Below, one piece after another: positions 1-62,688 of a stretch of 62,688 nucleotides of DNA. The notes under the pieces are model-generated. The model was not told where the DNA came from and searched no databases. It saw nothing but the letters and a program-made list of their open reading frames with translations. This DNA is from Nitrospira sp. GTDB lineage: Bacteria; Nitrospirota; Nitrospiria; Nitrospirales; Nitrospiraceae. How positions within the stretch are numbered: position 1 is the stretch's first letter; every line of letters begins with the position of its first letter. The stretch spans positions 1-62,688 of the forward strand of contig JANNIV010000266.1 of the NCBI GenBank assembly GCA_031405355.1. Direction: 5' to 3'. Position numbers and translations under genes: made by a program.

Positions 1-19
1 AGTACTTGAGGTTGATCAT
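1..19 (-). CDS. 5' end of a HicB-like antitoxin gene (partial, runs off the window)
   Basis: A minus-strand ATG at 19-17 lies 1 nt after the hicA stop (TAA c ATG ATC AAC CTC AAG TAC = MINLKY...). This is the usual hicA-hicB tandem layout. Only 6 codons are visible. Confidence 0.25.
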
Positions 20-20
20 G

Positions 21-218
21 TTACTCCTCCCGATGCTTGAACCCAGCTGCGCTAAGGATTGCGTGACAAGTCCCGGTCGGCACTTCCCTTGAGCCATGAT
101 AATCAATACGGACCAGACGTTCTATCCCGGGCTTGCCATAATAACGAATGGAGCCCTTTTCCTTGATGAGTGTAAACCCATTGTGTTCCAACATCCTTAC
201 CAGCTCAGAGAACTTCAC
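21..218 (-). CDS. hicA: HicA-family type II toxin (small mRNA interferase)
   Basis: 65-aa ORF MKFSELVRMLEHNGFTLIKEKGSIRYYGKPG...IDYHGSREVPTGTCHAILSAAG. Size and the HG-x-x-E-x-P-x-GT motif are typical of HicA/YcfA toxins. Confidence 0.8.
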   Translation of the reverse strand: MKFSELVRMLEHNGFTLIKEKGSIRYYGKPGIERLVRIDYHGSREVPTGTCHAILSAAGFKHREE

Positions 219-318
219 GAAGAACCTTGGCTCGGTGTTTGGTGGTAACGCGCATCATTCAGAATCTTTCAACGAGTCAACGCATTATGTTCTTCGATCC
301 AAAACCTGTCAATCCGAG

Positions 319-464
319 AGATAGAAGAAGGGGTTCAGGCTGAAGTGGGTAGGCTGAAGTCCGAAGGGATTCAGGCTGAAGGCCGGAGTTCGTGATTCAA
401 AGTTCCGGATACTTCAGCCTTAACCCCTTCAGCCTGTGCCCCTAGTCCCCAACCTATCTACCTG
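319..464. repeat. Mosaic hairpin element, GGCTGAAGG/CCTTCAGCC family, copy 1
   Basis: The left half carries AGGCTGAAG three times (337-345, 351-359, 373-381). The right half carries CTTCAGCCT twice (412-420, 427-435) around a CCGGA...TCCGG centre. It starts with AGAAGAAGGGGTTCAG (323-338, the same 16-mer as 1392-1407). It ends with CCTATCTACCT (453-463), a terminal motif shared with 1562-1572, 5136-5146, 5628-5638 and 7256-7266. Confidence 0.8.
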
Positions 465-557
465 CGGCATCCTACAAATAGAAAGCCTAACCCCAATGGG
501 GGATTTTATGTATTGACCATGCCCTGTAGCATGCGAACTACGAGGCTCTACACAGGG

Positions 558-733
558 TCTAGGTAGAAGGTAACGACTCAGGGGCGCAGGCGAAGACTAG
601 GGGTACAGGCTGAAGGCTGACGGAAGGTCTGTCTGGTCTATTTGGTTTGTTTGGTTTATTTGGTTGAACCAGATAGACCAGATGACCAGACAGACGAGAC
701 AGACCTGCTTTCATGCTGAATCCCTTCAGCCTG
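558..733. repeat. Mosaic hairpin element, copy 2 (GGCTGAAGG-type arms enclosing a 9-bp array)
   Basis: GACTAGGGGTACAGGCTGAAGG (593-614) is the inverted partner of CCTTCAGCCTGTGCCCCTAGTC (426-447). The right end is CCCTTCAGCCT (721-731). The reverse complement of 615-712 matches 5525-5622 at 97 of 98 positions (hand alignment). Confidence 0.85.
626..705. repeat. 9-bp-periodic palindromic array (5 + 4 units)
   Basis: GGTCTGTCT GGTCTATTT GGTTTGTTT GGTTTATTT GGTTGAACC | AGATAGACC AGATGACC AGACAGACG AGACAGACC. The right units are the reverse-complement type of the left units. One unit is 8 nt. Confidence 0.9.
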
Positions 734-764
734 TATTTCGTAGCACTGTATGATGCGAATACAC

Positions 765-1427
765 ATGTCACGATATGCATTGCTGGTGGCTCTGTTGGTG
801 ATGCTCTGTGCCACGGAGACCATGGCCTATACGATTGGATTCGATGGCCTGACCAGATCTAATCTGAGTACGTTCACTGGTTCATACGAAGAAGATGGTT
901 ACACCGTCGAAGCGACAAAGGGTCAATGGTTCGAAGCACATATCTTCGGCAGTTCTATTCCCGCTATTGGCTCCGGCCCACTCTATAGCTCAGATCTAGG
1001 TATGTCGCAGGTTACCATAACCGAGGGCGGGGAGCGGTTCATATTCCAGGGCGTTGACCTTACAAGCAACAGCGCCCTCGGAACCACATACACGATTCAA
1101 GGCTTCCTAGCGACAAGTGGCGAAAATCCGATTTTCACAATACCTGTTGAGGTTGAGGCAATTAATCGCTTCGAGTCGAAACTGTTCAGCAATTTAGAAT
1201 CTGTGGACAAGCTGACCATCACCGGAACTCGCGGCAGGGGTGTCACCTCATTCAATATCGACAACATCCGAGTCGGGCATTACATAGACCCAGGCTCATG
1301 TCCAGGTTCCGATCCCAATTGTCCAGCTGTCCCCGAGCCAGCGTCCATCATGCTCCTCGGCGTTGGTCTGGCTGGGGTTGAGGTCTGGAGAAGAAGAAGG
1401 GGTTCAGTCCGAAGGGGTGAAGGCTGA
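765..1427 (+). CDS. Secreted protein with C-terminal PEP-CTERM sorting signal
   Basis: Signal peptide MSRYALLVALLVMLCATETMA (ATG 765; the ORF opens at 750). The C-terminus VPEPASIMLLGVGLAGVEVWRRRR has the PEP motif, a TM helix and an Arg cluster. The last 12 codons and the stop lie inside repeat copy 3. Confidence 0.85.
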   Translation: MSRYALLVALLVMLCATETMAYTIGFDGLTRSNLSTFTGSYEEDGYTVEATKGQWFEAHIFGSSIPAIGSGPLYSSDLGMSQVTITEGGERFIFQGVDLTSNSALGTTYTIQGFLATSGENPIFTIPVEVEAINRFESKLFSNLESVDKLTITGTRGRGVTSFNIDNIRVGHYIDPGSCPGSDPNCPAVPEPASIMLLGVGLAGVEVWRRRRGSVRRGEG

Positions 1428-1572
1428 GGAAGATAGGCTGAAGGGGGAAGTCGGATTAGCGGAATGGGCGACGGTTCGAGGTCCGAAGTTCGAGGTTCTA
1501 GATTTCAGGAACTTCGAACCGGGAACTTCGAACCCCTAGCCCCCAGCCTGAACCCCTTCAGCCTATCCACCT
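1392..1572. repeat. Mosaic hairpin element, copy 3 (overlaps the 3' end of the PEP-CTERM gene)
   Basis: The left end is AGAAGAAGGGGTTCAG. The 23-mer GGCTGAGGAAGATAGGCTGAAGG (1422-1444) is identical to 5056-5078. The core is GGTTCGAGGTCCGAAGTTCGAGGTTC ... GAACTTCGAACC twice (1509-1520, 1523-1534). The right end is CCCTTCAGCCTATCCACCT. Confidence 0.85.
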
Positions 1573-1634
1573 GAACCCCTGTGAGGAAACAGAAATCTCT
1601 ATGTCGAATCTGAACCAGGCCGTAGCATGAATCT

Positions 1635-1769
1635 GGTCTGTTCGGTCTATCTGGTCTATCTGGTCTCTCTGGTTCATCCGGTCAGTCAGGGTTAACCAAA
1701 CGCACGAGACAGACCCGACAGACCAAACAGACCGAACAGACCGAACAGACCAGATAAACGAGACAGATT
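1635..1769. repeat. 9-bp-periodic palindromic array (7 + 8 units, no phase slip)
   Basis: GGTCTGTTC GGTCTATCT GGTCTATCT GGTCTCTCT GGTTCATCC GGTCAGTCA GGGTTAACC | AAACGCACG AGACAGACC CGACAGACC AAACAGACC GAACAGACC GAACAGACC AGATAAACG AGACAGATT. The array ends 17 nt before the ATG at 1787. Confidence 0.9.
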
Positions 1770-1786
1770 ATCCTGCAAGGAGTTTT

Positions 1787-4078
1787 ATGGTGATGAACCG
1801 CTATTGGCCTATTTCAGCCCTTGTGCTTCCGCTGCTGTTGATGGCCGTGAGCGGGTGCACGAAGGAAACAGCAGCGACGAAGGCGGCTCATCACAAGGAG
1901 CGAGCGATTGCCTATTTCGACAAGGGCGAATATCGCGAGGCGATCGTCGAACTGAAGAACGTCGTGCAAATCGCTCCGGACGATCATGACGCTCATTATC
2001 GGATGGCGCTGTCCCACCTGAAGCTGGGAACGGTCCCGGATCTTCAGCAATCGTTTAAGGAATTGTCCGCTACTGTCGAGTTGAACGCCGGGAATCAGGA
2101 CGCGCAGTTGAAGCTCGGACAGCTTCTGCTTCTGGCCAAGGAACCGGCAAAAGCCCGCGCGCATGCCGAGATCGTCCTGACCTCGGCGCCGGATAGCAAA
2201 GAGGGTGTGATCCTTCGCGGGGCAAGCTTGCTGAACGAAGGAAAAATCCAAGAAGGCATCGCAGAACTGAAGCGGGCGATCGTGCTGGATCCCCAGAACG
2301 TCAACCTCTACATCGATCTGGCCCGGGCCTACGTGCACATCAAAGATTATGGCTCGGCTGAATCGGTGTTGCAGCAGGCGTTGCAGGCCAATCCCCAATC
2401 GATCGAGGCGCGGTTCGCCCTCGGCGATCTCCATCTCATCAACAGGAAAGCCGACCTTGCCGAAGCCGAATACAAGCGCGCGCTCAGCGATGCGCCGGAT
2501 CGGCCGGAACCTCGCGTCAAGCTGGCCGGCTTCTATGCGTCGGTCAATCGCCTTGCCGATGCCGAAGCGACCTACTCAGCCTGGGTCCAATCTAAGCCGC
2601 AAGACGATGCTCCCTTGCTGGCCTTGGGGGATTTCTATCGAGCCACAGACCAACTCGACAAAGCCGCAGCTACGTATCAAAACGCGCTTGCCGTCAATCC
2701 GAAATCGACGGCCTCGCGGGATCGGCAGATTGCCGTACTCATCGCCAGCCACAAGCTCGATGAAGCAGAGCGACAGACCACCGCCATTCTGCAAGCGAAC
2801 AGCAAGGACTCCAGTGGCCGTCTCTTCGAGGCTCAGCTCAAGCTGGCCCGTGGACAGGTCGACAATGCCTTGCCTCTGCTTCAAGCCTTGAGTCAGGAGG
2901 AACCCCGCTCACCGGCCCCGCATCATTTCTTGGGCGTGGTCTATGCGAAGAAGGGCGATCTTCCCCAAGCCGTTCAGGAACTCAAAACGGTCATCGATCT
3001 GGCGCCGAATGCGATCGAATCGCATGCAGTTCTGGCCTCCGTCTATCTCACCCAAGGATCGGCAGACCTTGCCCTCGAACAAGCGCAGGCCGTGCTGCGC
3101 CTCAATCCCCGGAGCGTCCAGGCTGCCACGATCATGGGAGAGTCCTATCTGCGGAAAAACGATACGGCAAAGGCCGGCCAGGTCTTTGAATCGATCATCA
3201 AGGTCTCGCCGAACCATGAGATCGCGCATCACCGGCTGGGATTGATTGCGCGCTCCAACAAGAACCCTGTCGAGGCCCTGGCGCATTTCGAACAGGCGCT
3301 CAAGGCGAAGCCGGATTTCATTGAGCCGCTCGCACAGATTGCCACCATCAAGGCCAGCCAGGGCAAATTGGCCGAGGCGCGTGATCGCATCAAGCAACAT
3401 CGCGAGTTGGTCCCCAAGAACCCGCTGGTCTATAACCTGCTGGGCCAACTGTTCACTGCGACCAAGGAGTATGACCAGGCGGAGGCTTCGTTCAAGCAGG
3501 CGATCGCGCTGAATGACGCGATCCTTGAGTCCTATACCGGCCTTGCAGGACTGTACTTGCAGACGAAACGATTGGACGAGGCGATCCGGGAATATGAAAC
3601 CGCCCTGGCGAAAAATCCCAAGCTGGCCCCGGCCCATATGATGATCGGCATGATTCACGAGTCGCGCCAGCAGTATGATCAGGCGCAGGCACGTTATCAG
3701 GAGGCGGTCCGCATCAATCCACGGTTCGCTCCGGCAGCCAACAACTTGGCCTGGCTCATGGTCGAGCGCGGGGGGAACGTCGATGTCGCCTTGGGGTACG
3801 CGCAGACGGCGAGGGAGGTGACGCCGACCGATCCAAACGTTGCGGACACACTTGGGTGGATCTATTACCAGAAGAAGGTCTATCTAAAAGCGGTCTCCCT
3901 CCTGAAGGAAGCAGCCGATCAACTCCATGAGAATCCGGTGATCTTGTACCACTACGGCATGGCTCAGTATAAAAACGAAAATAAACCTGAAGCCCGCAAA
4001 GCTCTAGAGAAGTCGCTACAACTCAACGCGAACCATCCTGGCGCATCCGAAGCGAAGGCGACGTTGGCGGAGCTTTGA
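1787..4078 (+). CDS. TPR-repeat lipoprotein, PEP-CTERM-system PrsT-like
   Basis: 763 aa. Lipoprotein signal with lipobox LLLMAVSGC. The rest is wall-to-wall TPR units (repeated A..Y..AL.L.P motifs). It sits next to PEP-CTERM substrate genes, as in PEP-CTERM/exosortase loci. Confidence 0.85.
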   Translation: MVMNRYWPISALVLPLLLMAVSGCTKETAATKAAHHKERAIAYFDKGEYREAIVELKNVVQIAPDDHDAHYRMALSHLKLGTVPDLQQSFKELSATVELNAGNQDAQLKLGQLLLLAKEPAKARAHAEIVLTSAPDSKEGVILRGASLLNEGKIQEGIAELKRAIVLDPQNVNLYIDLARAYVHIKDYGSAESVLQQALQANPQSIEARFALGDLHLINRKADLAEAEYKRALSDAPDRPEPRVKLAGFYASVNRLADAEATYSAWVQSKPQDDAPLLALGDFYRATDQLDKAAATYQNALAVNPKSTASRDRQIAVLIASHKLDEAERQTTAILQANSKDSSGRLFEAQLKLARGQVDNALPLLQALSQEEPRSPAPHHFLGVVYAKKGDLPQAVQELKTVIDLAPNAIESHAVLASVYLTQGSADLALEQAQAVLRLNPRSVQAATIMGESYLRKNDTAKAGQVFESIIKVSPNHEIAHHRLGLIARSNKNPVEALAHFEQALKAKPDFIEPLAQIATIKASQGKLAEARDRIKQHRELVPKNPLVYNLLGQLFTATKEYDQAEASFKQAIALNDAILESYTGLAGLYLQTKRLDEAIREYETALAKNPKLAPAHMMIGMIHESRQQYDQAQARYQEAVRINPRFAPAANNLAWLMVERGGNVDVALGYAQTAREVTPTDPNVADTLGWIYYQKKVYLKAVSLLKEAADQLHENPVILYHYGMAQYKNENKPEARKALEKSLQLNANHPGASEAKATLAEL

Positions 4079-4080
4079 AA

Positions 4081-4166
4081 CAGGCTGAAGGGGTAAAGGC
4101 TGAAGTTCTTGGTTCGATGTTCTGGGTTCGAAGTTCCTGAAACCTCGAACTTCGAACCTCGAACCG
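4081..4166. repeat. Mosaic hairpin element, copy 4 (starts 3 nt after the TPR gene stop)
   Basis: CAGGCTGAAGGGGTAAAGGCTGAAG is followed by a perfect 12-bp stem, GGTTCGAAGTTC (4125-4136) / GAACTTCGAACC (4147-4158), with a 10-nt loop. No right-hand CTTCAGCCT arm is present. Confidence 0.75.
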
Positions 4167-4300
4167 GCGCCCGCCCCTGCGCCCCGCGCTGCCCCCGTCA
4201 AATTTCTTTACACCCCTCTTTTAGCCTCGCCCGTTTCGTAACTACTTAATATTCCAGGCAATCACAAAGACCTGTGCGAATCAGTCATAGAGTGAGGCCA

Positions 4301-4337
4301 AGATCTCTGTATAGATTTTTTACAGAGTTTGGATCTC
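4301..4337. promoter_or_regulatory. Imperfect palindrome, candidate enhancer (UAS) for the downstream sigma-54 promoter
   Basis: AGATCTCTGTA-TAGATTTTT-TACAGAG-TTTGGATCT. The inner 7-bp arms CTCTGTA/TACAGAG and outer AGATC/GATCT arms surround an A/T-rich core. It lies about 75-110 bp upstream of the -24/-12 element at 4409-4424. Confidence 0.3.
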
Positions 4338-4407
4338 AGAACAACTCTGACTCGTATGAGAAATTACAACTGCTTGATAATACTACGTAGCGTAGGATGG
4401 AAAGGAT

Positions 4408-4425
4408 CTGGCACAGAGTCTGCTT
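4408..4425 (+). promoter_or_regulatory. Sigma-54 (RpoN) -24/-12 promoter candidate
   Basis: CTGGCAC-AGAGT-CTGCTT matches the consensus TGGCAC-N5-TTGCW. GG is at 4410-4411 and GC at 4422-4423, exactly 12 nt apart. It lies about 95 nt upstream of the ATG at 4518. Confidence 0.5.
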
Positions 4426-4517
4426 AGGGGTTACGTAGTGATACGTGACGAAGCTGTCCATCCTGTTCTGGCGCCGTGACGGGTTTCGCAACGCAGACGC
4501 TTTTAGAAGTGAGAATC

Positions 4518-5075
4518 ATGAAACGGTATCTGTGGCTTGTCGGTCCATTGGTAATGCTTTGGGGTGCTGAGGCAAGGGCGTCGAACATCGAATTCGAAAC
4601 CCATCACAATTCAAAGACAGACGGAGCCTATACTTCGTCCAACCAAGACGATTTCATCGGCAATTGGCCCCAAGGTACATGGCCTTTTGCAGGAAGTCCC
4701 ACCGATACGACGCGCCATATGTATTTCGCCGGCGCAACTGGGCAGTCGCAGGATGCCGAGGAACACCGCACCCACGAGAGGGATAAATTCAAAGATTTCG
4801 AATACAAGGACCGTGGTCGCAATGGGGATGACGATGACAAGTACAAGGTAAAAGGCGACTATCAGTATTCCAAGCACGATCGGGATTCTGGTCGGGATTA
4901 TGACCGGGACGATAAGAAGGACTATGATCGCGATAAGGATTACCCTAAACATCACGATAAATATCCTAAAGATCACCATGAGTATCAAAAAGTTCCCGAG
5001 CCAGCATCCCTCTTGCTCCTCGGCGCCGGGTTGGCTGGAATCGGGATCTGGAGGAGGCTGAGGAAGATAGGCTGA
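4518..5075 (+). CDS. Secreted, highly charged low-complexity protein with PEP-CTERM sorting signal
   Basis: Signal peptide MKRYLWLVGPLVMLWGAEARA (ATG 4518; the ORF opens with GTG 4476). The D/K/R/Y/H-rich body reads ...DRDSGRDYDRDDKKDYDRDKDYPKHHDKYPKDHHEYQK. The C-terminus VPEPASLLLLGAGLAGIGIWRRLRK is a PEP-CTERM signal. Confidence 0.85.
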   Translation: MKRYLWLVGPLVMLWGAEARASNIEFETHHNSKTDGAYTSSNQDDFIGNWPQGTWPFAGSPTDTTRHMYFAGATGQSQDAEEHRTHERDKFKDFEYKDRGRNGDDDDKYKVKGDYQYSKHDRDSGRDYDRDDKKDYDRDKDYPKHHDKYPKDHHEYQKVPEPASLLLLGAGLAGIGIWRRLRKIG

Positions 5076-5146
5076 AGGTTTCGGAACTTCGACCTCCAAC
5101 CTCCAACCTCCAACCTTCAGCCTGAATCCCTTCGGCCTATCTACCT
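5055..5146. repeat. Mosaic hairpin element, copy 5 (overlaps the 3' end of the second PEP-CTERM gene)
   Basis: Contains GGCTGAGGAAGATAGGCTGAAGG (5056-5078), GGAACTTCGACC, the heptamer CTCCAAC three times (5094-5114) and CTTCAGCCTGAATCCCTTCGGCCTATCTACCT. Confidence 0.85.
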
Positions 5147-5166
5147 AAATAGCTACCTTCACGCAG

Positions 5167-5203
5167 CGCCAGTCCTCGCAAGGGGGCTGGCTTTTTGTAT
5201 TTT
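5167..5203 (+). terminator. Rho-independent terminator candidate
   Basis: GCCAGTCC-TCGCAAGG-GGGCTGGC stem-loop followed by TTTTTGTATTTT. It lies downstream of the PEP-CTERM gene and repeat copy 5. Confidence 0.6.
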
Positions 5204-5267
5204 GAGCCGAGGGGGACTGGCTCCGGCTGAGAAGGGGGACAGTCCCGGTGCGGGACAGTCCCCGCCG

Positions 5268-5477
5268 GTGCCTGCAATTCGGCTCACTGCTGAGCGCTGG
5301 ACGCACATCACTGAAGAACACTGTGAATTGGCCGGACTGCGTGCAGATGTACTAGAGACGGTGCTGCGACCAGAGCGTATCCTCCTCGGAGGAGATGAGG
5401 AACTGATCGCGCTCCGTGAATTGGAACAAGGGAAACATCTCGTGGTCGTGTATCGGGAACGGACCGAATCACCCTAA
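5268..5477 (+). CDS. Small conserved hypothetical protein, possibly 3'-truncated
   Basis: GTG 5268 gives (M)PAIRLTAERWTHITEEHCELAGLRADVLETVLRPERILLGGDEELIALRELEQGKHLVVVYRE... I recall this small-protein family normally continuing past the VVVYRE block. Here the frame stops about 25 nt before repeat copy 6. Confidence 0.4.
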   Translation: MPAIRLTAERWTHITEEHCELAGLRADVLETVLRPERILLGGDEELIALRELEQGKHLVVVYRERTESP

Positions 5478-5502
5478 CTACTTCTCGGTTCAACCTCAGA
5501 CG

Positions 5503-5638
5503 GTAGGCTGAAGGGGTTCAGGCCGAAAGCAGGTCTGTCTCGTCTGTCTGGTCATCGGGTCTATCTGGTTCAACCAAATAAACCAAACAAACCAAATAGA
5601 CCAGACAGACCTTCCGTCAGCCTTCAGCCTATCTACCT
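5503..5638. repeat. Mosaic hairpin element, copy 6 (inverted near-identical twin of copy 2)
   Basis: GTAGGCTGAAGGGGTTCAGGCCGAAAGCA + 9-bp array + TTCCGTCAGCCTTCAGCCTATCTACCT. Matches the reverse complement of 615-712 at 97/98 positions. Confidence 0.9.
5532..5611. repeat. 9-bp-periodic palindromic array (5 + 4 units)
   Basis: GGTCTGTCT CGTCTGTCT GGTCATCG GGTCTATCT GGTTCAACC | AAATAAACC AAACAAACC AAATAGACC AGACAGACC. Confidence 0.9.
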
Positions 5639-5723
5639 AGTCGCCGGAGCGCCGAATTCACTCGATTTCGTTGACGGAAACAGCAGGTTCTGCCATCCTG
5701 GCACAAACCGCTGGGGAGGCATC

Positions 5724-7025
5724 ATGGCGCAGAAAAAAGAGCAGGCACGAAAAATTGCAGTTGTTGGACTTGGCTATGTGGGCCTTCCTATTGCTGTCGC
5801 ATTCGGGAAGCAGCAGCATGTGATCGGTTTTGACATCAACAAGGCCAAGATTGCTGAACTACAGAAGGGGCTTGACCGTACAGGGGAAGTGTCTGCCGCG
5901 GATCTGAAAGCGACGGACATTCAATATACCTATCAGCCCAGCGAGCTCAAAGCGGCTGATTTTATCATCGTGGCCGTGCCCACGCCTATTAATGAGGCCC
6001 TTCAGCCGGATTTGACGGCGCTTCGCAAATCGTCAGAATTGATCGGGGCCAACCTGGCGCCAGGATCGATCGTGGTCTTCGAGTCGACGGTCTATCCTGG
6101 AGCCACTGAGGAAGTGTGCCTGCCGATCCTCGAGCAGGCCTCCGGGATGAAGTGTGGAGTGGACTTCAAGCTCGGCTATTCTCCTGAACGGATCAATCCA
6201 GGCGATAAGGAACATCGGCTGGAAACCATCATCAAGGTGGTGTCGGCCCAAGACGACGCATCGCTGGAGATCGTCGCCAAGACCTACGAACTCGTGGTCA
6301 AGGCGGGGATCCATCGGGCTTCTAGTATCAAGGTGGCGGAGGCGGCGAAGGTGATTGAAAATACTCAGCGGGATCTGAACATCGCGCTGATGAACGAGTT
6401 GGCGCTCATTTTCCATCGGCTCGGGATCGATACGAAGTCGGTCCTGGAGGCTGCGGGAACCAAGTGGAACTTTCTCAAGTTTTCACCGGGATTGGTCGGC
6501 GGACATTGTATCGGGGTCGACCCCTATTACCTGACGAGCAAAGCCGAATCGGTGGGCTATCACCCCCAGGTGATTCTCGCAGGCCGGCGCATTAACAATG
6601 GCATGGGAAAGTTTGTAGCAGAGCAGACGATGAAGCGCTTGAGTGAGCTGGCTCGGCCGGTCAAGGAGCTCAAGGTGGCTGTCTTGGGACTCACCTTTAA
6701 AGAGAACGTGCCGGACTTACGCAACAGCAGGGTGCCGGACATTATTCGCGAACTGCGCGAGTATGGGGTGCAAGTCCTGGTGCATGATCCGATCGCGCAA
6801 ACAGAAGAGGCGTTCGAAGAGTACGGGATACATCTAAGCCAGTGGGACGATCTCAAAGATATCGACGGAATGGTTGTGGCAGTCGCGCATCGTAAATATG
6901 TCGATATGGGGATGCAGAAGTTGCTCAAGCCTCTCCGCAGTCAGCAGGAGGGGGTGGTGATCGATGTGAAATGTCTGCTCGATCCGGCGAAATTGCCAAA
7001 GACGCTGAAATACTGGCGGTTGTAG
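5724..7025 (+). CDS. Nucleotide-sugar 6-dehydrogenase (UDP-glucose/GDP-mannose dehydrogenase family; UDP-N-acetylhexosamine dehydrogenase-like, TviB/WbpO type)
   Basis: 433 aa. N-terminal Rossmann motif VVGLGYVGLPIAVAFG and catalytic Cys block GGHCIGVDPYY. Three-domain length typical of the family. Confidence 0.9.
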   Translation: MAQKKEQARKIAVVGLGYVGLPIAVAFGKQQHVIGFDINKAKIAELQKGLDRTGEVSAADLKATDIQYTYQPSELKAADFIIVAVPTPINEALQPDLTALRKSSELIGANLAPGSIVVFESTVYPGATEEVCLPILEQASGMKCGVDFKLGYSPERINPGDKEHRLETIIKVVSAQDDASLEIVAKTYELVVKAGIHRASSIKVAEAAKVIENTQRDLNIALMNELALIFHRLGIDTKSVLEAAGTKWNFLKFSPGLVGGHCIGVDPYYLTSKAESVGYHPQVILAGRRINNGMGKFVAEQTMKRLSELARPVKELKVAVLGLTFKENVPDLRNSRVPDIIRELREYGVQVLVHDPIAQTEEAFEEYGIHLSQWDDLKDIDGMVVAVAHRKYVDMGMQKLLKPLRSQQEGVVIDVKCLLDPAKLPKTLKYWRL

Positions 7026-7044
7026 CAGCCCCCGATCAGGTGTT

Positions 7045-7266
7045 TAGGCTGAAAGCACTAGGCTGAAAGCACTAGGCTGAAGGGATTCAGACTGAAGGCT
7101 GAAGTGTTCTGAACTTCGAACCATGACCTTCCCTGTCCGCCTCTAACTCAGAACTTAGAACCCAGAACTCAGAACTTCTCTGCCCGTCTCGCTCTCGCTT
7201 CACGACCTTCTCGACTCCCACGACCCCTAAAAACCTTCAGCCTAAAAATCTTCAGCCTATCTGCCT
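7045..7266. repeat. Mosaic hairpin element, copy 7 (largest)
   Basis: TAGGCTGAAAGCAC twice in tandem (7045-7072), then TAGGCTGAAGGGATTCAGACTGAAGGCTGAAG and GAACTTCGAACC. A heptamer run follows: CAGAACT TAGAACC CAGAACT CAGAACT (7149-7176). The element ends with CCTTCAGCCTAAAAATCTTCAGCCTATCTGCCT. Confidence 0.85.
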
Positions 7267-7648
7267 GCAATTCCAGATTGGCTCTTGCAATATTGCACGT
7301 GGTTTTGCGTCCATCGCCTCTTTGTTAGGGTCTCCCCCTCCTTAAGCGTCATATACAGTTTCCCTACAAAATACTAATGTTTGCCATGCGTGACGGAGTT
7401 CAGGTGGACCAGGCCCCCGCGATCGGACAAGTGATAAAGGTCTATGTGCCGGCGCCCATCACCGTTGCATAGACTTCGACACTTTCGGAAGCGCGGTGGT
7501 CCAGGAAGTTGCGTGTGGCTGGAACGACGACGCGGGTTACTACTTAGCCAACCGCAAGTTATGTTCTAAGTCAAAGATTGGAATGTGAGTTATGGGGAAA
7601 ACAACAGGCGCTCTGTATGCGGAAGACGGTTCTGAGTTGGGTTACTAC

Positions 7649-8317
7649 ATGAGGTCAGCTATGAGCATGATGACGGGTGTGTGTTCGATCCTCGGCATCG
7701 TGTGTTTGACAGCGACAACGGTGTTGGCAGAACCGACGCCGTCCGTCATGAACCTGCCTAATGAATTTGCACAGGAGAAGCCATCGTTGATCGTGACGAC
7801 GGACTACATCATTGGGCCGGAAGATGTGCTGGATATCACCGTATGGAAAAGCCCGGATCTTTCTAAAACGGTCCAAGTTCGTCCCGACGGCAGGATTTCT
7901 TTGCCGTTGATTGGAGATGTGGATGCAGTCGGCCAAACCAGCGCGCAGTTGACAGAGCGAATTTCTACTCGGTTGAAGGCCTACGTGGAGAGTCCAGCTG
8001 TGTCGATTGTTGTGAAAGAAGTCAACAGCTATGCCATTTTCGTATTGGGCGAAGTCGTCAAGCCGGGACGCTATCCGTTGAAGAGCAAGACGACGTTGCT
8101 TCAGGCTATAACGCTGGCCAGCGGATTTACGCCGGTCGCGTCCAGAAATAAGATCGTCATTTTTCGTTTTCCCAAGGAGGGAGACTCCTTGATGAAGATC
8201 AAGGCAAGTTTTGACGACATTGTCTTGCGGGATGGGATCAATCAGAACATCGAGCTGAAGCCCGGCGATACCATCGTCGTGCCGTCCGAGTCGATGGTGG
8301 TCATGCCAAGCAGGTAG
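7649..8317 (+). CDS. Polysaccharide export protein, Wza/EpsE-like (periplasmic Poly_export + SLBB)
   Basis: Signal peptide MRSAMSMMTGVCSILGIVCLTATTVLA. The ORF opens at 7592, so the start is uncertain. Poly_export block: IGPEDVLDITVWKSPDLSKTVQVRPDGRISLPLIGDVDAVGQT. Confidence 0.85.
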   Translation: MRSAMSMMTGVCSILGIVCLTATTVLAEPTPSVMNLPNEFAQEKPSLIVTTDYIIGPEDVLDITVWKSPDLSKTVQVRPDGRISLPLIGDVDAVGQTSAQLTERISTRLKAYVESPAVSIVVKEVNSYAIFVLGEVVKPGRYPLKSKTTLLQAITLASGFTPVASRNKIVIFRFPKEGDSLMKIKASFDDIVLRDGINQNIELKPGDTIVVPSESMVVMPSR

Positions 8318-8400
8318 CGTGACGTGGTGCTGTATCAACTCAACCAAGAAAGGCCACGACGATCGATGTTACTCAGATCGTTGTGTAAAGGGAAAATCCG

Positions 8401-9000
8401 ATGCGCGTCCTAACGAGTTGGTTTCTTATTGCGGTCTTGGTGGCCGGCACGGCTGGCTGTGTAGGAGACCCGGTCACATACAAGGTCGATATGGTTGCGC
8501 CTAGTGAGTTTCTCTTAGGTCCGGAGGATGTGCTGAATGTGACCATCTGGAAAAATCAGGATCTTTCCCGTGAGGTGGTGGTTCGTCCGGATGGAATGAT
8601 CTCGATGCCGTTGGTGGGAGATATCCAGGCTACCGGGCTCACAGCCAATTTGTTGGCGAAACGTATCGCCGAACGTCTGACCGAATATCTGGCCTCGCCG
8701 ATCGTGTTCGTTCAGGTAAAGGAAGTGAATAGTTACTACATCTATGTCATGGGCGAGGTGGGGAAGCCGGGCAAGTATTCGCTGAAATCCTACGCCAACG
8801 TCATGCAGGGGATTTCTCTCGCCGGAGGGTTCACGCCCTATGCCAAGAAGAACAAGATCAAGGTGCTGCGTGTATCGGCAGAGGGTCCAAATGGCAAACA
8901 TCAGATCGAAATTCCCGTGCAGTATGACGAGATTCTCAAGGGAAACGCGGTTCCTGGAAATTTCTTCCTTCGGATCGGCGACGTGATTGTGGTGCCGTAA
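8401..9000 (+). CDS. Second polysaccharide export lipoprotein, Wza-like paralog
   Basis: Lipobox LVAGTAGC. LGPEDVLNVTIWKNQDLSREVVVRPDGMISMPLVGDIQATGLT is paralogous to the preceding gene. Confidence 0.85.
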   Translation: MRVLTSWFLIAVLVAGTAGCVGDPVTYKVDMVAPSEFLLGPEDVLNVTIWKNQDLSREVVVRPDGMISMPLVGDIQATGLTANLLAKRIAERLTEYLASPIVFVQVKEVNSYYIYVMGEVGKPGKYSLKSYANVMQGISLAGGFTPYAKKNKIKVLRVSAEGPNGKHQIEIPVQYDEILKGNAVPGNFFLRIGDVIVVP

Positions 9001-10344
9001 TTGAGGACCAATTTGCGATATGCGTGGTCGCTGGGCGGGATAGTCGCCGTCATATTCGGGCTCTGTTCCGGTGTCTCTGCGCAACAGCTTGGTGGGGGCG
9101 CCGCGGGGATCGGGGCGGGCACGATTCCGGGCACGCCCTTCGGGGGCGCCGTCGATCCCAGCATGGTGCAGGTCCGCGAGGGCTTCCAGGTGATTCCCTC
9201 GATCTCCGTCGGACAGCGCTACGACAGCAACGTGTTCTTTGTGCGCAAACGCCAGGGGCTCGATCGGGAGGATTTTGTGACCACCGCCGTGCCGCAAGTC
9301 CGCGGCTACTATGTCGGGAATTGGTTCGACGTCAACGCGACGGCGGGCGCGATCGGCGAGTACTACGCCAAGCACCCGAACCTCAATTACGTGGGCGCCA
9401 ATACCGGCCTCGTGCTGAACCTGAGCAAACTGCTGGATCGCTGGTGGCAAGGGGCGACGTTGACGGCCTCGGATACGTACGTCTATTCCCCGCAAGCCCC
9501 GGCGTTTATCGTGGGGAACCTGGCCGGGGCGAGTGCGACGCCCTTCGCGACCGGCTTTCAAGTGGGGCGCGCCAATGTGAGCCGCAATGTGCTGCGCACC
9601 GATCTCGCCGTGCCGCTCACCCAGACGGTCAGCCTGCTAGGGAGCTACGGGAACGGGTTCAACCGCTTTGGGACCTCGGACGTGCAGCAAGCCGGGATCT
9701 TGATCAATAGCACGTACCAGATCTATACGGGCGGGCTCTCGCTGAAGGCGTCGCCGCAGGATCTGCTCACGGTGCATGTGGTCAATACGGACTATAATTT
9801 TAGCACGCAAGCGGCCAGCTCCTTTACCACGCGGGGCGGCACTGTGGGGTGGGACCATACCCTCTCGCCCTTTCTGACCCTGCAAGCCCAGGCCGGGGCG
9901 ACCGTGCTGCAGCGGGACTTGGTGGGCACGAGCACCGCGGCCATCGTCGCCCCCATTGGGCATCTGGCTCTGATCTGGAAGGATCAGACGACCGCCCTGA
10001 CCCTGGCCTACGATCTCGGAGTCAGCCCCTCGTTTCAATTTCAGGCTCAAGCGCTCCGGACGCACGTGGTCTCGGTGACGCTGACGCAACAGACGGCCAT
10101 CCCGGAACTGCTCGCGGTCGCCAATGTGAACTATGGCCGCGGGGATCAGTACGGATCCTCGTCCGGGGCCGGCCTCTCTTATGCGTCGGTCATGGGGACC
10201 GGCGGTGTGGTGTATAAGTTCTCGCCCGAGACCTTTCTGGGCCTGCACTACAGCTACGCGAATGTGGATAACCAGTTCAACGGCAACACGTTTGCCTTCG
10301 ATCGGCACGTGGCGCAGCTCAGTCTGACCCAGGCGTTCTATTAA
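9001..10344 (+). CDS. Outer-membrane beta-barrel protein (EpsL-like, EPS-locus associated)
   Basis: TTG start abuts the previous stop. Signal peptide ...FGLCSGVSAQQ. The body has the alternating-residue composition of beta-strand proteins. The C-terminus LSLTQAFY ends in an aromatic residue, typical of OM barrels. Confidence 0.65.
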   Translation: MRTNLRYAWSLGGIVAVIFGLCSGVSAQQLGGGAAGIGAGTIPGTPFGGAVDPSMVQVREGFQVIPSISVGQRYDSNVFFVRKRQGLDREDFVTTAVPQVRGYYVGNWFDVNATAGAIGEYYAKHPNLNYVGANTGLVLNLSKLLDRWWQGATLTASDTYVYSPQAPAFIVGNLAGASATPFATGFQVGRANVSRNVLRTDLAVPLTQTVSLLGSYGNGFNRFGTSDVQQAGILINSTYQIYTGGLSLKASPQDLLTVHVVNTDYNFSTQAASSFTTRGGTVGWDHTLSPFLTLQAQAGATVLQRDLVGTSTAAIVAPIGHLALIWKDQTTALTLAYDLGVSPSFQFQAQALRTHVVSVTLTQQTAIPELLAVANVNYGRGDQYGSSSGAGLSYASVMGTGGVVYKFSPETFLGLHYSYANVDNQFNGNTFAFDRHVAQLSLTQAFY

Positions 10345-10373
10345 CCCGGAGCCGTTCACGGACTATCAACAAG

Positions 10374-12746
10374 GTGAAAATTATGACTATGCAAGCCGTC
10401 ACCCCCCAAGACCTTGTGAAGATCGTGCTCCAGAGAAAATGGTGGATCCTTGCCAGCCTCGTCATCTGTGTGACGGCGGCCAGCGTGGCATGGACATTTT
10501 CCCCAAAGAATTTCAAGTCGACGGTCGTGGTGACGATTGACAGTCCGAGAATCGCCAAGGAGTACGTCAAAGGGTTATCGCAAGCCCAGGAGGGAAGATA
10601 CAATGATGACCCGATAGCTATCGTGATACAGCAAGTCGCGCTTGGCCTCACAAACAAATCCATTCTCATGCCGGTTCTTGACACTCTGAAGCCTTACTCC
10701 GGTGCAGAGGCTGAAGGACAATCTTCAGACCAGCAGATGAAACGACTCCGCAAATCTCTGGTGGTTGGAAAACCCAAAGAGAAAGATGGGGCCGTGGGAG
10801 TGGGTGTTGCAATATCGTACACCCACCAGGATCCTCATATGGCTCAAGCGGTGGCGTCGCTTTTGGCTGTGAAGCTGCAGGAAGACAATCTCACGCGCCG
10901 TGAAGGGCTCGTGGTGACCACCACGGAATTTATTTCTGTCGAGCTCGATCGGGTGAAGGGCGATCTGGAAGCCAAAGAACGTGCGGTTTCCGATTTCAAA
11001 AGAGCGTACATGGGAGAGCTGCCGCAGCAGATGGAGTCCAGTCTTCGCACCCTTGACCGATTACAGACGGATCTCACGAATTCTACTGAATCGTTGAACA
11101 AGATGGGGGATCGACTGACCGCGTTGGAAAAGTCGATCAGGGAATTTTCTGATAATTCCCTGACCGGGATTGATCGGGATCGGAGAGTGGGCGACACCAG
11201 GCCGATCGATCCTCGGCTCATCAAACTTCGAGAGCTGAAACAAAAGTTGCAAGAACTCTTGGGAACCTACAAGGAGAGCTATCCGGACGTTGTGCAGATA
11301 CGACAAGAGATTCGTCAGATGGAGTTATTGCTGCAGCTCGATGGCAGTCAGCTCGGTGTGAGTGAGACGGCAGCGGGGAAGGCCGATGAGAATGGTGGAA
11401 TCGGCCGCAAGCAGACCGATCCGTACTTGCGCGAGTTGATGCATGAGCGCAGCGAAACGAAGAGGGAGATCGCCGCGCTCAAGGAAAGGCAAGCCAATAA
11501 TATTCGGCAGATCCAGGAAATAGAGGGTCGAGTCGAGCGTATGCCAGGGAGGGAGCAGCGATTGGCGGTGTTGCTCAGAGACCATGAGAATATGCAGAAG
11601 GCCTATCAATCCCTTCTCGATAAACGGACGAATGCCAGAATGTTGGCGAACTACGAAAACCAACAATTCGGCGAACAATATCGAATTATCGAGGCGGCCA
11701 ATTTTCCCGTTTCGCCGGAGCCTCCCAATCAAATCCATTTCCTGCTTGGCGGTCTTCTGGTTGGATGTCTCGTTGGATTTGGATCGGCCATTGGGGCTGA
11801 GTTCATGAAAACCGGGTTCCGGAGGCCGGAAGATGTCGAAAAGTATCTCGGTTTACCGGTCATCGCATCTATTCCCGCATTTGCAAGTGTGACAAGCGGG
11901 ATCGCCATAGGGCAGTCACTTGCTGCGCTGACAGGTCCAAACATGCTGGCGAAATTGCCCGAGGGCGCGCCTTCCTATCACGGCGATCGAAAGAAGGGCG
12001 TCGGCGGGACGTCTGGTGGGAAAAGATACGGCGGCTCTGTACAGAACTTGCCCGCGAAATTCCACTTGATCGCCAAGTGGGTGCCGGCTTCGCTGATGGC
12101 TGAACAATATCGTGTTGGGTCGACGCGGCTGGTCATCATGACCTCAGAGAAAAGAAATGTGGTTACGTTGGTGACTAGCAGCGTGATGGGCGAAGGGAAA
12201 ACAACGACGGCGGTGAATCTCGCGTATATCCTCGCCCACGATTTGAACAAGTCTACCTTGCTGATCGATTGCGACTTTAAACGCCCAATGGTGCACGACT
12301 ATATGGGAATTCCCGCGGGGCCTGGCATAGGGGATGTGCTGCAGGGGGGTGCGATTCTTGAGAACTGTCTTCATCAGTGCGACGGTCTGCCGCTATGGAT
12401 TTTGCCCACCGGCTCTCCCGCTGTCCGTCCGTCCGGTCTTTCGGGCATTCAGTATGTCAAGAAGTTCTTGCCGGCGCTTAGGGCACGCTACGACCATGTG
12501 ATTTTAGATGCGCCTCCGGTTCTTCCGTTGGCCGACGTGAACGCGCTCAGCGGCTTGGCCGACATGACAGTCTTCGTCGTTCGCGCTGGTGGGACAAGTC
12601 AGGACATCGTGAAAAAGGCGTTGGACACGCTTGGCGAGACTGCCGATGCAGCGGGTATCGTTTTGACGCAGGTGGAAATGGAGTATGCGCCGTATCTCAT
12701 GTACACAGCGGCTTACACAAATGAAGATGTCAGAAGTCACGCATAA
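10374..12746 (+). CDS. Fused chain-length determinant (Wzz domain) and BY-type tyrosine kinase (Wzc-like; EpsF+EpsG equivalents in one protein)
   Basis: 790 aa. N-terminal TM, long coiled-coil periplasmic domain and a second TM (FLLGGLLVGCLVGFGSAIGA). Walker A is SSVMGEGKTTTAVNLA and Walker B-like is HVILDAPPVLPLAD. C-terminal Tyr cluster: YAPYLMYTAAYT. Confidence 0.85.
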   Translation: MKIMTMQAVTPQDLVKIVLQRKWWILASLVICVTAASVAWTFSPKNFKSTVVVTIDSPRIAKEYVKGLSQAQEGRYNDDPIAIVIQQVALGLTNKSILMPVLDTLKPYSGAEAEGQSSDQQMKRLRKSLVVGKPKEKDGAVGVGVAISYTHQDPHMAQAVASLLAVKLQEDNLTRREGLVVTTTEFISVELDRVKGDLEAKERAVSDFKRAYMGELPQQMESSLRTLDRLQTDLTNSTESLNKMGDRLTALEKSIREFSDNSLTGIDRDRRVGDTRPIDPRLIKLRELKQKLQELLGTYKESYPDVVQIRQEIRQMELLLQLDGSQLGVSETAAGKADENGGIGRKQTDPYLRELMHERSETKREIAALKERQANNIRQIQEIEGRVERMPGREQRLAVLLRDHENMQKAYQSLLDKRTNARMLANYENQQFGEQYRIIEAANFPVSPEPPNQIHFLLGGLLVGCLVGFGSAIGAEFMKTGFRRPEDVEKYLGLPVIASIPAFASVTSGIAIGQSLAALTGPNMLAKLPEGAPSYHGDRKKGVGGTSGGKRYGGSVQNLPAKFHLIAKWVPASLMAEQYRVGSTRLVIMTSEKRNVVTLVTSSVMGEGKTTTAVNLAYILAHDLNKSTLLIDCDFKRPMVHDYMGIPAGPGIGDVLQGGAILENCLHQCDGLPLWILPTGSPAVRPSGLSGIQYVKKFLPALRARYDHVILDAPPVLPLADVNALSGLADMTVFVVRAGGTSQDIVKKALDTLGETADAAGIVLTQVEMEYAPYLMYTAAYTNEDVRSHA

Positions 12747-13797
12747 GAGGATTCAGGAAGCGCCCGCGCTTCTGTCCAGCTTTTTTCCTGACCGCGCACA
12801 TGTGTCATGGCGCGCGCCAGGTCTCAAGAAGCGTCTGCTCATTCTTGGGACAGGGCAGTTGGCCGTTGACTTGAGTCAGGTCATCCGGTCGAAACCCTGG
12901 TTGATGTTTAATATCGTCGGATTCCTGGACGAGGCTGCTGAGCGAGTAGGCGAACAGCTTGTCGAACCACGCATTATCGGGACGTATGAGCAGTTGGGCC
13001 AGATGGTTCAGCAGTATCATGTGGATACCATCGCCGTGTGTCTGGCGGAACATCGTATGTTTCTGCCGGTTCAGGCGCTTCTCGATTTTAAGACGATGGG
13101 AGTCAACATTCTTGACGGCCACCATCTGTTCGAAACGGCATCGGGGCGTCTCTTGATCGATTCGCTTCGTCCGAGCACGTTAATTTTCTCGATGGGGTTT
13201 CGCCGCGGGTTGATAGCGCTGGTCTGTAAGAGACTCCTCGATGTGGCGGTGTCTGCAGTGGGATTGGTGGCGTTGACCCCTCTCTTGCTCCTCATTGCGG
13301 CGCTCATACGAGTGGACTCACCGGGCCCGATATTGTACCGCCAGATCCGTGTCGGGTTACGCGGACGGCTCTTCTCGATCTGGAAGTTTCGCTCGATGCA
13401 GCACGATGCCGAGAAGTCCGGGCCTCGATGGGCTCAAGCCAACGACCCGCGCGTGTCCCGCATCGGATGGTGGTTGCGAAAGACTCGCCTCGATGAGCTC
13501 CCACAGCTAGTGAATGTGTTCCGAGGGGAGATGAGTCTGGTTGGGCCGCGTCCTGAACGGCCTGAATTTGTGCAGGAGTTGCGGTTGACTATTCCCTATT
13601 ACGATATCCGGTATACGGTCAGGCCCGGCATAACCGGGTGGGCGCAAGTCAGGTATTGCTACGGGGCTTCGCAGGAAGAATCCCACATGAAGCTGCAATA
13701 TGATTTGTACTATGTGAAGAACTTTTCGCTCTTGTTCGACCTGAAAATTTTGATGCATACGGTCCGAGTCGTGATGCTGGGGGAAGGTGCACGTTGA
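12721..13797 (+). CDS. Priming polyprenyl-phosphate sugar-phosphate transferase (bacterial sugar transferase family, WbaP/EpsB-like)
   Basis: C-terminal catalytic block [26 protein letters not shown]...[25 protein letters not shown]-terminal [10 protein letters not shown] nucleotide-binding-like region. The start overlaps the kinase gene by about 26 nt. Confidence 0.9.
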
Positions 13798-14699
13798 TCT
13801 GTTCTGGCGAGATAGCTCAGGGGAAGTTGAGGCATGTTCTGTCGTTTGATGTCGAGGAGCATTTTCAGGTTGCGGCATTCTGGTCGGCTGCGAGAAGGCG
13901 TGAGTGGAATCAGCTGGGGAGCCGGGTCGAGCGCAATACGAGGAAAGTCACCGAGCTGCTATCGGAGCATTCGACTAAGGCTACATTTTTCATTCTTGGG
14001 TGGGTTGCAGAACGGCATCCGGAAATGGTGAGAAATCTGGCGCAACAAGGTCATGAAATTGCGTCGCATGGGTATGGCCACGAACTCGTTCACACACAGA
14101 CGCCTGCTCAATTTCGTGAGGATGTCAGGCGGTCAAAACACATTTTGGAAGACCTGACTGGCAGGCAAGTTATGGGATACCGAGCGCCGAGTTTCTCGAT
14201 TACGTCTCGAACGAGATGGGCCATTTCCATCTTGATTGAAGAAGGGTATCGGTATGATTCGAGTATCTATAACCGATTTCAAGGCACCCAGGGGATCACC
14301 ATGGCCGGGGCTGGACCGTACCAACTTGAGACCGAGACTGGAACAATTTGGGAGGTGTCTCCGTCAACAATGAACGTCTGTGGATTTCAGCTGCCTGTCG
14401 CCGGTGGGGGATATTTTCGCCTCTTTCCCTATGCCGCTTCGAAAATGTTTCTGGAGAATCTTGAGAAGCAGGGATCGCAGCTTGTCATGTATTTCCATCC
14501 TTGGGAACTTGATTCTGAGCAGCCGCGCATGGATGGGCCGTTGCTCTCAAAGGTCCGTCATTATCTGAATCTCAGTAAGACGGAACAGCGTCTAAGGTGG
14601 TTGCTGAGGGATTTCTCCTTTGGCCCCATCAACCAGGTCGTTCAGCATGTTCGGTATATCTTTGAAAAACAGGGGGACCGTTCACATGCAACTGTGTAA
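13794..14699 (+). CDS. Polysaccharide deacetylase, PEP-CTERM/exosortase-locus subtype (NodB domain + DUF3473-like C-terminus)
   Basis: HVLSFDVEEHFQV, FFILGWVAERHPEMV and GHEIASHGYGH blocks. TTGA overlap with the previous gene. An alternative TTG start at 13827 is possible. Confidence 0.85.
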   Translation: MICSGEIAQGKLRHVLSFDVEEHFQVAAFWSAARRREWNQLGSRVERNTRKVTELLSEHSTKATFFILGWVAERHPEMVRNLAQQGHEIASHGYGHELVHTQTPAQFREDVRRSKHILEDLTGRQVMGYRAPSFSITSRTRWAISILIEEGYRYDSSIYNRFQGTQGITMAGAGPYQLETETGTIWEVSPSTMNVCGFQLPVAGGGYFRLFPYAASKMFLENLEKQGSQLVMYFHPWELDSEQPRMDGPLLSKVRHYLNLSKTEQRLRWLLRDFSFGPINQVVQHVRYIFEKQGDRSHATV

Positions 14700-14769
14700 A
14701 AAGAGCGCGGTCGTCCATCTCGACCCCAACAGCGCGAAAGCGAACGATTCGGGCGAGTCGGAATGGGAT

Positions 14770-15264
14770 ATGAAGTGTTGGTATGCGGTGAGTACGAAAA
14801 TGCGCTCTGAAGTCACGGCCTGCGCCAGCCTCGACCGCTTGGGCATAGAAGTCTTTCTTCCGATGCTGAGGGAGCGGAAAGCGCTTCGTGGAGAGTGCTG
14901 TTTAAGGACATCGCCCTTGTTCCCAGGGTATTTGTTCGCGAAGTTTGACGCGTCGAGTCAGTTGCGAGCGGTGGCGTATGCCCAGGGAGTCAAGAGTATC
15001 GTGACATTCGGCAGCGGCCCCTCCATGGTCGATGAGTCGATTGTTCACGCCATTCGTAGCCAAGCCATAAATGGAGCGATTGAATTCTCTGAGAACCGGT
15101 TTATTCCCGGGCAAGTGGTACGAATACAGGATGGACCATTGTGTGGGTTGGAAGCAGTCTTCGAAAAGAAATTAGATGGGGTCAGCAGGGTAGTGCTGCT
15201 CCTGAAGGCCATTTCATTCCAGGCTCGAGTGATCCTTGACTCTCAGCTTGTTGTAAATAGGTGA
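14770..15264 (+). CDS. NusG-family transcription antiterminator paralog (RfaH/UpxY-like)
   Basis: MKCWYAVSTKMRSE...FLPM...SPLFPGYLFAKF forms the NGN domain. GQVVRIQDGPLCGLEAVFEKK forms the KOW motif. The ORF opens earlier (14620/14686), but the family normally starts a few residues before the WYA motif. Confidence 0.75.
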   Translation: MKCWYAVSTKMRSEVTACASLDRLGIEVFLPMLRERKALRGECCLRTSPLFPGYLFAKFDASSQLRAVAYAQGVKSIVTFGSGPSMVDESIVHAIRSQAINGAIEFSENRFIPGQVVRIQDGPLCGLEAVFEKKLDGVSRVVLLLKAISFQARVILDSQLVVNR

Positions 15265-15443
15265 AATTCTAGATGACGCACGCGTACTTGGTAGGGAGTT
15301 TTTGATCGTGGGCAGGAACCCGACTCTGTGCGTGGCCCTGTCAGTCGTGATGTTGGCGGTACGGGAATCTGTTTCACAATAAGAGATGAAAGCCGGCGTG
15401 TGTCGCCGGAATGGCGGCAGCTTGTCAGTGAGGAGGTGAGAGC

Positions 15444-17288
15444 ATGTATATACTTGGCATTTCTGCGTACTACCACGACAGCGCCGCTTGCCTGGTCCAC
15501 GATGGCGAGATTGTGGCGGCGGCCCAAGAAGAGCGGTTTACCCGCAAGAAGCACGATCCGGGATTCCCCCGCCGCGCGGTGGAATATTGTCTGGCCCAGG
15601 CCGGGATCGGCATCAAGGATCTGAAATATGTCGTGTTTTACGACAAGCCGCTGATCAAGTTTGAGCGGCTATTGGAAACGTACGTGGACTTCGCGCCCAA
15701 AGGAATTCAATCGTTCCTGGCTGCCATGCCCGTGTGGTTGAAAGAGAAACTCCTGCTGCGGACCGTGCTGCAAAAAGAAGTGTTGGCCTGTGCGCCCGGC
15801 CTCAGCAAATCGGCCTTGCCGGAGTTCCTCTTTGGCGAACATCATGAGTCCCATGCCGCGTCGGCCTTCTACGCCTCCCCCTACGAGCGGGCGGGGGTGC
15901 TCTGCATGGACGGGGTCGGCGAGTGGGCGACGACGTCAGCGTGGCTGGGGGAGGGCAACAAGCTGACTCCGCTGTGGGAGATTCCCTTTCCGCACTCGAT
16001 CGGGCTGCTGTATTCGGCCTTCACCTATTATACGGGGTTCAAGGTCAATTCCGGGGAATACAAAGTCATGGGGTTGGCGCCGTACGGAGAGCCGAAGTAC
16101 GTCAAGGCCATCTACGAACATCTGATCGATCTCAAGCCGGACGGCACGTTCAGAATGAACATGGAGTTTTTCAACTACTGCACGGGCTTGACCATGACGA
16201 GCCGGAAGTTCGACGGCATATTCGGCGGCCCTCCGCGTAAACCAGAATCCAAGTTCGGGCAGCGGGAAATGGATTTGGCTCGTTCGATTCAGGAGGTGAC
16301 TGAGGAAGTGATGCTGCGGCTGTCGCGGACGATGCACCGGGAAACGGGCGTGGAGCATCTCTGTTTGGCCGGCGGTGTGGCGCTCAATTGTGTGGGCAAT
16401 GGCCGGGTTCTTCGCGAGGGGCCCTTTGCCGGGATTTGGATTCAGCCGGCTGCCGGCGATGCCGGCGGCGCCGTGGGCGCGGCGCTGAGCGTATGGCACC
16501 AGTATGAGAACCAGCCCAGGATCTCGGACAATGTCCACGACAAGATGAAGGGGAGCTACCTCGGCCCGGCCTTCAGCAATGAGGACGTCGAAGTCAGGTT
16601 GAAAGGGATTGGAGCGGTCTATTGTCGAATCGAAGAGACGGAGTTGTATGGGCGGGTGGCCGAGGAGTTGGCCGAGGGCAAGGTCGTGGGGTGGCACCAG
16701 GGACGGATGGAGTTTGGGCCACGCTCGCTGGGCGGGCGCAGCATTCTCGGCGATGCGCGGAACACGAAAATGCAATCCGTGTTGAACCTCAAGATCAAGT
16801 ATCGGGAGTCGTTCAGACCCTTTGCGCCGTCGGTGTTGCGAGAACGGGTGTCGGACTATTTCCAAATGAACTGCGATAGCCCCTACATGCTGCTCGTGGC
16901 GCCCGTGCTTGCGAAGCGACGATTGCCCTTCGATCCTGGGAAGAAGGAGCTCTGGGGCATTGATCTCCTCAATGTGCCGCGTTCGGATATTCCGTCCGTC
17001 ACGCACATCGACTACTCGGCCCGAGTCCAGACGGTTCATGAAGAGACGAACCCACGCTACTATAAGTTGCTCAAGGCGTTTGAGGCGAAGACGGGCTATG
17101 CCACCTGTGTGAATACGTCGTTTAACGTGCGAGGCGAACCCATTGTATGCACGCCGGAGGATGCCTATCGCTGTTTCATGCGGACGGAGATGGATGTCCT
17201 GGTGATCGAGAATTACGTGCTGCGGAAAGAGGATCAGAAGCCCCTGGAAGGGGACTCGGATTGGAAGAAAGAATTCGAACTCGATTAG
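15444..17288 (+). CDS. Carbamoyltransferase (NodU/CmcH family)
   Basis: 614 aa. N-terminus MYILGISAYYHDSAACLV...AAQEERFTRKKHD, plus the C-terminal domain NTSFNVRGEPIVCTPEDA. Confidence 0.92.
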   Translation: MYILGISAYYHDSAACLVHDGEIVAAAQEERFTRKKHDPGFPRRAVEYCLAQAGIGIKDLKYVVFYDKPLIKFERLLETYVDFAPKGIQSFLAAMPVWLKEKLLLRTVLQKEVLACAPGLSKSALPEFLFGEHHESHAASAFYASPYERAGVLCMDGVGEWATTSAWLGEGNKLTPLWEIPFPHSIGLLYSAFTYYTGFKVNSGEYKVMGLAPYGEPKYVKAIYEHLIDLKPDGTFRMNMEFFNYCTGLTMTSRKFDGIFGGPPRKPESKFGQREMDLARSIQEVTEEVMLRLSRTMHRETGVEHLCLAGGVALNCVGNGRVLREGPFAGIWIQPAAGDAGGAVGAALSVWHQYENQPRISDNVHDKMKGSYLGPAFSNEDVEVRLKGIGAVYCRIEETELYGRVAEELAEGKVVGWHQGRMEFGPRSLGGRSILGDARNTKMQSVLNLKIKYRESFRPFAPSVLRERVSDYFQMNCDSPYMLLVAPVLAKRRLPFDPGKKELWGIDLLNVPRSDIPSVTHIDYSARVQTVHEETNPRYYKLLKAFEAKTGYATCVNTSFNVRGEPIVCTPEDAYRCFMRTEMDVLVIENYVLRKEDQKPLEGDSDWKKEFELD

Positions 17289-17309
17289 CTGAACGGGGGG
17301 AGAGAGACC

Positions 17310-17705
17310 ATGGAACAAGCAGCCACAAGGAAAGAGCTTCGTCAGTTTGGGCTATTGGTCGGCGCGGTCTTCACCGTGATCGGCTTCTGGCCGCTCGTCT
17401 TTCGGGGCGAGCCGTTCCGGCTCTGGGCGATCGGCCTCGGTGGGACCCTGATCCTGTTCGGCGCCATACTGCCCCAGGTCTTGGGGCCGATCCACAAAGG
17501 GTGGATGTGGGTCGGGCATATTCTTGGATGGATCAATACACGGATTCTGCTCAGTATCGTGTTTTATGGGATCGTGACGCCGATGGGCCTCATCTTTCGT
17601 CTTCTGGGGAAGAAATCGATGCGGCAGACATTTGCCGAATCGAGCACGACCTACAGAGTGGTTCGAGCTCCGCGACCCCATTCCCATATGAAATATCAAT
17701 TTTGA
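17310..17705 (+). CDS. SxtJ-like small membrane protein
   Basis: 131 aa with 3-4 TM segments (LRQFGLLVGAVFTVIGFWPL...). From memory, it sits immediately after the carbamoyltransferase in other loci in the same way. Confidence 0.65.
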   Translation: MEQAATRKELRQFGLLVGAVFTVIGFWPLVFRGEPFRLWAIGLGGTLILFGAILPQVLGPIHKGWMWVGHILGWINTRILLSIVFYGIVTPMGLIFRLLGKKSMRQTFAESSTTYRVVRAPRPHSHMKYQF

Positions 17706-17731
17706 GCCTAACCAGTGGAAGGAGGTGTGCC

Positions 17732-17884
17732 ATGGGCGAGTTTGTGATGGAACTCTGGGCTTTCATGAGGGAACGGAAGAAATTCTGGCTCCTTCCCATC
17801 GTTACGGTGTTGGTGCTGCTTGGCAGTCTGATAGTCCTGACGCAGGGTTCGGCTGTCGCGCCATTCATTTACACCCTGTTCTAA
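17732..17884 (+). CDS. DUF5989-like small membrane protein
   Basis: 50 aa: MGEFVMELWAFMRERKKFWLLPIVTVLVLLGSLIVLTQGSAVAPFIYTLF. GGAAGGAGG RBS lies 5 nt upstream. Only the tail of the 245-aa track ORF 17147..17884 is coding. Confidence 0.6.
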   Translation: MGEFVMELWAFMRERKKFWLLPIVTVLVLLGSLIVLTQGSAVAPFIYTLF

Positions 17885-18005
17885 CTCGATTGAGTTTGGG
17901 GGCGGGGTACAGTTCGGATCGCGCGCGTCTCGCTCACGAGGTGTCGCTGTCGATCAACAGGTAATGAATGGGAGTGAGTTGTTATTAAAACAAGGAGAGT
18001 GACTC

Positions 18006-18845
18006 ATGATCACCGACACTCATAAATCCAACGGAAAGATCCGGCACACACGCGATTATATGTGTGAGATCGGCGTGGTTGAACTCCCTCCGCTCACCAG
18101 CCCATTTGATCCAGGCTATGATCCGGTCACGCTGGAGAGTCACCTGGAGCAGAGCAGGCATTTGATCTCCTCGCTGAAAATTTCGATGGCCTGCTGGCAG
18201 GTTGCCAGCGAGATGGCGACACGCAAAAAGGTCGATGCGGCGCGGCGCCTCAATGTTCCCGTCTGCACGGGAGGGGGGCCATTCGAGATCGCTGTCTATT
18301 TCAAAAAACTTCCGGAGTTTCTCGACCTCTGCGCCGACATCGGTGTGACGGGGATCGAAGCAGGGGCGGGATTCATCGAGAATGTTCTGAACCCCCACGA
18401 AGTCGTGCGTCTCGCTTCCGAACGCGGGCTTACTGTCCAGTTCGAGATCGGCGAGAAGCATGGAGGAACGTTTACAGAGGATGTAGTGACGGAACTGGTC
18501 GACCAGGGAAAGCGCTGGCTCGATGCCGGGGCGGGCAAGATTGTGGTCGAAGGGCGTGAGAGCGCGCAAGACGTAGGCCTGTTTGACGGAAAAGGCAAGT
18601 TGAACGCGGGATTCGCGGAGCGGTTCGTCGAGGCCTACGGGATGGACCGGACAATCTTCGAGGCGCCGAACAAGCCAAGTCAATTTGCGCTGCTCAATCA
18701 TTTCGGCCCACGTGTGCATCTCAGTAACGTCCGGTTGGAAGAATTGCTGCGGGTGGAGATTTATCGCAGGGGATTGCACTCCGATGCGTTTCAGCAAATG
18801 ATCTTGCGGCCCAAGGGGCCTGCCCAAAACGGTCTATACGCGTAG
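18006..18845 (+). CDS. comA: (2R)-phospho-3-sulfolactate synthase (ComA family)
   Basis: VVEGRESAQDVGLFDGKGKL and TIFEAPNKPSQFALLNHFGPRVHLSNVRLEELLRVEIYRRGL align block for block with archaeal ComA as I recall it (IIEGRESGKGKGLFDKEGKV; VIFEAPQKSQQVAFILKFG..VNLANI...LETLRRGL). AAGGAGAG RBS. Confidence 0.85.
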   Translation: MITDTHKSNGKIRHTRDYMCEIGVVELPPLTSPFDPGYDPVTLESHLEQSRHLISSLKISMACWQVASEMATRKKVDAARRLNVPVCTGGGPFEIAVYFKKLPEFLDLCADIGVTGIEAGAGFIENVLNPHEVVRLASERGLTVQFEIGEKHGGTFTEDVVTELVDQGKRWLDAGAGKIVVEGRESAQDVGLFDGKGKLNAGFAERFVEAYGMDRTIFEAPNKPSQFALLNHFGPRVHLSNVRLEELLRVEIYRRGLHSDAFQQMILRPKGPAQNGLYA

Positions 18846-18919
18846 GAGGCTGCGGAAAAACGTGATTTATGAATAAAGCGTCAGTGAAATCTTACGTATG
18901 GCACTGATGTCACATTAAT

Positions 18920-19046
18920 CACAGAATGCTCAAAAAGGCCATCCAGCAAGGCCGCAGCGAGCGAAGGGGCGAGGCGTACGCTTCGGTACGTTGAGCCTCT
19001 GAGTGATGCGAGAACGCCGCTGGTGGACTTTTTCAGCATCTTGCTA
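18920..19046. mobile_element. MITE-like element, family 2, copy 1 (between comA and comB)
   Basis: Terminal inverted repeats CAGAATGCTCAAAAAGGCC / GGACTTTTTCAGCATCTTGCTA. Core is CAAGGCCGCAGCGAGCGAAGGGGCGAGGCGTAC-GCTTCG-GTACGTTGAGCC. Homologous copies lie at 44493-44795, 53727-53829 and 62519-62646. Confidence 0.8.
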
Positions 19047-19055
19047 GGAGGGAGC

Positions 19056-19793
19056 ATGAGAGGCTCAGTGGTCATCGACTCATTTCCGGAGAGCGCAGAA
19101 CGGTATCGGGAAGGGTATGCCATTGTCGTGGTGGACGTGATTCGAGCGACGACCACGGCGACTACGGCGGTCAATCTTGGACGGAGTGTGTTTCCGGCAC
19201 AGACGACCGATGAGGCGTTCCGTATTGCGTCGAGGCTCAAGGAGCCGCTCCTTGTAGGAGAATTGGGCGGGAATATGCCTGTGGGCTTCGATGTGAACAA
19301 TAGTCCGGCGAAGATTGCAGAACGAACCGACGTGCATCGACCGATGGTGTTAGTGTCCTCGTCCGGAACGCAATTGCTGTTGAATGCGGTCGGAGCCGAG
19401 GCTGTGTATGCCGCATGCTTTAGGAATTTCTCCGCCGTCGCCCGTCATCTGTCCGGTAGGCATCGTCGGATTGCCGTTCTCGGGGCTGGGACTCGAAACC
19501 AGTTCCGCCGAGAGGACCAGATGGGATGCGCCTGGGTTGCCGAACAGCTGGTGGCATCGGGCTATATTCCTGAGACCGAGGCGACGAGCGAGTATATCTC
19601 CCACTGGAGCGGGAAGAGCCCGGAGGAAGTTCGCGGAGGGAGAAGCGCGGCATATCTGAGGCAGTCGGGCCAGGAAGTGGATTTGGAGTTCGTGCTCAGC
19701 CACATCGACGATCTCGACACAGTGCCTTCCTTGGTCAATGGTGGATTGGAGCCTGCCGCAGCGCGCAGAGAGGCGCTCCGTTTGTCGATCTAA
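19056..19793 (+). CDS. comB: 2-phosphosulfolactate phosphatase (ComB family)
   Basis: VVVDVIRATTTATTAV is the ComB signature. ATG 19056 is preceded by GGAGGGAG. The track start at 19023 lies inside the MITE and is probably spurious. Confidence 0.8.
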   Translation: MRGSVVIDSFPESAERYREGYAIVVVDVIRATTTATTAVNLGRSVFPAQTTDEAFRIASRLKEPLLVGELGGNMPVGFDVNNSPAKIAERTDVHRPMVLVSSSGTQLLLNAVGAEAVYAACFRNFSAVARHLSGRHRRIAVLGAGTRNQFRREDQMGCAWVAEQLVASGYIPETEATSEYISHWSGKSPEEVRGGRSAAYLRQSGQEVDLEFVLSHIDDLDTVPSLVNGGLEPAAARREALRLSI

Positions 19794-19849
19794 TCGGGAC
19801 GTTCCTAATCCAAAAGGCGGAAACCACGTTGCGAATTCAGAATACATCG

Positions 19850-21040
19850 ATGCCGGTGGTGGTCGTAAACTGCAAACTTGGGGCGCTGGCCATCATGCGC
19901 AGTCTGGGAGAGCAGGGTGTCCCGGTCTACGGAGTCGATGCCGACCCCCGATCTCCAGGGATGCTCTCACGGTACTGCAAGCAGAGCTTCCTCTATGGAT
20001 ACGATGAAGCCCACCCAGAGCGGTTTCTGGAAGAGCTCCTGAGGGTCGGGAAGGAAGTCGGACGCACATCGATCTTGATCCCGACATCGGATGAGACCGC
20101 TGTCTTTGTCACCGAGTATGCCGAGCCGTTGAGCCGATGGTTTATCTTCCCTGCTAACGCCCCGAGTTTGATGCGGGAGCTGATCAGCAAGAAAGGGATG
20201 TATGATCTGGTTGCCCGGCACGGGGTTCCTACCCCCTTCACTCTGTTCCCTGAACGGCTGGAAGATGTGGAGGCCTCTCTGCACAGAGTCAAGTTTCCGC
20301 TGATGTTAAAAGGGATTTTCGGAAACCGTCTGCAAGCGCGCGGCAAGAAGAAGATGGTCGTAGTCCATTCGGAGAAAGAGTTGCTTGCACAGTATAAGGA
20401 GATGGAGGAGCCGGGCTTTCCCAACCTGATGCTTCAAGAGTATATCCCCGGGGGAGATGACCAAATCTTCATGTTCAACGGGTACTTCAATGGAACTTCC
20501 GATTGCCCGATCGGTCTCACTGGATACAAAGTCAGGCAGTTTCCGATCCACGTCGGCTGTACCTCGCTCGGAGAGTGCCGTTGGAATGAGGCGGTCGGCA
20601 AAGTGACGATGCAGTTCATGAAAGCGATTCATTACCGAGGAGTCCTCGATATCGGGTATCGATTCGATCCCCGCGACGGCCAGTACAAGGTGCTCGACAT
20701 CAACCCGCGGGTCGGTCAGGCGTTCCGTCTTTTCGTCGCCGAGGACGACATGGATGTGGTCAAAGCGCTCTATCTCGATCTTACAGGCCAGAAGCAGCCG
20801 ATGATCATTCCAAGGGAGGGTCGTCGCTGGATGATCGAGGATTTCGATCTGATCTCCTCGAACGATTATTATCAGGAGGGGACCTTATCCTTTGGGGACT
20901 GGTTCCGGTCATTGAAGGGTTTGGAGGAGGCGGCCTGGTTTAACAGGAAAGACTTAAGGCCATTTTTCGTGATGGCCTGGGGGTTGCTCAAGCGGATGCG
21001 TTCATGGTCAGGCAGAACGATCGCTCGCAGGGCATCATGA
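19850..21040 (+). CDS. ATP-grasp carboxylate-amine ligase (COG3919-like)
   Basis: MPVVVVNCKLGALAIMRSLGEQGVPVYGVD is the pre-ATP-grasp domain. FPLMLKG..., MLQEYIPGGDD and VLDINPR are ATP-grasp blocks. Confidence 0.8.
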   Translation: MPVVVVNCKLGALAIMRSLGEQGVPVYGVDADPRSPGMLSRYCKQSFLYGYDEAHPERFLEELLRVGKEVGRTSILIPTSDETAVFVTEYAEPLSRWFIFPANAPSLMRELISKKGMYDLVARHGVPTPFTLFPERLEDVEASLHRVKFPLMLKGIFGNRLQARGKKKMVVVHSEKELLAQYKEMEEPGFPNLMLQEYIPGGDDQIFMFNGYFNGTSDCPIGLTGYKVRQFPIHVGCTSLGECRWNEAVGKVTMQFMKAIHYRGVLDIGYRFDPRDGQYKVLDINPRVGQAFRLFVAEDDMDVVKALYLDLTGQKQPMIIPREGRRWMIEDFDLISSNDYYQEGTLSFGDWFRSLKGLEEAAWFNRKDLRPFFVMAWGLLKRMRSWSGRTIARRAS

Positions 21041-22122
21041 ATAATTCGATCTTAGAGTTCGAAAGATTGGTCTTGCGATTTCGGAAGCTGTGGGAGGAGA
21101 AGCGGAACACGTCGAGCCAGGTGTACTTCGAGCACAGGGTTTCTGAGTATCGAGAGATGTGGGGTGCTATTGCCCATCATCTTGGAGGAACGTTTCATGT
21201 GCTCGCCGAAGACATTTGGGAACTGGATCTTGGCGATCAGGCGATCCGAATCAACAATCATCAGTTAGAGCTCGACAATCCTGTTACGCTGGCTTTGGCA
21301 GGGAAGAAGCCCCTTGTTCATCTCCTATTGAAGCGGCAGGGAATTGCCGTTCCAGACTACATTGTGTTCCAACGAACTAATCTCACTGTAGCCTATCATT
21401 TTCTGGACCGATATCCGAATGGCTGTGTGGTAAAGCCTGCAGACGGCTATGGAGGGAAAGGGGTCACAACCCATATCCAGACAAGGCCTGAATGCCGGAA
21501 GGCCATCATTTTGGCGTCATTGTATAGCAATGAACTATTGATGGAGCCGCAAATTCCAGGGGAGTCTTACCGGATACTCGTCATCGAAGGAAAGGTGGCC
21601 AATATAGTCCGACGGAAGGGGCTTTCCCTTGCGGGGGATGGTAAAAGAACGGTGATAGATCTGATCACGTCGGAAAACAATCGAAGGTGCGAACAACGAA
21701 GAGAGGCGCTGGCCAATGATCGCGACAGCCGGTTCCATCTCAAACACTATGGGCTTTCACTTGAGTCGATCCCTGAGGACGGGTTCAGCTTTATGATTAA
21801 GAGTGTCGATGAAGCCTCAAAACAAACGGTCGAGAATCGTACGGTCTATAACGAGGATGTAACAGACTTGGTATGTGATTCGATAAAAGGCGATGCGGAA
21901 TCAGCAGCGAAGATTATTCGATCCGACTTCCTCGGGGTTGATGTGATTACGACCGATCCCTCTTTGCCGCTTAAAGAAAGCGGCGGTGTCATCAATGAGG
22001 TGAATACGACACCGGCTCTTCATCATCATTATGACGTGAGTAAAGAGCCGTATCCAATGGTCGGCCTGACAGCAGTGGCCGCTCTCTTGAGGAAACAGTG
22101 TGTGAGTACTGGAGCTCGGTGA
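21037..22122 (+). CDS. ATP-grasp ligase (cyanophycin-synthetase N-domain / RimK-like)
   Basis: ATGA overlap with the previous gene. LLKRQGIAVPDY...CVVKPADGYGGKGV...YRILVIEGKV...INEVNTTPAL are ATP-grasp blocks. Confidence 0.7.
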   Translation: MNNSILEFERLVLRFRKLWEEKRNTSSQVYFEHRVSEYREMWGAIAHHLGGTFHVLAEDIWELDLGDQAIRINNHQLELDNPVTLALAGKKPLVHLLLKRQGIAVPDYIVFQRTNLTVAYHFLDRYPNGCVVKPADGYGGKGVTTHIQTRPECRKAIILASLYSNELLMEPQIPGESYRILVIEGKVANIVRRKGLSLAGDGKRTVIDLITSENNRRCEQRREALANDRDSRFHLKHYGLSLESIPEDGFSFMIKSVDEASKQTVENRTVYNEDVTDLVCDSIKGDAESAAKIIRSDFLGVDVITTDPSLPLKESGGVINEVNTTPALHHHYDVSKEPYPMVGLTAVAALLRKQCVSTGAR

Positions 22123-22204
22123 TTCGAGAAGATCGATTCCAGTGTGAGGATGACGCTCGTTACTCCCCTTTCGTGTCGACCACTCTTCGATCCGATCAGA
22201 AAAA

Positions 22205-23158
22205 ATGCAGAAAGAAAGAGTCGTCGCTATAGACCTGCTGAGAGTGATCGCTGTTTCCATGGTCATTCTCTCTCATGCGCTCATCACGCTCAGCTCATCT
22301 TGGCCAGGACCGGGTCAGGCCCACTTCGGACTCTTTCCCTTCTATTGGAATACGTGGGGGGAAATTGGCGTCACAATATTCTTGGTCATCAGCGGATTTG
22401 GACTTGGCTACACATATCGGGGGCAGCGGGTAGACTTGGCGCCCTTTGTCCTGAGAAGAGTCATAAGAATTTACCCGGTTTACTATTTTAGTTTGCTCTT
22501 TGCACTTGCCATCCACATCGGGATTGCAATACGAAGCAGCCTCCTTCACGACAGCCCGTTTAGCGTACTCCCAGGATTCGGATGGATGGATTTCATGTTA
22601 GCCCTCACCGGGCTTAACGCGTTTGCTGGAAAGTGGGGTGGCCCTCTCGTTTGGTCGAGCTGGTTTATCGGGCTGATCATGACGATGTATCTTTTCTATC
22701 CGCTTATCGCTCAAGGGCTGAAACGGTCTCCGTGGTTATGCTTGGGCCTGCTTTTCTGCATCAGCTATATTTCGAGAATTGTGGTTGCAGATTCAGAGAT
22801 ATTGTCCGGTAATCAGATGCATTGGTTCCCCCTCAACAGGGTATTTGAGTTTGGTGTTGGGGTTGCACTCGAGCAATCGATCCCACAAAGTGTGTTCGCC
22901 AGTACAAATGCAGGTTTACGGAATCTCGGATTTTTACCGTTCTGGGGCGATCTTTCCTTCCCGTTGTTCCTCATTCATGACCCCTTGCGTCAAGCTATGA
23001 CATGGGAACCTCGAACGCCTCTTTCCTCGCTGTTAGGGGTTGTTGTTTTTATCGCGGCCTCCGTTCTATTTAGTGTCGCGGCCTTGAAATTCAACGAACG
23101 CATGAAGGTTCTAATTGAGGGAAGATATCCTGCTCTCTCGAAATGCGTGATCGGTTAG
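22205..23158 (+). CDS. Membrane O-acyltransferase (acyltransferase-3 family)
   Basis: 317 aa, multi-TM. N-terminal RVVAIDLLRVIAVSMVILSHA is typical of the family. Confidence 0.8.
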   Translation: MQKERVVAIDLLRVIAVSMVILSHALITLSSSWPGPGQAHFGLFPFYWNTWGEIGVTIFLVISGFGLGYTYRGQRVDLAPFVLRRVIRIYPVYYFSLLFALAIHIGIAIRSSLLHDSPFSVLPGFGWMDFMLALTGLNAFAGKWGGPLVWSSWFIGLIMTMYLFYPLIAQGLKRSPWLCLGLLFCISYISRIVVADSEILSGNQMHWFPLNRVFEFGVGVALEQSIPQSVFASTNAGLRNLGFLPFWGDLSFPLFLIHDPLRQAMTWEPRTPLSSLLGVVVFIAASVLFSVAALKFNERMKVLIEGRYPALSKCVIG

Positions 23159-23292
23159 ATTGTCGTGGCGCTGTGTATGAGGAAGAGCTCGATACGCTCG
23201 AAGCAGTAGGCTGATACACGCGGGCATGGTCGTAACGCTGCTCAGGTGGGTTGCGCGGAAAACTTTGGGCTGAATGGCATAGAACGGGAGTC

Positions 23293-24444
23293 ATGATGGC
23301 GAGTGATCGTACGGCATACCGACTTGTGGCGATGGGCGATGTCATGCTGGATCGGCAGGTCGGAAAACATTTCAAAGAAAATCCCCAGGATTTTCAATTC
23401 GGCGAGCTTCAGACGGTTCTCCGAGACGACGATTTAATTTTTCTTAACCTCGAAAATCCCGTTGGAACAAAAGGCTCACCGAACGCAATTCAAGATCCTA
23501 ATGTTACGTTTCGTTGTCACCCTGAGAGCCTTCAAATACTCAAGAACCTGGGCACTGTGGTTGTGTCGCTGGGGAACAATCACATGCTTGACTATGGGGA
23601 AGGCACGCTCGCTGAAACATTGGCGCATTTGGATGCCGCAGGGATTAAACATGTGGGAGCAGGGCGGGATTATGAAGAAGCTAACCGCCCGCTGGTCATG
23701 GAGTTTAAAGGCAAGAAGATTGCTTTTCTGTCCCATGTTTTTATCTATTCTGCCAGCACGAGACGGGCAAGAAGCAATAGGGCCGGTGTTTCAGACTACC
23801 GGATAGGTAAGATCCTGTCGAAGGTTTCAGCGTTAAAGGGGGCCGGGTATCAGGTCATCGTTTCGCTGCATTGGGGCATTGAATATTGCTTCTATCCGCT
23901 GCCCTATCAAAGAGAACAGGCCAGAGCCATGATCGATCATGGGGCTTCACTGATTCTTGGACATGGGCCTCACTACCCTCAAGGGATCGAGAGATACAAG
24001 CACGGTGAGATCGTCTATAGCCTAGGCAACTTTATTTTCGATGAACCGCATCGATTCTCGAATCGGAGTTTCATTTATGGCGTTGAGATTACCGAAGCTG
24101 ATGATCTGGTAAACCGAATGGTGTGCCCAGTCCAACTCGTGCATCATGTTCCTTCTCTGATGAGGGGGAAAGAAGCGGAGCGATTTCAACGGTTTATTCT
24201 TCGCTTAGAAAATGTGTATAAGGGGAAGTCCGATCTGTTCTGGAAGCGGGTTAATAATATTTACTTTCAAGACATCATCAATCGTATTGTGCGAATGAGA
24301 TCCCTCAAATTTGTCTTCTTGCCACCGCTGTCGTTCTACCTTGGTGTCGGCATTCGGAATTATCTTGCGAAGGTGTCAGTCAAAAATATCGCTTCGACCC
24401 TGCAAATGATTTTCAAGCGTCATATATTTAGAACGGCCGGTTGA
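23293..24444 (+). CDS. CapA/PGA_cap-family metallophosphatase-like protein
   Basis: LVAMGDVMLDR...IFLNLENPV...VVSLGNNHMLDYG...HWGIEY...GHGPH motif series of the CapA (poly-gamma-glutamate capsule) family. Confidence 0.8.
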   Translation: MMASDRTAYRLVAMGDVMLDRQVGKHFKENPQDFQFGELQTVLRDDDLIFLNLENPVGTKGSPNAIQDPNVTFRCHPESLQILKNLGTVVVSLGNNHMLDYGEGTLAETLAHLDAAGIKHVGAGRDYEEANRPLVMEFKGKKIAFLSHVFIYSASTRRARSNRAGVSDYRIGKILSKVSALKGAGYQVIVSLHWGIEYCFYPLPYQREQARAMIDHGASLILGHGPHYPQGIERYKHGEIVYSLGNFIFDEPHRFSNRSFIYGVEITEADDLVNRMVCPVQLVHHVPSLMRGKEAERFQRFILRLENVYKGKSDLFWKRVNNIYFQDIINRIVRMRSLKFVFLPPLSFYLGVGIRNYLAKVSVKNIASTLQMIFKRHIFRTAG

Positions 24445-24506
24445 GCCGATGGTCTGTGGAACTGGTTGCCGATAGAAAGCCGATTATTTTGATTCAGTCA
24501 TCCGAT

Positions 24507-25886
24507 ATGGCCAAGAAGATTCTCCTCATCTCCTATCATTTTCCACCCAGTGCCGAAGTGGGCGGGCTGCGTGCTGCCAACTTTGTTCGGCAACTGCCGC
24601 GGTTTGGTTGGGAGCCTTTTGTCTTGACCTTGAAGGACGATTATCTGGAAAAGAAGGATGACGAGAAGCTGAAGTACGTCGGTTCAGTGAAGATTTCTAA
24701 GGCTGGACGGATGCCCACGCTTTCGCCAATCTATTTGGGACTCAAACGAATAGTCCTGCGTCTGTTCAGACCCTCGAATGCGACGGCAAGTATATCGGGA
24801 AGCGGTTCTCGGCCAGCCATGCCGCCCGGTCGCATGGCAGAGACCCTATCCCGGAAACTTCGGCGGTACATCCTGTCCTTTTTGTCGCTTCCGGACGAGC
24901 AGCGAAACTGGATGTGGCCCGCCGTGTTCCAAGCCGTTCGTCTAATTCGGCGAGAAAAGATCGATTGCATCCTGACCTCCAGTCCGCCCTATTCAGTTCA
25001 CCTGGTCGGATGGGTGCTGAAGTGCCTGACAGGCGTCCGGTGGATCGCCGACTATCGTGACCCATGGATGACGGGCGGTTCCAAGAGGATGTACGTCACC
25101 TGCGCGGCATCGTTGAAAATCGAGCGATGGCTGGAATGGAAGATGGTTCAGAAAGCTGATTTGGTTGTTGCGAATACCGAGATGTTATGTGAGGCCTTTA
25201 AAAAGGCTTACGGATCCAGGTTGACAGACCGGTTTATCTGTATCACGAATGGATTCGATGGGGAGTTTTTCTCGAGTTTCGGTCATGTGGAGAAAGATAA
25301 GGTGTTCACGATCATCTATACCGGAACGCTGTATTTCGGAAGGACACCAGAGCCGGTGTTCAAAGCCGTTCATGAGCTGATCGAAGAAGGCCGGATAGAT
25401 GCCCATGCGATCCGGATCAGGTTGGTCGGCCAATGTCAGTTCATCGACGGCCGGCCGATCGATGGAATGGTTCAGGAATATCGGCTCGGCGGGATTGTGG
25501 AGGTACTGGAGTCGGTGTCCTATAGCCGAGCGATCGAGATGGTTAAACAGAGCCATCTCGCTCTCCTGTTGGCGCCCAACCAACCCTATCAGATTCCAGC
25601 GAAGGCCTACGACTATATGGGAACCGGAACCACGATTCTTGCCATGGCCGAGGCAGGGGCGACACGCGATCTAGTTCATTCCACCAAGGCCGGCGCCGCC
25701 TTCAGCACTTCAGATACGGCTGGGATCAAGGAGTTCATTGTCAGGTCCTTGAATCCGGCCGGCGAATTCGCCCAGACCGGGAAGAACGGTGCGCTTGCTG
25801 AGTATGAGATTCAGTCCATTGCCCGCTGTCTTGCGCAACAGCTCGATCGTCTCAGCGGTTTAGAGGCCGAGAGTCATGCAGCTTAA
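24507..25886 (+). CDS. Glycosyltransferase, GT-B fold (GT4-like)
   Basis: MAKKILLISYHFPPSAEVGG N-terminus. The C-terminal half shows the Rossmann-like pattern. Confidence 0.75.
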   Translation: MAKKILLISYHFPPSAEVGGLRAANFVRQLPRFGWEPFVLTLKDDYLEKKDDEKLKYVGSVKISKAGRMPTLSPIYLGLKRIVLRLFRPSNATASISGSGSRPAMPPGRMAETLSRKLRRYILSFLSLPDEQRNWMWPAVFQAVRLIRREKIDCILTSSPPYSVHLVGWVLKCLTGVRWIADYRDPWMTGGSKRMYVTCAASLKIERWLEWKMVQKADLVVANTEMLCEAFKKAYGSRLTDRFICITNGFDGEFFSSFGHVEKDKVFTIIYTGTLYFGRTPEPVFKAVHELIEEGRIDAHAIRIRLVGQCQFIDGRPIDGMVQEYRLGGIVEVLESVSYSRAIEMVKQSHLALLLAPNQPYQIPAKAYDYMGTGTTILAMAEAGATRDLVHSTKAGAAFSTSDTAGIKEFIVRSLNPAGEFAQTGKNGALAEYEIQSIARCLAQQLDRLSGLEAESHAA

Positions 25887-26901
25887 AGTTGATAGATCGC
25901 CCGGGGCGGAATGGGTTCAATTGATCGAGCGATTCGATGGGAACATTTACCACAGCCAGGAATGGGCCGAGACCTGGCGATCGGACTATGCCGAGCCTCT
26001 GTATTTCCGCGGGCTGGACGAGCAAGGCCGCTGTATTGGGATCGCGTTGGCAAACGAACGACACTCGTCCAGGCCGGTCATTGGGCGTTTTCTCAGACGC
26101 CTCGACTTTGAAACTTTTCCGGCCGTTCAGGCAAACGATCCAGACTTGGCTCGTGCGATGATGGATCGGATAGTCGAGTTCGCAAGGGCAGGGGGATATC
26201 GCGGTCTCACGCTGCAGTCCCATTATTCCGGTGTGCCGCTCTCAAATCTGGACCATCTTGGGCTTGTTGCCACGCCGAGGATTGAATTTATTGTGGATCT
26301 CACGAGTTCCGACGAAGAACGATGGAAGCAGCTCTCGACTCATCATCAGCGGAAGATCAAGAAGGCGGGCAAGCACGGATTGGTGTTCGAGGAGGCCTGT
26401 TCGGTCGAGGCCATGCAGGAGTTACGGCGACTACAGATCGGTTCGCGCGATCGGAGGGTAGAGCGCGGAGAGTATTTTGGTCTTCAAGGCGAAGCCTATT
26501 ATGAACAGATGGGCCGGCGATACTTCGAGAGAAATCTCGGACGTCTATTTTTGATGCGCTACGAAGGTCGGCCTGTTTCGGCCGCGTTCATCTCGATGTA
26601 CTCTGGCCGGGCCTTATACGTGCTCGGTGGCAGCGAGTCGAAGGGATTCGAACTGGACGCGCCGGCATTGCTGTTTTGGAAGGTGCTCAGCCGTTGCGTG
26701 GAACTTGGATGCAGGGAGTTCAATTTCGGAGGTGTCCCAGCTTCGGCCCAGGATTCACAATCGCTCGCGCACGGACTATACCGATTCAAGGACGGTTTCG
26801 GGGGACGCCAAGCTGCAAGGGTGAGTGGGACAGCGGAAAATCTCCAATCGGGCCTCACCGCGCTAGCCGGTACTGTGAAACGTTTACGGCTTTCTGCATG
26901 A
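25876..26901 (+). CDS. FemAB-like / GNAT-fold aminoacyl (peptidyl) transferase, exosortase-locus type
   Basis: 341 aa. Has SQEWAETW..., HHQRKIKKAGKHGL, LFLMRYEGRPVSAAFISMYSGRALYVLGGS and FNFGG blocks typical of FemAB/FemX-like proteins. Confidence 0.7.
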   Translation: MQLKVDRSPGAEWVQLIERFDGNIYHSQEWAETWRSDYAEPLYFRGLDEQGRCIGIALANERHSSRPVIGRFLRRLDFETFPAVQANDPDLARAMMDRIVEFARAGGYRGLTLQSHYSGVPLSNLDHLGLVATPRIEFIVDLTSSDEERWKQLSTHHQRKIKKAGKHGLVFEEACSVEAMQELRRLQIGSRDRRVERGEYFGLQGEAYYEQMGRRYFERNLGRLFLMRYEGRPVSAAFISMYSGRALYVLGGSESKGFELDAPALLFWKVLSRCVELGCREFNFGGVPASAQDSQSLAHGLYRFKDGFGGRQAARVSGTAENLQSGLTALAGTVKRLRLSA

Positions 26902-27056
26902 ACGGATTTACACGAAGCCAGACGTTTCCCTGACAGCGAATCACACACACATACCTGGCGCAATTTCAATCATCGCAGTTCGTGCCGTCTCCTAACTGTG
27001 CCCACACATCTGATCGCGCGGCGCTAAAAACAGCTTGGTGCGCGACTAAGGGGAAA

Positions 27057-28283
27057 ATGGATGTATTAGTAACAGGAGCAGATCAGCGACAAGGCCTCGC
27101 GGTCATTCGCTCTCTCGGTCGGCGCGGCCTCTCAGTTGTGGCGGCCGGACCGGCTATGGACAGCCTGGGATTTTGTTCCCGGTATGCGGCAGCCCGGTGG
27201 GTCTATCCCTCGCCGTTTGAGCAGCCGGAAGCGTTCGTGGACTCGATCTGCGAGGCGGCTAAGCGGTTTCGTGTTCGCCTCGTGATTCCGGTCGTCGAGT
27301 CCACAGTTGCGGTTCTCAACGAACATCGGGACGTGATCGAGGCGATCGCGCCGCTTGCTATGGCCTCCCGCGAGGCGGTGGCGCTGGCCCTCGACAAACG
27401 AGGTCAGTATCTGCTGGCCCAGCAGCATGAGATTCCGATTCCCAAAACGATGGCTCCACGCTCAATGCAGGAAGTAGATGCGCGCATTGGGGGGCTTCAC
27501 TTTCCAGTCGTCGTTAAACCGAATCAGAAACCGCTTGGCACATCAGGATCATCCTATGACTTCAAGGTCACGTTCGCGAACGACGAGGACTCGCTACGGA
27601 AGCTCCTCGGCATCTACTTTCGGCATTCGGTCGTGCCGATTGTGCAGGAGTTCTGTGTGGGGCATGGGATAGGGTTCGGCGTGCTCATGCATGGCGGCCA
27701 GCCGCTGGCCTGCTATCAGTATCACCGCGGTCGGGAGCTTATGCCGACTGGGGGGGTGCCGGTGCGGTACGAAAGCATGCCGATCTGGCCGAAGGTGCAG
27801 GAGTACTCGATCCGCTTTCTGCAAGCCATGGGATGGGAAGGCGTTGCACAGGTCGAGTGGAAGGCTGTGCCGGGCACCCAGGATGTTGTCTTGATGGAGG
27901 TCAACGGCCGTTTCTGGGCCTCCCTGCCCGGTTCACTGCACGCGGGGATGGACTTTCCATTTTGGCTGTATGAAAGCCGACTGGGGAGGCCCGTTCAGCA
28001 CAATCAGGCCTATCGCCTCAAGATTGCCAGCCAGTATCTGCATGCCGATCTCAAGCGGCTCGAACTGGTGCTCCGCGACGATTTTCCTATCAGCAGCGTG
28101 CCATTGCCGCCGAGGTGGAGAGAGTGTGTCGATTTCCTGCTCGATGGTCTTCGCTGGCGGGTGAAAGGGGACATTTGGTCCTGGGACGATTGGTCTCCGG
28201 GTCTTCAGGAAGCTCGAAAGATCTTCATGTATTTCTGGAATCGCGCAAATAAGAGGGCGGTCGGGCCAAAGGCAGAAGGGTAA
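27057..28283 (+). CDS. ATP-grasp ligase (third paralog)
   Basis: MDVLVTGADQRQGLAVIRSLGRRG, FPVVVKP, VQEF, EWK......LMEVNGRFW. AAGGGGA RBS. Confidence 0.8.
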   Translation: MDVLVTGADQRQGLAVIRSLGRRGLSVVAAGPAMDSLGFCSRYAAARWVYPSPFEQPEAFVDSICEAAKRFRVRLVIPVVESTVAVLNEHRDVIEAIAPLAMASREAVALALDKRGQYLLAQQHEIPIPKTMAPRSMQEVDARIGGLHFPVVVKPNQKPLGTSGSSYDFKVTFANDEDSLRKLLGIYFRHSVVPIVQEFCVGHGIGFGVLMHGGQPLACYQYHRGRELMPTGGVPVRYESMPIWPKVQEYSIRFLQAMGWEGVAQVEWKAVPGTQDVVLMEVNGRFWASLPGSLHAGMDFPFWLYESRLGRPVQHNQAYRLKIASQYLHADLKRLELVLRDDFPISSVPLPPRWRECVDFLLDGLRWRVKGDIWSWDDWSPGLQEARKIFMYFWNRANKRAVGPKAEG

Positions 28284-28293
28284 GGTTCATAAA

Positions 28294-29697
28294 ATGTACG
28301 CACAGTTTGTCAAACATGTCAGCTTGCCCTTGTATCACTGGTGGCATGGGTCTGACTTGATGAGGAACATTCGGACCTTCGAGGATTCTCAATGGTTTCC
28401 TGAGGAGCGTCTGAGGGCCATGCAATGGGAGCGACTGAGCCGACTTCTGGAACATGCATACCTGCACGTCCCGTACTACCAGGAAAAATTCAAAGAGATC
28501 GGAGCCGAGCCGCAGGACTTCCGCTCATTGGAAGACTTCGCCAAATTTCCAATCATCACAAAGCGAATGCTTCAGGAGAGAGTTGCAGACCTCATCGCCA
28601 CGAATGTCCCGTCCGGCGAACTGGTCAAGGGAGTCACGAGCGGCTCTTCAGGTCTACCAACCGTCCACTATCGAGACCGTGCGTGCAACCGGATCAGGAC
28701 CGCTGCAGGAAAGCGACTGAACCGGGTAGCCGGTTATGACTTCGGTCTGAAGCTTTTCTCATTCTGGCGCGAGAGCCCGTTTGTCTTTGACGGGATTCAG
28801 GCCAAGCCGGCAACAGGTCCGCAAGAAGAACTTTCTCCTGGCCTGGCAAGATTTAAGCGGACGATGCACGATCGTTTCGGCGTAGAAAACCAAGTCTTGA
28901 GGATCGATCCTACCTTGCTGAGTGAAACGGAGCTGGCCCGAATGTATAACCAGCTCAAAGCGTTCAAGCCGGACATCATTATCTCCTATGTCAGCGCGCT
29001 CTACATACTGGCTCAATATCTGGAAGCCAATTCCCTCAAGGGAATCACACCCCGTTCCGTGATCGTGTCCTCGGAGGCACTCTATCCCCATCAACGCGTG
29101 ACAATGGAGCGAGCCTTCGGATGCCCGGTTTACAATCGCTATGGCCTCAGCGAGACGGGGATTGTCGCCATTGAGTGCCCTGCGCATGAGGGGCTTCATC
29201 TTAATCAGGAGATTCTCCACATGGAGCATGTCCCGGACGGATTCGGCACTACTCAATTGGTCGTGACGGATTTGATCAACAGAGGCATGCCGTTACTTCG
29301 GTATGAGACCGGGGATACGGGTCGACTGATTCAGGAGCGCTGCCTATGTGGCCGAGGACTCAGCCGTATCGGTCACCTCAGCGGACGGGTGATCGATATG
29401 CTTCCGACAAGGTTGGGCGGCCACGTGAATGGCCAGCTGTTTGCGACATTTCATTGGATCGAAGGGGTGAAGCAGTATCAGGTCGTTCAGGAGAAGATCA
29501 ACGCCTTTAAGCTTCGGATCGTTCCTACTTCTTCTTTCACGGAGAGCAACCTTGCTCCGATGATCGAGACTATCAGGGAAAGGTTCGGGCGAGATACATC
29601 GATTGGGCTCGACTACGTTGAAAACATTCCCTTCACCCGAGGAGGGAAATACAAGCTTGTCGTTTCCGAAGTCAAGATGCAGGAGGTGTCACGATGA
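28294..29697 (+). CDS. Adenylate-forming enzyme, CapK / phenylacetate-CoA-ligase (F390 synthetase) family
   Basis: 467 aa. VTSGSSGLPT is the AMP-binding P-loop. Also YNRYGLSETG and LRYETGD. Confidence 0.8.
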   Translation: MYAQFVKHVSLPLYHWWHGSDLMRNIRTFEDSQWFPEERLRAMQWERLSRLLEHAYLHVPYYQEKFKEIGAEPQDFRSLEDFAKFPIITKRMLQERVADLIATNVPSGELVKGVTSGSSGLPTVHYRDRACNRIRTAAGKRLNRVAGYDFGLKLFSFWRESPFVFDGIQAKPATGPQEELSPGLARFKRTMHDRFGVENQVLRIDPTLLSETELARMYNQLKAFKPDIIISYVSALYILAQYLEANSLKGITPRSVIVSSEALYPHQRVTMERAFGCPVYNRYGLSETGIVAIECPAHEGLHLNQEILHMEHVPDGFGTTQLVVTDLINRGMPLLRYETGDTGRLIQERCLCGRGLSRIGHLSGRVIDMLPTRLGGHVNGQLFATFHWIEGVKQYQVVQEKINAFKLRIVPTSSFTESNLAPMIETIRERFGRDTSIGLDYVENIPFTRGGKYKLVVSEVKMQEVSR

Positions 29698-30902
29698 TTA
29701 CGGCTATCGCGCAACGAGCAAAGTATTACTCCTCCTTCATCGATCACGAATTTATCAAAATCTATCTTGCCGGATCGCGTTCTGAAAAGCACGATCCTAT
29801 GAAGCATATCGAGGCCGGTGTCGAGTGGATTTGCCATGCGCAGGATGCATTCAATGGTGGAGGCGTGGCCCGCAGCTATGCACTCATTTATCATCCGTTT
29901 TTTAAACGGAGAGGCTGGTTTGCTCCATATCCCGAAACCACGGGGTATATCATTCCCACGCTCTTCGATTATGCCCGACTGGTCAATCGGCAGGAGTTTG
30001 CCGATCGGGCCGTCCGGATGGCCGACTGGGAATGCCGGGTTCAATTGGACAACGGGGCGGTGCAGGGCGGCATGATTGATCAGCCGCCCTCTCCCGCGAT
30101 CTTCAACACCGGCCAGGTAATTTTCGGGTGGATTCGGGCGTTCCAGGAGACCGCGCAATCGACCTATCTGGTATCTGCGGTCAAGGCGGGAAAGTTCCTG
30201 GTTTCCCAGCAGGATCCGGACGGCGCTTGGAGAAAATCGCTCTCCGACTTCACCATGAACTCTCGAATGAGCTCCTATACGTACAATACGAGGACTGCAT
30301 GGGGTCTGATGGAGCTGGCGCTTGTAACGGGTGACGAAGAGTTTGAAGAAGCGGCGATTCGAAACGTTGAGTTTGCGTTGGGGCAGCAGCTTGAGAACGG
30401 CTGGTTCAGGTCAAACTGTCTGAATGATCCGGCACAGCCGTTGCTTCATACGATCGCGTACTGCATCAGGGGCATCATGGAAATCGGTGCGCTCATGAAG
30501 AACCAAGAGTACCTTGCGAGGGCTCGGAGGGCTGCCGATGCCGTGCTGGCAAGGCAACGGCCGGACGGCAGCCTGGCCGGCCGGTTCGATGAGCAATGGG
30601 AGCCTGCTGTTGCCTGGCGGTGCCTGACAGGAGAGGCCCAGATGGCAGGCATCTGGGGGCGGTTGTACCAGTTAACCGGTCAACCGGAATATCTCGAGGG
30701 GATGAGACGAACCAACGCCGCGCTTAGAACAATTCAGTTTTTGCATACCGATCATCCGGGCCTGTATGGAGGCATCAGCGGGTCTCACCCGATCCAGGGT
30801 GGGTACGGGCGATTCGAAATCCTCAATTGGGCCGTCAAGTTTTTCTTGGATGCGCAGATGCTTGAACGGTCGTTGGCCGCTAGCGGTGATCATGGCGCTT
30901 GA
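29694..30902 (+). CDS. (alpha/alpha)-toroid protein of unknown function (terpene-cyclase/prenyltransferase-like or glycoside-hydrolase-like fold)
   Basis: 402 aa. Shows repeated helix-pair pattern with QxxDGxW-like motifs (QQDPDGAWRK, QQLENGWF, RQRPDGSL). ATGA overlap with the CapK-like gene. Confidence 0.5.
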   Translation: MITAIAQRAKYYSSFIDHEFIKIYLAGSRSEKHDPMKHIEAGVEWICHAQDAFNGGGVARSYALIYHPFFKRRGWFAPYPETTGYIIPTLFDYARLVNRQEFADRAVRMADWECRVQLDNGAVQGGMIDQPPSPAIFNTGQVIFGWIRAFQETAQSTYLVSAVKAGKFLVSQQDPDGAWRKSLSDFTMNSRMSSYTYNTRTAWGLMELALVTGDEEFEEAAIRNVEFALGQQLENGWFRSNCLNDPAQPLLHTIAYCIRGIMEIGALMKNQEYLARARRAADAVLARQRPDGSLAGRFDEQWEPAVAWRCLTGEAQMAGIWGRLYQLTGQPEYLEGMRRTNAALRTIQFLHTDHPGLYGGISGSHPIQGGYGRFEILNWAVKFFLDAQMLERSLAASGDHGA

Positions 30903-32406
30903 AGAAAGCACATTTCGAACCAAGGTTTTCAGAGGATTCCTCTGGCTCAGCGCCGGTACGTTCATCGCCCAATTCATTTCTTGGATTTCGACGATTTTCC
31001 TCATTCGGCTGCTGTCGCCTGCCGATTATGGCCTGATGGCCATGACGGCCGGTTTTGTCGCGTTGCTGACGAGTATCAGTGAACTCGGGATCGGCGCGGC
31101 CCTCATTCAGGCGAAAGAGTTGTCGGAGCGGGAGATCCGGCAGATCTTTACTTGGGTGTTGATCACCGGCCTGATCGGGGTGACTGTCTCGTATGCCTCG
31201 GCGCCGTGGGTGGCCGGATTCTACGACACGCCGGAACTGGCCACGATGATCCGAGTCCTATCTTGTAACATGTTCCTGGCGATGGCCTATGTGGTTCCGC
31301 AGGCCCTGTTCGTTAGGGAGATGAATTTCAAGATTAAGGCCCAGATTGAAGTGTTTGCCAATTCTGCCGCCACCCTACTGACGCTGGATCTTGCTCTGAA
31401 TGGACTAGGTGTATGGTCGTTGATTGTCGGGCAGATGGCGCTGTTCGGAATCAAGGCGCTTGCGTTCAATGTTGCGCGCCCCCGTTGGATCGCACCGCTG
31501 TTTGACCTTCGGGGATCAGGGAGGCTTCTGCGGTACGGTCTGAATGAGACTGGTTCACGGCTACTCTATTATGTGTATACCCAGTCGGACCATATCATCG
31601 TAGGAAAGTTCCTGGGAGGTGTGGTGTTGGGGGGCTACGCTGTGGCTCAATCGTTGGCCGTAATTCCAATGGAGAAGGTGCTGCCGATTATTTCTCAAAT
31701 ATCGTTTGCATCCTATGCCAGGATCCAGGATGACAGGGAACAGATCAGAACAAACATTCTCAGGACCGTCCGTACCATTGCGTTTGCCGGTGTCCCGATT
31801 TTTCTAGGTATGGCGGCTGTGGCGCCGCTGGGTCTTCCGCCGATCCTGGGTCCGAAGTGGGAATCGTTCATTGTTCCCTTCCAGCTGCTTTGCCTGACTC
31901 TTCCGCTCAGGGCCTTGAGTCCGATTCTTTCTCCGGCTGTCTTCGCGATCAATCGTCCCACGGTCAATCTGATCAATATGCTGATCGCCGCAGTCGCAAT
32001 GGGGTCGGCATTTCTCGTCGGGGTTCAGTACGGTGTCATTGGCGTGTGCATAGCCTGGCTGGGGGCCTATCCGGTCGTGTTTGGGATCACGACAATTATA
32101 AACCTTCAGGTGCTTGGCATTCCGGTCCGCGACTACCTAGGCGAAATTCGTTTCCCGTTTTTCGCCGGCGCCATCATGCTCGTTTCACTCTGGCTATTCG
32201 GAAAGATGGTCGTTACTCCGTGGCCGCTCTATTCCCTGGTTCTACAGACCCTGTTGGGGGCCGTGGTGTATCTCTCCCTGACGATGATTTTCGACAGGGA
32301 GCATTTTGCCGAGATCCGACAGCATCTGCGTCGACTCACGGCCCGTCGCACTCATTCGAACGTATCGATCTGGCCGTCAAGTTCCTCCTCGATACGAAGA
32401 GAGTAG
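30892..32406 (+). CDS. Wzx-type polysaccharide flippase (MOP superfamily), copy 1
   Basis: About 12-14 TM segments. N-terminus FRGFLWLSAGTFIAQFISWISTIFLIRLLSPADYGLMAM is typical of polysaccharide biosynthesis (PST) flippases. Confidence 0.8.
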   Translation: MALEESTFRTKVFRGFLWLSAGTFIAQFISWISTIFLIRLLSPADYGLMAMTAGFVALLTSISELGIGAALIQAKELSEREIRQIFTWVLITGLIGVTVSYASAPWVAGFYDTPELATMIRVLSCNMFLAMAYVVPQALFVREMNFKIKAQIEVFANSAATLLTLDLALNGLGVWSLIVGQMALFGIKALAFNVARPRWIAPLFDLRGSGRLLRYGLNETGSRLLYYVYTQSDHIIVGKFLGGVVLGGYAVAQSLAVIPMEKVLPIISQISFASYARIQDDREQIRTNILRTVRTIAFAGVPIFLGMAAVAPLGLPPILGPKWESFIVPFQLLCLTLPLRALSPILSPAVFAINRPTVNLINMLIAAVAMGSAFLVGVQYGVIGVCIAWLGAYPVVFGITTIINLQVLGIPVRDYLGEIRFPFFAGAIMLVSLWLFGKMVVTPWPLYSLVLQTLLGAVVYLSLTMIFDREHFAEIRQHLRRLTARRTHSNVSIWPSSSSSIRRE

Positions 32407-32471
32407 AACGATCGTTTATCGTAGCCGCCCGGCATCAGTCCGCGTTGGCGGTATTTTTCCGAGGATCAGCG

Positions 32472-32506
32472 GCTCCCAGCTGTACGCCGGTGAGGAGCTT
32501 TTTTTT
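32472..32506 (+). terminator. Rho-independent terminator candidate between the two flippase genes
   Basis: GCTCC (32472-76) ... GGAGC (32494-98) stem followed by eight T (32499-32506). The stem is short and the loop long. Confidence 0.4.
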
Positions 32507-32538
32507 ACGCGTACCGGCTGTTTGTATCGGTGGGTCTC

Positions 32539-33990
32539 ATGAAAGATCGTATCGCTAAAGCGGTATTTTGGGTCGGATGGTCGAAAGGATTCGTCCAATT
32601 CCTCTCGTTTCTGAGCACGCTGTACATTGCCAGGCTGCTCGACCCGAACGACTACGGACTCATGGCCATGACCGGTATATGGGTAGGCGCGTTGGCGCTG
32701 TTGGTTGAAATGGGGTTAGGCGCAGCGGTCATTCAATTCAAGAATCTTGATGAACGTGAACTGAACATGTGCTTCTGGGGTACGTTGGTAACGGCTATCG
32801 CCGGTTGCCTGCTCCTCTATGCGGCTGCACCGGCAATTGCGGACTGGTTTGGTGTTCCACTGCTGTGTCAGGTCCTGCGAGTCGTCAGCCTGACCTTGCC
32901 GCTAACCGCCGTCAGGATCGTTCCGGACAGTCTGTTACGCAAAGCGCTGTCGCTGGACAAGACTTCGCAGGCCGAAATCGTGTCTGTCGGTATCGCGTTG
33001 CCGGTGCAGGTCATGCTAGCTGCTTACGGTGTCGGCGTATGGACATTGGTGACGGGCATGTTGTTGATGGCGTTCATCCAGAGTCTCCTCACGTTCAAGT
33101 TTTCTTCGTGGAGACCGGGTATACGGATGGGCAGCCCACGGCTGAAGGCCATCCTGGGATTCAGTTCAGCCAAGTTCGGCGGCAGTATTTGTTGGGCTGT
33201 CTACGACCAAATGGATGCCCTCGTGCTCGGAAAAATTTCAGGGGAGGGTGTGCTGGGTCTGTTTTCAATGGCTAAACAGCTCGCCTTGTTACCCGTGCAT
33301 AAAATCTCGGTCGTCGTGAATCAGCTTGCCTTTCCGGTTATGGCGGGGCTCCAAGACAACGTCGAACAAATGCGTTCGGTGCTCTTGCGGCAAATACGGA
33401 TTGTCTCCTGTTTGACCTTCCCGCTGTGCATCGGGCTTGCGCTGGTCGCCGAGGATCTTGTCTGGGTCGCGTTGACGGAGAAGTGGTTGCCGTTAGTACC
33501 GGTGCTTCAAGTTCTGTGCTGCACCGCGGTATTCCGTTCGCTCGAAACGGTGTTTCCCCCTGTGTTGATCGCGCGGTTTCGTGCCACGGTGTTGTTCTGG
33601 TGGACGGCTGGCCTAGTGCTGGTCATGCCGTTTGCATTTTGGGCCGGCGCAGCCTGGTTTGGCGCCATGGGGGTCGCATTGGTTTGGGCTCTCGTCTATC
33701 CGGCCATGATGGCGTGGATGGTGCATAAGGCTCTCATAGAATTGAGCCTCAGTTGGAGTGCCATTGTGGCTGAGGTGGCGCCGGTATTTAAGGCTACCCT
33801 GGCGATGGCGATTGTCGTGGCGACGTTTCATTCCACGGTTCATGCCGGCGATACCATGAGCCATCTACTTCGCTTGATACTGGCCATCGGAACCGGAGCC
33901 CTTGCCTATCTGGGCCTCATGTACTGGCAAGGGGGGCGGCTGATCGGCGAGGTGATGCAACTGGGGAGATGGGTGCTGGGTAGGGTTTAA
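32539..33990 (+). CDS. Wzx-type polysaccharide flippase (MOP superfamily), copy 2
   Basis: FWVGWSKGFVQFLSFLSTLYIARLLDPNDYGLMAM is paralogous to the N-terminus of copy 1. Multi-TM. Confidence 0.8.
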   Translation: MKDRIAKAVFWVGWSKGFVQFLSFLSTLYIARLLDPNDYGLMAMTGIWVGALALLVEMGLGAAVIQFKNLDERELNMCFWGTLVTAIAGCLLLYAAAPAIADWFGVPLLCQVLRVVSLTLPLTAVRIVPDSLLRKALSLDKTSQAEIVSVGIALPVQVMLAAYGVGVWTLVTGMLLMAFIQSLLTFKFSSWRPGIRMGSPRLKAILGFSSAKFGGSICWAVYDQMDALVLGKISGEGVLGLFSMAKQLALLPVHKISVVVNQLAFPVMAGLQDNVEQMRSVLLRQIRIVSCLTFPLCIGLALVAEDLVWVALTEKWLPLVPVLQVLCCTAVFRSLETVFPPVLIARFRATVLFWWTAGLVLVMPFAFWAGAAWFGAMGVALVWALVYPAMMAWMVHKALIELSLSWSAIVAEVAPVFKATLAMAIVVATFHSTVHAGDTMSHLLRLILAIGTGALAYLGLMYWQGGRLIGEVMQLGRWVLGRV

Positions 33991-34076
33991 GTTAATGCCG
34001 GAGAAGCGGGCCGGAGGGAGTTTGAAAAACGGCCCGGGCCAGTTTTCTCGTCACTGAGAGGGAGCGGGGATATTTC

Positions 34077-35027
34077 ATGAATCAAATAACACGAGGAATC
34101 CACGACGGTTTATGTTTGATCGTGATTCGACTCTTGAGAGGGTACTCGCTGTACACGCCGTTCCGAAAGGGACTTTGGCGGGTCGATGATCTGGTCACAA
34201 GAGCCGCGCGCTTGCTCTCGGATGAGCATCGAATGATTGTTCGTTCCCGTGACGGGAGAAAGTTTTGTGTGGATCCGAAGGAGAAGCAATATCATATGGG
34301 ATTGCTTGGAATGGGATCGTATGAGCCGATAGAGACCAGGGTGGTTACACAATGTCTATCGCAAGGTAATATCGCGATCGACGTTGGAGCGAATATCGGC
34401 TGGTATACCACGCTCCTAAGCCAGCTCGTAGGCCCCCGCGGCGCCGTCCACGCGTTTGAGCCGGTAATCAGCACACATCATGTGCTTGAGACGAACTGCC
34501 GGTTAAACGAGTGCACAAACGTAAAGCTGAATAGCATTGCGCTTGGTGACAGAGACGGTACAGTAACCATGCATTATTTCCCCGATGAGCCCTGTGGCAA
34601 TGCGTCTACCGTCAGGGCGCCGACCACTTCATCGGTTCAATCGACGTGCGATGTCACGACCCTGGACGCGTACGTCTTGAACAACCGTCTGAGCGGATGT
34701 GATTTTATCAAGTGCGATGCCGAAGGCGCAGAAATGGCCTTCATCAAAGGGGCTTCCAGCACCTTGCAAAAGTTTTTCCCGACTATTCTGCTCGAGGTCA
34801 ACCCTGTCATCTTTGCTATGGCCGGATATTCACCGGCAGACCTCCTGCGGAAAATCCGAGAGTATGTACCCTACCGGTTTTTTTCCATCGATAGGGGCGT
34901 GTATGAAGAAATTAAAGGCCTGGAGATGGCCAATCAGGTAGGTGGATATTCTAATGTTCTCTGTGTGCCGGACAGGTCATTGATGCTCGAGCGGATTTTT
35001 TCAATGCCGGAAGCCCTGACGCGCTAA
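34077..35027 (+). CDS. FkbM-family SAM-dependent methyltransferase
   Basis: IDVGANIGWYT, FEP, ...DFIKCDAEGAE blocks. Confidence 0.8.
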   Translation: MNQITRGIHDGLCLIVIRLLRGYSLYTPFRKGLWRVDDLVTRAARLLSDEHRMIVRSRDGRKFCVDPKEKQYHMGLLGMGSYEPIETRVVTQCLSQGNIAIDVGANIGWYTTLLSQLVGPRGAVHAFEPVISTHHVLETNCRLNECTNVKLNSIALGDRDGTVTMHYFPDEPCGNASTVRAPTTSSVQSTCDVTTLDAYVLNNRLSGCDFIKCDAEGAEMAFIKGASSTLQKFFPTILLEVNPVIFAMAGYSPADLLRKIREYVPYRFFSIDRGVYEEIKGLEMANQVGGYSNVLCVPDRSLMLERIFSMPEALTR

Positions 35028-35275
35028 GAACGAGTTGCTGGTGTTTTCTCGATCGACGTTAGATTCGATTCCTGTTGTCTGATTCTCCTGTGTTTGCATC
35101 ATCGTCGTGCAGCTTGCAGGGATCTTCTTTCTACCGAAACGGCATTATTCCGTGCAGGTGATGATTGCACCCTGGCCCAATTCCTACTCTTAGCCGATCC
35201 CGATGATCCGAACAGAGCGGGATGTCGCTGAATGGTTCTATGCGGGAAAATGGTGAGCGAAAGGATTGATCGAAT

Positions 35276-37216
35276 ATGTGTGGGATTGTCGCAGCGATAA
35301 ATTTTGATCGGACTGCCGTGGATAGCCGTCGTTTGGCGGTCATGCGGGATATGCTCCATCACCGAGGGCCGGACGACGAAGGGCTGTATGTCGACGGCCC
35401 TGTCGGCCTGGGGCATCGCCGCTTATCGATTATCGATCTTTCCGAGACCGGCCATCAGCCCATGTCGAACGAGGACGGCTCGGTCCGCGTGGTCTTCAAC
35501 GGCGAGATCTACAACTACCTTGAATTGACGCAAGCGCTGAAAGCGAAGGGCCATCGATTTTCGTCGTCTTCAGACACCGAAGTGATTCTCCATCAATACG
35601 AGGAAGAAGGAGAGGATTGCGTCAACCGGTTCAACGGGATGTTTTCGTTCGTTCTATGGGATCGGCGCCGGCGCCGGTTGTTTTCGGCCCGGGATCGGAT
35701 GGGCATCAAGCCGCTCTACTATTACCTGAGCCCAACGAAGTTGATCCTGGCTTCCGAGATCAAAGCGATCCTTGCGGATCCGGACGTTCCGAGGGCACTC
35801 GATCCCCAGGCGTTGGCCGATTATATGTTCTGCGGCCGGGCCTTGGGGGGCAAGACGATGTTTCGGAATATCCGTGAGGTCGAACCGGGGCATTGGTTGA
35901 GCGTTGATCTGGAGACCGGACGGCCTGTGATTCGGAAATACTGGCAGCTACATTATAACTATGACCGTTCGCGATCGGACGAAGCGGTAAAAGAAGAACT
36001 GCTCTATCGGCTGGACGAATCCGTCAAGATCCATTGTCGAAGTGATGCCGCCTTAGGGGCTCACTTGAGCGGAGGGCTGGATTCCAGCACGGTGGCTGCC
36101 CTGGCCGCGCGGCATCGCCAAGGGCTCAAAACCTTTTCAATCCGGTTTGCCGAAAACGGATTTCTGGACGAGACCCGTTTCGCCAAGGCCGTGGCCAGGC
36201 ATGTGGGAGCCGAATACTGTGAAGGCGAGCCTACTCCCATGGACATGGCCACTCGGCTTCCGTACTTGCTCTGGCATATGGATGTTCCGATGGCATCCCA
36301 GGGAGGCTTCGCCTATTTCATGACCTCCCAACTGGCCCAGCGCCACGTGAAGGTGTCTCTAACCGGGCATGGCGGTGACGAGTTGTTCGCGGGCTACCCA
36401 GCACAATTTCAGGCCAGTTTCGGTCGCACAGATATGTTTTTGCGGATGAACTATTCACATCGCATTGCCAAGGCTCCTATTGAGCGGTCTGTGATCAAGT
36501 CGCTGTTCGACCGCGGCATGGTAGGGTTGTATAGGTCGGTCCAGGACCGGTTGTTCAAACCTGAGAAAAATATCCGAGACCTTTGGATTCAATTGCATTG
36601 CAATCACTGGCCTGGGGGAAATCCGATCTTCGAGACCGATTTCAGGAAGGGGCTCGATGGCTATACTCCTGTCGATGATTATAGCGAGCCCTTTCATGAA
36701 GTCGGTACCGATCAGGTCCTGGATCAATGTCTCTATCATGATCTCGTGACGTACCTTCCCAGCCTGCTGCATCTCGAAGATCGCGTCAGCATGGCGCTTT
36801 CAATCGAGTCCAGGGTCCCCCTTCTCGACCATCGTCTTGTCGAGTATCTCGCTACGGTGCCGCCGGATCAAAAGGTGAGAGGGCTCGTGCCCAAGCATCT
36901 CTTACGACAGGTTGCCTCGGAACTGCTTCCGGAAGAGGTGTCGCAGAGGAAAGACAAATGCAATTTTCCCGTTCCGGATAATTTCTGGATGTCGCGTGAG
37001 ATGAAGGAGTTTACGGAGTCGGTCCTGATTGCCCCGGAAAGCTTGCAACGAGGGCTCTTTAAGCCCGAGACCCTGAAGCAGGCCTGCCATTACGGCGATT
37101 TGACTTGGGCGCTGATGAACGTAGAGCTGTGGTGCAAGATCTTTATCGATCAGGATCCAAATTGGACGGATCGGATCGCTCTGCATGCTACAGCTCATGC
37201 AGCAAGCGACAGATAG
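35276..37216 (+). CDS. Asparagine synthase-type glutamine amidotransferase (AsnB family), copy 1
   Basis: MCGIVAA with Cys2 nucleophile. Also HRGPDD, RRLSIIDL and the SGGLDSS PP-loop. Confidence 0.92.
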   Translation: MCGIVAAINFDRTAVDSRRLAVMRDMLHHRGPDDEGLYVDGPVGLGHRRLSIIDLSETGHQPMSNEDGSVRVVFNGEIYNYLELTQALKAKGHRFSSSSDTEVILHQYEEEGEDCVNRFNGMFSFVLWDRRRRRLFSARDRMGIKPLYYYLSPTKLILASEIKAILADPDVPRALDPQALADYMFCGRALGGKTMFRNIREVEPGHWLSVDLETGRPVIRKYWQLHYNYDRSRSDEAVKEELLYRLDESVKIHCRSDAALGAHLSGGLDSSTVAALAARHRQGLKTFSIRFAENGFLDETRFAKAVARHVGAEYCEGEPTPMDMATRLPYLLWHMDVPMASQGGFAYFMTSQLAQRHVKVSLTGHGGDELFAGYPAQFQASFGRTDMFLRMNYSHRIAKAPIERSVIKSLFDRGMVGLYRSVQDRLFKPEKNIRDLWIQLHCNHWPGGNPIFETDFRKGLDGYTPVDDYSEPFHEVGTDQVLDQCLYHDLVTYLPSLLHLEDRVSMALSIESRVPLLDHRLVEYLATVPPDQKVRGLVPKHLLRQVASELLPEEVSQRKDKCNFPVPDNFWMSREMKEFTESVLIAPESLQRGLFKPETLKQACHYGDLTWALMNVELWCKIFIDQDPNWTDRIALHATAHAASDR

Positions 37217-37313
37217 CGTTCGCACCGCGTAAGCCTTTCTTGGCAAAAGTATCTTTTGACACCCCGGTTCAGAGCATGGTCGGTGGTGTCCTCGTGGAGA
37301 AGGAGTCTGAAGA

Positions 37314-38117
37314 ATGACGGTGAGAAATGGAGGAGTAAAGCACGCGGTCAAAGCGGCGCTCGGCCAGGGGCTTCTCGGCCTACGTGTCCATCGGATGATC
37401 GAGGCGGAACGAGGGCTCATTGTCGTTTTTCATCGGGTGAATCGCTTCCCGACTACGGATGGATTGACTGCGACCCCGGAAAGGTTTGAAGAGTTTTGCC
37501 GGTTCTTCTCCCGCTACTTTAACGTGGTTTCGCTTACGACGTTTATTCAGGCGCTTGAACAAGGGCGATCTGTGGGAGGAATGCTGGCGATTACCTTTGA
37601 CGATGGATACCTTGACAACTATGAAATCGCCGCGCCCATCCTCACGCGCTTGGATTTGCCGGCGACATTTTTCGTGACGACGCGGTTTATTGGATCGGAG
37701 ATCGTTCCTTGGTGGGACCGAGAAATCGGGATGGTCTTTCCATGGATGAATTGGGGCCAGGTGAGGGCGCTCCACGCCCAGGGATTTGAGATTGGAGCCC
37801 ACACGAGAACCCATTCGGACTTGGGTCTGGTCGCAGGCGCTGCGGCTATGGACGAAATTCAGGGCTCTCGCTTCGACCTGGAAGATCAACTCGGCGCACA
37901 GGTTCAGCACTTTGCCTATCCCTATGGTCGTGAACATCAACTCATGGAGTCCAACCGCGACCTCGTCGCTCAGGCGGGATTTCGGTGTTGCTGCTCGTCT
38001 TATGGGGGAAGCAACACGAAAACCACGAGCCCTCTGTTTGTGCGGCGACAGCCTATCTCTTCCTGGTTTTCATCACCGTATGAACTCGGGTTTGAGTTCG
38101 CGGCCCTCAAGATTTGA
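37314..38117 (+). CDS. Polysaccharide deacetylase (NodB homology domain)
   Basis: ITFDDGYLDNY, ATFFV, GAHTRTH, YPYG. Confidence 0.85.
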   Translation: MTVRNGGVKHAVKAALGQGLLGLRVHRMIEAERGLIVVFHRVNRFPTTDGLTATPERFEEFCRFFSRYFNVVSLTTFIQALEQGRSVGGMLAITFDDGYLDNYEIAAPILTRLDLPATFFVTTRFIGSEIVPWWDREIGMVFPWMNWGQVRALHAQGFEIGAHTRTHSDLGLVAGAAAMDEIQGSRFDLEDQLGAQVQHFAYPYGREHQLMESNRDLVAQAGFRCCCSSYGGSNTKTTSPLFVRRQPISSWFSSPYELGFEFAALKI

Positions 38118-38178
38118 AGAGAGTCAGATGTCGTTTGTTGCGTGAATAACAGTGCTGGTTCAACCAGGCAGTAGAAAT

Positions 38179-39219
38179 ATGATTCTTCGAGTAGAGCACA
38201 ATGAAAGGGCCGAAGAAGCCTATCTCTGGGACAGGTACGTTCTGGACCATCCCCTGGGGACTGGATACCATCTGGTCGCTTGGAGAAGCGTAATTGAGAA
38301 ATCGTTCGGGCATTCCACCATCTATCTCATGGCAGTCGACCACAAGAAGCAAGTACGTGGGGTGCTTCCCTTGGTGGTGTTGTCCAGCAAGCTGTTTGGG
38401 CGGTTCATGGTTTCTGTTCCCTTCTTCAATTACGGGGGAATTCTGGCAGACTCACGGCCTGTTGAGGAAGAGTTGCTGTTTGCAGCAGCAGCCATCGCTA
38501 CGGAACAGAAGGTATCTCATATTGAGCTCCGCCAACAGAGCCTCCTGAATCTCGGGCTGCCCTCAAAGGTCCACAAAGTGTCGATGCGTCTCCAGCTTCC
38601 CCAGGATGCCGAGGCCCTCTGGAAGACCTTCCCTTCCAAGCTGCGCAGTCAAATTCGCCGCGGAGAGAAAGAAGGACTGACTGCAAAGCTTGGAGGGCTA
38701 GAGTTGCTCAATGATTTCTATGGCGTGTTCGCAAGAAACATGCGGGATTTAGGAACCCCTGTCTACGGCAAGGATTTTTTCCGTGCGATTCTTCAGACTT
38801 TTCCAAAAGAGTCGAAGGTCTGTGTCGTGTACCACGGAGAGACACCATTGGCAGCTGGTTTTCTCTACGGACATCGGCAAACACTGGAGATTCCTTGGGC
38901 ATCTTCGGATCGGCGCTGGGCACGGTTTGCCCCCAACATGATGCTGTACGGCACCGTGTTGAAGTTCGCTTGTGAGAACGGGTATCGCGAGTTTGATTTC
39001 GGCCGGTCTAGCGCGGACAGCAAGACCTATCAGTTTAAGGCGCAATGGGGCGCAAAGCCGGTTCAGCTTCGCTGGTACTATTGGCTTCAGGAAGGATCGG
39101 ATTTGCCTGAGATCAACCCACAGAATCCGAAGTATCACCTTGCCATTGAGATGTGGAAGCGGTTGCCGGTCGGCCTGACGACGTTGATCGGTCCCCGGAT
39201 ATCCAGGTACCTGCCATGA
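38179..39219 (+). CDS. FemAB-like / GNAT-fold transferase, exosortase-locus type, copy 2
   Basis: LRSQIRRGEKEGL, ...VVYHGETPLAAGFLYGHR.TLEIPWASS and EFDFGRS. Same block order as 25876-26901. Confidence 0.7.
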   Translation: MILRVEHNERAEEAYLWDRYVLDHPLGTGYHLVAWRSVIEKSFGHSTIYLMAVDHKKQVRGVLPLVVLSSKLFGRFMVSVPFFNYGGILADSRPVEEELLFAAAAIATEQKVSHIELRQQSLLNLGLPSKVHKVSMRLQLPQDAEALWKTFPSKLRSQIRRGEKEGLTAKLGGLELLNDFYGVFARNMRDLGTPVYGKDFFRAILQTFPKESKVCVVYHGETPLAAGFLYGHRQTLEIPWASSDRRWARFAPNMMLYGTVLKFACENGYREFDFGRSSADSKTYQFKAQWGAKPVQLRWYYWLQEGSDLPEINPQNPKYHLAIEMWKRLPVGLTTLIGPRISRYLP

Positions 39220-40490
39220 AAATGCAACGCCATCTTCCGCCGACTGCCGCCCCGCTGGCTTTTCAGGATCTTGTAAAAGGAGCGCTGGGGCTGGTCTGTG
39301 CGAGATCGTTTCAGAGGACGCTGGAATCGGAAATCAAGACCTTTTTCGATGTGAAACATGTGTTTCTTCTGACATCGGGGAAAGCCGCTCTGACCACCAT
39401 TCTCAGGGGACTGAAGGCAAACTCATCGCGGTCCCAAGTCATCATTCCAGCCTATACCTGTTTCTCCGTTCCTTCCGCCATACTGAAGGCGGGCTTGGAC
39501 GTCGTTCTGTGCGATGTCGATCCTCACACACTAGACCTAAATCTGCAGCGTCTGCGCGAAACCGTTGGGCCTGACACGCTTGCTATCGTGGTGCCGCATC
39601 TGCTGGGGCAGCCAGCCGACATACCCGCCATTCGGGGGATTGCCGAGCCGGTGGGGGCCCTTATAATTGAAGATGCCGCTCAGGCCATGGGATGCAAGTC
39701 TGAGGGGCGCTGGTTGGGCACCCAGGGCGATATCGGGTTTTTTAGTGTGGGTCGGGGAAAGAACCTGTCTGCCGGGTCGGGAGGAGTCATTGTGACGAAC
39801 TCTGACCGTCTCGCGGAGTCCGTTAGGCGGGAATACGCGAGACTGGCATCCGAACCGATCATGGCGATTATCGGCAACTTTTTGAAGGTTGTGGTGGCAA
39901 CATTGCTTATCCATCCCAAACTCTACTGGATTCCTGCTGGGATTCCAGTCCTTGGGCTGGGCGAGACCAAGTTTTATTCGGACTTTCCAGTCTGCCGAAT
40001 GGATGGGGTAAGAGTCGGGCTACTCTCTTCATGGAGAGGCAGACTGGATGAGTCGAACAGATGTCGAGTTCAGACGAGAAGAAATTTTCTCGATAGGCTT
40101 TCTCAGGCCGCGGAACGATTCCTCGTACACCCATCGGAAGCGGTTCTCAATCTGAGGTTGCCGGTGCTGATGCCAACGGCTCAACAGAAAGAAGCCCTCT
40201 GCGTTGCGGCAAAGCTTAATGGATTGGGGATCAGCGGCTTGTACCCTGCGCCGATTTCGAAAATTTCCGACATTGCCGCGATGTTCGGATCACGCCGATA
40301 TCCTGGAGCCGAGGCCCTATCGGCAAGACTCGTGACGTTGCCGCTCCACCGATTTGTGACGGAGACCGATGTCGATCGAATCTGCGCCGTCGTCGGCCAA
40401 TACTTTGAAGAGTCAGGAGAGACACCTGCTCAAGATTGCCGATCGCACGAAGATAGTCTTCAACGAAAGGTGTTTCCGAGCGCCCGGTAG
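39216..40490 (+). CDS. DegT/DnrJ/EryC1/StrS-family PLP-dependent sugar aminotransferase
   Basis: ATGA overlap. Has SGKAALT, IIPAYTCFSVPSA, IIEDAAQAMG and FFSVGRGKNLSAG (PLP lysine). Confidence 0.85.
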   Translation: MKMQRHLPPTAAPLAFQDLVKGALGLVCARSFQRTLESEIKTFFDVKHVFLLTSGKAALTTILRGLKANSSRSQVIIPAYTCFSVPSAILKAGLDVVLCDVDPHTLDLNLQRLRETVGPDTLAIVVPHLLGQPADIPAIRGIAEPVGALIIEDAAQAMGCKSEGRWLGTQGDIGFFSVGRGKNLSAGSGGVIVTNSDRLAESVRREYARLASEPIMAIIGNFLKVVVATLLIHPKLYWIPAGIPVLGLGETKFYSDFPVCRMDGVRVGLLSSWRGRLDESNRCRVQTRRNFLDRLSQAAERFLVHPSEAVLNLRLPVLMPTAQQKEALCVAAKLNGLGISGLYPAPISKISDIAAMFGSRRYPGAEALSARLVTLPLHRFVTETDVDRICAVVGQYFEESGETPAQDCRSHEDSLQRKVFPSAR

Positions 40491-40666
40491 AGAAATTATT
40501 CTGATCTCCGATGGATCCGAGTTCTGGGGATGGTACTCGGAGAGGAATGAGTCGAGAGATACGACTTGGCGTAATCAGGCGAATGGCAGCCGCCCTTTGC
40601 GAAATCCGACATAAGCGTACGCGCCGGCATATCACTTCTCATCGTGCCGATTAGCTGACTGATTGT

Positions 40667-41803
40667 ATGATTACATTCGAGATCACATTTTGGCTTTCGC
40701 TGGCATTGGTGGGATATTCCTACGTCGGCTACCCATTCTTGCTATGGGTGCTGTCCTTCTTTAGAGCCTACGATGTCGTTCGGGGGAACAGCACTCCCTC
40801 AGTAACCTATATCGTCACCGCCTATAACGAAGAAAAACGGATTGCCGAGAAACTGGATAACACCCTCGCCTTGACGTATCCATCCGCGCTACTCGAGATC
40901 CTCGTGGCGTCAGACTGTTCCTCGGACAACACGGATGCGATTGTTTCATCGTATGCGGGCAGAGGGATCCGGCTAGTCCGCTCGCCGAAACGGAAAGGGA
41001 AAGAGGCAGCGCAGAAGCTGGCGGTTGAGGTAGCGAAAGGGGAGATTCTCGTCTTCTCAGACGTGGCGACGATTCTTCCAAAAGACGCCATCTCCAACAT
41101 CGTTCGTAGCTTTCAGGATCCGACAGTAGGGTGCGTCAGCAGTGTGGATCGCTTCATCGATCAGGATGGCCGGGTCAGCGGTGAAGGAGCCTATGTGAAG
41201 TATGAGATGTTCTTGCGATCGCTGGAAACGCGCGTGAACTCTCTCGTTGGTCTCAGCGGGTCGTTTTTTGCGGCCAGAAGGATCGTCTGTCAGCCTTGGG
41301 CGGACGATTTGCAGAGCGACTTCAGTACGCTCTTGAATTCCATATCCTTGGGGATGCGGGGCGTGTCCGATCAGACGAGTGTAGGCTATTACAAAAATCT
41401 CGCCAGCGAACAGCAAGAGTATCAAAGAAAAGTAAGAACAGTCGTGCGAGGATTATCAGTGCTTGCGCGGAGGCGTGGAATGCTGAATCCGTTGCGCCAC
41501 GGATTATTTTCTTGGCAATTATTCAGCCACAAACTATGCCGTTGGCTTGTGCCCTTCGGGCTTCTTGCTGCGTTGGTCAGTAACCTTGTGCTTGCCTCAC
41601 ACACGAGCTTCTTCATGTGTGCGTTCATTATACAGCTGTGTTTCTATGGCATTGCAACTGTAGGGGTTGTCTCCATCCGTGCGCGTCGATCTATGGTGAG
41701 GTTGGCGGCGTTCTTTGTGATGGTCAATGTGTCGATTCTCGATGCGTGGATTCGATTCTTTCGGGGGCAGAGAGTTGTGGCCTGGGAATCTTCACGGCGA
41801 TAG
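40667..41803 (+). CDS. Family-2 glycosyltransferase with C-terminal TM segments
   Basis: VTYIVTAYNEEKRI, ILVASDCSSDNT and VFSDV (DxD), followed by 3-4 TM helices. Confidence 0.85.
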   Translation: MITFEITFWLSLALVGYSYVGYPFLLWVLSFFRAYDVVRGNSTPSVTYIVTAYNEEKRIAEKLDNTLALTYPSALLEILVASDCSSDNTDAIVSSYAGRGIRLVRSPKRKGKEAAQKLAVEVAKGEILVFSDVATILPKDAISNIVRSFQDPTVGCVSSVDRFIDQDGRVSGEGAYVKYEMFLRSLETRVNSLVGLSGSFFAARRIVCQPWADDLQSDFSTLLNSISLGMRGVSDQTSVGYYKNLASEQQEYQRKVRTVVRGLSVLARRRGMLNPLRHGLFSWQLFSHKLCRWLVPFGLLAALVSNLVLASHTSFFMCAFIIQLCFYGIATVGVVSIRARRSMVRLAAFFVMVNVSILDAWIRFFRGQRVVAWESSRR

Positions 41804-41845
41804 TCCCTCGGAGAAAATCGAGGTTCTTTAGGTAGGGAGGGGAGT

Positions 41846-43210
41846 ATGGAGCTGGGATTTGAATCAATTGGAAATGCAACTATCGTTTGCTACGACAAAG
41901 TTCCTGTCCTGGCTACGGACCCATGGTTGTCAAACACCGCGTACTTTGGAAGTTGGACGATGTCCCATGAAATACCGGAGGAGCAGCGGCAGGCCATTCG
42001 TCGCTGCAAATATGCATGGGTCTCCCATGGACATCCGGATCATCTCTGCGTGGAGTCGCTTAAGCAGCTGGGGGCAGAGTGTATCTTGTTACCGGACCAT
42101 CAAGGGGGGCGCATTCAACAGGATCTCGAAACGCTGGGGCTTAAGGTACGAATCTTGGAAAGCCGAGTTTGGCATCAGATGTCAGACAGGATTCGAGTGA
42201 TGTCGATTGCGGACTACAATCAAGATGCAGTGTTGCTGATAGACGTCGGAGGCCGGCTTATCATGAACTTTAATGATGCCGGAGACCGAGGGTGGGGGGC
42301 ATTTGTGAGGGCGATCGCACGCACGTACCCCGTGAAGTTTCTTCTCAAGCTTGGCGGTTTTGGCGATGCGGATATGATTAACCTATTCGAGGAGAGCGGG
42401 GCGCGTATTGTTCCTCGTTCCAAAGAGCGCGAGCATCTAGGGGAAGCGATGGCCATCGAGGCAGCGTTGTGGGGGGCGAAGTTTGTGGTGCCATTCAGTT
42501 CCATGCATAAGTTCCAGCGGTCGGACAGCATATGGGCCAATCCCTATACGGCCGATGTGGAGGATTATCGAACAGGATTCCAATCGGAGACAAGTGAATT
42601 GCTGCCGGCGTTTATCCGATACGACTGTCTTAAGGATTCGGTCGAGGCCATTAATCCTCCTGAAAAAAGCGTACAGATGCATGAGCCTGAGGAGTTTGGG
42701 GACAATTGGAACGAGCTACTCAATGCCGAAGACGTCAAGATGTTGCAGCAGTACTTCTGCTCTGTTGCGCACCTTCGCGAACACTTTGATTTTATAAATC
42801 TCCGTGTGGGTGGAAAAGACAGTGTTATTGAGCTTTCCACCAGAAAGTTCCATCGGGGCATTACGTTCGAAGTGCCGAGAACCTCGCTAATGACGGCTGT
42901 GCAATATGAAGTGTTCGATGATTTGCTGATCGGTAACTTTATGAAAACGACTTTGCATGGTCAGTTTGGTGAGGAGAGGCTGTATCCTCATTTCAGTCCC
43001 TACGTCGCCAAATACAGCGACAATGGGAAGGCGAGAACCCACGAGGAGCTTGAGGCGTACTTTAAGGCGTATAGAAGACGAGCGCCTCTGGACTATTTCC
43101 GTCATGTTCTTGAGTCGGGAAGCCGGCATGCGGTGATGGCTATATTACGCACCGATTCATCGGCCTATCGGACAATCTCTCGGTTGTATCATTTCATTAA
43201 AGCAGCATGA
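41846..43210 (+). CDS. Metallo-beta-lactamase-fold protein with uncharacterised C-terminal extension
   Basis: WVSHGHPDHL is an HxHxDH-type metal motif. 454 aa, roughly twice the minimal MBL domain. Confidence 0.6.
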   Translation: MELGFESIGNATIVCYDKVPVLATDPWLSNTAYFGSWTMSHEIPEEQRQAIRRCKYAWVSHGHPDHLCVESLKQLGAECILLPDHQGGRIQQDLETLGLKVRILESRVWHQMSDRIRVMSIADYNQDAVLLIDVGGRLIMNFNDAGDRGWGAFVRAIARTYPVKFLLKLGGFGDADMINLFEESGARIVPRSKEREHLGEAMAIEAALWGAKFVVPFSSMHKFQRSDSIWANPYTADVEDYRTGFQSETSELLPAFIRYDCLKDSVEAINPPEKSVQMHEPEEFGDNWNELLNAEDVKMLQQYFCSVAHLREHFDFINLRVGGKDSVIELSTRKFHRGITFEVPRTSLMTAVQYEVFDDLLIGNFMKTTLHGQFGEERLYPHFSPYVAKYSDNGKARTHEELEAYFKAYRRRAPLDYFRHVLESGSRHAVMAILRTDSSAYRTISRLYHFIKAA

Positions 43211-43298
43211 TGAAGCGTGAGCAGCGGGAAGAATCGGAGAAGGCGTCAATCATGCTGCCGGTAAGGTTGTTCTGTCGTTCTTTAGTGAAAGGGAATAG

Positions 43299-44417
43299 GT
43301 GGTGAAGCCATACACCATTCTACATGCCATCGATAGTGAAGGACCTGGGGGGGCTGAAACCGTCGTTCATAACCTTGCCACCCATCTCAATAAAAATGTT
43401 TTTAGGTCTATTGTCTTGGTTCCTCCCAGGTCTTGGTTGAGCGCGCGACTCAAGGAGCAGGGGGTGCATGTCGTTGAAGTGTCTTGGAAGGTATGGTGGG
43501 ATGTGCGGGGACCCTGGAAGATGATCGATGTTGTGAGGAAGTTCGAAGTCGATCTTATCCATTCCCATCTGCCCGCTCAAAATTTCTATAGTTGTATCGT
43601 GGGCGCTGTTACGCAGACGAAGACACTGGCTACATATCATGGCCCTGTCGAGCTTGAATGGTCACAGAGTCTCAAGGGTCGGCTTAGACTCTGGTTCGTC
43701 AAAGTATCCGCAGACGGTGTGATCGTGGTTTGCGATCTCGTGAAGCAGCTACTCGCGCAGCTCGGATTTTCTCAGGATCGCATCGCGATGATTCGAAATG
43801 GGATCGATCCAACGCCGTATACCTCACCGGGAACGCGACAGTTGCGTCGAGAGCTGGGGTTGCCAGTTGAACAAAAACTGGTTGGAATGATCGCAAATGT
43901 CAGGCCATCCAAGGGGTACGACGTCTTTGTTAAAGCATGCGCTGAGGTATGCAAGCGGCACTCAGGCGTTACGTTTCTCGCCATTGGCGACGTGAATGAG
44001 CAAGTAGCCGCTCCTATAAAGCTTCTTCATAGTCAGCTGTCATTAGGCAATCGCTTTCAGTTCTTAGGGTTTCGCTCCGATGTCAGCGATATTTTGAAAA
44101 ATCTGGATGTATTTGTGCTTGCCTCGACAAGCGAAGGGATGCCCCTCGCAATCCTTGAGGCCATGGCTGCGGGTAAGCCTGTCGTATCGACGAATTGTGG
44201 CGGGATTCCTGAAGTGGTCGACCACGAGGCTACAGGATTGTTAGTGCCTCCATCCGATCACGAAGCCCTTAGTGCAGCAATTTCTAGATTGCTTGCCGAT
44301 TCAGATTTTTCAGGCAAAATTGGATGTCATGCCAAAGACAAGTTCTACAAGGAGTTTACGTTGGATGGCATGATCGAGCGATATGAACACTTGTATCTCT
44401 CTCATTTGGCAAAATGA
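43299..44417 (+). CDS. Family-4 glycosyltransferase
   Basis: SEGMPLAILEAMAAGKPVVSTNCGGIPEVV is the E-x7-E GT4 signature. Confidence 0.85.
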   Translation: MVKPYTILHAIDSEGPGGAETVVHNLATHLNKNVFRSIVLVPPRSWLSARLKEQGVHVVEVSWKVWWDVRGPWKMIDVVRKFEVDLIHSHLPAQNFYSCIVGAVTQTKTLATYHGPVELEWSQSLKGRLRLWFVKVSADGVIVVCDLVKQLLAQLGFSQDRIAMIRNGIDPTPYTSPGTRQLRRELGLPVEQKLVGMIANVRPSKGYDVFVKACAEVCKRHSGVTFLAIGDVNEQVAAPIKLLHSQLSLGNRFQFLGFRSDVSDILKNLDVFVLASTSEGMPLAILEAMAAGKPVVSTNCGGIPEVVDHEATGLLVPPSDHEALSAAISRLLADSDFSGKIGCHAKDKFYKEFTLDGMIERYEHLYLSHLAK

Positions 44418-44492
44418 TCGGGCCACGTTTGAAAAAGATCGAACAATGTCTGAGAACCAACTGGAGAAAGACTTGATTAATCGCGAATTTCT

Positions 44493-44795
44493 AGCAGGAT
44501 GCTGAAAAATCCCGCCAGCAGGGGAGGGATGGCCCGGTGAGTCCCCTATGCTCGCGCAACGCGCGGTCTAAGAAGACCCTCGTTGGACGCGCGCAGTGAG
44601 GGACTCATCCGGGCCATCCTGGGCAACGTACACAAGCAAGCTTGGAAGGATCATCCTTGTTCGCTCGCTGCGGCCTTGCTTGGGACAAGGCGCGTCCCTG
44701 GGCGGAGAGGCTGTCTTGGTAGACTCAGGGCGGGAGGGTGAAATAGTCGCCAGGGTTGGACGGGTGAGAAGTCTGGCCATTTTGAGCATCCTGCG
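44493..44795. mobile_element. MITE-like element, family 2, copy 2 (expanded, about 300 bp)
   Basis: Terminal inverted repeats GCAGGATGCTGAAAA / TTTTGAGCATCCTGC match at 14/15. The internal TTCGCTCGCTGCGGCCTTGCTTGG is homologous to the other copies. Both short track ORFs (44568..44789, 44596..44805) lie inside it. Confidence 0.75.
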
Positions 44796-44982
44796 ATTAT
44801 GTTGATCTCGGCGTCATCGGTAAGATGCCATTGGCGGGTTATGTTTAAATCGAGTTTTTCCGCAGCCCGCTAGGTCGCTAAGAAGCAGTAGATGAGGTTC
44901 CGTTAGCATATACGTCCTTCTTGTAGTTGGGATTGTTTCAGAGCCCAAGAGTTGAACCCATAGACATACAGAGGAGAGGATC

Positions 44983-45780
44983 ATGAGTCAATTTGGCAGT
45001 GCCCGCCTCTATCGAAGCGATGTCGGTCTGCTTGAGAGGACATACTTCAGGCTCTTTGGTCTCGCCGACCCAAGCCACTTTATCAGGAGCCACTGTTTCC
45101 GAAGATTCATCAACGGCCTCAGGCCGAGTAAGATTTTGGATGCAGGTTGTGGAGCGGCGGATTACACGTTTTTCATGGCTGAACAGTGGCCACAAGCTCA
45201 CGTGCATGCGGTGGATGTGGATAACGCTCAGATTTCAAAGAACCAAGACACGCTCAGGCGCATGAAGGCGAAGAATGTCGATTTTGGATGTCAGGACATC
45301 ACCTCATTAGCCGACAGCGGGACATATGACCTTATCGCCTGCATCGATGCGTTGGAACACATCGAAGACCAAACAGCCGTGCTGCGCAACTTTCACCGTG
45401 CGCTGAAAACAGAGGGCGTGCTGTATCTGCACATTCCCTTGGTGCGGCCTCGACCGGTGCCATTTAGCAAGCATCTCCACAGCATGCATGAGTGGAGTGA
45501 GCACGAGCACATCGCGCCTATGCGGACTAAAGACGATATTCTCAAGATGGTCGAAGAAGCCGGGCTCCGAGTGAATCAGTGGCAATATACCTTTGCCTAT
45601 CATGCGGGAGAGTTGGCGTGCAGCTCCTTTGCCTTGTTTCACGATGACACGACCATCAATCGAATTGCTCAATTGTTCCTATCTCCAATCACGAGAATGT
45701 TGGCCTATCTCGAGCTAGCCACAATTAGATCCGATAGAACCGAAGGATTTGCTCTCGCCCTGCTGGCTCAGAAAGTATGA
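44983..45780 (+). CDS. Class I SAM-dependent methyltransferase
   Basis: ILDAGCGAADYT is motif I. Also DLIACIDALEHI. Confidence 0.85.
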   Translation: MSQFGSARLYRSDVGLLERTYFRLFGLADPSHFIRSHCFRRFINGLRPSKILDAGCGAADYTFFMAEQWPQAHVHAVDVDNAQISKNQDTLRRMKAKNVDFGCQDITSLADSGTYDLIACIDALEHIEDQTAVLRNFHRALKTEGVLYLHIPLVRPRPVPFSKHLHSMHEWSEHEHIAPMRTKDDILKMVEEAGLRVNQWQYTFAYHAGELACSSFALFHDDTTINRIAQLFLSPITRMLAYLELATIRSDRTEGFALALLAQKV

Positions 45781-45892
45781 GAGATGCCTTGGCCGCGCTA
45801 GCCGGCCACTGTTGGGCCTTGCCTGGCTCGATTCCGCGCTCGCGGCGTAGCGACTGTTCGAATAGTACTAATCGGCGGCAAACGGTCACACC

Positions 45893-46981
45893 ATGAATAT
45901 TGAATCGATGAGCTGTTCCCCTTCGTCCTTAGGAAAACTTTCTGCCGGGCGAGGGAAGATCATCGCCTCCACTGCCCTGCTCGTAGTGGGAAGTCTCGTC
46001 ACGGTCTGTTTGCTCGCGGAGGGGGTGCTTGCCGTATTTCTTCCGCCCCCAATCGCTTGGATGGACCCACAGGAATCTTACAATTTCGACCCGCTTCTAG
46101 GGCATAGGCTTGTGCCCAATCAGACCTCTTTTACGCATTCATTCGCGGTGTCGACGAATTCCCATGGGTTTAGAGATCGGGAAGTGTCTTTGCTGCCGAG
46201 TCCTGGCATCAAGAGGGTTTTGTGTATCGGTGACTCATTGACGTTCGGAGACGGTGTAGCTGCCGGAGATACGTATCCCAAGCAGCTCGAAGTCCTATTG
46301 AACTCAGTCGGAGACCAACGATACGAAGTCATAAACGCGGGGGTGCCCTCGTACGATACGTGGCAGGAGGTGACTTTTTTTAAGACAAAAGGAGTCGAAT
46401 TTAAGCCCGATATCGTGGTGCTTGGATTTTATTCCAACGATGTTGTTCCACGGCCCCCTGCAGTCCGGGCACTGCTTACCGGAGGAGGAACCCTGAGGCG
46501 GCAAGGATTTGGCGGTTTCGTTCCCGATGGCGTGGTTCACCTCCTGAAAAGCAGTCGCCTCGTGCTGTTCTTGAAAGACCGCCTTGGCAAGCTAGTAAAC
46601 GCGTTATATCCATCGTCAGAATTTCTCCATCAGCAGTCGTTATTGGAGGGAATCCCGAACGACTTTGTGGAACAAGGATGGGAAGAGGTTGAGGCTTCTC
46701 TCAGGGAGATGGCAGAGTTGCAGAAGACTCACCAGTTCAGGTTTCTCATCGTGATGTTTCCCATGGCGGAACAACTAATGCGTGAGTATCCGAACGCGCA
46801 ATATCAGGTGCGGCTCAAGTCGATTGCTGAAAAGTACCACATCCCCATGACCGATTTGCAACCGAGTTTTAGTCGAGAGTTTAGGGGATTCGAGTCGTTG
46901 TTTATCGAATGGGATGGGCATCCAAACCCCAAAACCCATCGCTTGGCTGCAGAGGAAATTGCGCGAGTCTTGGGCGGATGA
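45893..46981 (+). CDS. SGNH/GDSL hydrolase-family protein, N-terminally membrane-anchored (paralog 1)
   Basis: VLCIGDSLTFGDG is block I. GFYSNDV is block III. WDGHPNP is block V (DxxH). Confidence 0.8.
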   Translation: MNIESMSCSPSSLGKLSAGRGKIIASTALLVVGSLVTVCLLAEGVLAVFLPPPIAWMDPQESYNFDPLLGHRLVPNQTSFTHSFAVSTNSHGFRDREVSLLPSPGIKRVLCIGDSLTFGDGVAAGDTYPKQLEVLLNSVGDQRYEVINAGVPSYDTWQEVTFFKTKGVEFKPDIVVLGFYSNDVVPRPPAVRALLTGGGTLRRQGFGGFVPDGVVHLLKSSRLVLFLKDRLGKLVNALYPSSEFLHQQSLLEGIPNDFVEQGWEEVEASLREMAELQKTHQFRFLIVMFPMAEQLMREYPNAQYQVRLKSIAEKYHIPMTDLQPSFSREFRGFESLFIEWDGHPNPKTHRLAAEEIARVLGG

Positions 46982-47004
46982 TTCAGAGTAACTAAGGGGG
47001 GAAC

Positions 47005-48255
47005 GTGCAAAGAGAAGGGTCGGCTGCGATTGAAATCAATCCGGTAGGGCTACAGGGCAGAGAAGGGCATCCGAAGCAGAGGGCGCGAGGCTTAACCAAG
47101 CTTGTGGCCTATAGCTTGATGCTTCTACTCGGAGCATCCGTGCTTGAGGTCGCCTCCTGCTCATATCTTCAGGTGTTTGAAGGTTATGATGGCGCGCATC
47201 TGATTACCTATGACTTTGACGAGTATAAGAACATTACTCCCGCGCCCAATTACCATAATACAAAGGGCATTCACCATAATGCGCAGGGGTTTCGGGAAGA
47301 TGTGGATACGCCGCGAGAGAAGGGCGCAAACACCTATCGCATCTTTATCATGGGAGGGTCCACGGCCTATGGCCTCCAATCGATGTCCCGATATGGGCAA
47401 GAGAAGTACTCAGTCCTTCGGAACAGCGAGACCATCGATACGTATTTGGAGGAGTACCTGCGTGGCAAAGTGGGTGATAGGAAAGTCGAAGTGATCAATG
47501 CTGCTATTACCAGCCAGTACAGCCATCATCATTTGATCTACATAAACCAGACCGTTCTGAAATACGACCCTGACATGGTTGTGTTCATCGATGGCTTCAA
47601 TGACTATTTTCAGTATGGGAAGGGATTTGATCAATTTCGTGACTACGGGTATCAGGAGCGGGCGCATCTCTACATGGGACCCCCGACAATCGAAGCTTGG
47701 ATGGGGTATAGCGGCTGGTGGCTGTTCAGAAAGAGTCACTTCGTCCATTTGGCGAGTAAGACGCTGCGCCCTATCTGGATCGCTATAAAGTCGGCAGGCC
47801 AGGATCGGGTGCATATCGATGTGGATAGCGCATTGCATAATCTGGAGATCAATGCCAAGGCCAATTTCATGAAAATGGTCGAGCGGAACTCGCTCATTCT
47901 ACGACATGAAGGGGTGGCCCCGGTGTTCGTCTTGCAGCCGGAGATTGTCTTTACGCAGAGCAAGGTCCTTTCACCATTGGAACGACAGATATACGAAGAG
48001 TTGGATCAGCAGTGGCAGGAGAACTTTGTGGAGTTCAAGAATAAAGCGCGGCCGCGAGTCGTTGAATATTTACAGCAGAGTACGACGCGCACCGGCTCGG
48101 TATTCCTCGATACGACGGATATATTCGGCGGCCTCGAGGAGGACGCCTACACAGACTATTGCCACCTCACGCCGAGGGGGAACAAGCGGCTGGCTGAGAG
48201 AATCGGTGAACGTATTCTTCCTCTTCTACATGCCAAGCCAGGTTCCCACGCCTGA
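47005..48255 (+). CDS. SGNH-like hydrolase-family protein, membrane-anchored (paralog 2)
   Basis: RIFIMGGSTAYG, VVFIDGFNDY, DYCHLTPRGNKRLAE. Confidence 0.6.
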   Translation: MQREGSAAIEINPVGLQGREGHPKQRARGLTKLVAYSLMLLLGASVLEVASCSYLQVFEGYDGAHLITYDFDEYKNITPAPNYHNTKGIHHNAQGFREDVDTPREKGANTYRIFIMGGSTAYGLQSMSRYGQEKYSVLRNSETIDTYLEEYLRGKVGDRKVEVINAAITSQYSHHHLIYINQTVLKYDPDMVVFIDGFNDYFQYGKGFDQFRDYGYQERAHLYMGPPTIEAWMGYSGWWLFRKSHFVHLASKTLRPIWIAIKSAGQDRVHIDVDSALHNLEINAKANFMKMVERNSLILRHEGVAPVFVLQPEIVFTQSKVLSPLERQIYEELDQQWQENFVEFKNKARPRVVEYLQQSTTRTGSVFLDTTDIFGGLEEDAYTDYCHLTPRGNKRLAERIGERILPLLHAKPGSHA

Positions 48256-48450
48256 GTGAAAGCCTGGCGACTTCTTATTCCGTTCTAAAGCAGTGGAGGT
48301 CATTCGAAGAGTCTCCGGTATAGCCGGGTCTTGCGTCCATCTTCTATGAGACTGACATTGACAAAACGACAAGTCGGGCAGCCTGCTGATGTGGGGAGGC
48401 ACACCTCTGACGCTCAAGCGTCAATACTCGAGCAGACGCCGGGCCGAGTG

Positions 48451-49737
48451 ATGTTTGTTTATGTCATGTGGTTCTTCGTGTGGTACGACCCCGACTGGAT
48501 GGTGGAAGCGCTTGGAGCGGGGACCATCCTGGTGAAGTTGTACGCCCTCATGTTTCTTCCTGTGTGTATCTTGCTGATAACCCATTTCCGGAGAGTGGCG
48601 TTGTTCTGGCCCTTTCTGGTGATAATTGGAGTATTTACGGTCTGGGTGCCGTTTGCATTGAATCGAGGTTATCTTCTCAATGGATTCGGCAAGTTTCTGG
48701 AGTATTCGCTGCTTACCGCACTGACCGTGTCTGTTCTCGAAACGCCGAAGCAGGTGGTTCTATTATTGAAACTATTTCTGTTTCATTTCATCTGGTTTGG
48801 CGTTCAGGGGCTGCCTACTGCAGGGGTGCCATGGCACCAAAATCTTTCCAATGACGATTCGTACGGTCCCTTCATGACGATCGGACTAGGGTTTTCATAT
48901 TACGTGGCGATGGGGACAACGGCGAAGAAGTACCGCTATTTGGCATTCCTGTTATGTTTTTTGGGCGTGGTTGGGACAATCATGTCTTTCGCTCGTGGCG
49001 CATTTATCGCACTCTGTGTGCTATTTGCGATGCTGGCAGTCCGCACACCGAGAAAACAGGCCTTTCTCGCGTATGGCACGGTGCTGGTCGTGGCCGGTCT
49101 GATTGTGATCATGGTCATGTTCCCGAACGGAGAGTTCTGGAATGAAATGGCGACGATTACGGAGGAAGGAGCCTCGGCAGGAACCGGGGAGCAGCGATGG
49201 GTAATGTGGCAAGCCGCATGGCAGTTGTTCTTGGCGCATCCAATTTTGGGGGTGGGGCCTGGAAACTTTGGTCCCAACGCCGTTGAGTATTTCACGGAGC
49301 GAGGTGTGACCGATATGGGTAATACCTTTACGAGTCCTGAAAAAATGTACAGTATGGCGTTGCACAACGACTATATGCAGGTATTGGTTGAGCAAGGCCT
49401 TGTGGGACTATTCGCATACGCTGCCGTGTTCATCAATTTTTTTGTATGCCTGAGATTTCTCCGTACAGAGGCTGTCCAAAAGGCGTGGGCAAGCAGTGCA
49501 GGAGGATTTATCGATTCCAGCAACCTGGCTCTTGGCCTGGAAGCAGCCATGATTGCCTGTATGGCCAATTCGGTCTTTTACAATCAGTATTATGTGCCCT
49601 GGCTCTGGTCTCTTGTGATGCTGGCTTATGTTTCAGCTGCTGTGTCGAAAAAGATGCTGGCGGGAGAGGCGTTTGGTGAGAGCCGTCGCTTCTGGAGGAA
49701 TGCGGCGAGTCGAATCAAGTTAGCGAGGCGAGGATGA
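48451..49737 (+). CDS. O-antigen ligase/polymerase-like membrane protein (Wzy_C domain)
   Basis: Multi-TM. SFARGAFIAL is followed by a large loop and WQLFLAHPILGVGPGNF. The start is uncertain (48331/48346/48451). Confidence 0.75.
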   Translation: MFVYVMWFFVWYDPDWMVEALGAGTILVKLYALMFLPVCILLITHFRRVALFWPFLVIIGVFTVWVPFALNRGYLLNGFGKFLEYSLLTALTVSVLETPKQVVLLLKLFLFHFIWFGVQGLPTAGVPWHQNLSNDDSYGPFMTIGLGFSYYVAMGTTAKKYRYLAFLLCFLGVVGTIMSFARGAFIALCVLFAMLAVRTPRKQAFLAYGTVLVVAGLIVIMVMFPNGEFWNEMATITEEGASAGTGEQRWVMWQAAWQLFLAHPILGVGPGNFGPNAVEYFTERGVTDMGNTFTSPEKMYSMALHNDYMQVLVEQGLVGLFAYAAVFINFFVCLRFLRTEAVQKAWASSAGGFIDSSNLALGLEAAMIACMANSVFYNQYYVPWLWSLVMLAYVSAAVSKKMLAGEAFGESRRFWRNAASRIKLARRG

Positions 49738-50939
49738 TCGCAAGATTCTCCAGGCCCATTACCGCTTCCAAGATCGGCCTAAGGCAGGAGGGGGTCGTAG
49801 AAGATTCTCGACCGCGAAAGTCTTCTGTCTACATGCTCCTCTTGTTGCTGATCACCGTGATTGCGACAGAAGGATCTGTAAGGCTATTTGCCTACTTTGG
49901 TGGCGAGCTGGGGACTCGTCTCGCTAGGTACGATATCAGTTCCGAAACAATGCCTATTGAGCTGCATTCGGAGCTGGGATTCCGCCAAAAGCCTAACAGA
50001 ATGTTCCACTACCCGAACGGGACGACCGCACATAGTAACGTAAAAGGTTATCGGGGGCCTCTGGTCAACGACGTGAAGTTGCCAGGGACGTACCGCATCG
50101 TTCTTCTTGGAGGATCAACGACACATGGATACGGTGTCAATGATGGCGAGACCATAGACGCGCATCTTCGAACGCTCTTGTCTGATCGATATCCAGGCAT
50201 TCGATTTGAGGTCATAAACCTAGCCTACGACGGTTATGACGCCTATCAGTTATATTTGCGAATGCAGAGTGACGGAGTTCGATGGAACCCCGATTTAGTC
50301 ATCGTTAATTCTGGGATCAACGATATCCGTAACGCCCATATTTCCGATCTTCGATATCCCGACCCTCGAACTAACCGATGGCTTGAAGTGCTCCGATCGC
50401 TTAACGAGGAGGAGAAGAGGGGAGAGAGTTTATATAAGGTATTGAAAAGGCATTCGTACTTCGTCAGGCTTCCGGCTTTTTTTCTCCTACTCATCGAAGA
50501 GCGAGGGGCAGTAAAAGACCAGCGCGCACTTACAACACCTAACCCCCAAGCCATAGAGCACTTTGATGCGAGCATTCGGGATATTGCCCGTATTGCAGCC
50601 GAGATTCATGTGCCTCTCATCCTGTCTACGCCAGCCTCAGCACTGGAGGTTTTGCACAAGCCGACCGATACCTCAACGCTTTCCTATTGGGTCGTGAATG
50701 CGGAGACGACACAGCAGTATCGTAACGCTCTCGCTGGGCGGCTGGTGAAGATCGTTGAAGAGCTCAAGGATCATGGGCTTCCAGCGGCCTATGTGGCACA
50801 CAAACTGCCTCCCGGAATGTTTCTCGATGATTGTCACCTCACAAGCGAGGGCAATCTTGCAGAAGCGACTAATCTTGCTCAGGCAGCTGCTCCATACATT
50901 GAGTCCGTGTTTCACGGGAAGAACTTGAGCGAACTCTGA
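49734..50939 (+). CDS. SGNH-like hydrolase-family protein, membrane-anchored (paralog 3)
   Basis: ATGA overlap. RIVLLGGSTTHGYG, VIVNSGINDI, DDCHLTSEGN. Confidence 0.6.
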   Translation: MIARFSRPITASKIGLRQEGVVEDSRPRKSSVYMLLLLLITVIATEGSVRLFAYFGGELGTRLARYDISSETMPIELHSELGFRQKPNRMFHYPNGTTAHSNVKGYRGPLVNDVKLPGTYRIVLLGGSTTHGYGVNDGETIDAHLRTLLSDRYPGIRFEVINLAYDGYDAYQLYLRMQSDGVRWNPDLVIVNSGINDIRNAHISDLRYPDPRTNRWLEVLRSLNEEEKRGESLYKVLKRHSYFVRLPAFFLLLIEERGAVKDQRALTTPNPQAIEHFDASIRDIARIAAEIHVPLILSTPASALEVLHKPTDTSTLSYWVVNAETTQQYRNALAGRLVKIVEELKDHGLPAAYVAHKLPPGMFLDDCHLTSEGNLAEATNLAQAAAPYIESVFHGKNLSEL

Positions 50940-51226
50940 GGAGTTCGCCACAATTAATGTTTAGGACGGCACCTTGTCGGAAGTACGCAAATGTGCGGCC
51001 TGGGCTTCGATTCATGCCCTGCGTCAAAAGTATAGGGGCCAGCTTGTCCAGAGACGCGGGACAAGGTGTGCTGTTACATCCCGGCGTAGATCAAGGATCA
51101 ACGCGCCCTGCCAAGATGACGCGGGATATGAGTCGTCCGACCCTGTCCTTCTCGCTCGGGCTTCGTCTGTTTTCCGATTGCTGCGCCATACTTTGGGCAT
51201 AACTCATTCCGGATGACCAAGGAGTA

Positions 51227-52159
51227 ATGGATTGCATGGACTTCCCTAGTGGAAAGCGATTTGCTTTCTCGATCCTTGACGACACAGACGATTCGACCTT
51301 GGCGAACGTCAGGCCGGTCTACGATGCGCTCAGAGAGGCGGGAATGCGGACCACAAAAACCGTGTGGCCTATGAGTTGTCCGGAGGGAAGCCGGCTGTTC
51401 TTTGCAGGCGAGACGCTGGAAAATTTTGCGTACTTGAAGTTCGTACAGGAGCTAGCAGGCGAGGGATTCGAAATCGCTTCTCATGGCGCGACAATGGAGT
51501 CGAGCTTGCGCGAGCGGACGCGCCGGGGACTTGAATTCATCAAGAATGAATTTGGAGCCTATCCGCGTTTGTATTGCAACCATGGATTCAATCGAGAGAA
51601 TCTCTATTGGGGGAGCAAGCGTTTCCAGGGCCCCCTCTTGCGAAAGCTGCTTGCCTGCATCCCCGGTTCCCGTTCTGTCACCTATCACGGCGACGACGAG
51701 AGCTCGCCGTATTTCTGGGGAGATCTGGCCGTCGCGCACATTCAGTACGTTCGCAACTTTACATTTCAGCGGCTGAATATGCTGGAGATGAACCCGGAGA
51801 TGCCCTATCGCTTGCGAGGAACGAAGTACGTCAATTTCTGGTTCTCTACTTCCGATGCGCCCGATGCGAACGCGTTCAATAGCCTTCTCACGCGTGAACG
51901 AATGGATCAACTTGAGCACGACGGTGGTGTCTGTATTATTTCGACTCATTTGGGGAAGGGATTTGCAACAGATGGAAAGCTGAATCAGGAGACGGACAGT
52001 ATTCTGCGGTACTTAGGCCGTAAGTCCGGATGGTTTGTCCCAGTCTCAGAGATTCTCGACCATCTTCGGCGAAAGCAAGGTGGCGGAGAGCTTAGCGGCA
52101 TGGCTCGGCTAAAGCTGGAGTGCCTGTATATCTTGGACAAGCTTCACCTCGCCTCGTGA
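51227..52159 (+). CDS. Hypothetical protein, possibly a deacetylase-like (beta/alpha)-barrel
   Basis: FAFSILDDTDDSTL...GFEIASHG weakly resembles the NodB-type pattern. AAGGAG lies upstream. The assignment is tentative. Confidence 0.4.
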   Translation: MDCMDFPSGKRFAFSILDDTDDSTLANVRPVYDALREAGMRTTKTVWPMSCPEGSRLFFAGETLENFAYLKFVQELAGEGFEIASHGATMESSLRERTRRGLEFIKNEFGAYPRLYCNHGFNRENLYWGSKRFQGPLLRKLLACIPGSRSVTYHGDDESSPYFWGDLAVAHIQYVRNFTFQRLNMLEMNPEMPYRLRGTKYVNFWFSTSDAPDANAFNSLLTRERMDQLEHDGGVCIISTHLGKGFATDGKLNQETDSILRYLGRKSGWFVPVSEILDHLRRKQGGGELSGMARLKLECLYILDKLHLAS

Positions 52160-52166
52160 GAGTGGA

Positions 52167-53399
52167 ATGAGACCACAGACAACGCTGACATCGAACCCCA
52201 TGACCCAGCGCATGGCTCCGTCAACGAGAAGCGAACAGGCCTTGGAAGCAGGCAGGCCCGGTGCGCTTCGGATTTGCCACATAGCCTCAGGGGATTTGTG
52301 GGCAGGGGCAGAGGTGCAAACTGCCCAGCTCTTGACGGAGTTAAATAAGGACCCTGCCCTTCACGTGGAAGCGGTTCTGCTGAACAAGGGTGTGTTGTGC
52401 GACCGTCTTGCCGCCGAGGGAATCAAGACTCATTTGTTCGACGAGGGCCTGCTGGGTTCGTTTGAAATAGCGAGACGCCTCCATCGCTTCAACAAGGGCT
52501 GGCGGCCGGATGTGGTGCATACACATCGAATTAAGGAAAATTGTTTGGGTGGCTTGGCTGCGGCTTGTTCGAATGTTCCAGCAATTGTGCACACAGTCCA
52601 TGGTATCCAGGAGGCTCTTACCGGGTGGGAGCATGTGAAATGGAAGTGCTACTCCGCGGTGTCCAGTCAAGTCACAAGGGTAGTGGCTTCCGGGCTGATC
52701 GGCGTGTCGCTCGAAATCTCGTCGTTTCTGAGGGAGAAGTTTCCAAACGTACGAGTTACCTGTATCCATAATGGGATTATGAACGGCGTTCCGGGCGGAG
52801 CAAACGAGCCGGGCGTGACTCGAAACCACATGGGCCTTGCCAGCTCGGCTTTCGTTGTCGGACTCGTGGGGCGGCTATCTCCAGTAAAAGGAATCGAGTA
52901 CCTGCTCAGAGCAGTGTCCTTGCTTGTGAATGAGCAAGGGATGGAATCGATACAGGTTCTCATCATCGGAGGAGGGCCCCTACAGAGCTCCTTGGAAGCG
53001 CTCTCCGGCAGTCTTGGCATTGCCGCGCATGTCAAGTTTCTCGGGGAGCGGCATGATGTGCCAAGCCTCCTGAGCCTTCTCGATGTTTGTGTCATGCCTT
53101 CTCTCCATGAGGGGATCCCTATAGCGCTTCTCGAAGCCATGCGCGCCGGATGTCCCGTTATTGCTTCTGCTGTGGGAGGGATACCTGAAGTGATTCGGGA
53201 TGGGAAAGAGGGAATGCTGGTACCGTCCAAAGATCCAAAAGCCTTGGCTCAGGCCATCGGTGCGATGTATGCCTCGACGCCAGGCCGGGCGAGGTTTTCT
53301 CGCGCTGGACGAGAACGGGTGGCTGAGGCGTTCGGCTCGGAACGCATGGCATTGCGCACAAAGGACTTCTACCTCGACCTTCTCGGCCGACCAATGTAA
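52167..53399 (+). CDS. Family-4 glycosyltransferase
   Basis: HEGIPIALLEAMRAGCPVIASAVGGIPEVI. The N-terminal extension makes the start uncertain. Confidence 0.85.
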   Translation: MRPQTTLTSNPMTQRMAPSTRSEQALEAGRPGALRICHIASGDLWAGAEVQTAQLLTELNKDPALHVEAVLLNKGVLCDRLAAEGIKTHLFDEGLLGSFEIARRLHRFNKGWRPDVVHTHRIKENCLGGLAAACSNVPAIVHTVHGIQEALTGWEHVKWKCYSAVSSQVTRVVASGLIGVSLEISSFLREKFPNVRVTCIHNGIMNGVPGGANEPGVTRNHMGLASSAFVVGLVGRLSPVKGIEYLLRAVSLLVNEQGMESIQVLIIGGGPLQSSLEALSGSLGIAAHVKFLGERHDVPSLLSLLDVCVMPSLHEGIPIALLEAMRAGCPVIASAVGGIPEVIRDGKEGMLVPSKDPKALAQAIGAMYASTPGRARFSRAGRERVAEAFGSERMALRTKDFYLDLLGRPM

Positions 53400-53726
53400 C
53401 CCCCTCGTTTCCTGCCAAGCCGGTCTATCGATCTTCTTGCAATCTACCGACCATATTTCTTGCCGCCCTCGATGCTCTCGTGAACTGACACAGGGGCTCT
53501 GTGCCCTCGCTCGCCCACACGCAGGCTCGCGAATTTTCATGGGTCGGTACAGGGTACGCTCGAAAGGACGATTAAATTTTGCTTGCAGCATCAGTTGAAG
53601 CAAAATAGCGGTTGCGACAGATTCCCGACCCGCAACTCCTTCTGAGGGGCACAAACCGAGCATGACCTGTCGGGTATGAGCGTAAGGAAAGACTCGGTTG
53701 GAACCTTCCATATTGGCATCGATGTC

Positions 53727-53829
53727 AACAAGGCCGCAGGGAGCGAAGACTGGAGGCGTACCCTCTGGGGTACGTTGAGGGTCTGAGCAATACGAGAACG
53801 TTGCAGGCGGACTATTTCAGCATCCGGCT
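53727..53829. mobile_element. MITE-like element, family 2, copy 3 (left end truncated)
   Basis: CAAGGCCGCAGGGAGCGAAGACTGGAGGCGTACCC-TCTG-GGGTACGTTGAGGGTCTGAGCAATACGAGAACG...GGACTATTTCAGCATCC. Collinear with 18946-19040. Confidence 0.75.
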
Positions 53830-53905
53830 AAAAGTGGGAAATGTGGCCGGTTAGTGATTGCAACTGCGACTGAGAAGCCGAAAACGGTGGAGAACGCTGG
53901 CTGAT

Positions 53906-55111
53906 ATGATTATCTGTCACATCTGGGATGCTGACTATCCGTGGGACGTCCGAGTCGAAAAGATCTGCGACTCGTTGGCCAAGAAACATGAAGTGCATCT
54001 TGTATGCAGGAACTCAAAACGCAGGCCGCGATATGAGTACGCCAAGAGCTTTCACATACATCGCTTGCCGTTCGTATCCGAGCGATTCGGCAGTCTTAAT
54101 CATCTGATCGGATTTCCCGCGTTCTTCAATCCATTCTGGATCTATTCAATCTGGAGAACCATCAAGCGAACCAAGGCAGAGGCGATTCTCGTCCGGGATC
54201 TCCCTCTGGCCTGGACGGCTCTGGGCATCGGGCGCCTTCTCGGCCTTCCTGTGGTACTCGATATGGCTGAGAATTACCCGGCGATGATCAAGGATCTGTG
54301 GGACCGCCAGGGATTTTCATTCGTAAATTTCTTGGTTCGTAATCCGGCCGTTATCGGATTGATTGAGCGTACCACCGTCCGTTGGTGCGACCATATCCTG
54401 GCAGTGGTCGAGGAGTCTCGTGATCGCCTGATTGCGCTCGGGGTTGATCCCGCAAGGGTTTCATTGGTGATTAATACGCCAACCTTGGCCCGTTGGACTG
54501 AGCCGCTTCGCGATGGTGGAGTCAGAGTGTCGCGAGGCCCGCAGAGTCTCGTGCTTGTGTATCTGGGATTGTTGGAATGGGCGCGCGGGATTGAGACGGC
54601 CATTCGAGCGATTCAACCGGTACGGGAACGTCTCCCTGGAGTGAAACTGGTGATTGTGGGATCAGGCCGGCATGAAGGCGATTTTAAGCGGCTCGTAGAT
54701 CAGCTGAAGTTGCAAGATTCCGTGCAGTTTCTGGGATGGCTCGACTATTCCAAGGCGATCGAGGTGATCAGAGAGTCAGATGTGGGGCTGGTGCCGCACC
54801 ATGCCACTGAGAGCTGGAACACCACGATTCCCAACAAGCTCTTCGATTACATGTCGATGGGGAAGCCGGTACTCGTGTCGAACGCAAAACCGACGGAACG
54901 GATTGTTCGGGAAGAGCGATGTGGAATCGTGTTCAAAGAGAGAGACGCGGAGGACCTGGCCCGTGCAATTCTCGCATTGGAACACAAAGCCGCCAGGGAA
55001 GAAATGGGTCGATGTGGCAGAGACTCTGTCGCCAAGAGATATAACTGGGCGGTAGATGAGGAACGGCTTCTCCGGGGGCTGAACATCGCCGCAGAGAGCA
55101 GGAATCGATAA
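53906..55111 (+). CDS. Family-4 glycosyltransferase
   Basis: MIICHIWDADYPWDVRVEKI N-terminus. ESWNTTIPNKLFDYMSMGKPVLVS is the GT4 C-terminal signature. Confidence 0.85.
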   Translation: MIICHIWDADYPWDVRVEKICDSLAKKHEVHLVCRNSKRRPRYEYAKSFHIHRLPFVSERFGSLNHLIGFPAFFNPFWIYSIWRTIKRTKAEAILVRDLPLAWTALGIGRLLGLPVVLDMAENYPAMIKDLWDRQGFSFVNFLVRNPAVIGLIERTTVRWCDHILAVVEESRDRLIALGVDPARVSLVINTPTLARWTEPLRDGGVRVSRGPQSLVLVYLGLLEWARGIETAIRAIQPVRERLPGVKLVIVGSGRHEGDFKRLVDQLKLQDSVQFLGWLDYSKAIEVIRESDVGLVPHHATESWNTTIPNKLFDYMSMGKPVLVSNAKPTERIVREERCGIVFKERDAEDLARAILALEHKAAREEMGRCGRDSVAKRYNWAVDEERLLRGLNIAAESRNR

Positions 55112-55113
55112 CT

Positions 55114-57012
55114 ATGTGTGGCATCGTCGGCATAAGGGACATGCGAGGACGGGCAGTGGCTCCTTCCTGGATCGACTCGATGAACGATTCGATCGTCCAT
55201 CGTGGCCCGGACGACAGTGGAAGCTATGTGAACCGGGGAATTGGAATCGGGATGCGTCGCCTCTCGATCATCGACGTCGCCGGCGGCAAGCAGCCGGTTT
55301 ACAATGAGGATAAGAGTATCTGGGTCGTGTTTAACGGAGAGATCTACAATCATCGTGAGTTGCGAAAGGATCTTGAGGGCGCCGGGCACCGGTTTTATAC
55401 CCATAGCGATTCCGAAACGATAGTCCACCTCTACGAGCAATATGGGGTAGAAGGGGTCTCGATGCTGAGGGGAATGTTTGCCTATGCCCTCTGGGATGGG
55501 AACGCTGAACGGCTACTGTTAGCGCGGGATCGAATTGGAATCAAACCTCTGTTTTATTCCGTCGTCGACGGACGGTTAGTGTTTGCCTCTGAGCTGAAGG
55601 CGTTTTTCCGGCTCCCCTGGTTTACGTCCGATGTGAATCAGTCCGCGGTTCACCGATTTCTTGCCTACCTCTACATTCCTGGGCCCGAGACGATTTATCA
55701 GAACATTGTCGAGCTTCCACCGGCTCACACGCTGGTGTGCGAACGCGGACAAATATCGATTAAGCGGTATTGGAGCTTGCAGTTCCGATCGCAACCGATC
55801 GTGTCGATTCAGGAATGGGAGGAGCGCTTTCTTGCACAGTTTAGAGATAGCGTGAAAAGCCATCTCATCAGCGAGGTGCCCCTCGGCGCGTTCCTGTCGG
55901 GAGGGATCGATTCAAGCGCCATTGTGGGTGTGATGGCGCAGGAGTCGACAAAACCGGTGTTGACGTTTTCAATCGGCCATGAAGGGAAGGGATCGTTTCA
56001 AGATGAACGGGCGTTTGCGCGAATCGTAGCGGAACGATTTCAGACCGAGCATCACGAATTCGTGGTGACCACGGATATCAAGGATCTCTTGCCGAAGCTG
56101 GTGGCCTGCTTCGATCAGCCGTTTGCAGACTCTTCCGCTATCCCGAACTACTATGTAAGCCAGATGACGAGGCAGCACGTGACCGTCGCGCTGTCCGGAT
56201 TGGGAGGGGATGAAATAGGCGGTGGCTACGAACGGTATATCGGCATGCTGTGGGCTGAAGTCTTTAGGAGACTTCCACCTTCGATGCGCGCGGTTCTTGG
56301 AGAGAAATGGGCGCATCTGCTTCCGGACGTCGCAACGGGACACCCCTGGATGAGCCGACTCAAGCGATTTCTTGCTGCGGCTGAAAAGTCGCCCGCAGCT
56401 CGATATGCGGCGTTCATCACGGCGTTTTCCGAGAAGGAGCGGGAGAGTCTGTTGCACAAAGATTTCTTGGGCAGCCAGACTCTTGTGAGTCCTGAAAGTC
56501 TGGTTGCCGATCTATTTGATTCAGGCGATGCCGACGGATTGCTGCATAGTCTGTTGCTTAGTGACATGCACCTGTACCTTCCTGGAGACCTCCTCACGCT
56601 GACGGACCGAGTGAGTATGTACCACTCGCTCGAGGTGCGAGTGCCGTTTCTCGATCATCCGCTGGTCGAGCTTATGGCCCAAATTCCCCCTCGCTACAAG
56701 ACATCTCTGAGCTCCAAGAAGATTCTGTTTAAGCAGGCATTCCGAGACTTGCTTCCTTCGAATATCTTGCACCGTAAGAAGCTTGGGTTTTCTGTGCCGC
56801 TCGGGCTCTGGCTCCGTACAGATCTCAAGCCGATGATGTGCGACATTCTTTCAGATCACATCATCAAGGACATCGGGTTTCTCAATGTGGCCGAGGTGCA
56901 ACGAATTGTGTCCGAACATATTGCGGGAGATGCCAATCATGAGAACAAGCTGTGGGCTTTGATTAACCTGGTCTCCTGGTGGCGAGATGTTCGCCGACCC
57001 CACTCAAGCTAA
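55114..57012 (+). CDS. Asparagine synthase-type glutamine amidotransferase (AsnB family), copy 2
   Basis: MCGIVGI, HRGPDD, RRLSIIDV and the SGGIDSS PP-loop. Starts 3 nt after the previous stop. Confidence 0.92.
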   Translation: MCGIVGIRDMRGRAVAPSWIDSMNDSIVHRGPDDSGSYVNRGIGIGMRRLSIIDVAGGKQPVYNEDKSIWVVFNGEIYNHRELRKDLEGAGHRFYTHSDSETIVHLYEQYGVEGVSMLRGMFAYALWDGNAERLLLARDRIGIKPLFYSVVDGRLVFASELKAFFRLPWFTSDVNQSAVHRFLAYLYIPGPETIYQNIVELPPAHTLVCERGQISIKRYWSLQFRSQPIVSIQEWEERFLAQFRDSVKSHLISEVPLGAFLSGGIDSSAIVGVMAQESTKPVLTFSIGHEGKGSFQDERAFARIVAERFQTEHHEFVVTTDIKDLLPKLVACFDQPFADSSAIPNYYVSQMTRQHVTVALSGLGGDEIGGGYERYIGMLWAEVFRRLPPSMRAVLGEKWAHLLPDVATGHPWMSRLKRFLAAAEKSPAARYAAFITAFSEKERESLLHKDFLGSQTLVSPESLVADLFDSGDADGLLHSLLLSDMHLYLPGDLLTLTDRVSMYHSLEVRVPFLDHPLVELMAQIPPRYKTSLSSKKILFKQAFRDLLPSNILHRKKLGFSVPLGLWLRTDLKPMMCDILSDHIIKDIGFLNVAEVQRIVSEHIAGDANHENKLWALINLVSWWRDVRRPHSS

Positions 57013-57035
57013 GTCCGGAATCGGAGCATATCCCG

Positions 57036-58190
57036 GTGAACAAGAAGTATGGCGTCGCGGTCGTGGCAGTCACGCTCCTCACAGCATTAGGCGTCGCGGT
57101 CGTTCTCTGCGAACTGCTGCTTCGATTCCTTTATCCCCAGACCTTGGGCGTATGGGGTCAGACTCGAGACGGGCTTATTTTGTTGAGGCCGACGTTTGAT
57201 GTGTATCTGGAAAAGTTCGGCACGCACGTGCAGACGAACTCCCATGGATTTCGAGACGGGGAGCACGATCTAGGCAAGAGCGAGGGCACGCTTCGAATTC
57301 TCTTACTGGGCGATTCATTTATGGAAGCCCTTCAAGTCGAGTTCGCGGATGCGTTTCCGTCCCTGCTCGAAACACAGTTGCGTTCGCTCTTAGGTTGCCA
57401 AGTTGAAGTCATCAACGCAGGCGTTAGCGGCTGGGGAACCGACGACGAGGTCACCTACTTAATAAGAAAGGGGAGGGAGTTCCATCCGGATATCGTCCTC
57501 TTTGCTGTCACGCTTCACAACGATATTAGCGATAATCTAGAAGGACGGTATCATACGGAGGAAGAGGGGAAGCTCATCGATAAACCGCTTCTTGTAACAC
57601 CAATGTTGACTCACCTGGGTCTTGAAGTACGCAGCTATCTGGCGTCCCATTCACATCTCTATCAGATCGCATATCAATCGTGGAAGTCTGTAGGGCGGCC
57701 GAGCGCCGGGGTGCGTTTGACCAATCACGTCATCGAGCTGATGCGAAACGACCAAAGCGATGAAGTTAAACGGGGATGGTGGATCACTCAAAGGTTGCTT
57801 GAGAAGGCGGGCAGATTGGCTAGGACAAACGGGTTTAACCTAGCCATGTTCATTATTCCTACAATCTATGCGGCAGACAGTGGGTCATATTCAGAATTAA
57901 TCTCGACGCAACGGTTGGCCGCCAGTGATTTTAATCGGGAGAAACCGGTTGAGACGGTGTTGGATATTTTAGCGCAGGAAGGCATCTGGTCGATCAACCT
58001 GCTGCCAGAGTTCCGATCTCGAAGTACTGCTCCAGGCCAGCAGTTCTACATTCCGGGTGATGGGCATTTCAACAAAGAGGGACATGAGCTGGCTGTGTCC
58101 ATAGTCAGTAGAGAGTTGGCTGGCAAGATAAGGGAGTGGGGCAACGCCGATCAGTGCCACCCAAATAAATTGATGGCGACAGGGAAATGA
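57036..58190 (+). CDS. SGNH/GDSL hydrolase-family protein, membrane-anchored (paralog 4)
   Basis: GTG 57036 (the track ORF opens at 56979 inside asnB-2). RILLLGDSFMEA is block I. Also AVTLHNDI and GDGHFNKEGH (DxxH). Confidence 0.7.
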   Translation: MNKKYGVAVVAVTLLTALGVAVVLCELLLRFLYPQTLGVWGQTRDGLILLRPTFDVYLEKFGTHVQTNSHGFRDGEHDLGKSEGTLRILLLGDSFMEALQVEFADAFPSLLETQLRSLLGCQVEVINAGVSGWGTDDEVTYLIRKGREFHPDIVLFAVTLHNDISDNLEGRYHTEEEGKLIDKPLLVTPMLTHLGLEVRSYLASHSHLYQIAYQSWKSVGRPSAGVRLTNHVIELMRNDQSDEVKRGWWITQRLLEKAGRLARTNGFNLAMFIIPTIYAADSGSYSELISTQRLAASDFNREKPVETVLDILAQEGIWSINLLPEFRSRSTAPGQQFYIPGDGHFNKEGHELAVSIVSRELAGKIREWGNADQCHPNKLMATGK

Positions 58191-58253
58191 CTGTACAGCA
58201 AATCCTGGCACAAGGCTTCTGGAAGGACAAAGAGTCAATTTCGAACCGTAGTC

Positions 58254-59249
58254 TTACGGAACAGTGATCTTCGCTCCTGTCGGCATTGCCGGCGATGTGG
58301 TATCGCCACTGGCGCTGCGTATCGGCCCTACGCGCCTGGTCGCCACCACCACTTGATCGTTATAGACCTCGCCCTTGCATGGCTTATTGCCAGAGACCGG
58401 ACACCAATTCTCCTGGTGAAAGTCGCAGCACTTGATGGCCGCAGTGCGCAAATTGAGCGTGTTCACCCTGAGCCGTAATGTCCCAGATCCGGTGCAGCTC
58501 AGGCCGTCTGTGCCGCAGTCGTCGGCCCAAATCTCGACAAGGCCTGTCTTCGACCCAACGGGATTCAACTTCAGATGCACTTCGAAGTAGTGCCAGTGCC
58601 CGGGGAGAAAGCAGAAGGGTGTCCCTTGATTCTGCGCCACACGAATATCGTCCTTCCACGCATGGATGTCGAAACAGGGAGATCCGAACGGTGTATTGAT
58701 AAGTAATATCTGGGTACTGGCATTGTTCGCGTCGGCTTGGTAAAAAATCAGCTTCTCGTGGCCAAATTCATAGTCTGCGGAAAACTTGATATAGACGCGG
58801 TGATAGATCTCATCGTAGCCGGTTACGACTTGGGGGCCTAACAAATGAAATCCCTGGCCTTGCGCCGCGCCGCCTGACCGCCACGTCGAGGTGGAGGTGC
58901 AGTTCGTCCCGACGGCTCCCTTCTGCCCGCAACGACCATACGATTGCTGCAGGGGATCTGTGTGGTAGATGCTGCCCCACCAGCCGTTGTTGAGCGGGTT
59001 TGATCGGCCTCCTGCCGTGTCGGCATTCGTGACATACCAGGTACCGTCCTCGAAATCGTCGCACATCAGTACCGTGGGGTCGGAGCCGTTACATTGAGGC
59101 TCCGCCGAGTTCAAGAACATATGGGCCGATGCTGAGTTGACCGCGATGAAGAGCGGTGGAACGAGCAGCATCAGGCCGATGACTAACAGCAAAGGCCATC
59201 GGCTCATTCGGGCACAGGGGTCTCGTTCGTGGCCGTCCAGGTTGTTCAT
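58254..59249 (-). CDS. Secreted Cys-rich protein, concanavalin-like fold; putative polysaccharide lyase/glycanase
   Basis: AAGGAG lies 9 nt before ATG 59249. Has an N-terminal signal/anchor (RWPLLLVIGLMLLVPPLFIAVNSASA). GHWHYFEVHLKLNPVGSKTGLVEIWADD resembles the jelly-roll core of the Polysacc_lyase/LamG-like families. About 15 cysteines. Confidence 0.5.
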   Translation of the reverse strand: MNNLDGHERDPCARMSRWPLLLVIGLMLLVPPLFIAVNSASAHMFLNSAEPQCNGSDPTVLMCDDFEDGTWYVTNADTAGGRSNPLNNGWWGSIYHTDPLQQSYGRCGQKGAVGTNCTSTSTWRSGGAAQGQGFHLLGPQVVTGYDEIYHRVYIKFSADYEFGHEKLIFYQADANNASTQILLINTPFGSPCFDIHAWKDDIRVAQNQGTPFCFLPGHWHYFEVHLKLNPVGSKTGLVEIWADDCGTDGLSCTGSGTLRLRVNTLNLRTAAIKCCDFHQENWCPVSGNKPCKGEVYNDQVVVATRRVGPIRSASGDTTSPAMPTGAKITVP

Positions 59250-59980
59250 GTCAGACATCTCCTTGTAAGTGGAACCCACTCGTCACGCTGTTGAATCCGT
59301 CACATACGGTTTCAGTTCCATACCTGCCGGCTTGTCTGTAGTCAGCCCTTCCAGTTCCTTATCTCATCCCTACGACTCTACCGGAAACGGTTGACATGGT
59401 GAGGCCGGCAAGGCCGCTGCCGCCGTGGTGGTACGTCTCAGGCAGGGTGACAGCCGAGGCTCCGCTAGCGTTCCCCGTTACGGTACTATTATAGGTGTCG
59501 ACCGTCAACATTTCGTCACACTTTCGGTTATGGCTCCGTTGGCTGTGTGGGGCGCTGGACTAAGGGGCAGTCGGGTTGCGCCATCACTGGCATTCCCGCT
59601 CAAGGCTTCTCACCGATGTTGATGTGCTGTGCCAGTGGAGAGAATGAGCAAAAGGGGTGCCCAGGCTTCACGCGGGACGGATCGGCTCTGAAATTTTGAA
59701 TTAATATGTCAAAACAATAGCTTGAGATATTCAACCTCCATCATATGTGGGCGAAGGAGAGACAGAACGAGTGAATATACAATGGAAAGAGGTGTTTACC
59801 TGAAGGCTCCAGGCTATACATGATGCGGGAAAATACGAATCGGGCCATTCAACAGCCTTCCAGTTTCTACGACCGTTGGGTTTCCAAACGTCCAGCCTAT
59901 CTACTTGAATAGGTCCATCAATAACTCCGAGAATTTTCATGGTATTTGCGATGCGAGAAGCGTAAAAGAAGATCCATCAT

Positions 59981-60985
59981 ATGCGTATTCTTATTACAGG
60001 CGGAGCCGGGTTTCTTGGAAGTCATCTCTCCGATGTGTTGGTGCAGTCTGGACATTCCGTGATCTGCATGGACAACCTCCTTACCGGACGGGTCGAGAAT
60101 ATCGCTCACCTGATCGGGCAGGAGCGATTTTCTTTTGTCAAATACAATGTGTGCGATTATGTGCATGTGGAGGGTCCGCTGGACGCGGTTATGCATTTCG
60201 CCTCGCCTGCGAGCCCGCAAGACTACCTCGAATTTCCTATTGCCACGCTGAAGGTTGGCGCCTTAGGCACGCATAAAGTTCTTGGACTCGCCAAGGCAAA
60301 GGGGGCGCGGTTTCTCTTGGCCAGCACGTCGGAAGTCTATGGGGACCCGTTGGTGAATCCTCAGCCTGAATCCTATTGGGGCAACGTCAACCCCCTCAGC
60401 CCCCGTGGCGTATACGACGAGGCCAAGCGTTTTGCAGAAGCCCTCACGATGGCCTACCATCGCTATCATGCGGTCGATACCAGAATCGTTCGCATCTTCA
60501 ATACGTTCGGGCCGCGCATGAGGCCGAATGACGGACGCGTCGTGTCGACCTTCATCGTTCAGGCGCTGCAAGGGAAACCGTTGAGCGTCTTCGGCGATGG
60601 ATCTCAGACCAGGAGTTTCTGCTACGTGGACGACTTGGTCCGCGGGATCACCGGGTTACTGCTTCTGGAATCAGATAGGACAGTCGAACAACGGACCGAT
60701 CGCAAGTTCCTCATGACGCAAAAGAAGGACGCCAACGATACCAGCATGCACGATCCTGTGAATATCGGGAACCCACAAGAACTGACGGTCCTAGAGATCG
60801 CAAAATTGGTGTTGAAACTCACCAACTCAGCAAGCCTCATCACCTACCATCCGTTGCCCGCCGATGATCCCAAGGTCAGACGCCCCGATATCAGTCGGGC
60901 TCGTACTCTCCTGAAATGGGAGCCTCAGGTACAGTTGGAAGATGCCCTCATACGCACGATCGACTACTTCAAGAAAGTGATCTAG
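59981..60985 (+). CDS. UDP-glucuronate decarboxylase (UDP-xylose synthase), extended SDR
   Basis: [58 protein letters not shown]. Confidence 0.92.
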
Positions 60986-61000
60986 CAGCATAAGAATGCC

Positions 61001-61096
61001 GTTGTCTGGTCTATCTGGTTTGTTTGGTTGATTTGGTTCATCTGGTTAGTTTCGTTCAACCAAAAAACCAAACAAACCAAATCAACCAGATCAACC
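61001..61096. repeat. 9-bp-periodic palindromic array (6 + 4 units), distal copy
   Basis: (GTTGTCT) GGTCTATCT GGTTTGTTT GGTTGATTT GGTTCATCT GGTTAGTTT CGTTCAACC | AAAAAACC AAACAAACC AAATCAACC AGATCAACC. Lies between the UXS gene and proA. Confidence 0.9.
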
Positions 61097-61174
61097 CTCC
61101 TCCCTGCCTTGACCGCGTTGAAACTCCCGCTGTATCCTGTTCCCGTCCCAACGTCATGAGGTAAGGGTCTTTTT

Positions 61175-62518
61175 ATGCTATCTGACCGAAGTAACCAGAG
61201 TAACCAGGCGGAAGCGGCAGTCGAATCTATTGAATCGGTCGGCGTGGAAGTGGTTGCGCCCATCCCGATTCCTGAATATGTCCACGAACTGGTCACGCGA
61301 GCCAAGGGGGCCGCTGGCCGGCTGGCGACGCTCTCGACCACAGTGAAGAACCGGGCCCTTCTCGCGATGGCAGAGGCGCTGGAAGCGCAGACGGATGCGC
61401 TTCTGGCCGCGAATGAACTGGATCTGGAGGCCTTCGGCACTGAACCGGAGAAGAAGGCGATGGCGGATCGGCTGCGTCTGACGGCCAAGAGGATTGTCGA
61501 GATGGCGTCCGGCCTGCGCGAGGTGGCTGCGCTTCCTGATCCGCTCGGCGACATGCCGAAGATGTGGACAAGGCCGAATGGGATGCAGGTGGGGCGTGTG
61601 CGGGTTCCGATCGGCGTCATTGGAATTATTTATGAGTCCCGTCCGAACGTCACGGCTGATTCCGCCGCCCTCTGCTTGAAGTCCGGGAACGCCTGTGTGC
61701 TTCGGGGAGGGAGCGAGGCGATCCATTCGAATACGGCGATTGCCACGGTCCTATCGGAGGCGGCGGAGAAAGCCGGGATCCCGGCCGGAGCGATCACCTT
61801 TATCGCGCGGCCCGACCGTGAGCTGGTTCCTCTTTTGCTGAAGCAAGATCGCTACATCGATTTGATTATCCCGCGCGGCGGCGAATCGCTGATGCGCGTC
61901 ATCACCGAGCATGCCACGATCCCCGTCGTCAGGCACGATGCCGGCGTCTGTCACATTTATGTCGATGCTGATGCCGATCCCGCTATGGCGGAGCGGGTCT
62001 GCTTCAACGCAAAGGTACAGCGTCCGTCGACCTGCAATGCGATGGAGACCCTCTTAGTCCACCAGGGCATTGCGCGTCATTGGCTTGCTCCCTTCATCGA
62101 GAAGTTGGTGGCGGCTAAGGTCGAGGTCCGCGGCTGCCAGAAAACCTGTCAGCTGTCATCGGCGGCTATAGCCGCAAGCGACGATGATTTCGGAAAAGAA
62201 TTCCTCGATCTCACCGTCGCTGTGAAAGTGGTCAAGAATGTCGATGAAGCGATGGAGCATATTGCCAAGTATGGCTCGCGCCATACGGAAGCCATCGTGA
62301 CATCCGACTATCCAAAGGCCATGAGGTTTCTGCGCGAAGTTGACGCCAGCGCCGTACTGGTGAATGCTTCGACCAGGTTGAACGATGGCTACCAGTTCGG
62401 ACTGGGAGCAGAAATCGGAATCAGCACATCCCGTATCCATGCCCGAGGCCCGATGGGCCTGGAAGAATTGACCTGCTTCAAGTTTATCGTCATGGGGAGC
62501 GGGCAAGTCCGCGAGTAA
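61175..62518 (+). CDS. proA: Gamma-glutamyl phosphate reductase
   Basis: Aldehyde-dehydrogenase-type ProA blocks: VIGIIYESRPNVT, LKSGNA..LRGG, RHTEAI.T and NASTRLNDG..FGLGAEIGIST. Compared with E. coli ProA as I recall it, the N-terminus is about 30 aa longer, so a later start (for example GTG 61244) is possible. Confidence 0.92.
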   Translation: MLSDRSNQSNQAEAAVESIESVGVEVVAPIPIPEYVHELVTRAKGAAGRLATLSTTVKNRALLAMAEALEAQTDALLAANELDLEAFGTEPEKKAMADRLRLTAKRIVEMASGLREVAALPDPLGDMPKMWTRPNGMQVGRVRVPIGVIGIIYESRPNVTADSAALCLKSGNACVLRGGSEAIHSNTAIATVLSEAAEKAGIPAGAITFIARPDRELVPLLLKQDRYIDLIIPRGGESLMRVITEHATIPVVRHDAGVCHIYVDADADPAMAERVCFNAKVQRPSTCNAMETLLVHQGIARHWLAPFIEKLVAAKVEVRGCQKTCQLSSAAIAASDDDFGKEFLDLTVAVKVVKNVDEAMEHIAKYGSRHTEAIVTSDYPKAMRFLREVDASAVLVNASTRLNDGYQFGLGAEIGISTSRIHARGPMGLEELTCFKFIVMGSGQVRE

Positions 62519-62646
62519 GCAGGTTGCTGAAACAGGCCCCCAACTTCGTTCTCAGTCGTTCGAACCCCTCAACGTACCGAATGTGTACGCCTCGGGGTTC
62601 TCTCTCCTTGTGGCCTCGTTGGCTGACCTGTTTGAGCAGCCCGCAG
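62519..62646. mobile_element. MITE-like element, family 2, copy 4 (starts 1 nt after the proA stop)
   Basis: GCAGGTTGCTGAAACAGGCC ... CCTCAACGTAC-CGAATGT-GTACGCCTCGGGG ... GACCTGTTTGAGCAGCCCGC. Same orientation as copy 2. Confidence 0.75.
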
Positions 62647-62688
62647 CATAATTGAGATCATTTCTTGTGAATCCCTCAGCGCTTGCCT

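Follow-up and report, generated by a model that had tools for sequence, protein, structure and literature searches.

Described sulfolactate-forming systems

In the archaeal route to coenzyme M (CoM), phosphoenolpyruvate (PEP) and sulfite are converted to phosphosulfolactate and then to sulfolactate (PMC9457059). The enzymes of these two steps in Methanocaldococcus jannaschii are ComA (MJ0255; PDB ID: 1qwg) and ComB (MJ1140). The CoM pathway of Xanthobacter autotrophicus Py2 also opens with a ComA homologue, XcbB (PMC9457059), but phosphate is eliminated there by an aspartase/fumarase-type enzyme and no ComB takes part. In Bacillus subtilis, the adjacent genes for YitD (PDB ID: 1u83) and YitC encode a bacterial ComA and ComB that provide the free sulfolactate of the spore. 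A phosphosulfolactate synthase homologue has further been proposed as the source of the 2-sulfoacetyl N-acyl tail of misaugamycin, encoded by misNOPQ (PMC9136965). A sulfonate-bearing polysaccharide is known from the type 1 capsule (CP1) of Staphylococcus aureus, in which taurine forms an amide on GalNAcA (PMC12043029).

The locus described here is a comA-like and comB-like gene pair on a 62,688-nucleotide stretch of Nitrospira DNA (contig JANNIV010000266.1; hereafter the window), where it lies inside a one-strand XrtA/PEP-CTERM exopolysaccharide (EPS) operon. Nitrospira are key nitrifiers in water treatment. The pair has the families, folds, catalytic lysine and acidic and basic barrel residues of the archaeal enzymes, and presumably performs the same two steps. 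Unlike the archaeal pathway, however, it is tied to an ATP-grasp ligase (AG1) in glycan loci of non-methanogenic bacteria, and ComC, ComD and ComE are missing from the window. Compared with YitD/YitC, likewise an adjacent bacterial pair, it lacks a sporulation context and has a downstream ligase of its own. The Xanthobacter system shares the ComA homologue (27.5% identity for the plasmid homologue) but not ComB, and its XcbC-E are missing from the window.

The nearest functional analogy is misNOPQ of the type V glycopeptide antibiotic misaugamycin, where a sulfonated acyl group, proposed to come from a ComA homologue, is placed on an amine. That system differs in using an acyl-CoA ligase, an ACP and a glyoxalase-like enzyme with neither ComB nor ATP-grasp, in its acceptor, which is a peptide and not a glycan, and in its C2 sulfoacetyl product as opposed to a C3 sulfolactyl group. 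The taurine of CP1 is likewise a sulfonate-bearing, amide-linked substituent on a capsular polysaccharide. Its sulfonate is carried by an amine attached to a sugar carboxylate and is not derived from ComA/ComB, so that the polarity of the amide is opposite to the one proposed below. AG1 itself shares the three-domain ATP-grasp fold with the COG3919 (D-aspartate ligase type) and L-amino-acid ligases, and its homologues carry JGI labels of that kind, but its identity to solved ATP-grasp ligases is only 11-17% and no Pfam or NCBIfam family is assigned to it.

The pair is embedded in an exopolysaccharide operon

Every gene from position 5724 to 58190 of the window lies on the + strand with short gaps (Table 1). 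A first-pass annotation had placed the pair in a polysaccharide locus, and the markers of the XrtA system agree with this. TIGR03019 and TIGR03006 scored 383 and 351 against cutoffs of 260 and 276, PEP-CTERM proteins are present, and Wzx, Wzy, a priming transferase and many glycosyltransferases are also encoded. The Wzz/kinase, AsnB and outer-membrane-protein markers of the system gave matches with scores below their cutoffs. No exosortase family was matched within the 62.7-kb window, and the XrtA gene may lie outside it. The NusG paralogue upstream of the pair is of the operon-specific antiterminator type, which suggests read-through transcription of the long operon including comA and comB. 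A promoter and terminator scan of the region from 13.5 to 27 kb revealed no signal exceeding the shuffled background.

Table 1. Positions of the features discussed in the text, numbered from the first letter of the window.
Feature	Position	Strand	Basis or remark
PEP-CTERM proteins (two)	750-1427 and 4476-5075		PF07589
UDP-sugar dehydrogenase	5724-7025	+	Profile match
NusG paralogue, operon-specific antiterminator type	14620-15264	+	PF02357, E=4e-15; upstream of pair
Upstream module: carbamoyltransferase, 131-aa ORF, DUF5989	15444-17288, 17310-17705, 17732-17884	+	PF02543, PF16861, PF19451
comA-like gene, divergent phosphosulfolactate-synthase-family TIM barrel ("EPS clade")	18006-18845	+	279 aa
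Structured repeat element of about 200 nt between comA and comB	18850-19051	.	Outside ancestral cassette
comB-like gene, 2-phosphosulfolactate phosphatase family	19056-19793	+	PF04029
AG1, ATP-grasp ligase	19829-21040	+	403 aa; third conserved cassette member, right after comB
AG2, ATP-grasp protein resembling cyanophycin-synthetase G domain and GshAB ligase domain	21004-22122	+	NF010623, E=5e-43, below cutoff
Acyl_transf_3 acyltransferase	22205-23158	+	Pfam; local insertion between AG2 and GT4
PGA_cap/CapA-like protein	23251-24444	+	Pfam; local insertion between AG2 and GT4
Glycosyltransferase with GT4 N-domain	24441-25886	+	481 aa; PF13439, PF13579; recurs downstream of cassette

The "three ATP-grasp/adenylating ligases" reported downstream turned out to be three ATP-grasp genes (starting at 19829, 21004 and 26982) and one gene for a PaaK-like adenylating enzyme (28294), of which those at 19829 and 21004 adjoin comB and the other two do not. 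Homologues of the carbamoyltransferase module upstream were found only in the four closest Nitrospira loci, with no conserved link to the cassette described below. A 280-aa antisense ORF (17985-18827) was dismissed as spurious.

On the gene content of the window, CoM biosynthesis was rejected as the role of the pair. The comment that no comC/comDE-like genes are visible was borne out by profile searches of approximately 49 window ORFs, in which the Ldh_2 (ComC) and TPP-enzyme (ComDE) families had zero matches; nor did any ORF match the families of XcbC (fumarase-type), XcbD or XcbE. Judged by the window, CoM is thus not the end product. A spore sulfolactate system of the Bacillus type was rejected as well, the host being a Nitrospira. 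A motif scan for ATP-sulfurylase, APS-kinase and PAPS-reductase, too coarse to count as a negative, found none within 10 kb in the window and 75 loci; a single ECGLH match (L036, position 2500) is spurious, having a stop codon in its flanking translation and no evident gene.

The ComA-like protein forms a clade apart from the validated enzymes

The assignment of the synthase to its family was confirmed by a match to PF02679 (E=9.6e-46, 156.6 bits against a cutoff of 25.2) over profile positions 13-243 of 243, and by an alignment of 234 residues with M. jannaschii ComA (1qwg; E=1e-27). The AlphaFold (AF2) model of the protein (pLDDT 81.7) resembles 1qwg and YitD (1u83) with TM scores of 0.84 and 0.80 in a Foldseek search, the next matches being below 0.57, and predicts an (alpha/beta)8 barrel like that of both structures. 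The synthase motif quoted in the first-pass annotation, VVEGRESAQDVGLFDGKGK, is present, with EGRES at 18549-18563. The second motif was recovered in part: IFEAPNKPSQ occurs as given, but the first letter of "LE..RRGL" is a valine here (VEIYRRGL).

On the other hand, the protein fails the equivalog model TIGR03849 with 147 bits against a cutoff of 280. In a neighbour-joining tree it falls into a separate clade, outside the clade that holds both biochemically validated enzymes, MJ0255 and YitD. The window protein groups with neither the CoM nor the Bacillus enzyme, and YitD sits with the archaeal enzymes. Its identity is 29.5% to M. jannaschii ComA and 27% to YitD, whereas those two are 43% identical to each other; 42 of the 81 positions identical between the two are kept. 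The signature of the EPS clade comprises KISMACWQ (residues 58-65), G91, G120, H152, W171 and H258.

In the alignment, the window protein retains every charged catalytic-face residue that M. jannaschii ComA and YitD have in common. The conserved face includes K58, E94, E118, E147, K151, E182, R184 and E185 as well as E219, K223, Q226, N241, E251, R254 and D260, each at least 95% conserved among 63 members of the clade. K151 corresponds to Lys137 of M. jannaschii ComA, which reportedly is the catalytic lysine. Systematically remodelled in the clade are the loops directly after beta-1 (GWGTSA to SMACWQ), beta-2 (T to G) and beta-3 (S to G), and R244 is likewise changed to H. These changes suggest that the substrate or the nucleophile could differ. 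Because the clade lies outside the validated enzymes, at 27-30% identity and with three loops remodelled, sulfite addition by the window ComA is put forward here as a presumption.

The ComB-like protein keeps the phosphatase motifs

The comB ORF (19023-19793) matches PF04029 over its full length (E=5.6e-39, 134 bits against a cutoff of 26.4), and the encoded protein matches the structures 2yyv (E=6e-22) and 1vr0, in agreement with its naming as a 2-phosphosulfolactate phosphatase. The quoted motif VVDVIRATTT was located at 19128-19157. Translation likely starts at ATG 19056, behind a GGAGG site, rather than at GTG 19023. All NCBIfam equivalogs, including the PRK00886 models, scored below their cutoffs, the best with 100 bits against 235 and TIGR00298 with 86 against 175. 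The D-x-x-R-A-T, GE, NSP, G-T, N and ED motifs are kept, while N96, H188 and R191 of the two solved homologues are replaced by S, S and Y, changes within conserved motifs that are specific to the subfamily.

The pair and AG1 form a conserved cassette

The neighbourhood of the pair was surveyed in 63 related loci, all from metagenome-assembled genomes (MAGs), and 58 loci had enough sequence for AG1. ComB accompanies ComA in all 63, and AG1 is present in 53 of the 58, directly after comB in at least 40. In most loci the cassette genes share one strand and are spaced by -4 to about 60 nt. The loci span about 11 phyla, among them Nitrospirota, Acidobacteriota, Zixibacteria, Desulfobacterota, Chloroflexota, Gemmatimonadota, Actinomycetota, Planctomycetota and Myxococcota; Gamma- and Alphaproteobacteria carry the cassette as well. 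Reciprocal look-ups from AG1 homologues found ComB adjoining in three of three cases, together with ComA where the contig was long enough.

Nearly all loci are set among glycosyltransferase, flippase or deacetylase genes. Homologues of the glycosyltransferase, Wzx, Wzy, priming or export genes of the window occur in at least 42 of 53 long loci, and a Wzx gene directly follows AG1 in two (L035 and L036). The neighbourhood survey suggested in the first-pass annotation thus did find comAB beside ATP-grasp and EPS genes in other genomes. No cultured carrier of the full cassette was found among the 67 genome loci, all of which are MAGs. Searches of plasmids returned only partial relatives: a ComA of 51% identity encoded in biosynthetic clusters of Streptomyces that lack ComB and AG1, and, in Bacillus/Priestia, relatives of AG1 with approximately 25% identity. 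Together with AG1, the pair thus makes up a conserved cassette, comA-comB-AG1, of which it is the core. The cassette is described here for the first time and is probably a portable one for glycan tailoring.

AG1 matched no Pfam family and no curated model, NCBIfam giving only weak ATP-grasp matches, and a sequence-profile search against the Protein Data Bank returned marginal ATP-grasp matches. Its AF2 model (pLDDT 84.8, pTM 0.86) predicts a three-domain ATP-grasp fold. Every one of the top 50 Foldseek matches is an ATP-grasp enzyme (E about 1e-15, TM about 0.6, 11-17% identity), including PurK, PurT, CPS-like proteins and L-amino-acid ligases, which confirms the superfamily but points to no specific function. 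JGI labels on its homologues read "ATP-grasp carboligase" and "D-aspartate ligase", though these are labels only. A word-indexed search with AG1 retrieved 3379 proteins at E<=1e-5. We propose that AG1 is the ligase consuming the ComA/ComB product.

Companion genes of the cassette

AG2, which matches the cyanophycin synthetase CphA1 (PDB ID: 7wac) with E=1.5e-20, is a frequent accessory. In 25 of 58 loci AG2 was located no more than 8 kb from comA, where it precedes, follows or interrupts the pair. Homologues of the 481-aa glycosyltransferase were found in approximately 15-17 loci and in L001, L005, L075 and a JGI contig. The two genes inserted between AG2 and this glycosyltransferase are less widespread. 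PGA_cap homologues occur in five loci only, with no conserved link to the cassette, and tblastn at E<=1e-10 found no homologue of the Acyl_transf_3 gene, although blastp labels an Acyl_transf_3 behind AG1 in L007-L010, which are sister Nitrospira loci.

In the sister MAG L007 a LarA-like gene sits in the Acyl_transf_3/PGA_cap interval instead. LarA homologues lie inside the cassette in 14 loci, and none is present in the window. Their best solved relative is the malate racemase Mar2 (E=1e-34), with which the His/Lys/His nickel-pincer motif aligns. Malate is the carboxylate isostere of sulfolactate, bearing COO- where sulfolactate bears SO3-. SAM methyltransferases are further frequent companions.

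Proposed function and alternative readings

Most likely, the cassette makes a sulfonated hydroxy acid and attaches it to the polymer, a decoration for which no published description was found. In the specific form that we lean towards, with modest confidence, sulfolactate is synthesized in the cytoplasm and an ATP-grasp enzyme then ligates it to an amine of the repeat unit. We infer that sulfite is the nucleophile, that sulfolactate is the substrate of AG1 and that an amide is formed with the acceptor. The ComA-like enzyme would join sulfite and PEP in the cytoplasm to (2R)-2-phospho-3-sulfolactate, from which the ComB-like phosphatase would strip the phosphate to give (R)-sulfolactate. In some lineages C2 may then be inverted by a LarA-type nickel-pincer enzyme, a relative of malate racemase that the window does not encode. 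AG1 would then activate the carboxylate of sulfolactate as an acyl phosphate and transfer the sulfolactyl group to an amine, either at the stage of the nucleotide-sugar or on the lipid-linked repeat unit prior to flipping by Wzx; the acceptor amine could be that of an amino sugar or of a side branch made of amino acid. Where present, AG2 may add or extend an amino-acid linker and SAM methyltransferases may cap a hydroxyl or carboxyl group. The exopolysaccharide would thereby gain a sulfonate group of permanent negative charge.

The idea that the product of the pair feeds a neighbouring carboxylate-amine ligase, already raised in the first-pass annotation, gained independent support from the co-occurrence of AG1 with the pair across about 11 phyla and from the reciprocal look-ups; the identification of that product as sulfolactate did not. 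Given the clade position and the remodelled loops, the window pair may make something else. Instead of sulfite, the ComA clade might add another nucleophile to PEP, or it might take a different enol-phosphate, and ComB would release another 3-substituted 2-hydroxy acid for AG1 to ligate to the glycan. Besides the separate clade with its three altered active-site loops and changed R244, the sub-cutoff equivalog scores of both proteins, the altered ComB pocket motifs and the lack of nearby sulfur-assimilation genes in the coarse motif scan are consistent with this. M. jannaschii ComB reportedly also hydrolyses 2-phospholactate, 2-phosphoglycolate and 2-phosphomalate. We nevertheless regard a different chemistry as unlikely: none of the charged catalytic-face residues common to M. 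jannaschii ComA and YitD is missing, we know of no alternative activity for any PF02679 member, and a C3 acid whose C3 bears an anionic group would suit the malate-racemase-like neighbour. Moreover, housekeeping assimilation supplies sulfite, so that sulfur genes are not needed nearby.

If sulfolactate is indeed made, it could still act as the nucleophile. AG1 or AG2 would then activate the carboxylate of a uronic acid or an amino acid, and the 2-hydroxyl of sulfolactate would be esterified in a VanA-type depsi-linkage to give an O-linked sulfolactate ester. ATP-grasp enzymes can make esters, as D-Ala-D-lactate ligases do, AG2 weakly matches D-Ala-D-Lac ligase models, and UDP-sugar dehydrogenase genes adjoin the cassette in several loci (L032, L038, L056 and L063) and are represented in the window as well. 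An amide is, however, the usual ATP-grasp outcome, a DegT aminotransferase directly follows AG1 in L030 and L057, and deacetylases are common beside the cassette, which favours an amine acceptor. We consider the ester quite improbable. Very improbable is a role unrelated to the polymer, in which the sulfolactate stays free or is turned into another sulfonate such as cysteate, CoM or an osmolyte, and the EPS position is incidental. ComA and ComB are known for cofactor synthesis and spore sulfolactate (PMC9457059), a few loci have no recognisable glycan genes, and in one locus without AG1 (L066) genes for a class-V aminotransferase and a PGDH-like 2-hydroxyacid dehydrogenase come after the pair. 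Chance nonetheless hardly explains a synteny that takes in AG1 and glycan genes over about 11 phyla, the tight comA-comB-AG1 spacing resembles translational coupling, and the families that would lead on to CoM (ComC/DE or XcbC-E) are absent from the window.

Generalized beyond the window, the amide proposal holds that comA-comB-AG1 with its clade-specific ComA, in at least 11 phyla and often together with a malate-racemase-like LarA and methyltransferases, installs sulfolactyl groups on exopolysaccharides. We offer this tentatively, as a possibility that falls slightly short of an even chance. The earlier remark that such a sulfonated EPS substituent seems undescribed needs qualifying in view of the taurine amide of S. 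aureus CP1 and of the sulfonated N-acyl group that a ComA homologue is proposed to supply in misaugamycin. No sulfolactyl glycan was found in the searchable literature, and searches combining sulfolactate or phosphosulfolactate with polysaccharide, EPS, ATP-grasp or Nitrospira gave nothing relevant beyond the misaugamycin and CoM papers.

Should the polymer carry sulfolactyl, the modification would be new among glycans, negatively charged irrespective of pH, and would define a new class of sulfonated glycans. In Nitrospira and in many uncultured soil and sediment lineages it would matter for hydration, for metal binding and for the cohesion of flocs and biofilms. The reach of ComA/ComB would extend from cofactor and spore metabolism to cell-surface chemistry, the large orphan ATP-grasp family of AG1 would receive a function, and a sulfolactate racemase would be predicted among the LarA homologues. 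Soils, sediments, groundwater and nitrifying biofilms would then harbour a widespread and so far unrecognised biological source of sulfolactate/organosulfonate.

A repeat element separates comA and comB in this genome

The gap of 210 nt between comA and comB in the window is due to a repeat insertion specific to this genome. The element is flanked by a 7-bp direct repeat, TAGGAGG (18843-18849 and 19045-19051), a target-site duplication, and three sister Nitrospira MAGs (L007, L008 and L009) lack it, the comB ATG lying a few bases past the comA stop. The RNA fold of the element has a z-score of -3.5. A riboswitch or sRNA was considered for this region and rejected, as it matched no Rfam family and is instead a repeated structured insertion with a target-site duplication. 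Related copies are found in the window at 44491-44867, 53726-53830 and 62518-62638.

The comA-comB pair and its exopolysaccharide operon

The window carries one long plus-strand operon whose genes span about 5.7 to 58 kb; its gene content identifies it as an XrtA/PEP-CTERM-type exopolysaccharide (EPS) locus. It encodes two PEP-CTERM proteins, one UDP-sugar dehydrogenase, two Poly_export/SLBB proteins, one Wzz/tyrosine-kinase protein, one Bac_transf priming transferase, two AsnB amidotransferases, two Wzx flippases and one Wzy polymerase, several GT2 and GT4 glycosyltransferases, four SGNH/GDSL proteins and a NusG paralogue. The XrtA-type polysaccharide deacetylase (TIGR03006) and the PEP-CTERM FemAB protein (TIGR03019) both score above cutoff. 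Despite the PEP-CTERM proteins and these markers, no XrtA exosortase gene was recognised across the window.

The first-pass annotation had placed a phosphosulfolactate synthase gene (comA) and a 2-phosphosulfolactate phosphatase gene (comB) in this operon, and Pfam matches, PDB matches and a ComA structure model all agree with that assignment. The comA product aligns with M. jannaschii ComA (1qwg) at E=1e-27, and its AlphaFold model matches 1qwg with a TM of 0.84 and YitD of B. subtilis (1u83) with a TM of 0.80, other TIM barrels falling well behind. ComB also matches solved ComB-family proteins, and the quoted motifs were found in both proteins.

Features of the window and of related loci from other genomes
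Feature	Location	Details
NusG paralogue	window 14620-15264	
comA	window 18006-18845	PF02679 end to end, E=9.6e-46
Junction element	window 18843-19058 region	about 200 nt
comB	window, likely start ATG 19056	PF04029, E=5.6e-39
AG1, ATP-grasp	window 19829-21040	
AG2, ATP-grasp	window 21004-22122	
Genes after AG1	window 21004-25886	AG1-AG2-AcylT3-PGA_cap-GT4
Genes after AG1	RSF3	AG1-AcylT3-LarA-like (444 aa)-AG2-GT4
Diverged element copies	window 53726-53830; 44491-44867 (-); 62518-62638 (-)	other intergenic gaps
ORF, 454 aa	window 41846-43210	no Pfam or NCBIfam match
ORF, 310 aa	window 51227-52159	no Pfam or NCBIfam match
Complete IS	L001 10972-11941	Nitrospira sp. GCA_029194665
ComA-ComB variant	L066 9662-16470	Solirubrobacterales MAG
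FkbH-type protein	L060 10268-12070	Gammaproteobacteria MAG
Expanded cassette	L075 2431-11532	GCA_040961345
MaoC/SDR-NAT-ACP block	L005 15965-20852; L075 12235-17269; one JGI contig	
MaoC/SDR gene only	L001 from 19217 to locus end	
Plasmid comA	L076 357027-357824	Streptomyces NBC_00211, NZ_CP108119.1, linear

A conserved comA-comB-AG1 cassette

A scan of species-representative genomes yielded 67 loci, all from MAGs, belonging to Nitrospirota, Acidobacteriota, Zixibacteria, Desulfobacterota, Chloroflexota, Gemmatimonadota, Gamma- and Alphaproteobacteria, Actinomycetota, Planctomycetota and Myxococcota. All window proteins were compared with these loci, and all neighbouring ORFs were clustered. 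ComB was present in every locus with a full ComA (63/63). AG1, the ATP-grasp ligase gene that follows comB, lay within 8 kb in 53 of the 58 loci with enough downstream sequence, and directly 3' of comB in at least 40 of the loci that have it; the adjacent genes share a strand and are separated by gaps of translational-coupling type. Recurrent companions were AG2, a cyanophycin-synthetase-like ATP-grasp gene (25 loci), SAM methyltransferases (27 loci; the two families involved never share a locus), a GT4 of ~470 aa (about 15 loci) and a LarA homologue (14 loci). The other window genes were common only to the nearest Nitrospira relatives. This also holds for the carbamoyltransferase neighbour noted in the first-pass annotation, which is present but does not travel with the cassette.

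All three AG1 homologues chosen independently from the protein database adjoin ComB, with ComA upstream wherever the contig reaches far enough. A glycan-biosynthesis context was found in at least 42 of the 53 long loci, and in two further loci a Wzx flippase immediately follows AG1. The suggested survey of the pair next to ATP-grasp and EPS genes bore out the association. PEP-CTERM components accompany the cassette in some loci and not in others. The cassette is a portable module for tailoring, not part of the XrtA system.

The only 'archaeal' carrier is a 4.4-kb contig labelled Candidatus Bathyarchaeota (L011), which is probably mis-binned; its ComA is 75% identical to a bacterial ComA. In the Solirubrobacterales locus AG1 is missing, and behind ComA-ComB lie two ORFs of unknown kind together with genes for a class-V aminotransferase and a PGDH-like D-2-hydroxyacid dehydrogenase; this variant could represent either a route from sulfolactate via sulfopyruvate to cysteate or an unrelated serA/serC pair. 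In the Gammaproteobacteria locus L060, a protein of 600 aa whose N-terminal domain matches FkbH (E=2.7e-9) is encoded three genes 3' of the cassette.

Divergence from the validated enzymes

When 63 members of the clade were aligned with M. jannaschii ComA and YitD, the two validated enzymes, the catalytic face of ComA retains all charged residues that these two have in common; the retained positions are K58, E94, E118, E147, K151 (MJ K137), E182, R184, E185, E219, K223, Q226, N241, E251, R254 and D260. The window ComA shares no more than 29.5% identity with M. jannaschii ComA and 27% with YitD, which are 43% identical to each other, and it keeps 42 of the 81 positions identical between them. 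In a neighbour-joining tree of full-length representatives from a library of 1.84 billion proteins, in which the whole ComA family is a small one of 796 clusters, the validated enzymes fall together in one canonical clade. A second clade, compact and apart from the first, holds the window ComA and every homologue from an EPS locus. Its invariant signature has KISMACWQ for K-F-GWGTSA, GGG for GGT and E-A-G for E-I-S, further marked by H152, W171, A187 and H258 in place of R244; in the ComA model, these changes map to active-site-lining loops that directly succeed beta-strands 1, 2 and 3. ComB keeps its core motifs with the changes N96 to S, H188 to S and R191 to Y relative to two solved homologues, and both proteins score far under every NCBIfam equivalog cutoff.

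With catalytic residues kept but a separate clade, sub-cutoff scores and changed motifs, the pair is assigned by sequence to PF02679 and PF04029 and outside the validated subgroups. The suggested phylogenetic placement set the window ComA apart from the clade of M. jannaschii ComA and YitD. That the window ComA adds sulfite to PEP is a reasonable inference.

Six plasmids of cultured Streptomyces strains encode a ComA of 51% identity with the same type of non-canonical signature (SMATWL, GLHSDA), which gives a cultured handle on this clade. It lies, without ComB, in an NRPS/PKS cluster with SbnA/SbnB-like genes, an ArgH-like lyase, an ATP-grasp protein, a kinase and a glycosyltransferase, and the cluster may produce a sulfonated natural product.

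Proposed pathway and alternatives

AG1 matches no Pfam family, and its model has an ATP-grasp fold (pLDDT 84.8), nearest to PurK, PurT, CPS-like proteins and L-amino-acid ligases (TM about 0.6, 11-17% identity). AG2 is similar to the GshAB ligase domain and to the G domain of cyanophycin synthetase, which adds Asp. In the proposed pathway, ComA would form phosphosulfolactate from PEP and sulfite, ComB would convert it to sulfolactate, optionally racemised, and AG1 would ligate this acid in an ATP-dependent step to an amine of the repeat unit or of its nucleotide-sugar precursor, with an amino-acid linker from AG2 and methylation as options. We lean towards this mechanism as a whole with modest confidence. 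Since the ligation would need ATP and flippase genes adjoin the cassette, the modification is assigned to the cytoplasm, ahead of export.

That the divergent ComA clade makes another PEP-derived acid, weighed with the altered active-site loops on one side and the retained catalytic face on the other, is considered unlikely. The LarA homologue bears on the same question. Copies are found in Zixibacteria, Desulfobacterota, Acidobacteriota and the sister MAG RSF3; an example is the gene at L010 13999-15357. Among solved structures the malate racemase Mar2 is the closest (E=1e-34), with the His/Lys/His nickel-pincer motif in alignment. Since malate differs from sulfolactate solely in carrying COO- instead of SO3- at C3, the homologue offers independent support for a predicted 3-anionic 2-hydroxy-acid intermediate. 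ATP-grasp ligases activate a carboxylate as acyl phosphate for transfer to an amine, more rarely to a hydroxyl; an ester linkage with sulfolactate as the nucleophile is judged distinctly improbable. Free sulfolactate or another sulfonate with no relation to the polymer, set beside the recurrent glycan context, appears very unlikely. Of the original interpretation, the coupling of ComAB, ligase and glycan genes has strong comparative evidence, and sulfolactate-decorated EPS is plausible as a chemistry for enzymes of an uncharacterised clade.

The archaeal CoM pathway and Bacillus YitCD have the two enzyme families in common with the window but differ in clade, context and downstream ligase, and the bacterial CoM pathway uses ComA without ComB (PMC9457059). 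The nearest functional analogy is the misaugamycin cassette, where a phosphosulfolactate-synthase homologue is proposed to supply an N-linked 2-sulfoacetyl tail (PMC9136965). A sulfonated substituent, a taurine amide, is borne by the S. aureus CP1 capsule (PMC12043029). Full-text literature searches yielded no account of a sulfolactate-bearing glycan or of a ComA-ComB-ATP-grasp cassette.

Variation around the cassette

The closest genome match is Nitrospira sp. RSF3, with a 99% identical ComA and a different gene order 3' of AG1. Comparison of the two orders shows that the window has no gene for the LarA-like racemase; the corresponding stretch contains a CapA-like gene. The expanded cassette of L075 runs ComA, B12-binding radical-SAM protein, LarA-like protein, AG2, ComB, AG1, CheR-type methyltransferase and GT4; a radical-SAM methylase placed between ComA and the racemase is a hint that some lineages C-methylate the acid. 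A block encoding a MaoC-dehydratase/SDR fusion, an Antibiotic_NAT-like N-acyltransferase, one or two ACPs, KAS III and FabD recurs 3' of the cassette. It suggests that an amino sugar of these polymers is N-acylated in a second way, with a fatty acyl group.

In the window, a strongly structured element (z=-3.5) has inserted precisely at the junction of the comA stop with the comB ATG. A 7-bp direct repeat, TAGGAGG, borders it on both sides and regenerates the comB ribosome-binding site. The element matched no Rfam family, and since further gaps between genes of the operon hold diverged copies of it, it resembles a mobile repeat of the MITE/REP type. In L001, the same junction holds a complete IS with a DDE_Tnp_1 transposase on the opposite strand, so the comA/comB junction seems to be a recurrent insertion site.

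Follow-up and report, generated by a model that had tools for sequence, protein, structure and literature searches.

The results suggested that the genes described here form the core of a cytoplasmic sulfolactate-ligating tailoring module in an XrtA/PEP-CTERM-type, Wzx/Wzy-dependent EPS locus, and that further amide-linked groups are placed on the repeat unit; we give this reading about an even chance of being correct. The DNA analysed (the window, 62,688 nucleotides) comes from a Nitrospira, the closest genome being the Nitrospira sp. RSF3 MAG. The predicted product is a heteropolysaccharide bearing C-sulfonate (sulfolactyl) and amide decorations, which, if the reading is true, would represent a new microbial route to permanent negative charge on slime (secreted polysaccharide). 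A decoration beyond the usual acetyl and pyruvyl groups had been proposed in a preliminary description of this DNA, and the EPS locus, crowded with enzymes that activate carboxylates or transfer acyl groups, points the same way. That description recognised no characterised pathway with this gene combination. Likewise, the literature describes none, the NCBI homologues are named 'hypothetical protein', and searches of the accessible literature turned up no glycan that carries sulfolactate.

Extent and conservation of the gene block

Gene content, folds, catalytic motifs, linkage across phyla and the swap of a cassette were observed directly. All nine plus-strand ORFs of the proposed island (g1 to g9) were confirmed between positions 19850 and 30902, and so were the family calls made for them: three ATP-grasp enzymes, an Acyl_transf_3, a PGA_cap protein, a GT4, a FemAB-like protein, a PaaK/CapK-type enzyme and an (alpha/alpha)6 barrel (Table 1). 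The ATGA coupling of the first two ATP-grasp genes is present, as a start/stop overlap at 21037-21040, and a second one joins g8 and g9 at 29694-29697. To call the genes mostly overlapping was an overstatement, since overlaps are confined to g1/g2, g5/g6 and g8/g9; the remaining junctions are gaps of 10-155 nt. The genes lie mid-operon, and the terminator signal in the module is not above chance.

Table 1. Features of the window discussed in the text
Feature	Position	Strand	Basis
ComA-family (2R)-phospho-3-sulfolactate synthase homologue	18006..18845	+	Pfam ComA 9.6e-46
ComB-family 2-phosphosulfolactate phosphatase homologue	19023..19793	+	Pfam 2-ph_phosp 5.6e-39
g1, ATP-grasp ligase, unannotated, highly conserved family	19850..21040 (start 19829 also possible)	+	AF2/Foldseek
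g2, ATP-grasp ligase, cyanophycin-synthetase G domain/GshB-like	21004..22122 (alternative start 21037, overlapping g1 by ATGA)	+	
Swapped cassette g2-g3-g4 relative to closest Nitrospira genomes	21031..24506	.	Nucleotide comparison
g3, membrane Acyl_transf_3 O-acyltransferase	22205..23158	+	Pfam 3.5e-20; ~5 hydrophobic segments
g4, soluble PGA_cap (calcineurin-fold) protein	23251..24444 (probable start 23296)	+	Pfam 1.4e-68
g5, GT4-type glycosyltransferase	24441..25886 (probable start 24456)	+	Pfam Glyco_transf_4 1.7e-11 (N-domain)
g6, FemAB/Acetyltransf_6 GNAT-fold putative acyl/aminoacyl transferase	25876..26901	+	Pfam FemAB 1.3e-17, Acetyltransf_6 1.6e-13
g7, third ATP-grasp ligase	27057..28283 (ORF can start 26982)	+	NCBIfam PRK12767-like 1.4e-16
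g8, PaaK/CapK-type adenylate-forming enzyme	28294..29697	+	NCBIfam DVU_1553 3.4e-43, PaaK 1.3e-29
g9, cytoplasmic (alpha/alpha)6-barrel carbohydrate-active protein	29694..30902	+	AF2 pLDDT 90, pTM 0.91
Two tandem Polysacc_synt_3 (Wzx-type) flippases	30766..33990	+	Pfam 4e-69, 6.5e-71
AsnB-type glutamine amidotransferase	35276..37216	+	Pfam Asn_synthase 2.3e-79; TIGR03108-like below cut-off

The g1-g9 block is thus real, but its left edge had been drawn too tightly: the ComA and ComB genes lie in the same conserved unit. ComA is its true first gene, and the functional unit spans at least ComA (18006) to g9 (30902). The preliminary description had hinted at a hydroxy- or sulfo-acid, a hint that our reading retains, but had omitted these two genes, which best define the chemistry.

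Linkage was counted in a sample of 80 metagenome loci fetched with g1. From these, ComB was found immediately 5' of g1 in 49/54 loci and ComA was present in 39/42; in a diverse set of 27 loci, each 8 kb or longer, 25 carried ComA, 26 ComB and 18 g2. ComA, ComB, g1, g2, GT4, FemAB, g7 and CapK recur jointly in the Nitrospira MAGs RSF3, CG24E and L.E.N.18, in an uncultured Desulfatitalea MAG (L007/L014) and in the metagenome contigs L008, L010 and L035. The toroid gene (g9) joins them in the Nitrospira loci and in L010 and L035. A Zixibacteria genome (L108) has part of the block, in rearranged form, with ComA-ComB-g1-LarA-like-g2 intact. Adjoining it are a weak GT4-like gene (31%), a flippase, two g1-like paralogues, a toroid (40%), a Fem2-like FemAB and a g7-like ATP-grasp (30%); CapK was not found at this block. 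The gene-cluster comparison proposed earlier reveals a block conserved in Nitrospirota, Desulfobacterota and Zixibacteria and, because it is conserved across phyla, the arrangement is not a chance adjacency.

In the neighbour census of the module, methyltransferases, GT4s, flippases and MBOAT predominate. Across phyla, the ComA-ComB-g1 triad shares a strand with the GT4, flippase, Wzy and priming-transferase genes that surround it. Note that in some distant loci the triad is beside ACP, KSIII, FkbH and MaoC-SDR genes, so a polysaccharide may not be the acceptor in every case.

Part of the block has been exchanged in the window. The g2-g3-g4 segment has no nucleotide-level match in Nitrospira sp. 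RSF3 (L011/L028), whereas its flanks are 85-93% identical; its GC content is 0.492, compared to 0.556 and 0.565 in the flanks, and the window's g2 groups with the PGA_cap-linked g2 of other lineages. This low-GC cassette replaced the LarA version in this window.

Proposed sulfolactate synthesis, ligation and stereo-inversion

The substrates named below, and the order of the steps, are all those that we infer. Alignment to M. jannaschii ComA (1QWG, 1e-27) spans the whole ComA homologue, at an identity of only ~30%, and in this alignment the equivalent of the catalytic Lys137 and the EGRES and FEAP motifs are retained. From family membership, ComA would convert sulfite and phosphoenolpyruvate (PEP) to (2R)-phosphosulfolactate, and ComB would dephosphorylate the latter to 3-sulfolactate, the sulfonate analogue of malate. 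To our knowledge, phosphosulfolactate synthesis and hydrolysis are the sole chemistry of PF02679 and PF04029. Both homologues score below the NCBIfam equivalog cut-offs (ComA, 147 vs 280; ComB, 100 vs 235), and their substrates could differ. The closest known comparisons are the coenzyme M (CoM) pathway of methanogens and the B. subtilis YitD homologue (PDB 1U83): the window has the same two families in the same order, and 3-sulfolactate from PEP and sulfite is the presumed product. ComC and ComDE are both missing from the window, so that sulfolactate would be the end of the pathway. Unlike in the CoM pathway, ComA and ComB are here embedded in an EPS operon with ligases downstream of them, and they score below the equivalog cut-offs.

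For g1, Pfam returned only a sub-threshold ATP-grasp match (CPSase_L_D2, 19.1 bits, cut-off 19.8), and the AF2 model (pLDDT 82) matched ATP-grasp structures at Foldseek probability 1.0. Its neighbours (PurK, 2PN1 and L-amino-acid ligases) are generic for ATP-grasp and do not indicate a substrate. A word-index search gave 3045 relatives, and the full search 7668 representatives at E<=0.001, 3938 at E<=1e-10 and 721 at E<=1e-30. K154, QEY, D267 and D283-x-N285 are invariant in the family, and its domains occur fused to GT4s (P0417), Acetyltransf_6 GNAT (P0387) and methyltransferases. The preliminary description had made its proposal depend on intact ATP-grasp catalytic residues; the Lys and the E/D-x-N Mg motifs are kept in g1, g2 and g7, which leaves the proposal unrefuted on this point. 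From gene linkage, we propose that g1 is a sulfolactate ligase, which would activate the carboxylate as an acyl-phosphate and couple sulfolactate to an amine or hydroxyl acceptor.

The next ligase, g2, matches NCBIfam cyanophycin synthetase partially (5e-43) and PDB 7WAC at 1.5e-20, and carries the motifs KPADG, EPQIPG and NEVN. Its closest families (GshB, N-acetylglutaminylglutamine synthetase) make small peptides, and g2 may add, or extend with, an amino-acid-type partner. The position of g3, which would O-acylate the polymer, is held in sister loci by another AT3 or MBOAT.

The CapA-like g4 had been linked to poly-gamma-glutamate. This link is not upheld: profile searches found no CapB or CapC in the window, no hydrophobic or N-terminal membrane anchor was detected in g4, its only PDB relative is the epimerase MslH (1.9e-14), and it alternates with a LarA-type racemase. 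The likeness to the Bacillus CapBCA/PgsBCA poly-gamma-glutamate synthetase is limited to the PGA_cap domain, whereas the Mur-ligase-like CapB and CapC are missing from the window, an N-terminal anchor was not detected and the genomic partners are others. MslH (8GQ9) is a C-alpha epimerase working next to a free carboxylate (PMC10406935). Residues GD, NLE, NNHxxD and GHGPH are retained in g4, including the equivalents of MslH Asp11, Glu44, Asn87-His88, Asp91 and His295; the MslH His259/His261 region did not align, and the score against the MslH equivalog model is 66 (cut-off 700).

In sister loci, the place of g4 is taken by a LarA-type 2-hydroxyacid racemase homologue. The one in RSF3 is closest to malate racemase (Mar2 6D6Z, 1.4e-36), has the NPN malate racemase model as its best NCBIfam match (score 190, cut-off 500) and aligns at the His/His/Lys/His catalytic set. 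PGA_cap and LarA-like proteins occur together in none of the 16 fully covered loci (overall, 12 vs 15 loci), and g2 sequences segregate by partner. As neither lies within 10 kb in 7 of these 16 loci, the stereo-inversion step would be optional or encoded elsewhere. We propose that g4 is a metal-dependent C-alpha epimerase/racemase standing in for the malate-racemase-like LarA homologue, and that it would invert the C-alpha stereocentre beside a carboxylate, either in sulfolactate or in the substrate or the product of g2. Both the LarA-family NPN-dependent 2-hydroxyacid racemases and MslH invert a stereocentre alpha to a carboxylate, although here they would act on sulfolactate or one of its conjugates in place of malate (Mar2) or a lasso-peptide C-terminus (MslH). 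We know of no precedent for a PGA_cap protein acting on a small hydroxy acid.

Possible further decoration and the EPS locus

In many loci g5 comes after g2 or g4 (44-83% identity); it would build the sugar carrying or accepting the group. The g6 protein reaches just 47 bits against TIGR03019 (cut-off 260), and its match to FemX is marginal (5e-3); the canonical PEP-CTERM FemAB is a paralogue at 38152-39219, with which g6 shares 21% identity. A distant paralogue of g1 (23% identical), g7 has K154, E267 and E281-x-N283 invariant and accompanies FemAB, CapK and the toroid protein in L024, L025 and L027. The g8 enzyme, of the PaaK/F390/DVU_1553 type, matches PaaK 2Y27 in the PDB at 6e-22, carries all the adenylation motifs (TSGSSG, YGLSETG, YETGD, GGKYK) and is tagged PF27533 CapK_C in the metagenome index. 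Together, g6, g7 and g8 may install further amide-linked substituents, the likely targets being uronic-acid carboxylates and amino-sugar amines, which the TviB-like dehydrogenase, DegT aminotransferase and deacetylases of the same locus would supply. Foldseek matched the g9 model to GH88, cellobiose 2-epimerase/AGE and YihS at TM 0.63-0.71. The protein may epimerise, isomerise or hydrolyse a sugar, and some of its 4289 relatives are probably on the same contigs as g1 homologues.

A flippase is also found downstream of the module in L007, L008, L010-L013 and L108, and the two flippases of the window would export the decorated unit. The AsnB-type gene adjoins the module in L007, L008 and L010-L013; this conserved neighbour would provide a further amide-forming step. 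Curated cut-offs are exceeded by PrsT, the XrtA deacetylase, the TIGR03019 FemAB and the TIGR03013 priming transferase. The window also encodes proteins for chain length/tyrosine kinase and export, AsnB-type amidotransferases and a PEP-CTERM protein. All of these are shared with the XrtA/PEP-CTERM (EpsH) EPS loci, and co-profiling had previously linked a 'possible CapK protein' to that system (Haft et al. 2006, PMC1569441). In contrast, descriptions of it do not include the ComA-ComB-g1-g2-racemase block, g7 or g9, and no exosortase gene was found in the window.

A precedent is Cj1438C of the Campylobacter jejuni HS:2 capsule, an ATP-grasp amidoligase acting on the GlcA carboxylate (PMC11800379, citing Riegert et al. 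2022). Like g1, the C-terminal part of Cj1438 is a polysaccharide-locus ATP-grasp; it forms the amide of the GlcA C6 carboxylate with a small amine, and the same protein includes a glycosyltransferase, much as GT4s are joined to some g1-family proteins. That system differs in its amine (serinol or ethanolamine phosphate), in having one ligase compared to three here, and in containing no ComA/ComB, sulfonate, or FemAB, CapK or racemase partners.

Alternative explanations

The preliminary description had the sugar carrying a short peptide or poly-amino-acid side chain, made by tRNA-dependent FemAB, ATP-grasp bond formation and CapA; sulfolactate would then be uninvolved. We consider this unlikely. 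Three competent ATP-grasp ligases, one of them cyanophycin-synthetase/GshB-like, would suit it, as would a g6 FemAB domain above the Pfam threshold, the adenylating g8 and the nearby AsnB-type amidotransferases. However, CapB and CapC are absent, g4 is soluble, the FemX match is marginal, poly-gamma-glutamate export gives no reason why g4 should alternate with a 2-hydroxyacid racemase homologue, and the strongest signal, ComA and ComB tied to g1 in ~90% of loci, is left unexplained. Alternatively, ComA-ComB-g1-g2, with or without the racemase, might make a soluble small molecule (a sulfolactyl-amino-acid osmolyte, cofactor or signal) that is not bound to the polymer, the EPS genes being simply co-located or co-regulated. 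The small-peptide families nearest g2 favour this, and so does the occurrence of the triad with methyltransferases, beside ACP/KSIII/FkbH and once without recognisable neighbours (L045, L054, L109). Even so, it seems quite unlikely in view of the EPS genes surrounding the triad on one strand across phyla, the GT4 fusions of g1-family domains and the mid-operon position of the window genes.

The sulfolactate-ligating reading would also be changed, with its ligase logic intact, if divergent ComA and ComB used another nucleophile or substrate, so that a different 2-hydroxy acid (malyl-, lactyl- or phosphono-type) was installed. The scores of both proteins well under the equivalog cut-offs, the ~30% identity to characterised ComA and the kinship of the associated LarA homologue to malate racemases all point this way; the conserved catalytic Lys and flanking motifs of ComA, the persistent pairing of ComA with ComB, as in the CoM pathway, and the single chemistry known to us for the two families point back to sulfolactate, and we consider the substitution quite unlikely as well. 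That there is no functional island, just unrelated decoration genes accumulated in a hypervariable locus, is very unlikely. EPS loci are mosaics, and one 3.5-kb segment of the window was demonstrably exchanged, but the gene set recurs in the three phyla despite rearrangement, at linkage frequencies near 90%.

An exopolysaccharide locus with a ligation-rich island

The window is a single plus-strand polysaccharide locus of ~55 kb. All nine ORFs of the island (g1 to g9 in gene order, plus strand, 19850-30902) are present, and the family call made for each in the preliminary description was confirmed, as were the ATGA overlaps (21037-21040 and 29694-29697). The genes had also been called mostly overlapping, which holds for three of the eight internal junctions, the others being gapped by 10-155 nt. 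Identical copies of the island proteins occur in metagenome contigs only; the nearest genomes are Nitrospira MAGs, with g7 identities of 95% (RSF3), 90% (L.E.N.18) and 79% (CG24E).

Judged by their family matches, the genes around the island define an XrtA/PEP-CTERM-type, Wzx/Wzy-dependent EPS locus. In support of this, curated cut-offs were exceeded by PrsT (382.8 bits, cut-off 312.2), an XrtA-system deacetylase (351.4, cut-off 276.2), a TIGR03019 FemAB protein (383.4, cut-off 260.35) and a TIGR03013 EpsB_2 priming transferase (408.5, cut-off 393.35), while the PEP-CTERM motif of a window protein scored 32.1 (cut-off 20.7). Besides this PEP-CTERM protein, the locus encodes export and chain-length/tyrosine-kinase proteins, two AsnB-type amidotransferases, Wzy, two flippases, a TviB-like UDP-GlcNAc 6-dehydrogenase, a DegT aminotransferase and deacetylases. 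Despite the PEP-CTERM and PrsT markers, no scanned window ORF matched the exosortase XrtA/EpsH families, and the exosortase gene may lie outside the window. CapK-like proteins have previously been co-profiled with PEP-CTERM systems (PMC1569441). Promoter and terminator scans (motif excess was sought in 14000-33000) and Rfam gave nothing beyond chance.

The TviB-like dehydrogenase implies 2-acetamido-uronic acids in the polymer, and these would be natural carboxylate acceptors for amide-forming enzymes. The carbamoyltransferase trio suggests O-carbamoylation of the same polymer; it is kept in the Nitrospira relatives, and an unrelated locus from a deltaproteobacterium (L018) shares two of its genes, those for the carbamoyltransferase and SxtJ. 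The NusG-like paralogue may be an operon-specific antiterminator. Of the tandem flippases, RSF3 keeps both and the CG24E and L.E.N.18 MAGs only the second. Interspersed among the Wzy_C polymerase and GT4 genes are the four SGNH/GDSL-type paralogues, of which one has an AlgX-like region; this is an unusually large set of putative O-acyl handling enzymes.

Features of the locus, with family scores against their cut-offs
Coordinates	Feature	Position	Family match
5724-7025	Nucleotide-sugar dehydrogenase		Closest to TviB (UDP-GlcNAc C6 dehydrogenase), 467 bits vs 592
14620-15264	NusG-like paralogue	Within EPS operon	
15444-17884	Trio: carbamoyltransferase (NodU/SxtI-like), SxtJ-family, DUF5989 (SxtK-like)	Directly upstream of ComA	
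18006-18845	ComA homologue	Directly upstream of island	PF02679, 156.6 bits vs 25.2
19023-19793	ComB homologue	Directly upstream of island	2-ph_phosp (Pfam), 134 bits vs 26.4
19850-21040	g1, ATP-grasp	Island	
21004/21037-22122	g2, ATP-grasp	Island	
30766-32406, 32530-33990	Two tandem Polysacc_synt_3 flippases		
38152-39219	FemAB, paralogue of g6		TIGR03019
41846-43210	ORF, 454 aa, plus strand		No Pfam/NCBIfam match
44983-45780	Class-I methyltransferase		
45893-46981, 47005-48255, 49734-50939, 56979-58190	Four SGNH/GDSL-type paralogues		
51227-52159	ORF, 310 aa, plus strand		No Pfam/NCBIfam match

The ATP-grasp proteins and their island partners

The three ATP-grasp proteins (g1, g2 and g7) belong, by fold and motif, to the ATP-grasp superfamily and are predicted ligases; the catalytic residues on which the preliminary description had made its reading depend are in place, since each protein retains the Lys that binds ATP and the E/D-x-N ligands of magnesium. 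g1 has only sub-threshold ATP-grasp matches in Pfam and NCBIfam, and its AlphaFold2 model (24 homologues, pLDDT 82) matched >500 ATP-grasp chains at E<=1e-3 with TM ~0.6, including PurK, 2PN1 and the L-amino-acid ligases BL00235, YwfE and RizA. These are generic ATP-grasp neighbours that gave no substrate clue, and PDB sequence searches with g1 and with g9 returned no useful match. In g1, K154, D267 and D283-x-N285 are invariant in 24 sequences. The family is very conserved (mean column identity 70% across phyla) and large (721 50%-identity clusters at E<=1e-30), and its named NCBI records are all 'hypothetical protein'. g7 is a PRK12767-like ATP-grasp protein (NCBIfam) and a g1 paralogue at 23% identity, with K154, E267 and E281-x-N283 invariant in 22 sequences.

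HMM and PDB searches with g2 found two kinds of relative, the G (ATP-grasp) domain of cyanophycin synthetase and the ligase domain of GshAB; g2 carries the motifs KPADG, VDV and NEVN. Cyanophycin synthetase joins an N domain, the G domain and a Mur-ligase-like M domain in ~870 aa. Unlike that enzyme, g2 (361-372 aa) has neither the M nor the N domain: its alignment is limited to positions ~185-471 of the 871-position cyanophycin synthetase model (147 bits, cut-off 877).

Among the remaining members, g3 is an Acyl_transf_3 membrane protein and g5 a GT4 (Pfam). g6 matches PF02388 (FemAB; 64.2 bits, cut-off 24) and PF13480 (Acetyltransf_6; 51.5, cut-off 22), with marginal similarity to FemX in the PDB (5e-3). 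Its TIGR03019 score of 47.3 bits is under the cut-off of 260.35, and its paralogue scores 383; by these scores the paralogue, not g6, is the XrtA/PEP-CTERM FemAB of the locus. The hallmarks of PaaK/CapK adenylate-forming enzymes are a P-loop (S/T)(S/T)G(S/T)(S/T)G, YGxTE, YxTGD and a C-terminal catalytic Lys; g8, an adenylating enzyme of this type, has TSGSSG (residue 115), YGLSETG, YETGD and GGKYK. It matches PaaK structures at 6e-22 and is not a phenylacetate-CoA ligase proper, since it scores 103 against a cut-off of 646 for the PaaK equivalog. The AlphaFold2 model of g9 (pLDDT 90) has 12 long helices arranged as an (alpha/alpha)6 barrel, a six-hairpin toroid. Foldseek aligned it (TM 0.63-0.71, probability 1.0) with unsaturated glucuronyl hydrolases (GH88), AGE/cellobiose 2-epimerases and the sulfoquinovose isomerase YihS, so that by fold g9, whose family has >4000 relatives, is a putative carbohydrate-active protein.

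Fusions occur in both paralogous families. Members of the g1 family (P0381-P0503) are fused to class-I methyltransferases, an Acetyltransf_6 GNAT, a second ATP-grasp or a flavin monooxygenase-like domain, and one protein of 1589 aa reads GT4-ATPgrasp-ATPgrasp-GT4. g7-family proteins (P0062, P0068, P0075, P0082) carry thymidylate-kinase-like or low-molecular-weight phosphatase domains. A g7 orthologue of 53% identity (L026, 7585-8856) lies outside an EPS locus, beside a Mur ligase and near type II secretion and MreBCD genes.

ComA, ComB and the g4/LarA interchange

The conserved unit is bigger than the nine-gene island: ComA and ComB belong to it upstream. The homologue of ComA (phosphosulfolactate synthase) aligns with 1QWG over residues 30-263, K151 standing opposite the catalytic Lys137, and scores 147.2 bits against the TIGR03849 equivalog, under the cut-off of 280. 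For the homologue of ComB (2-phosphosulfolactate phosphatase) the best NCBIfam equivalog score is 100 (cut-off 235), TIGR00298 giving 86 (cut-off 175). Coenzyme M biosynthesis was ruled out, as no ComC, ComD or ComE families occur in the window.

A g7 search of genome contigs gave 14 loci, and the wider census of g1 therefore rests on metagenome contigs, where a g1 profile search confirmed >535 loci, 80 of which were fetched. Among these 80, 54 loci have sufficient upstream DNA, and in 49 of them ComB immediately precedes g1; ComA is present in 39 of 42 g1 loci. A set of 27 diverse loci, each at least 8 kb long, had ComA in 25, ComB in 26, g1 in 27 and g2 in 18; every other window gene was found in at most 7, apart from 13 matches to the g7 query (median identity 22%), which are probably cross-matches to g1. 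The g7 search also reached distant loci (g7 identity 53-59%), namely L007/L014 of uncultured Desulfatitalea, L008 and L010. All repeat the block ComA-ComB-ATP-grasp-acyltransferase-GT4-FemAB-ATP-grasp-CapK with a flippase and AsnB downstream, L010 additionally having the toroid protein. In the Zixibacteria genome CP070674, ComA-ComB-g1-LarA-like-g2 adjoins a weak GT4-like gene (31%), a flippase, two more g1-like ATP-grasps, a toroid protein, FemAB, DegT, a deacetylase, a g7-like ATP-grasp and Wzy; no CapK was detected in this locus. The FemAB, g7, CapK and toroid sub-module also occurs without ComA/ComB (L024, L025, L027). A Pfam census of 117 g1 neighbours was led by methyltransferases, GT4, Lar_N, PGA_cap, MBOAT and flippases; the class-I methyltransferase of the window, compared as a possible orthologue with the methyltransferase located after g1 in distant loci, gave no matches. 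The module is found in sand-filter Nitrospira and in many metagenomes from soil and sediment; in a search for a cultured carrier, every named homologue was a MAG protein annotated as hypothetical.

The preliminary description had linked g4 to poly-gamma-glutamate export through CapA. g4 has a PGA_cap domain (PF09587, 231.6 bits, cut-off 27; 1.4e-68), which it shares with CapA/PgsA of poly-gamma-glutamate synthetase. PgsA has an N-terminal membrane anchor and an extracytoplasmic domain; in g4 a simple Kyte-Doolittle scan found no hydrophobic 19-residue window over threshold, and no scanned window ORF belongs to the CapB/PgsB or CapC/PgsC families. With a soluble g4, no CapB or CapC, and a g2 lacking the M and N domains, synthesis of poly-gamma-glutamate or of a cyanophycin-like polymer was rejected. 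The interpretation in the preliminary description is supported in part: a ligation-rich decoration made by an uncharacterised pathway agrees with the genes, a CapA/poly-gamma-glutamate system does not, and ComA/ComB, the defining genes, had been omitted.

MslH is the sole relative of g4 with a solved structure. This Ca(II)-dependent epimerase acts on a C-terminal residue, binding its carboxylate to the metal and inverting its C-alpha; the catalytic dyads are His88/Asp91 and His295/Asp11, and the metal is held by Glu44, Asn87, His259 and His261 (PMC10406935). The g4 motifs GD, NLE, NNHMLD and GHGPH align with MslH Asp11, Glu44, Asn87-His88-Asp91 and His295, respectively; the His259/His261 stretch is unaligned, g4 having HWGIE there, and g4 scores 66 bits against the MslH-type epimerase model NF038314 (cut-off 700).

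Between g1 and g5 the closest Nitrospira genomes carry another Acyl_transf_3, a LarA-family protein and a g2 that shares only 51% identity with that of the window. At the nucleotide level, identity to these genomes falls from 85-93% to none exactly across 21031-24506, where the GC content is 0.492 (flanks, 0.556 and 0.565). The LarA-like protein is nearest to the malate racemase Mar2 (1.4e-36), its best NCBIfam matches are NPN malate-racemase models, and the catalytic His, His, Lys and His are aligned. PGA_cap (12 loci, including the window) and LarA-like proteins (15 loci) were never found together; none of 16 fully covered loci has both and 7 have neither. In a neighbour-joining tree, g2 sequences split by partner, the g2 of the window falling inside the PGA_cap-linked clade. 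Because sulfolactate is the sulfonate analogue of malate and the ComA product is the (2R) isomer, we infer from these patterns that g4 and the LarA-like protein would be alternatives to each other, either one inverting a stereocentre of sulfolactate or of the substrate or product of g2.

A candidate route to sulfonated glycans

Our tentative reading, which we hold to be possible rather than probable, is that PEP and sulfite are converted by ComA/ComB to sulfolactate, which g1, a dedicated family of ATP-grasp ligases, installs in polysaccharide repeat units as a widespread, unrecognised route to sulfonated glycans, and, jointly, that the PGA_cap protein is a metal-dependent 2-hydroxyacid/acyl C-alpha racemase replacing the nickel-pincer LarA. 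In the mechanism that we propose for the locus, ComA and ComB would yield 3-sulfolactate, g1 would join it to an acceptor through an acyl-phosphate, g2 would add an amino-acid-like partner or extend the product with it, and g4 would set the stereochemistry. The GT4 g5 would handle the relevant sugar; g6, g7, g8 and the AsnB proteins would place more amide-linked groups on uronic-acid carboxylates and amino-sugar amines; g9 would modify a sugar, g3 would O-acylate and the flippases would export the unit. We infer every substrate named here, and the context counted for the mechanism was the g1-family fusions to GT4, Acetyltransf_6 GNAT and methyltransferases, together with the neighbour census and the co-profiling of CapK-like proteins with PEP-CTERM systems. 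The ATP-grasp amidoligase domain of C. jejuni Cj1438 is the best experimental precedent (PMC11800379).

Non-carbohydrate tailoring of EPS by ATP-dependent ligases is known, and sulfolactate as a new building block is plausible. Literature searches that paired sulfolactate with polysaccharide, ATP-grasp, LarA, Nitrospira, O-antigen or capsule yielded nothing relevant, and the sole mention found of comB context (GeCoViz) is unrelated; novelty is supported, since no paper was found that ties sulfolactate to a glycan, an ATP-grasp enzyme or LarA. If true, sulfolactate, with its stable C-S sulfonate, would be an extra building block of bacterial glycan chemistry, bringing C-SO3- charge to glycans without PAPS sulfotransferases and giving orphan bacterial ComA/ComB homologues a role outside coenzyme M producers. 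Racemase activity would be new for the PGA_cap family, and its interchange with LarA would be a clean non-orthologous replacement of a nickel-cofactor enzyme and a simple metal enzyme. The reading would likewise give testable functions to large 'hypothetical' families (g1, g9, standalone PGA_cap proteins and an unassigned LarA subfamily) and, because the module occurs in sand-filter Nitrospira and in soil and sediment metagenomes, a genetic entry point to the strongly anionic polymers that make up part of the matrix in biofilms of nitrifiers and sediments.

In distant loci, L109 (GCA_040961345.1 contig, 4431-21269) and L045 (5796-11578), the partners of ComA-ComB-g1 include a CheR-type methyltransferase and a radical SAM enzyme with B12-binding domain, and genes for a MaoC-dehydratase/SDR fusion, two ACPs, KSIII, an acyltransferase and FkbH occur as well. 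Going by these gene contents, products that are acylated or lipid-linked may be a further outlet of the sulfolactate module.
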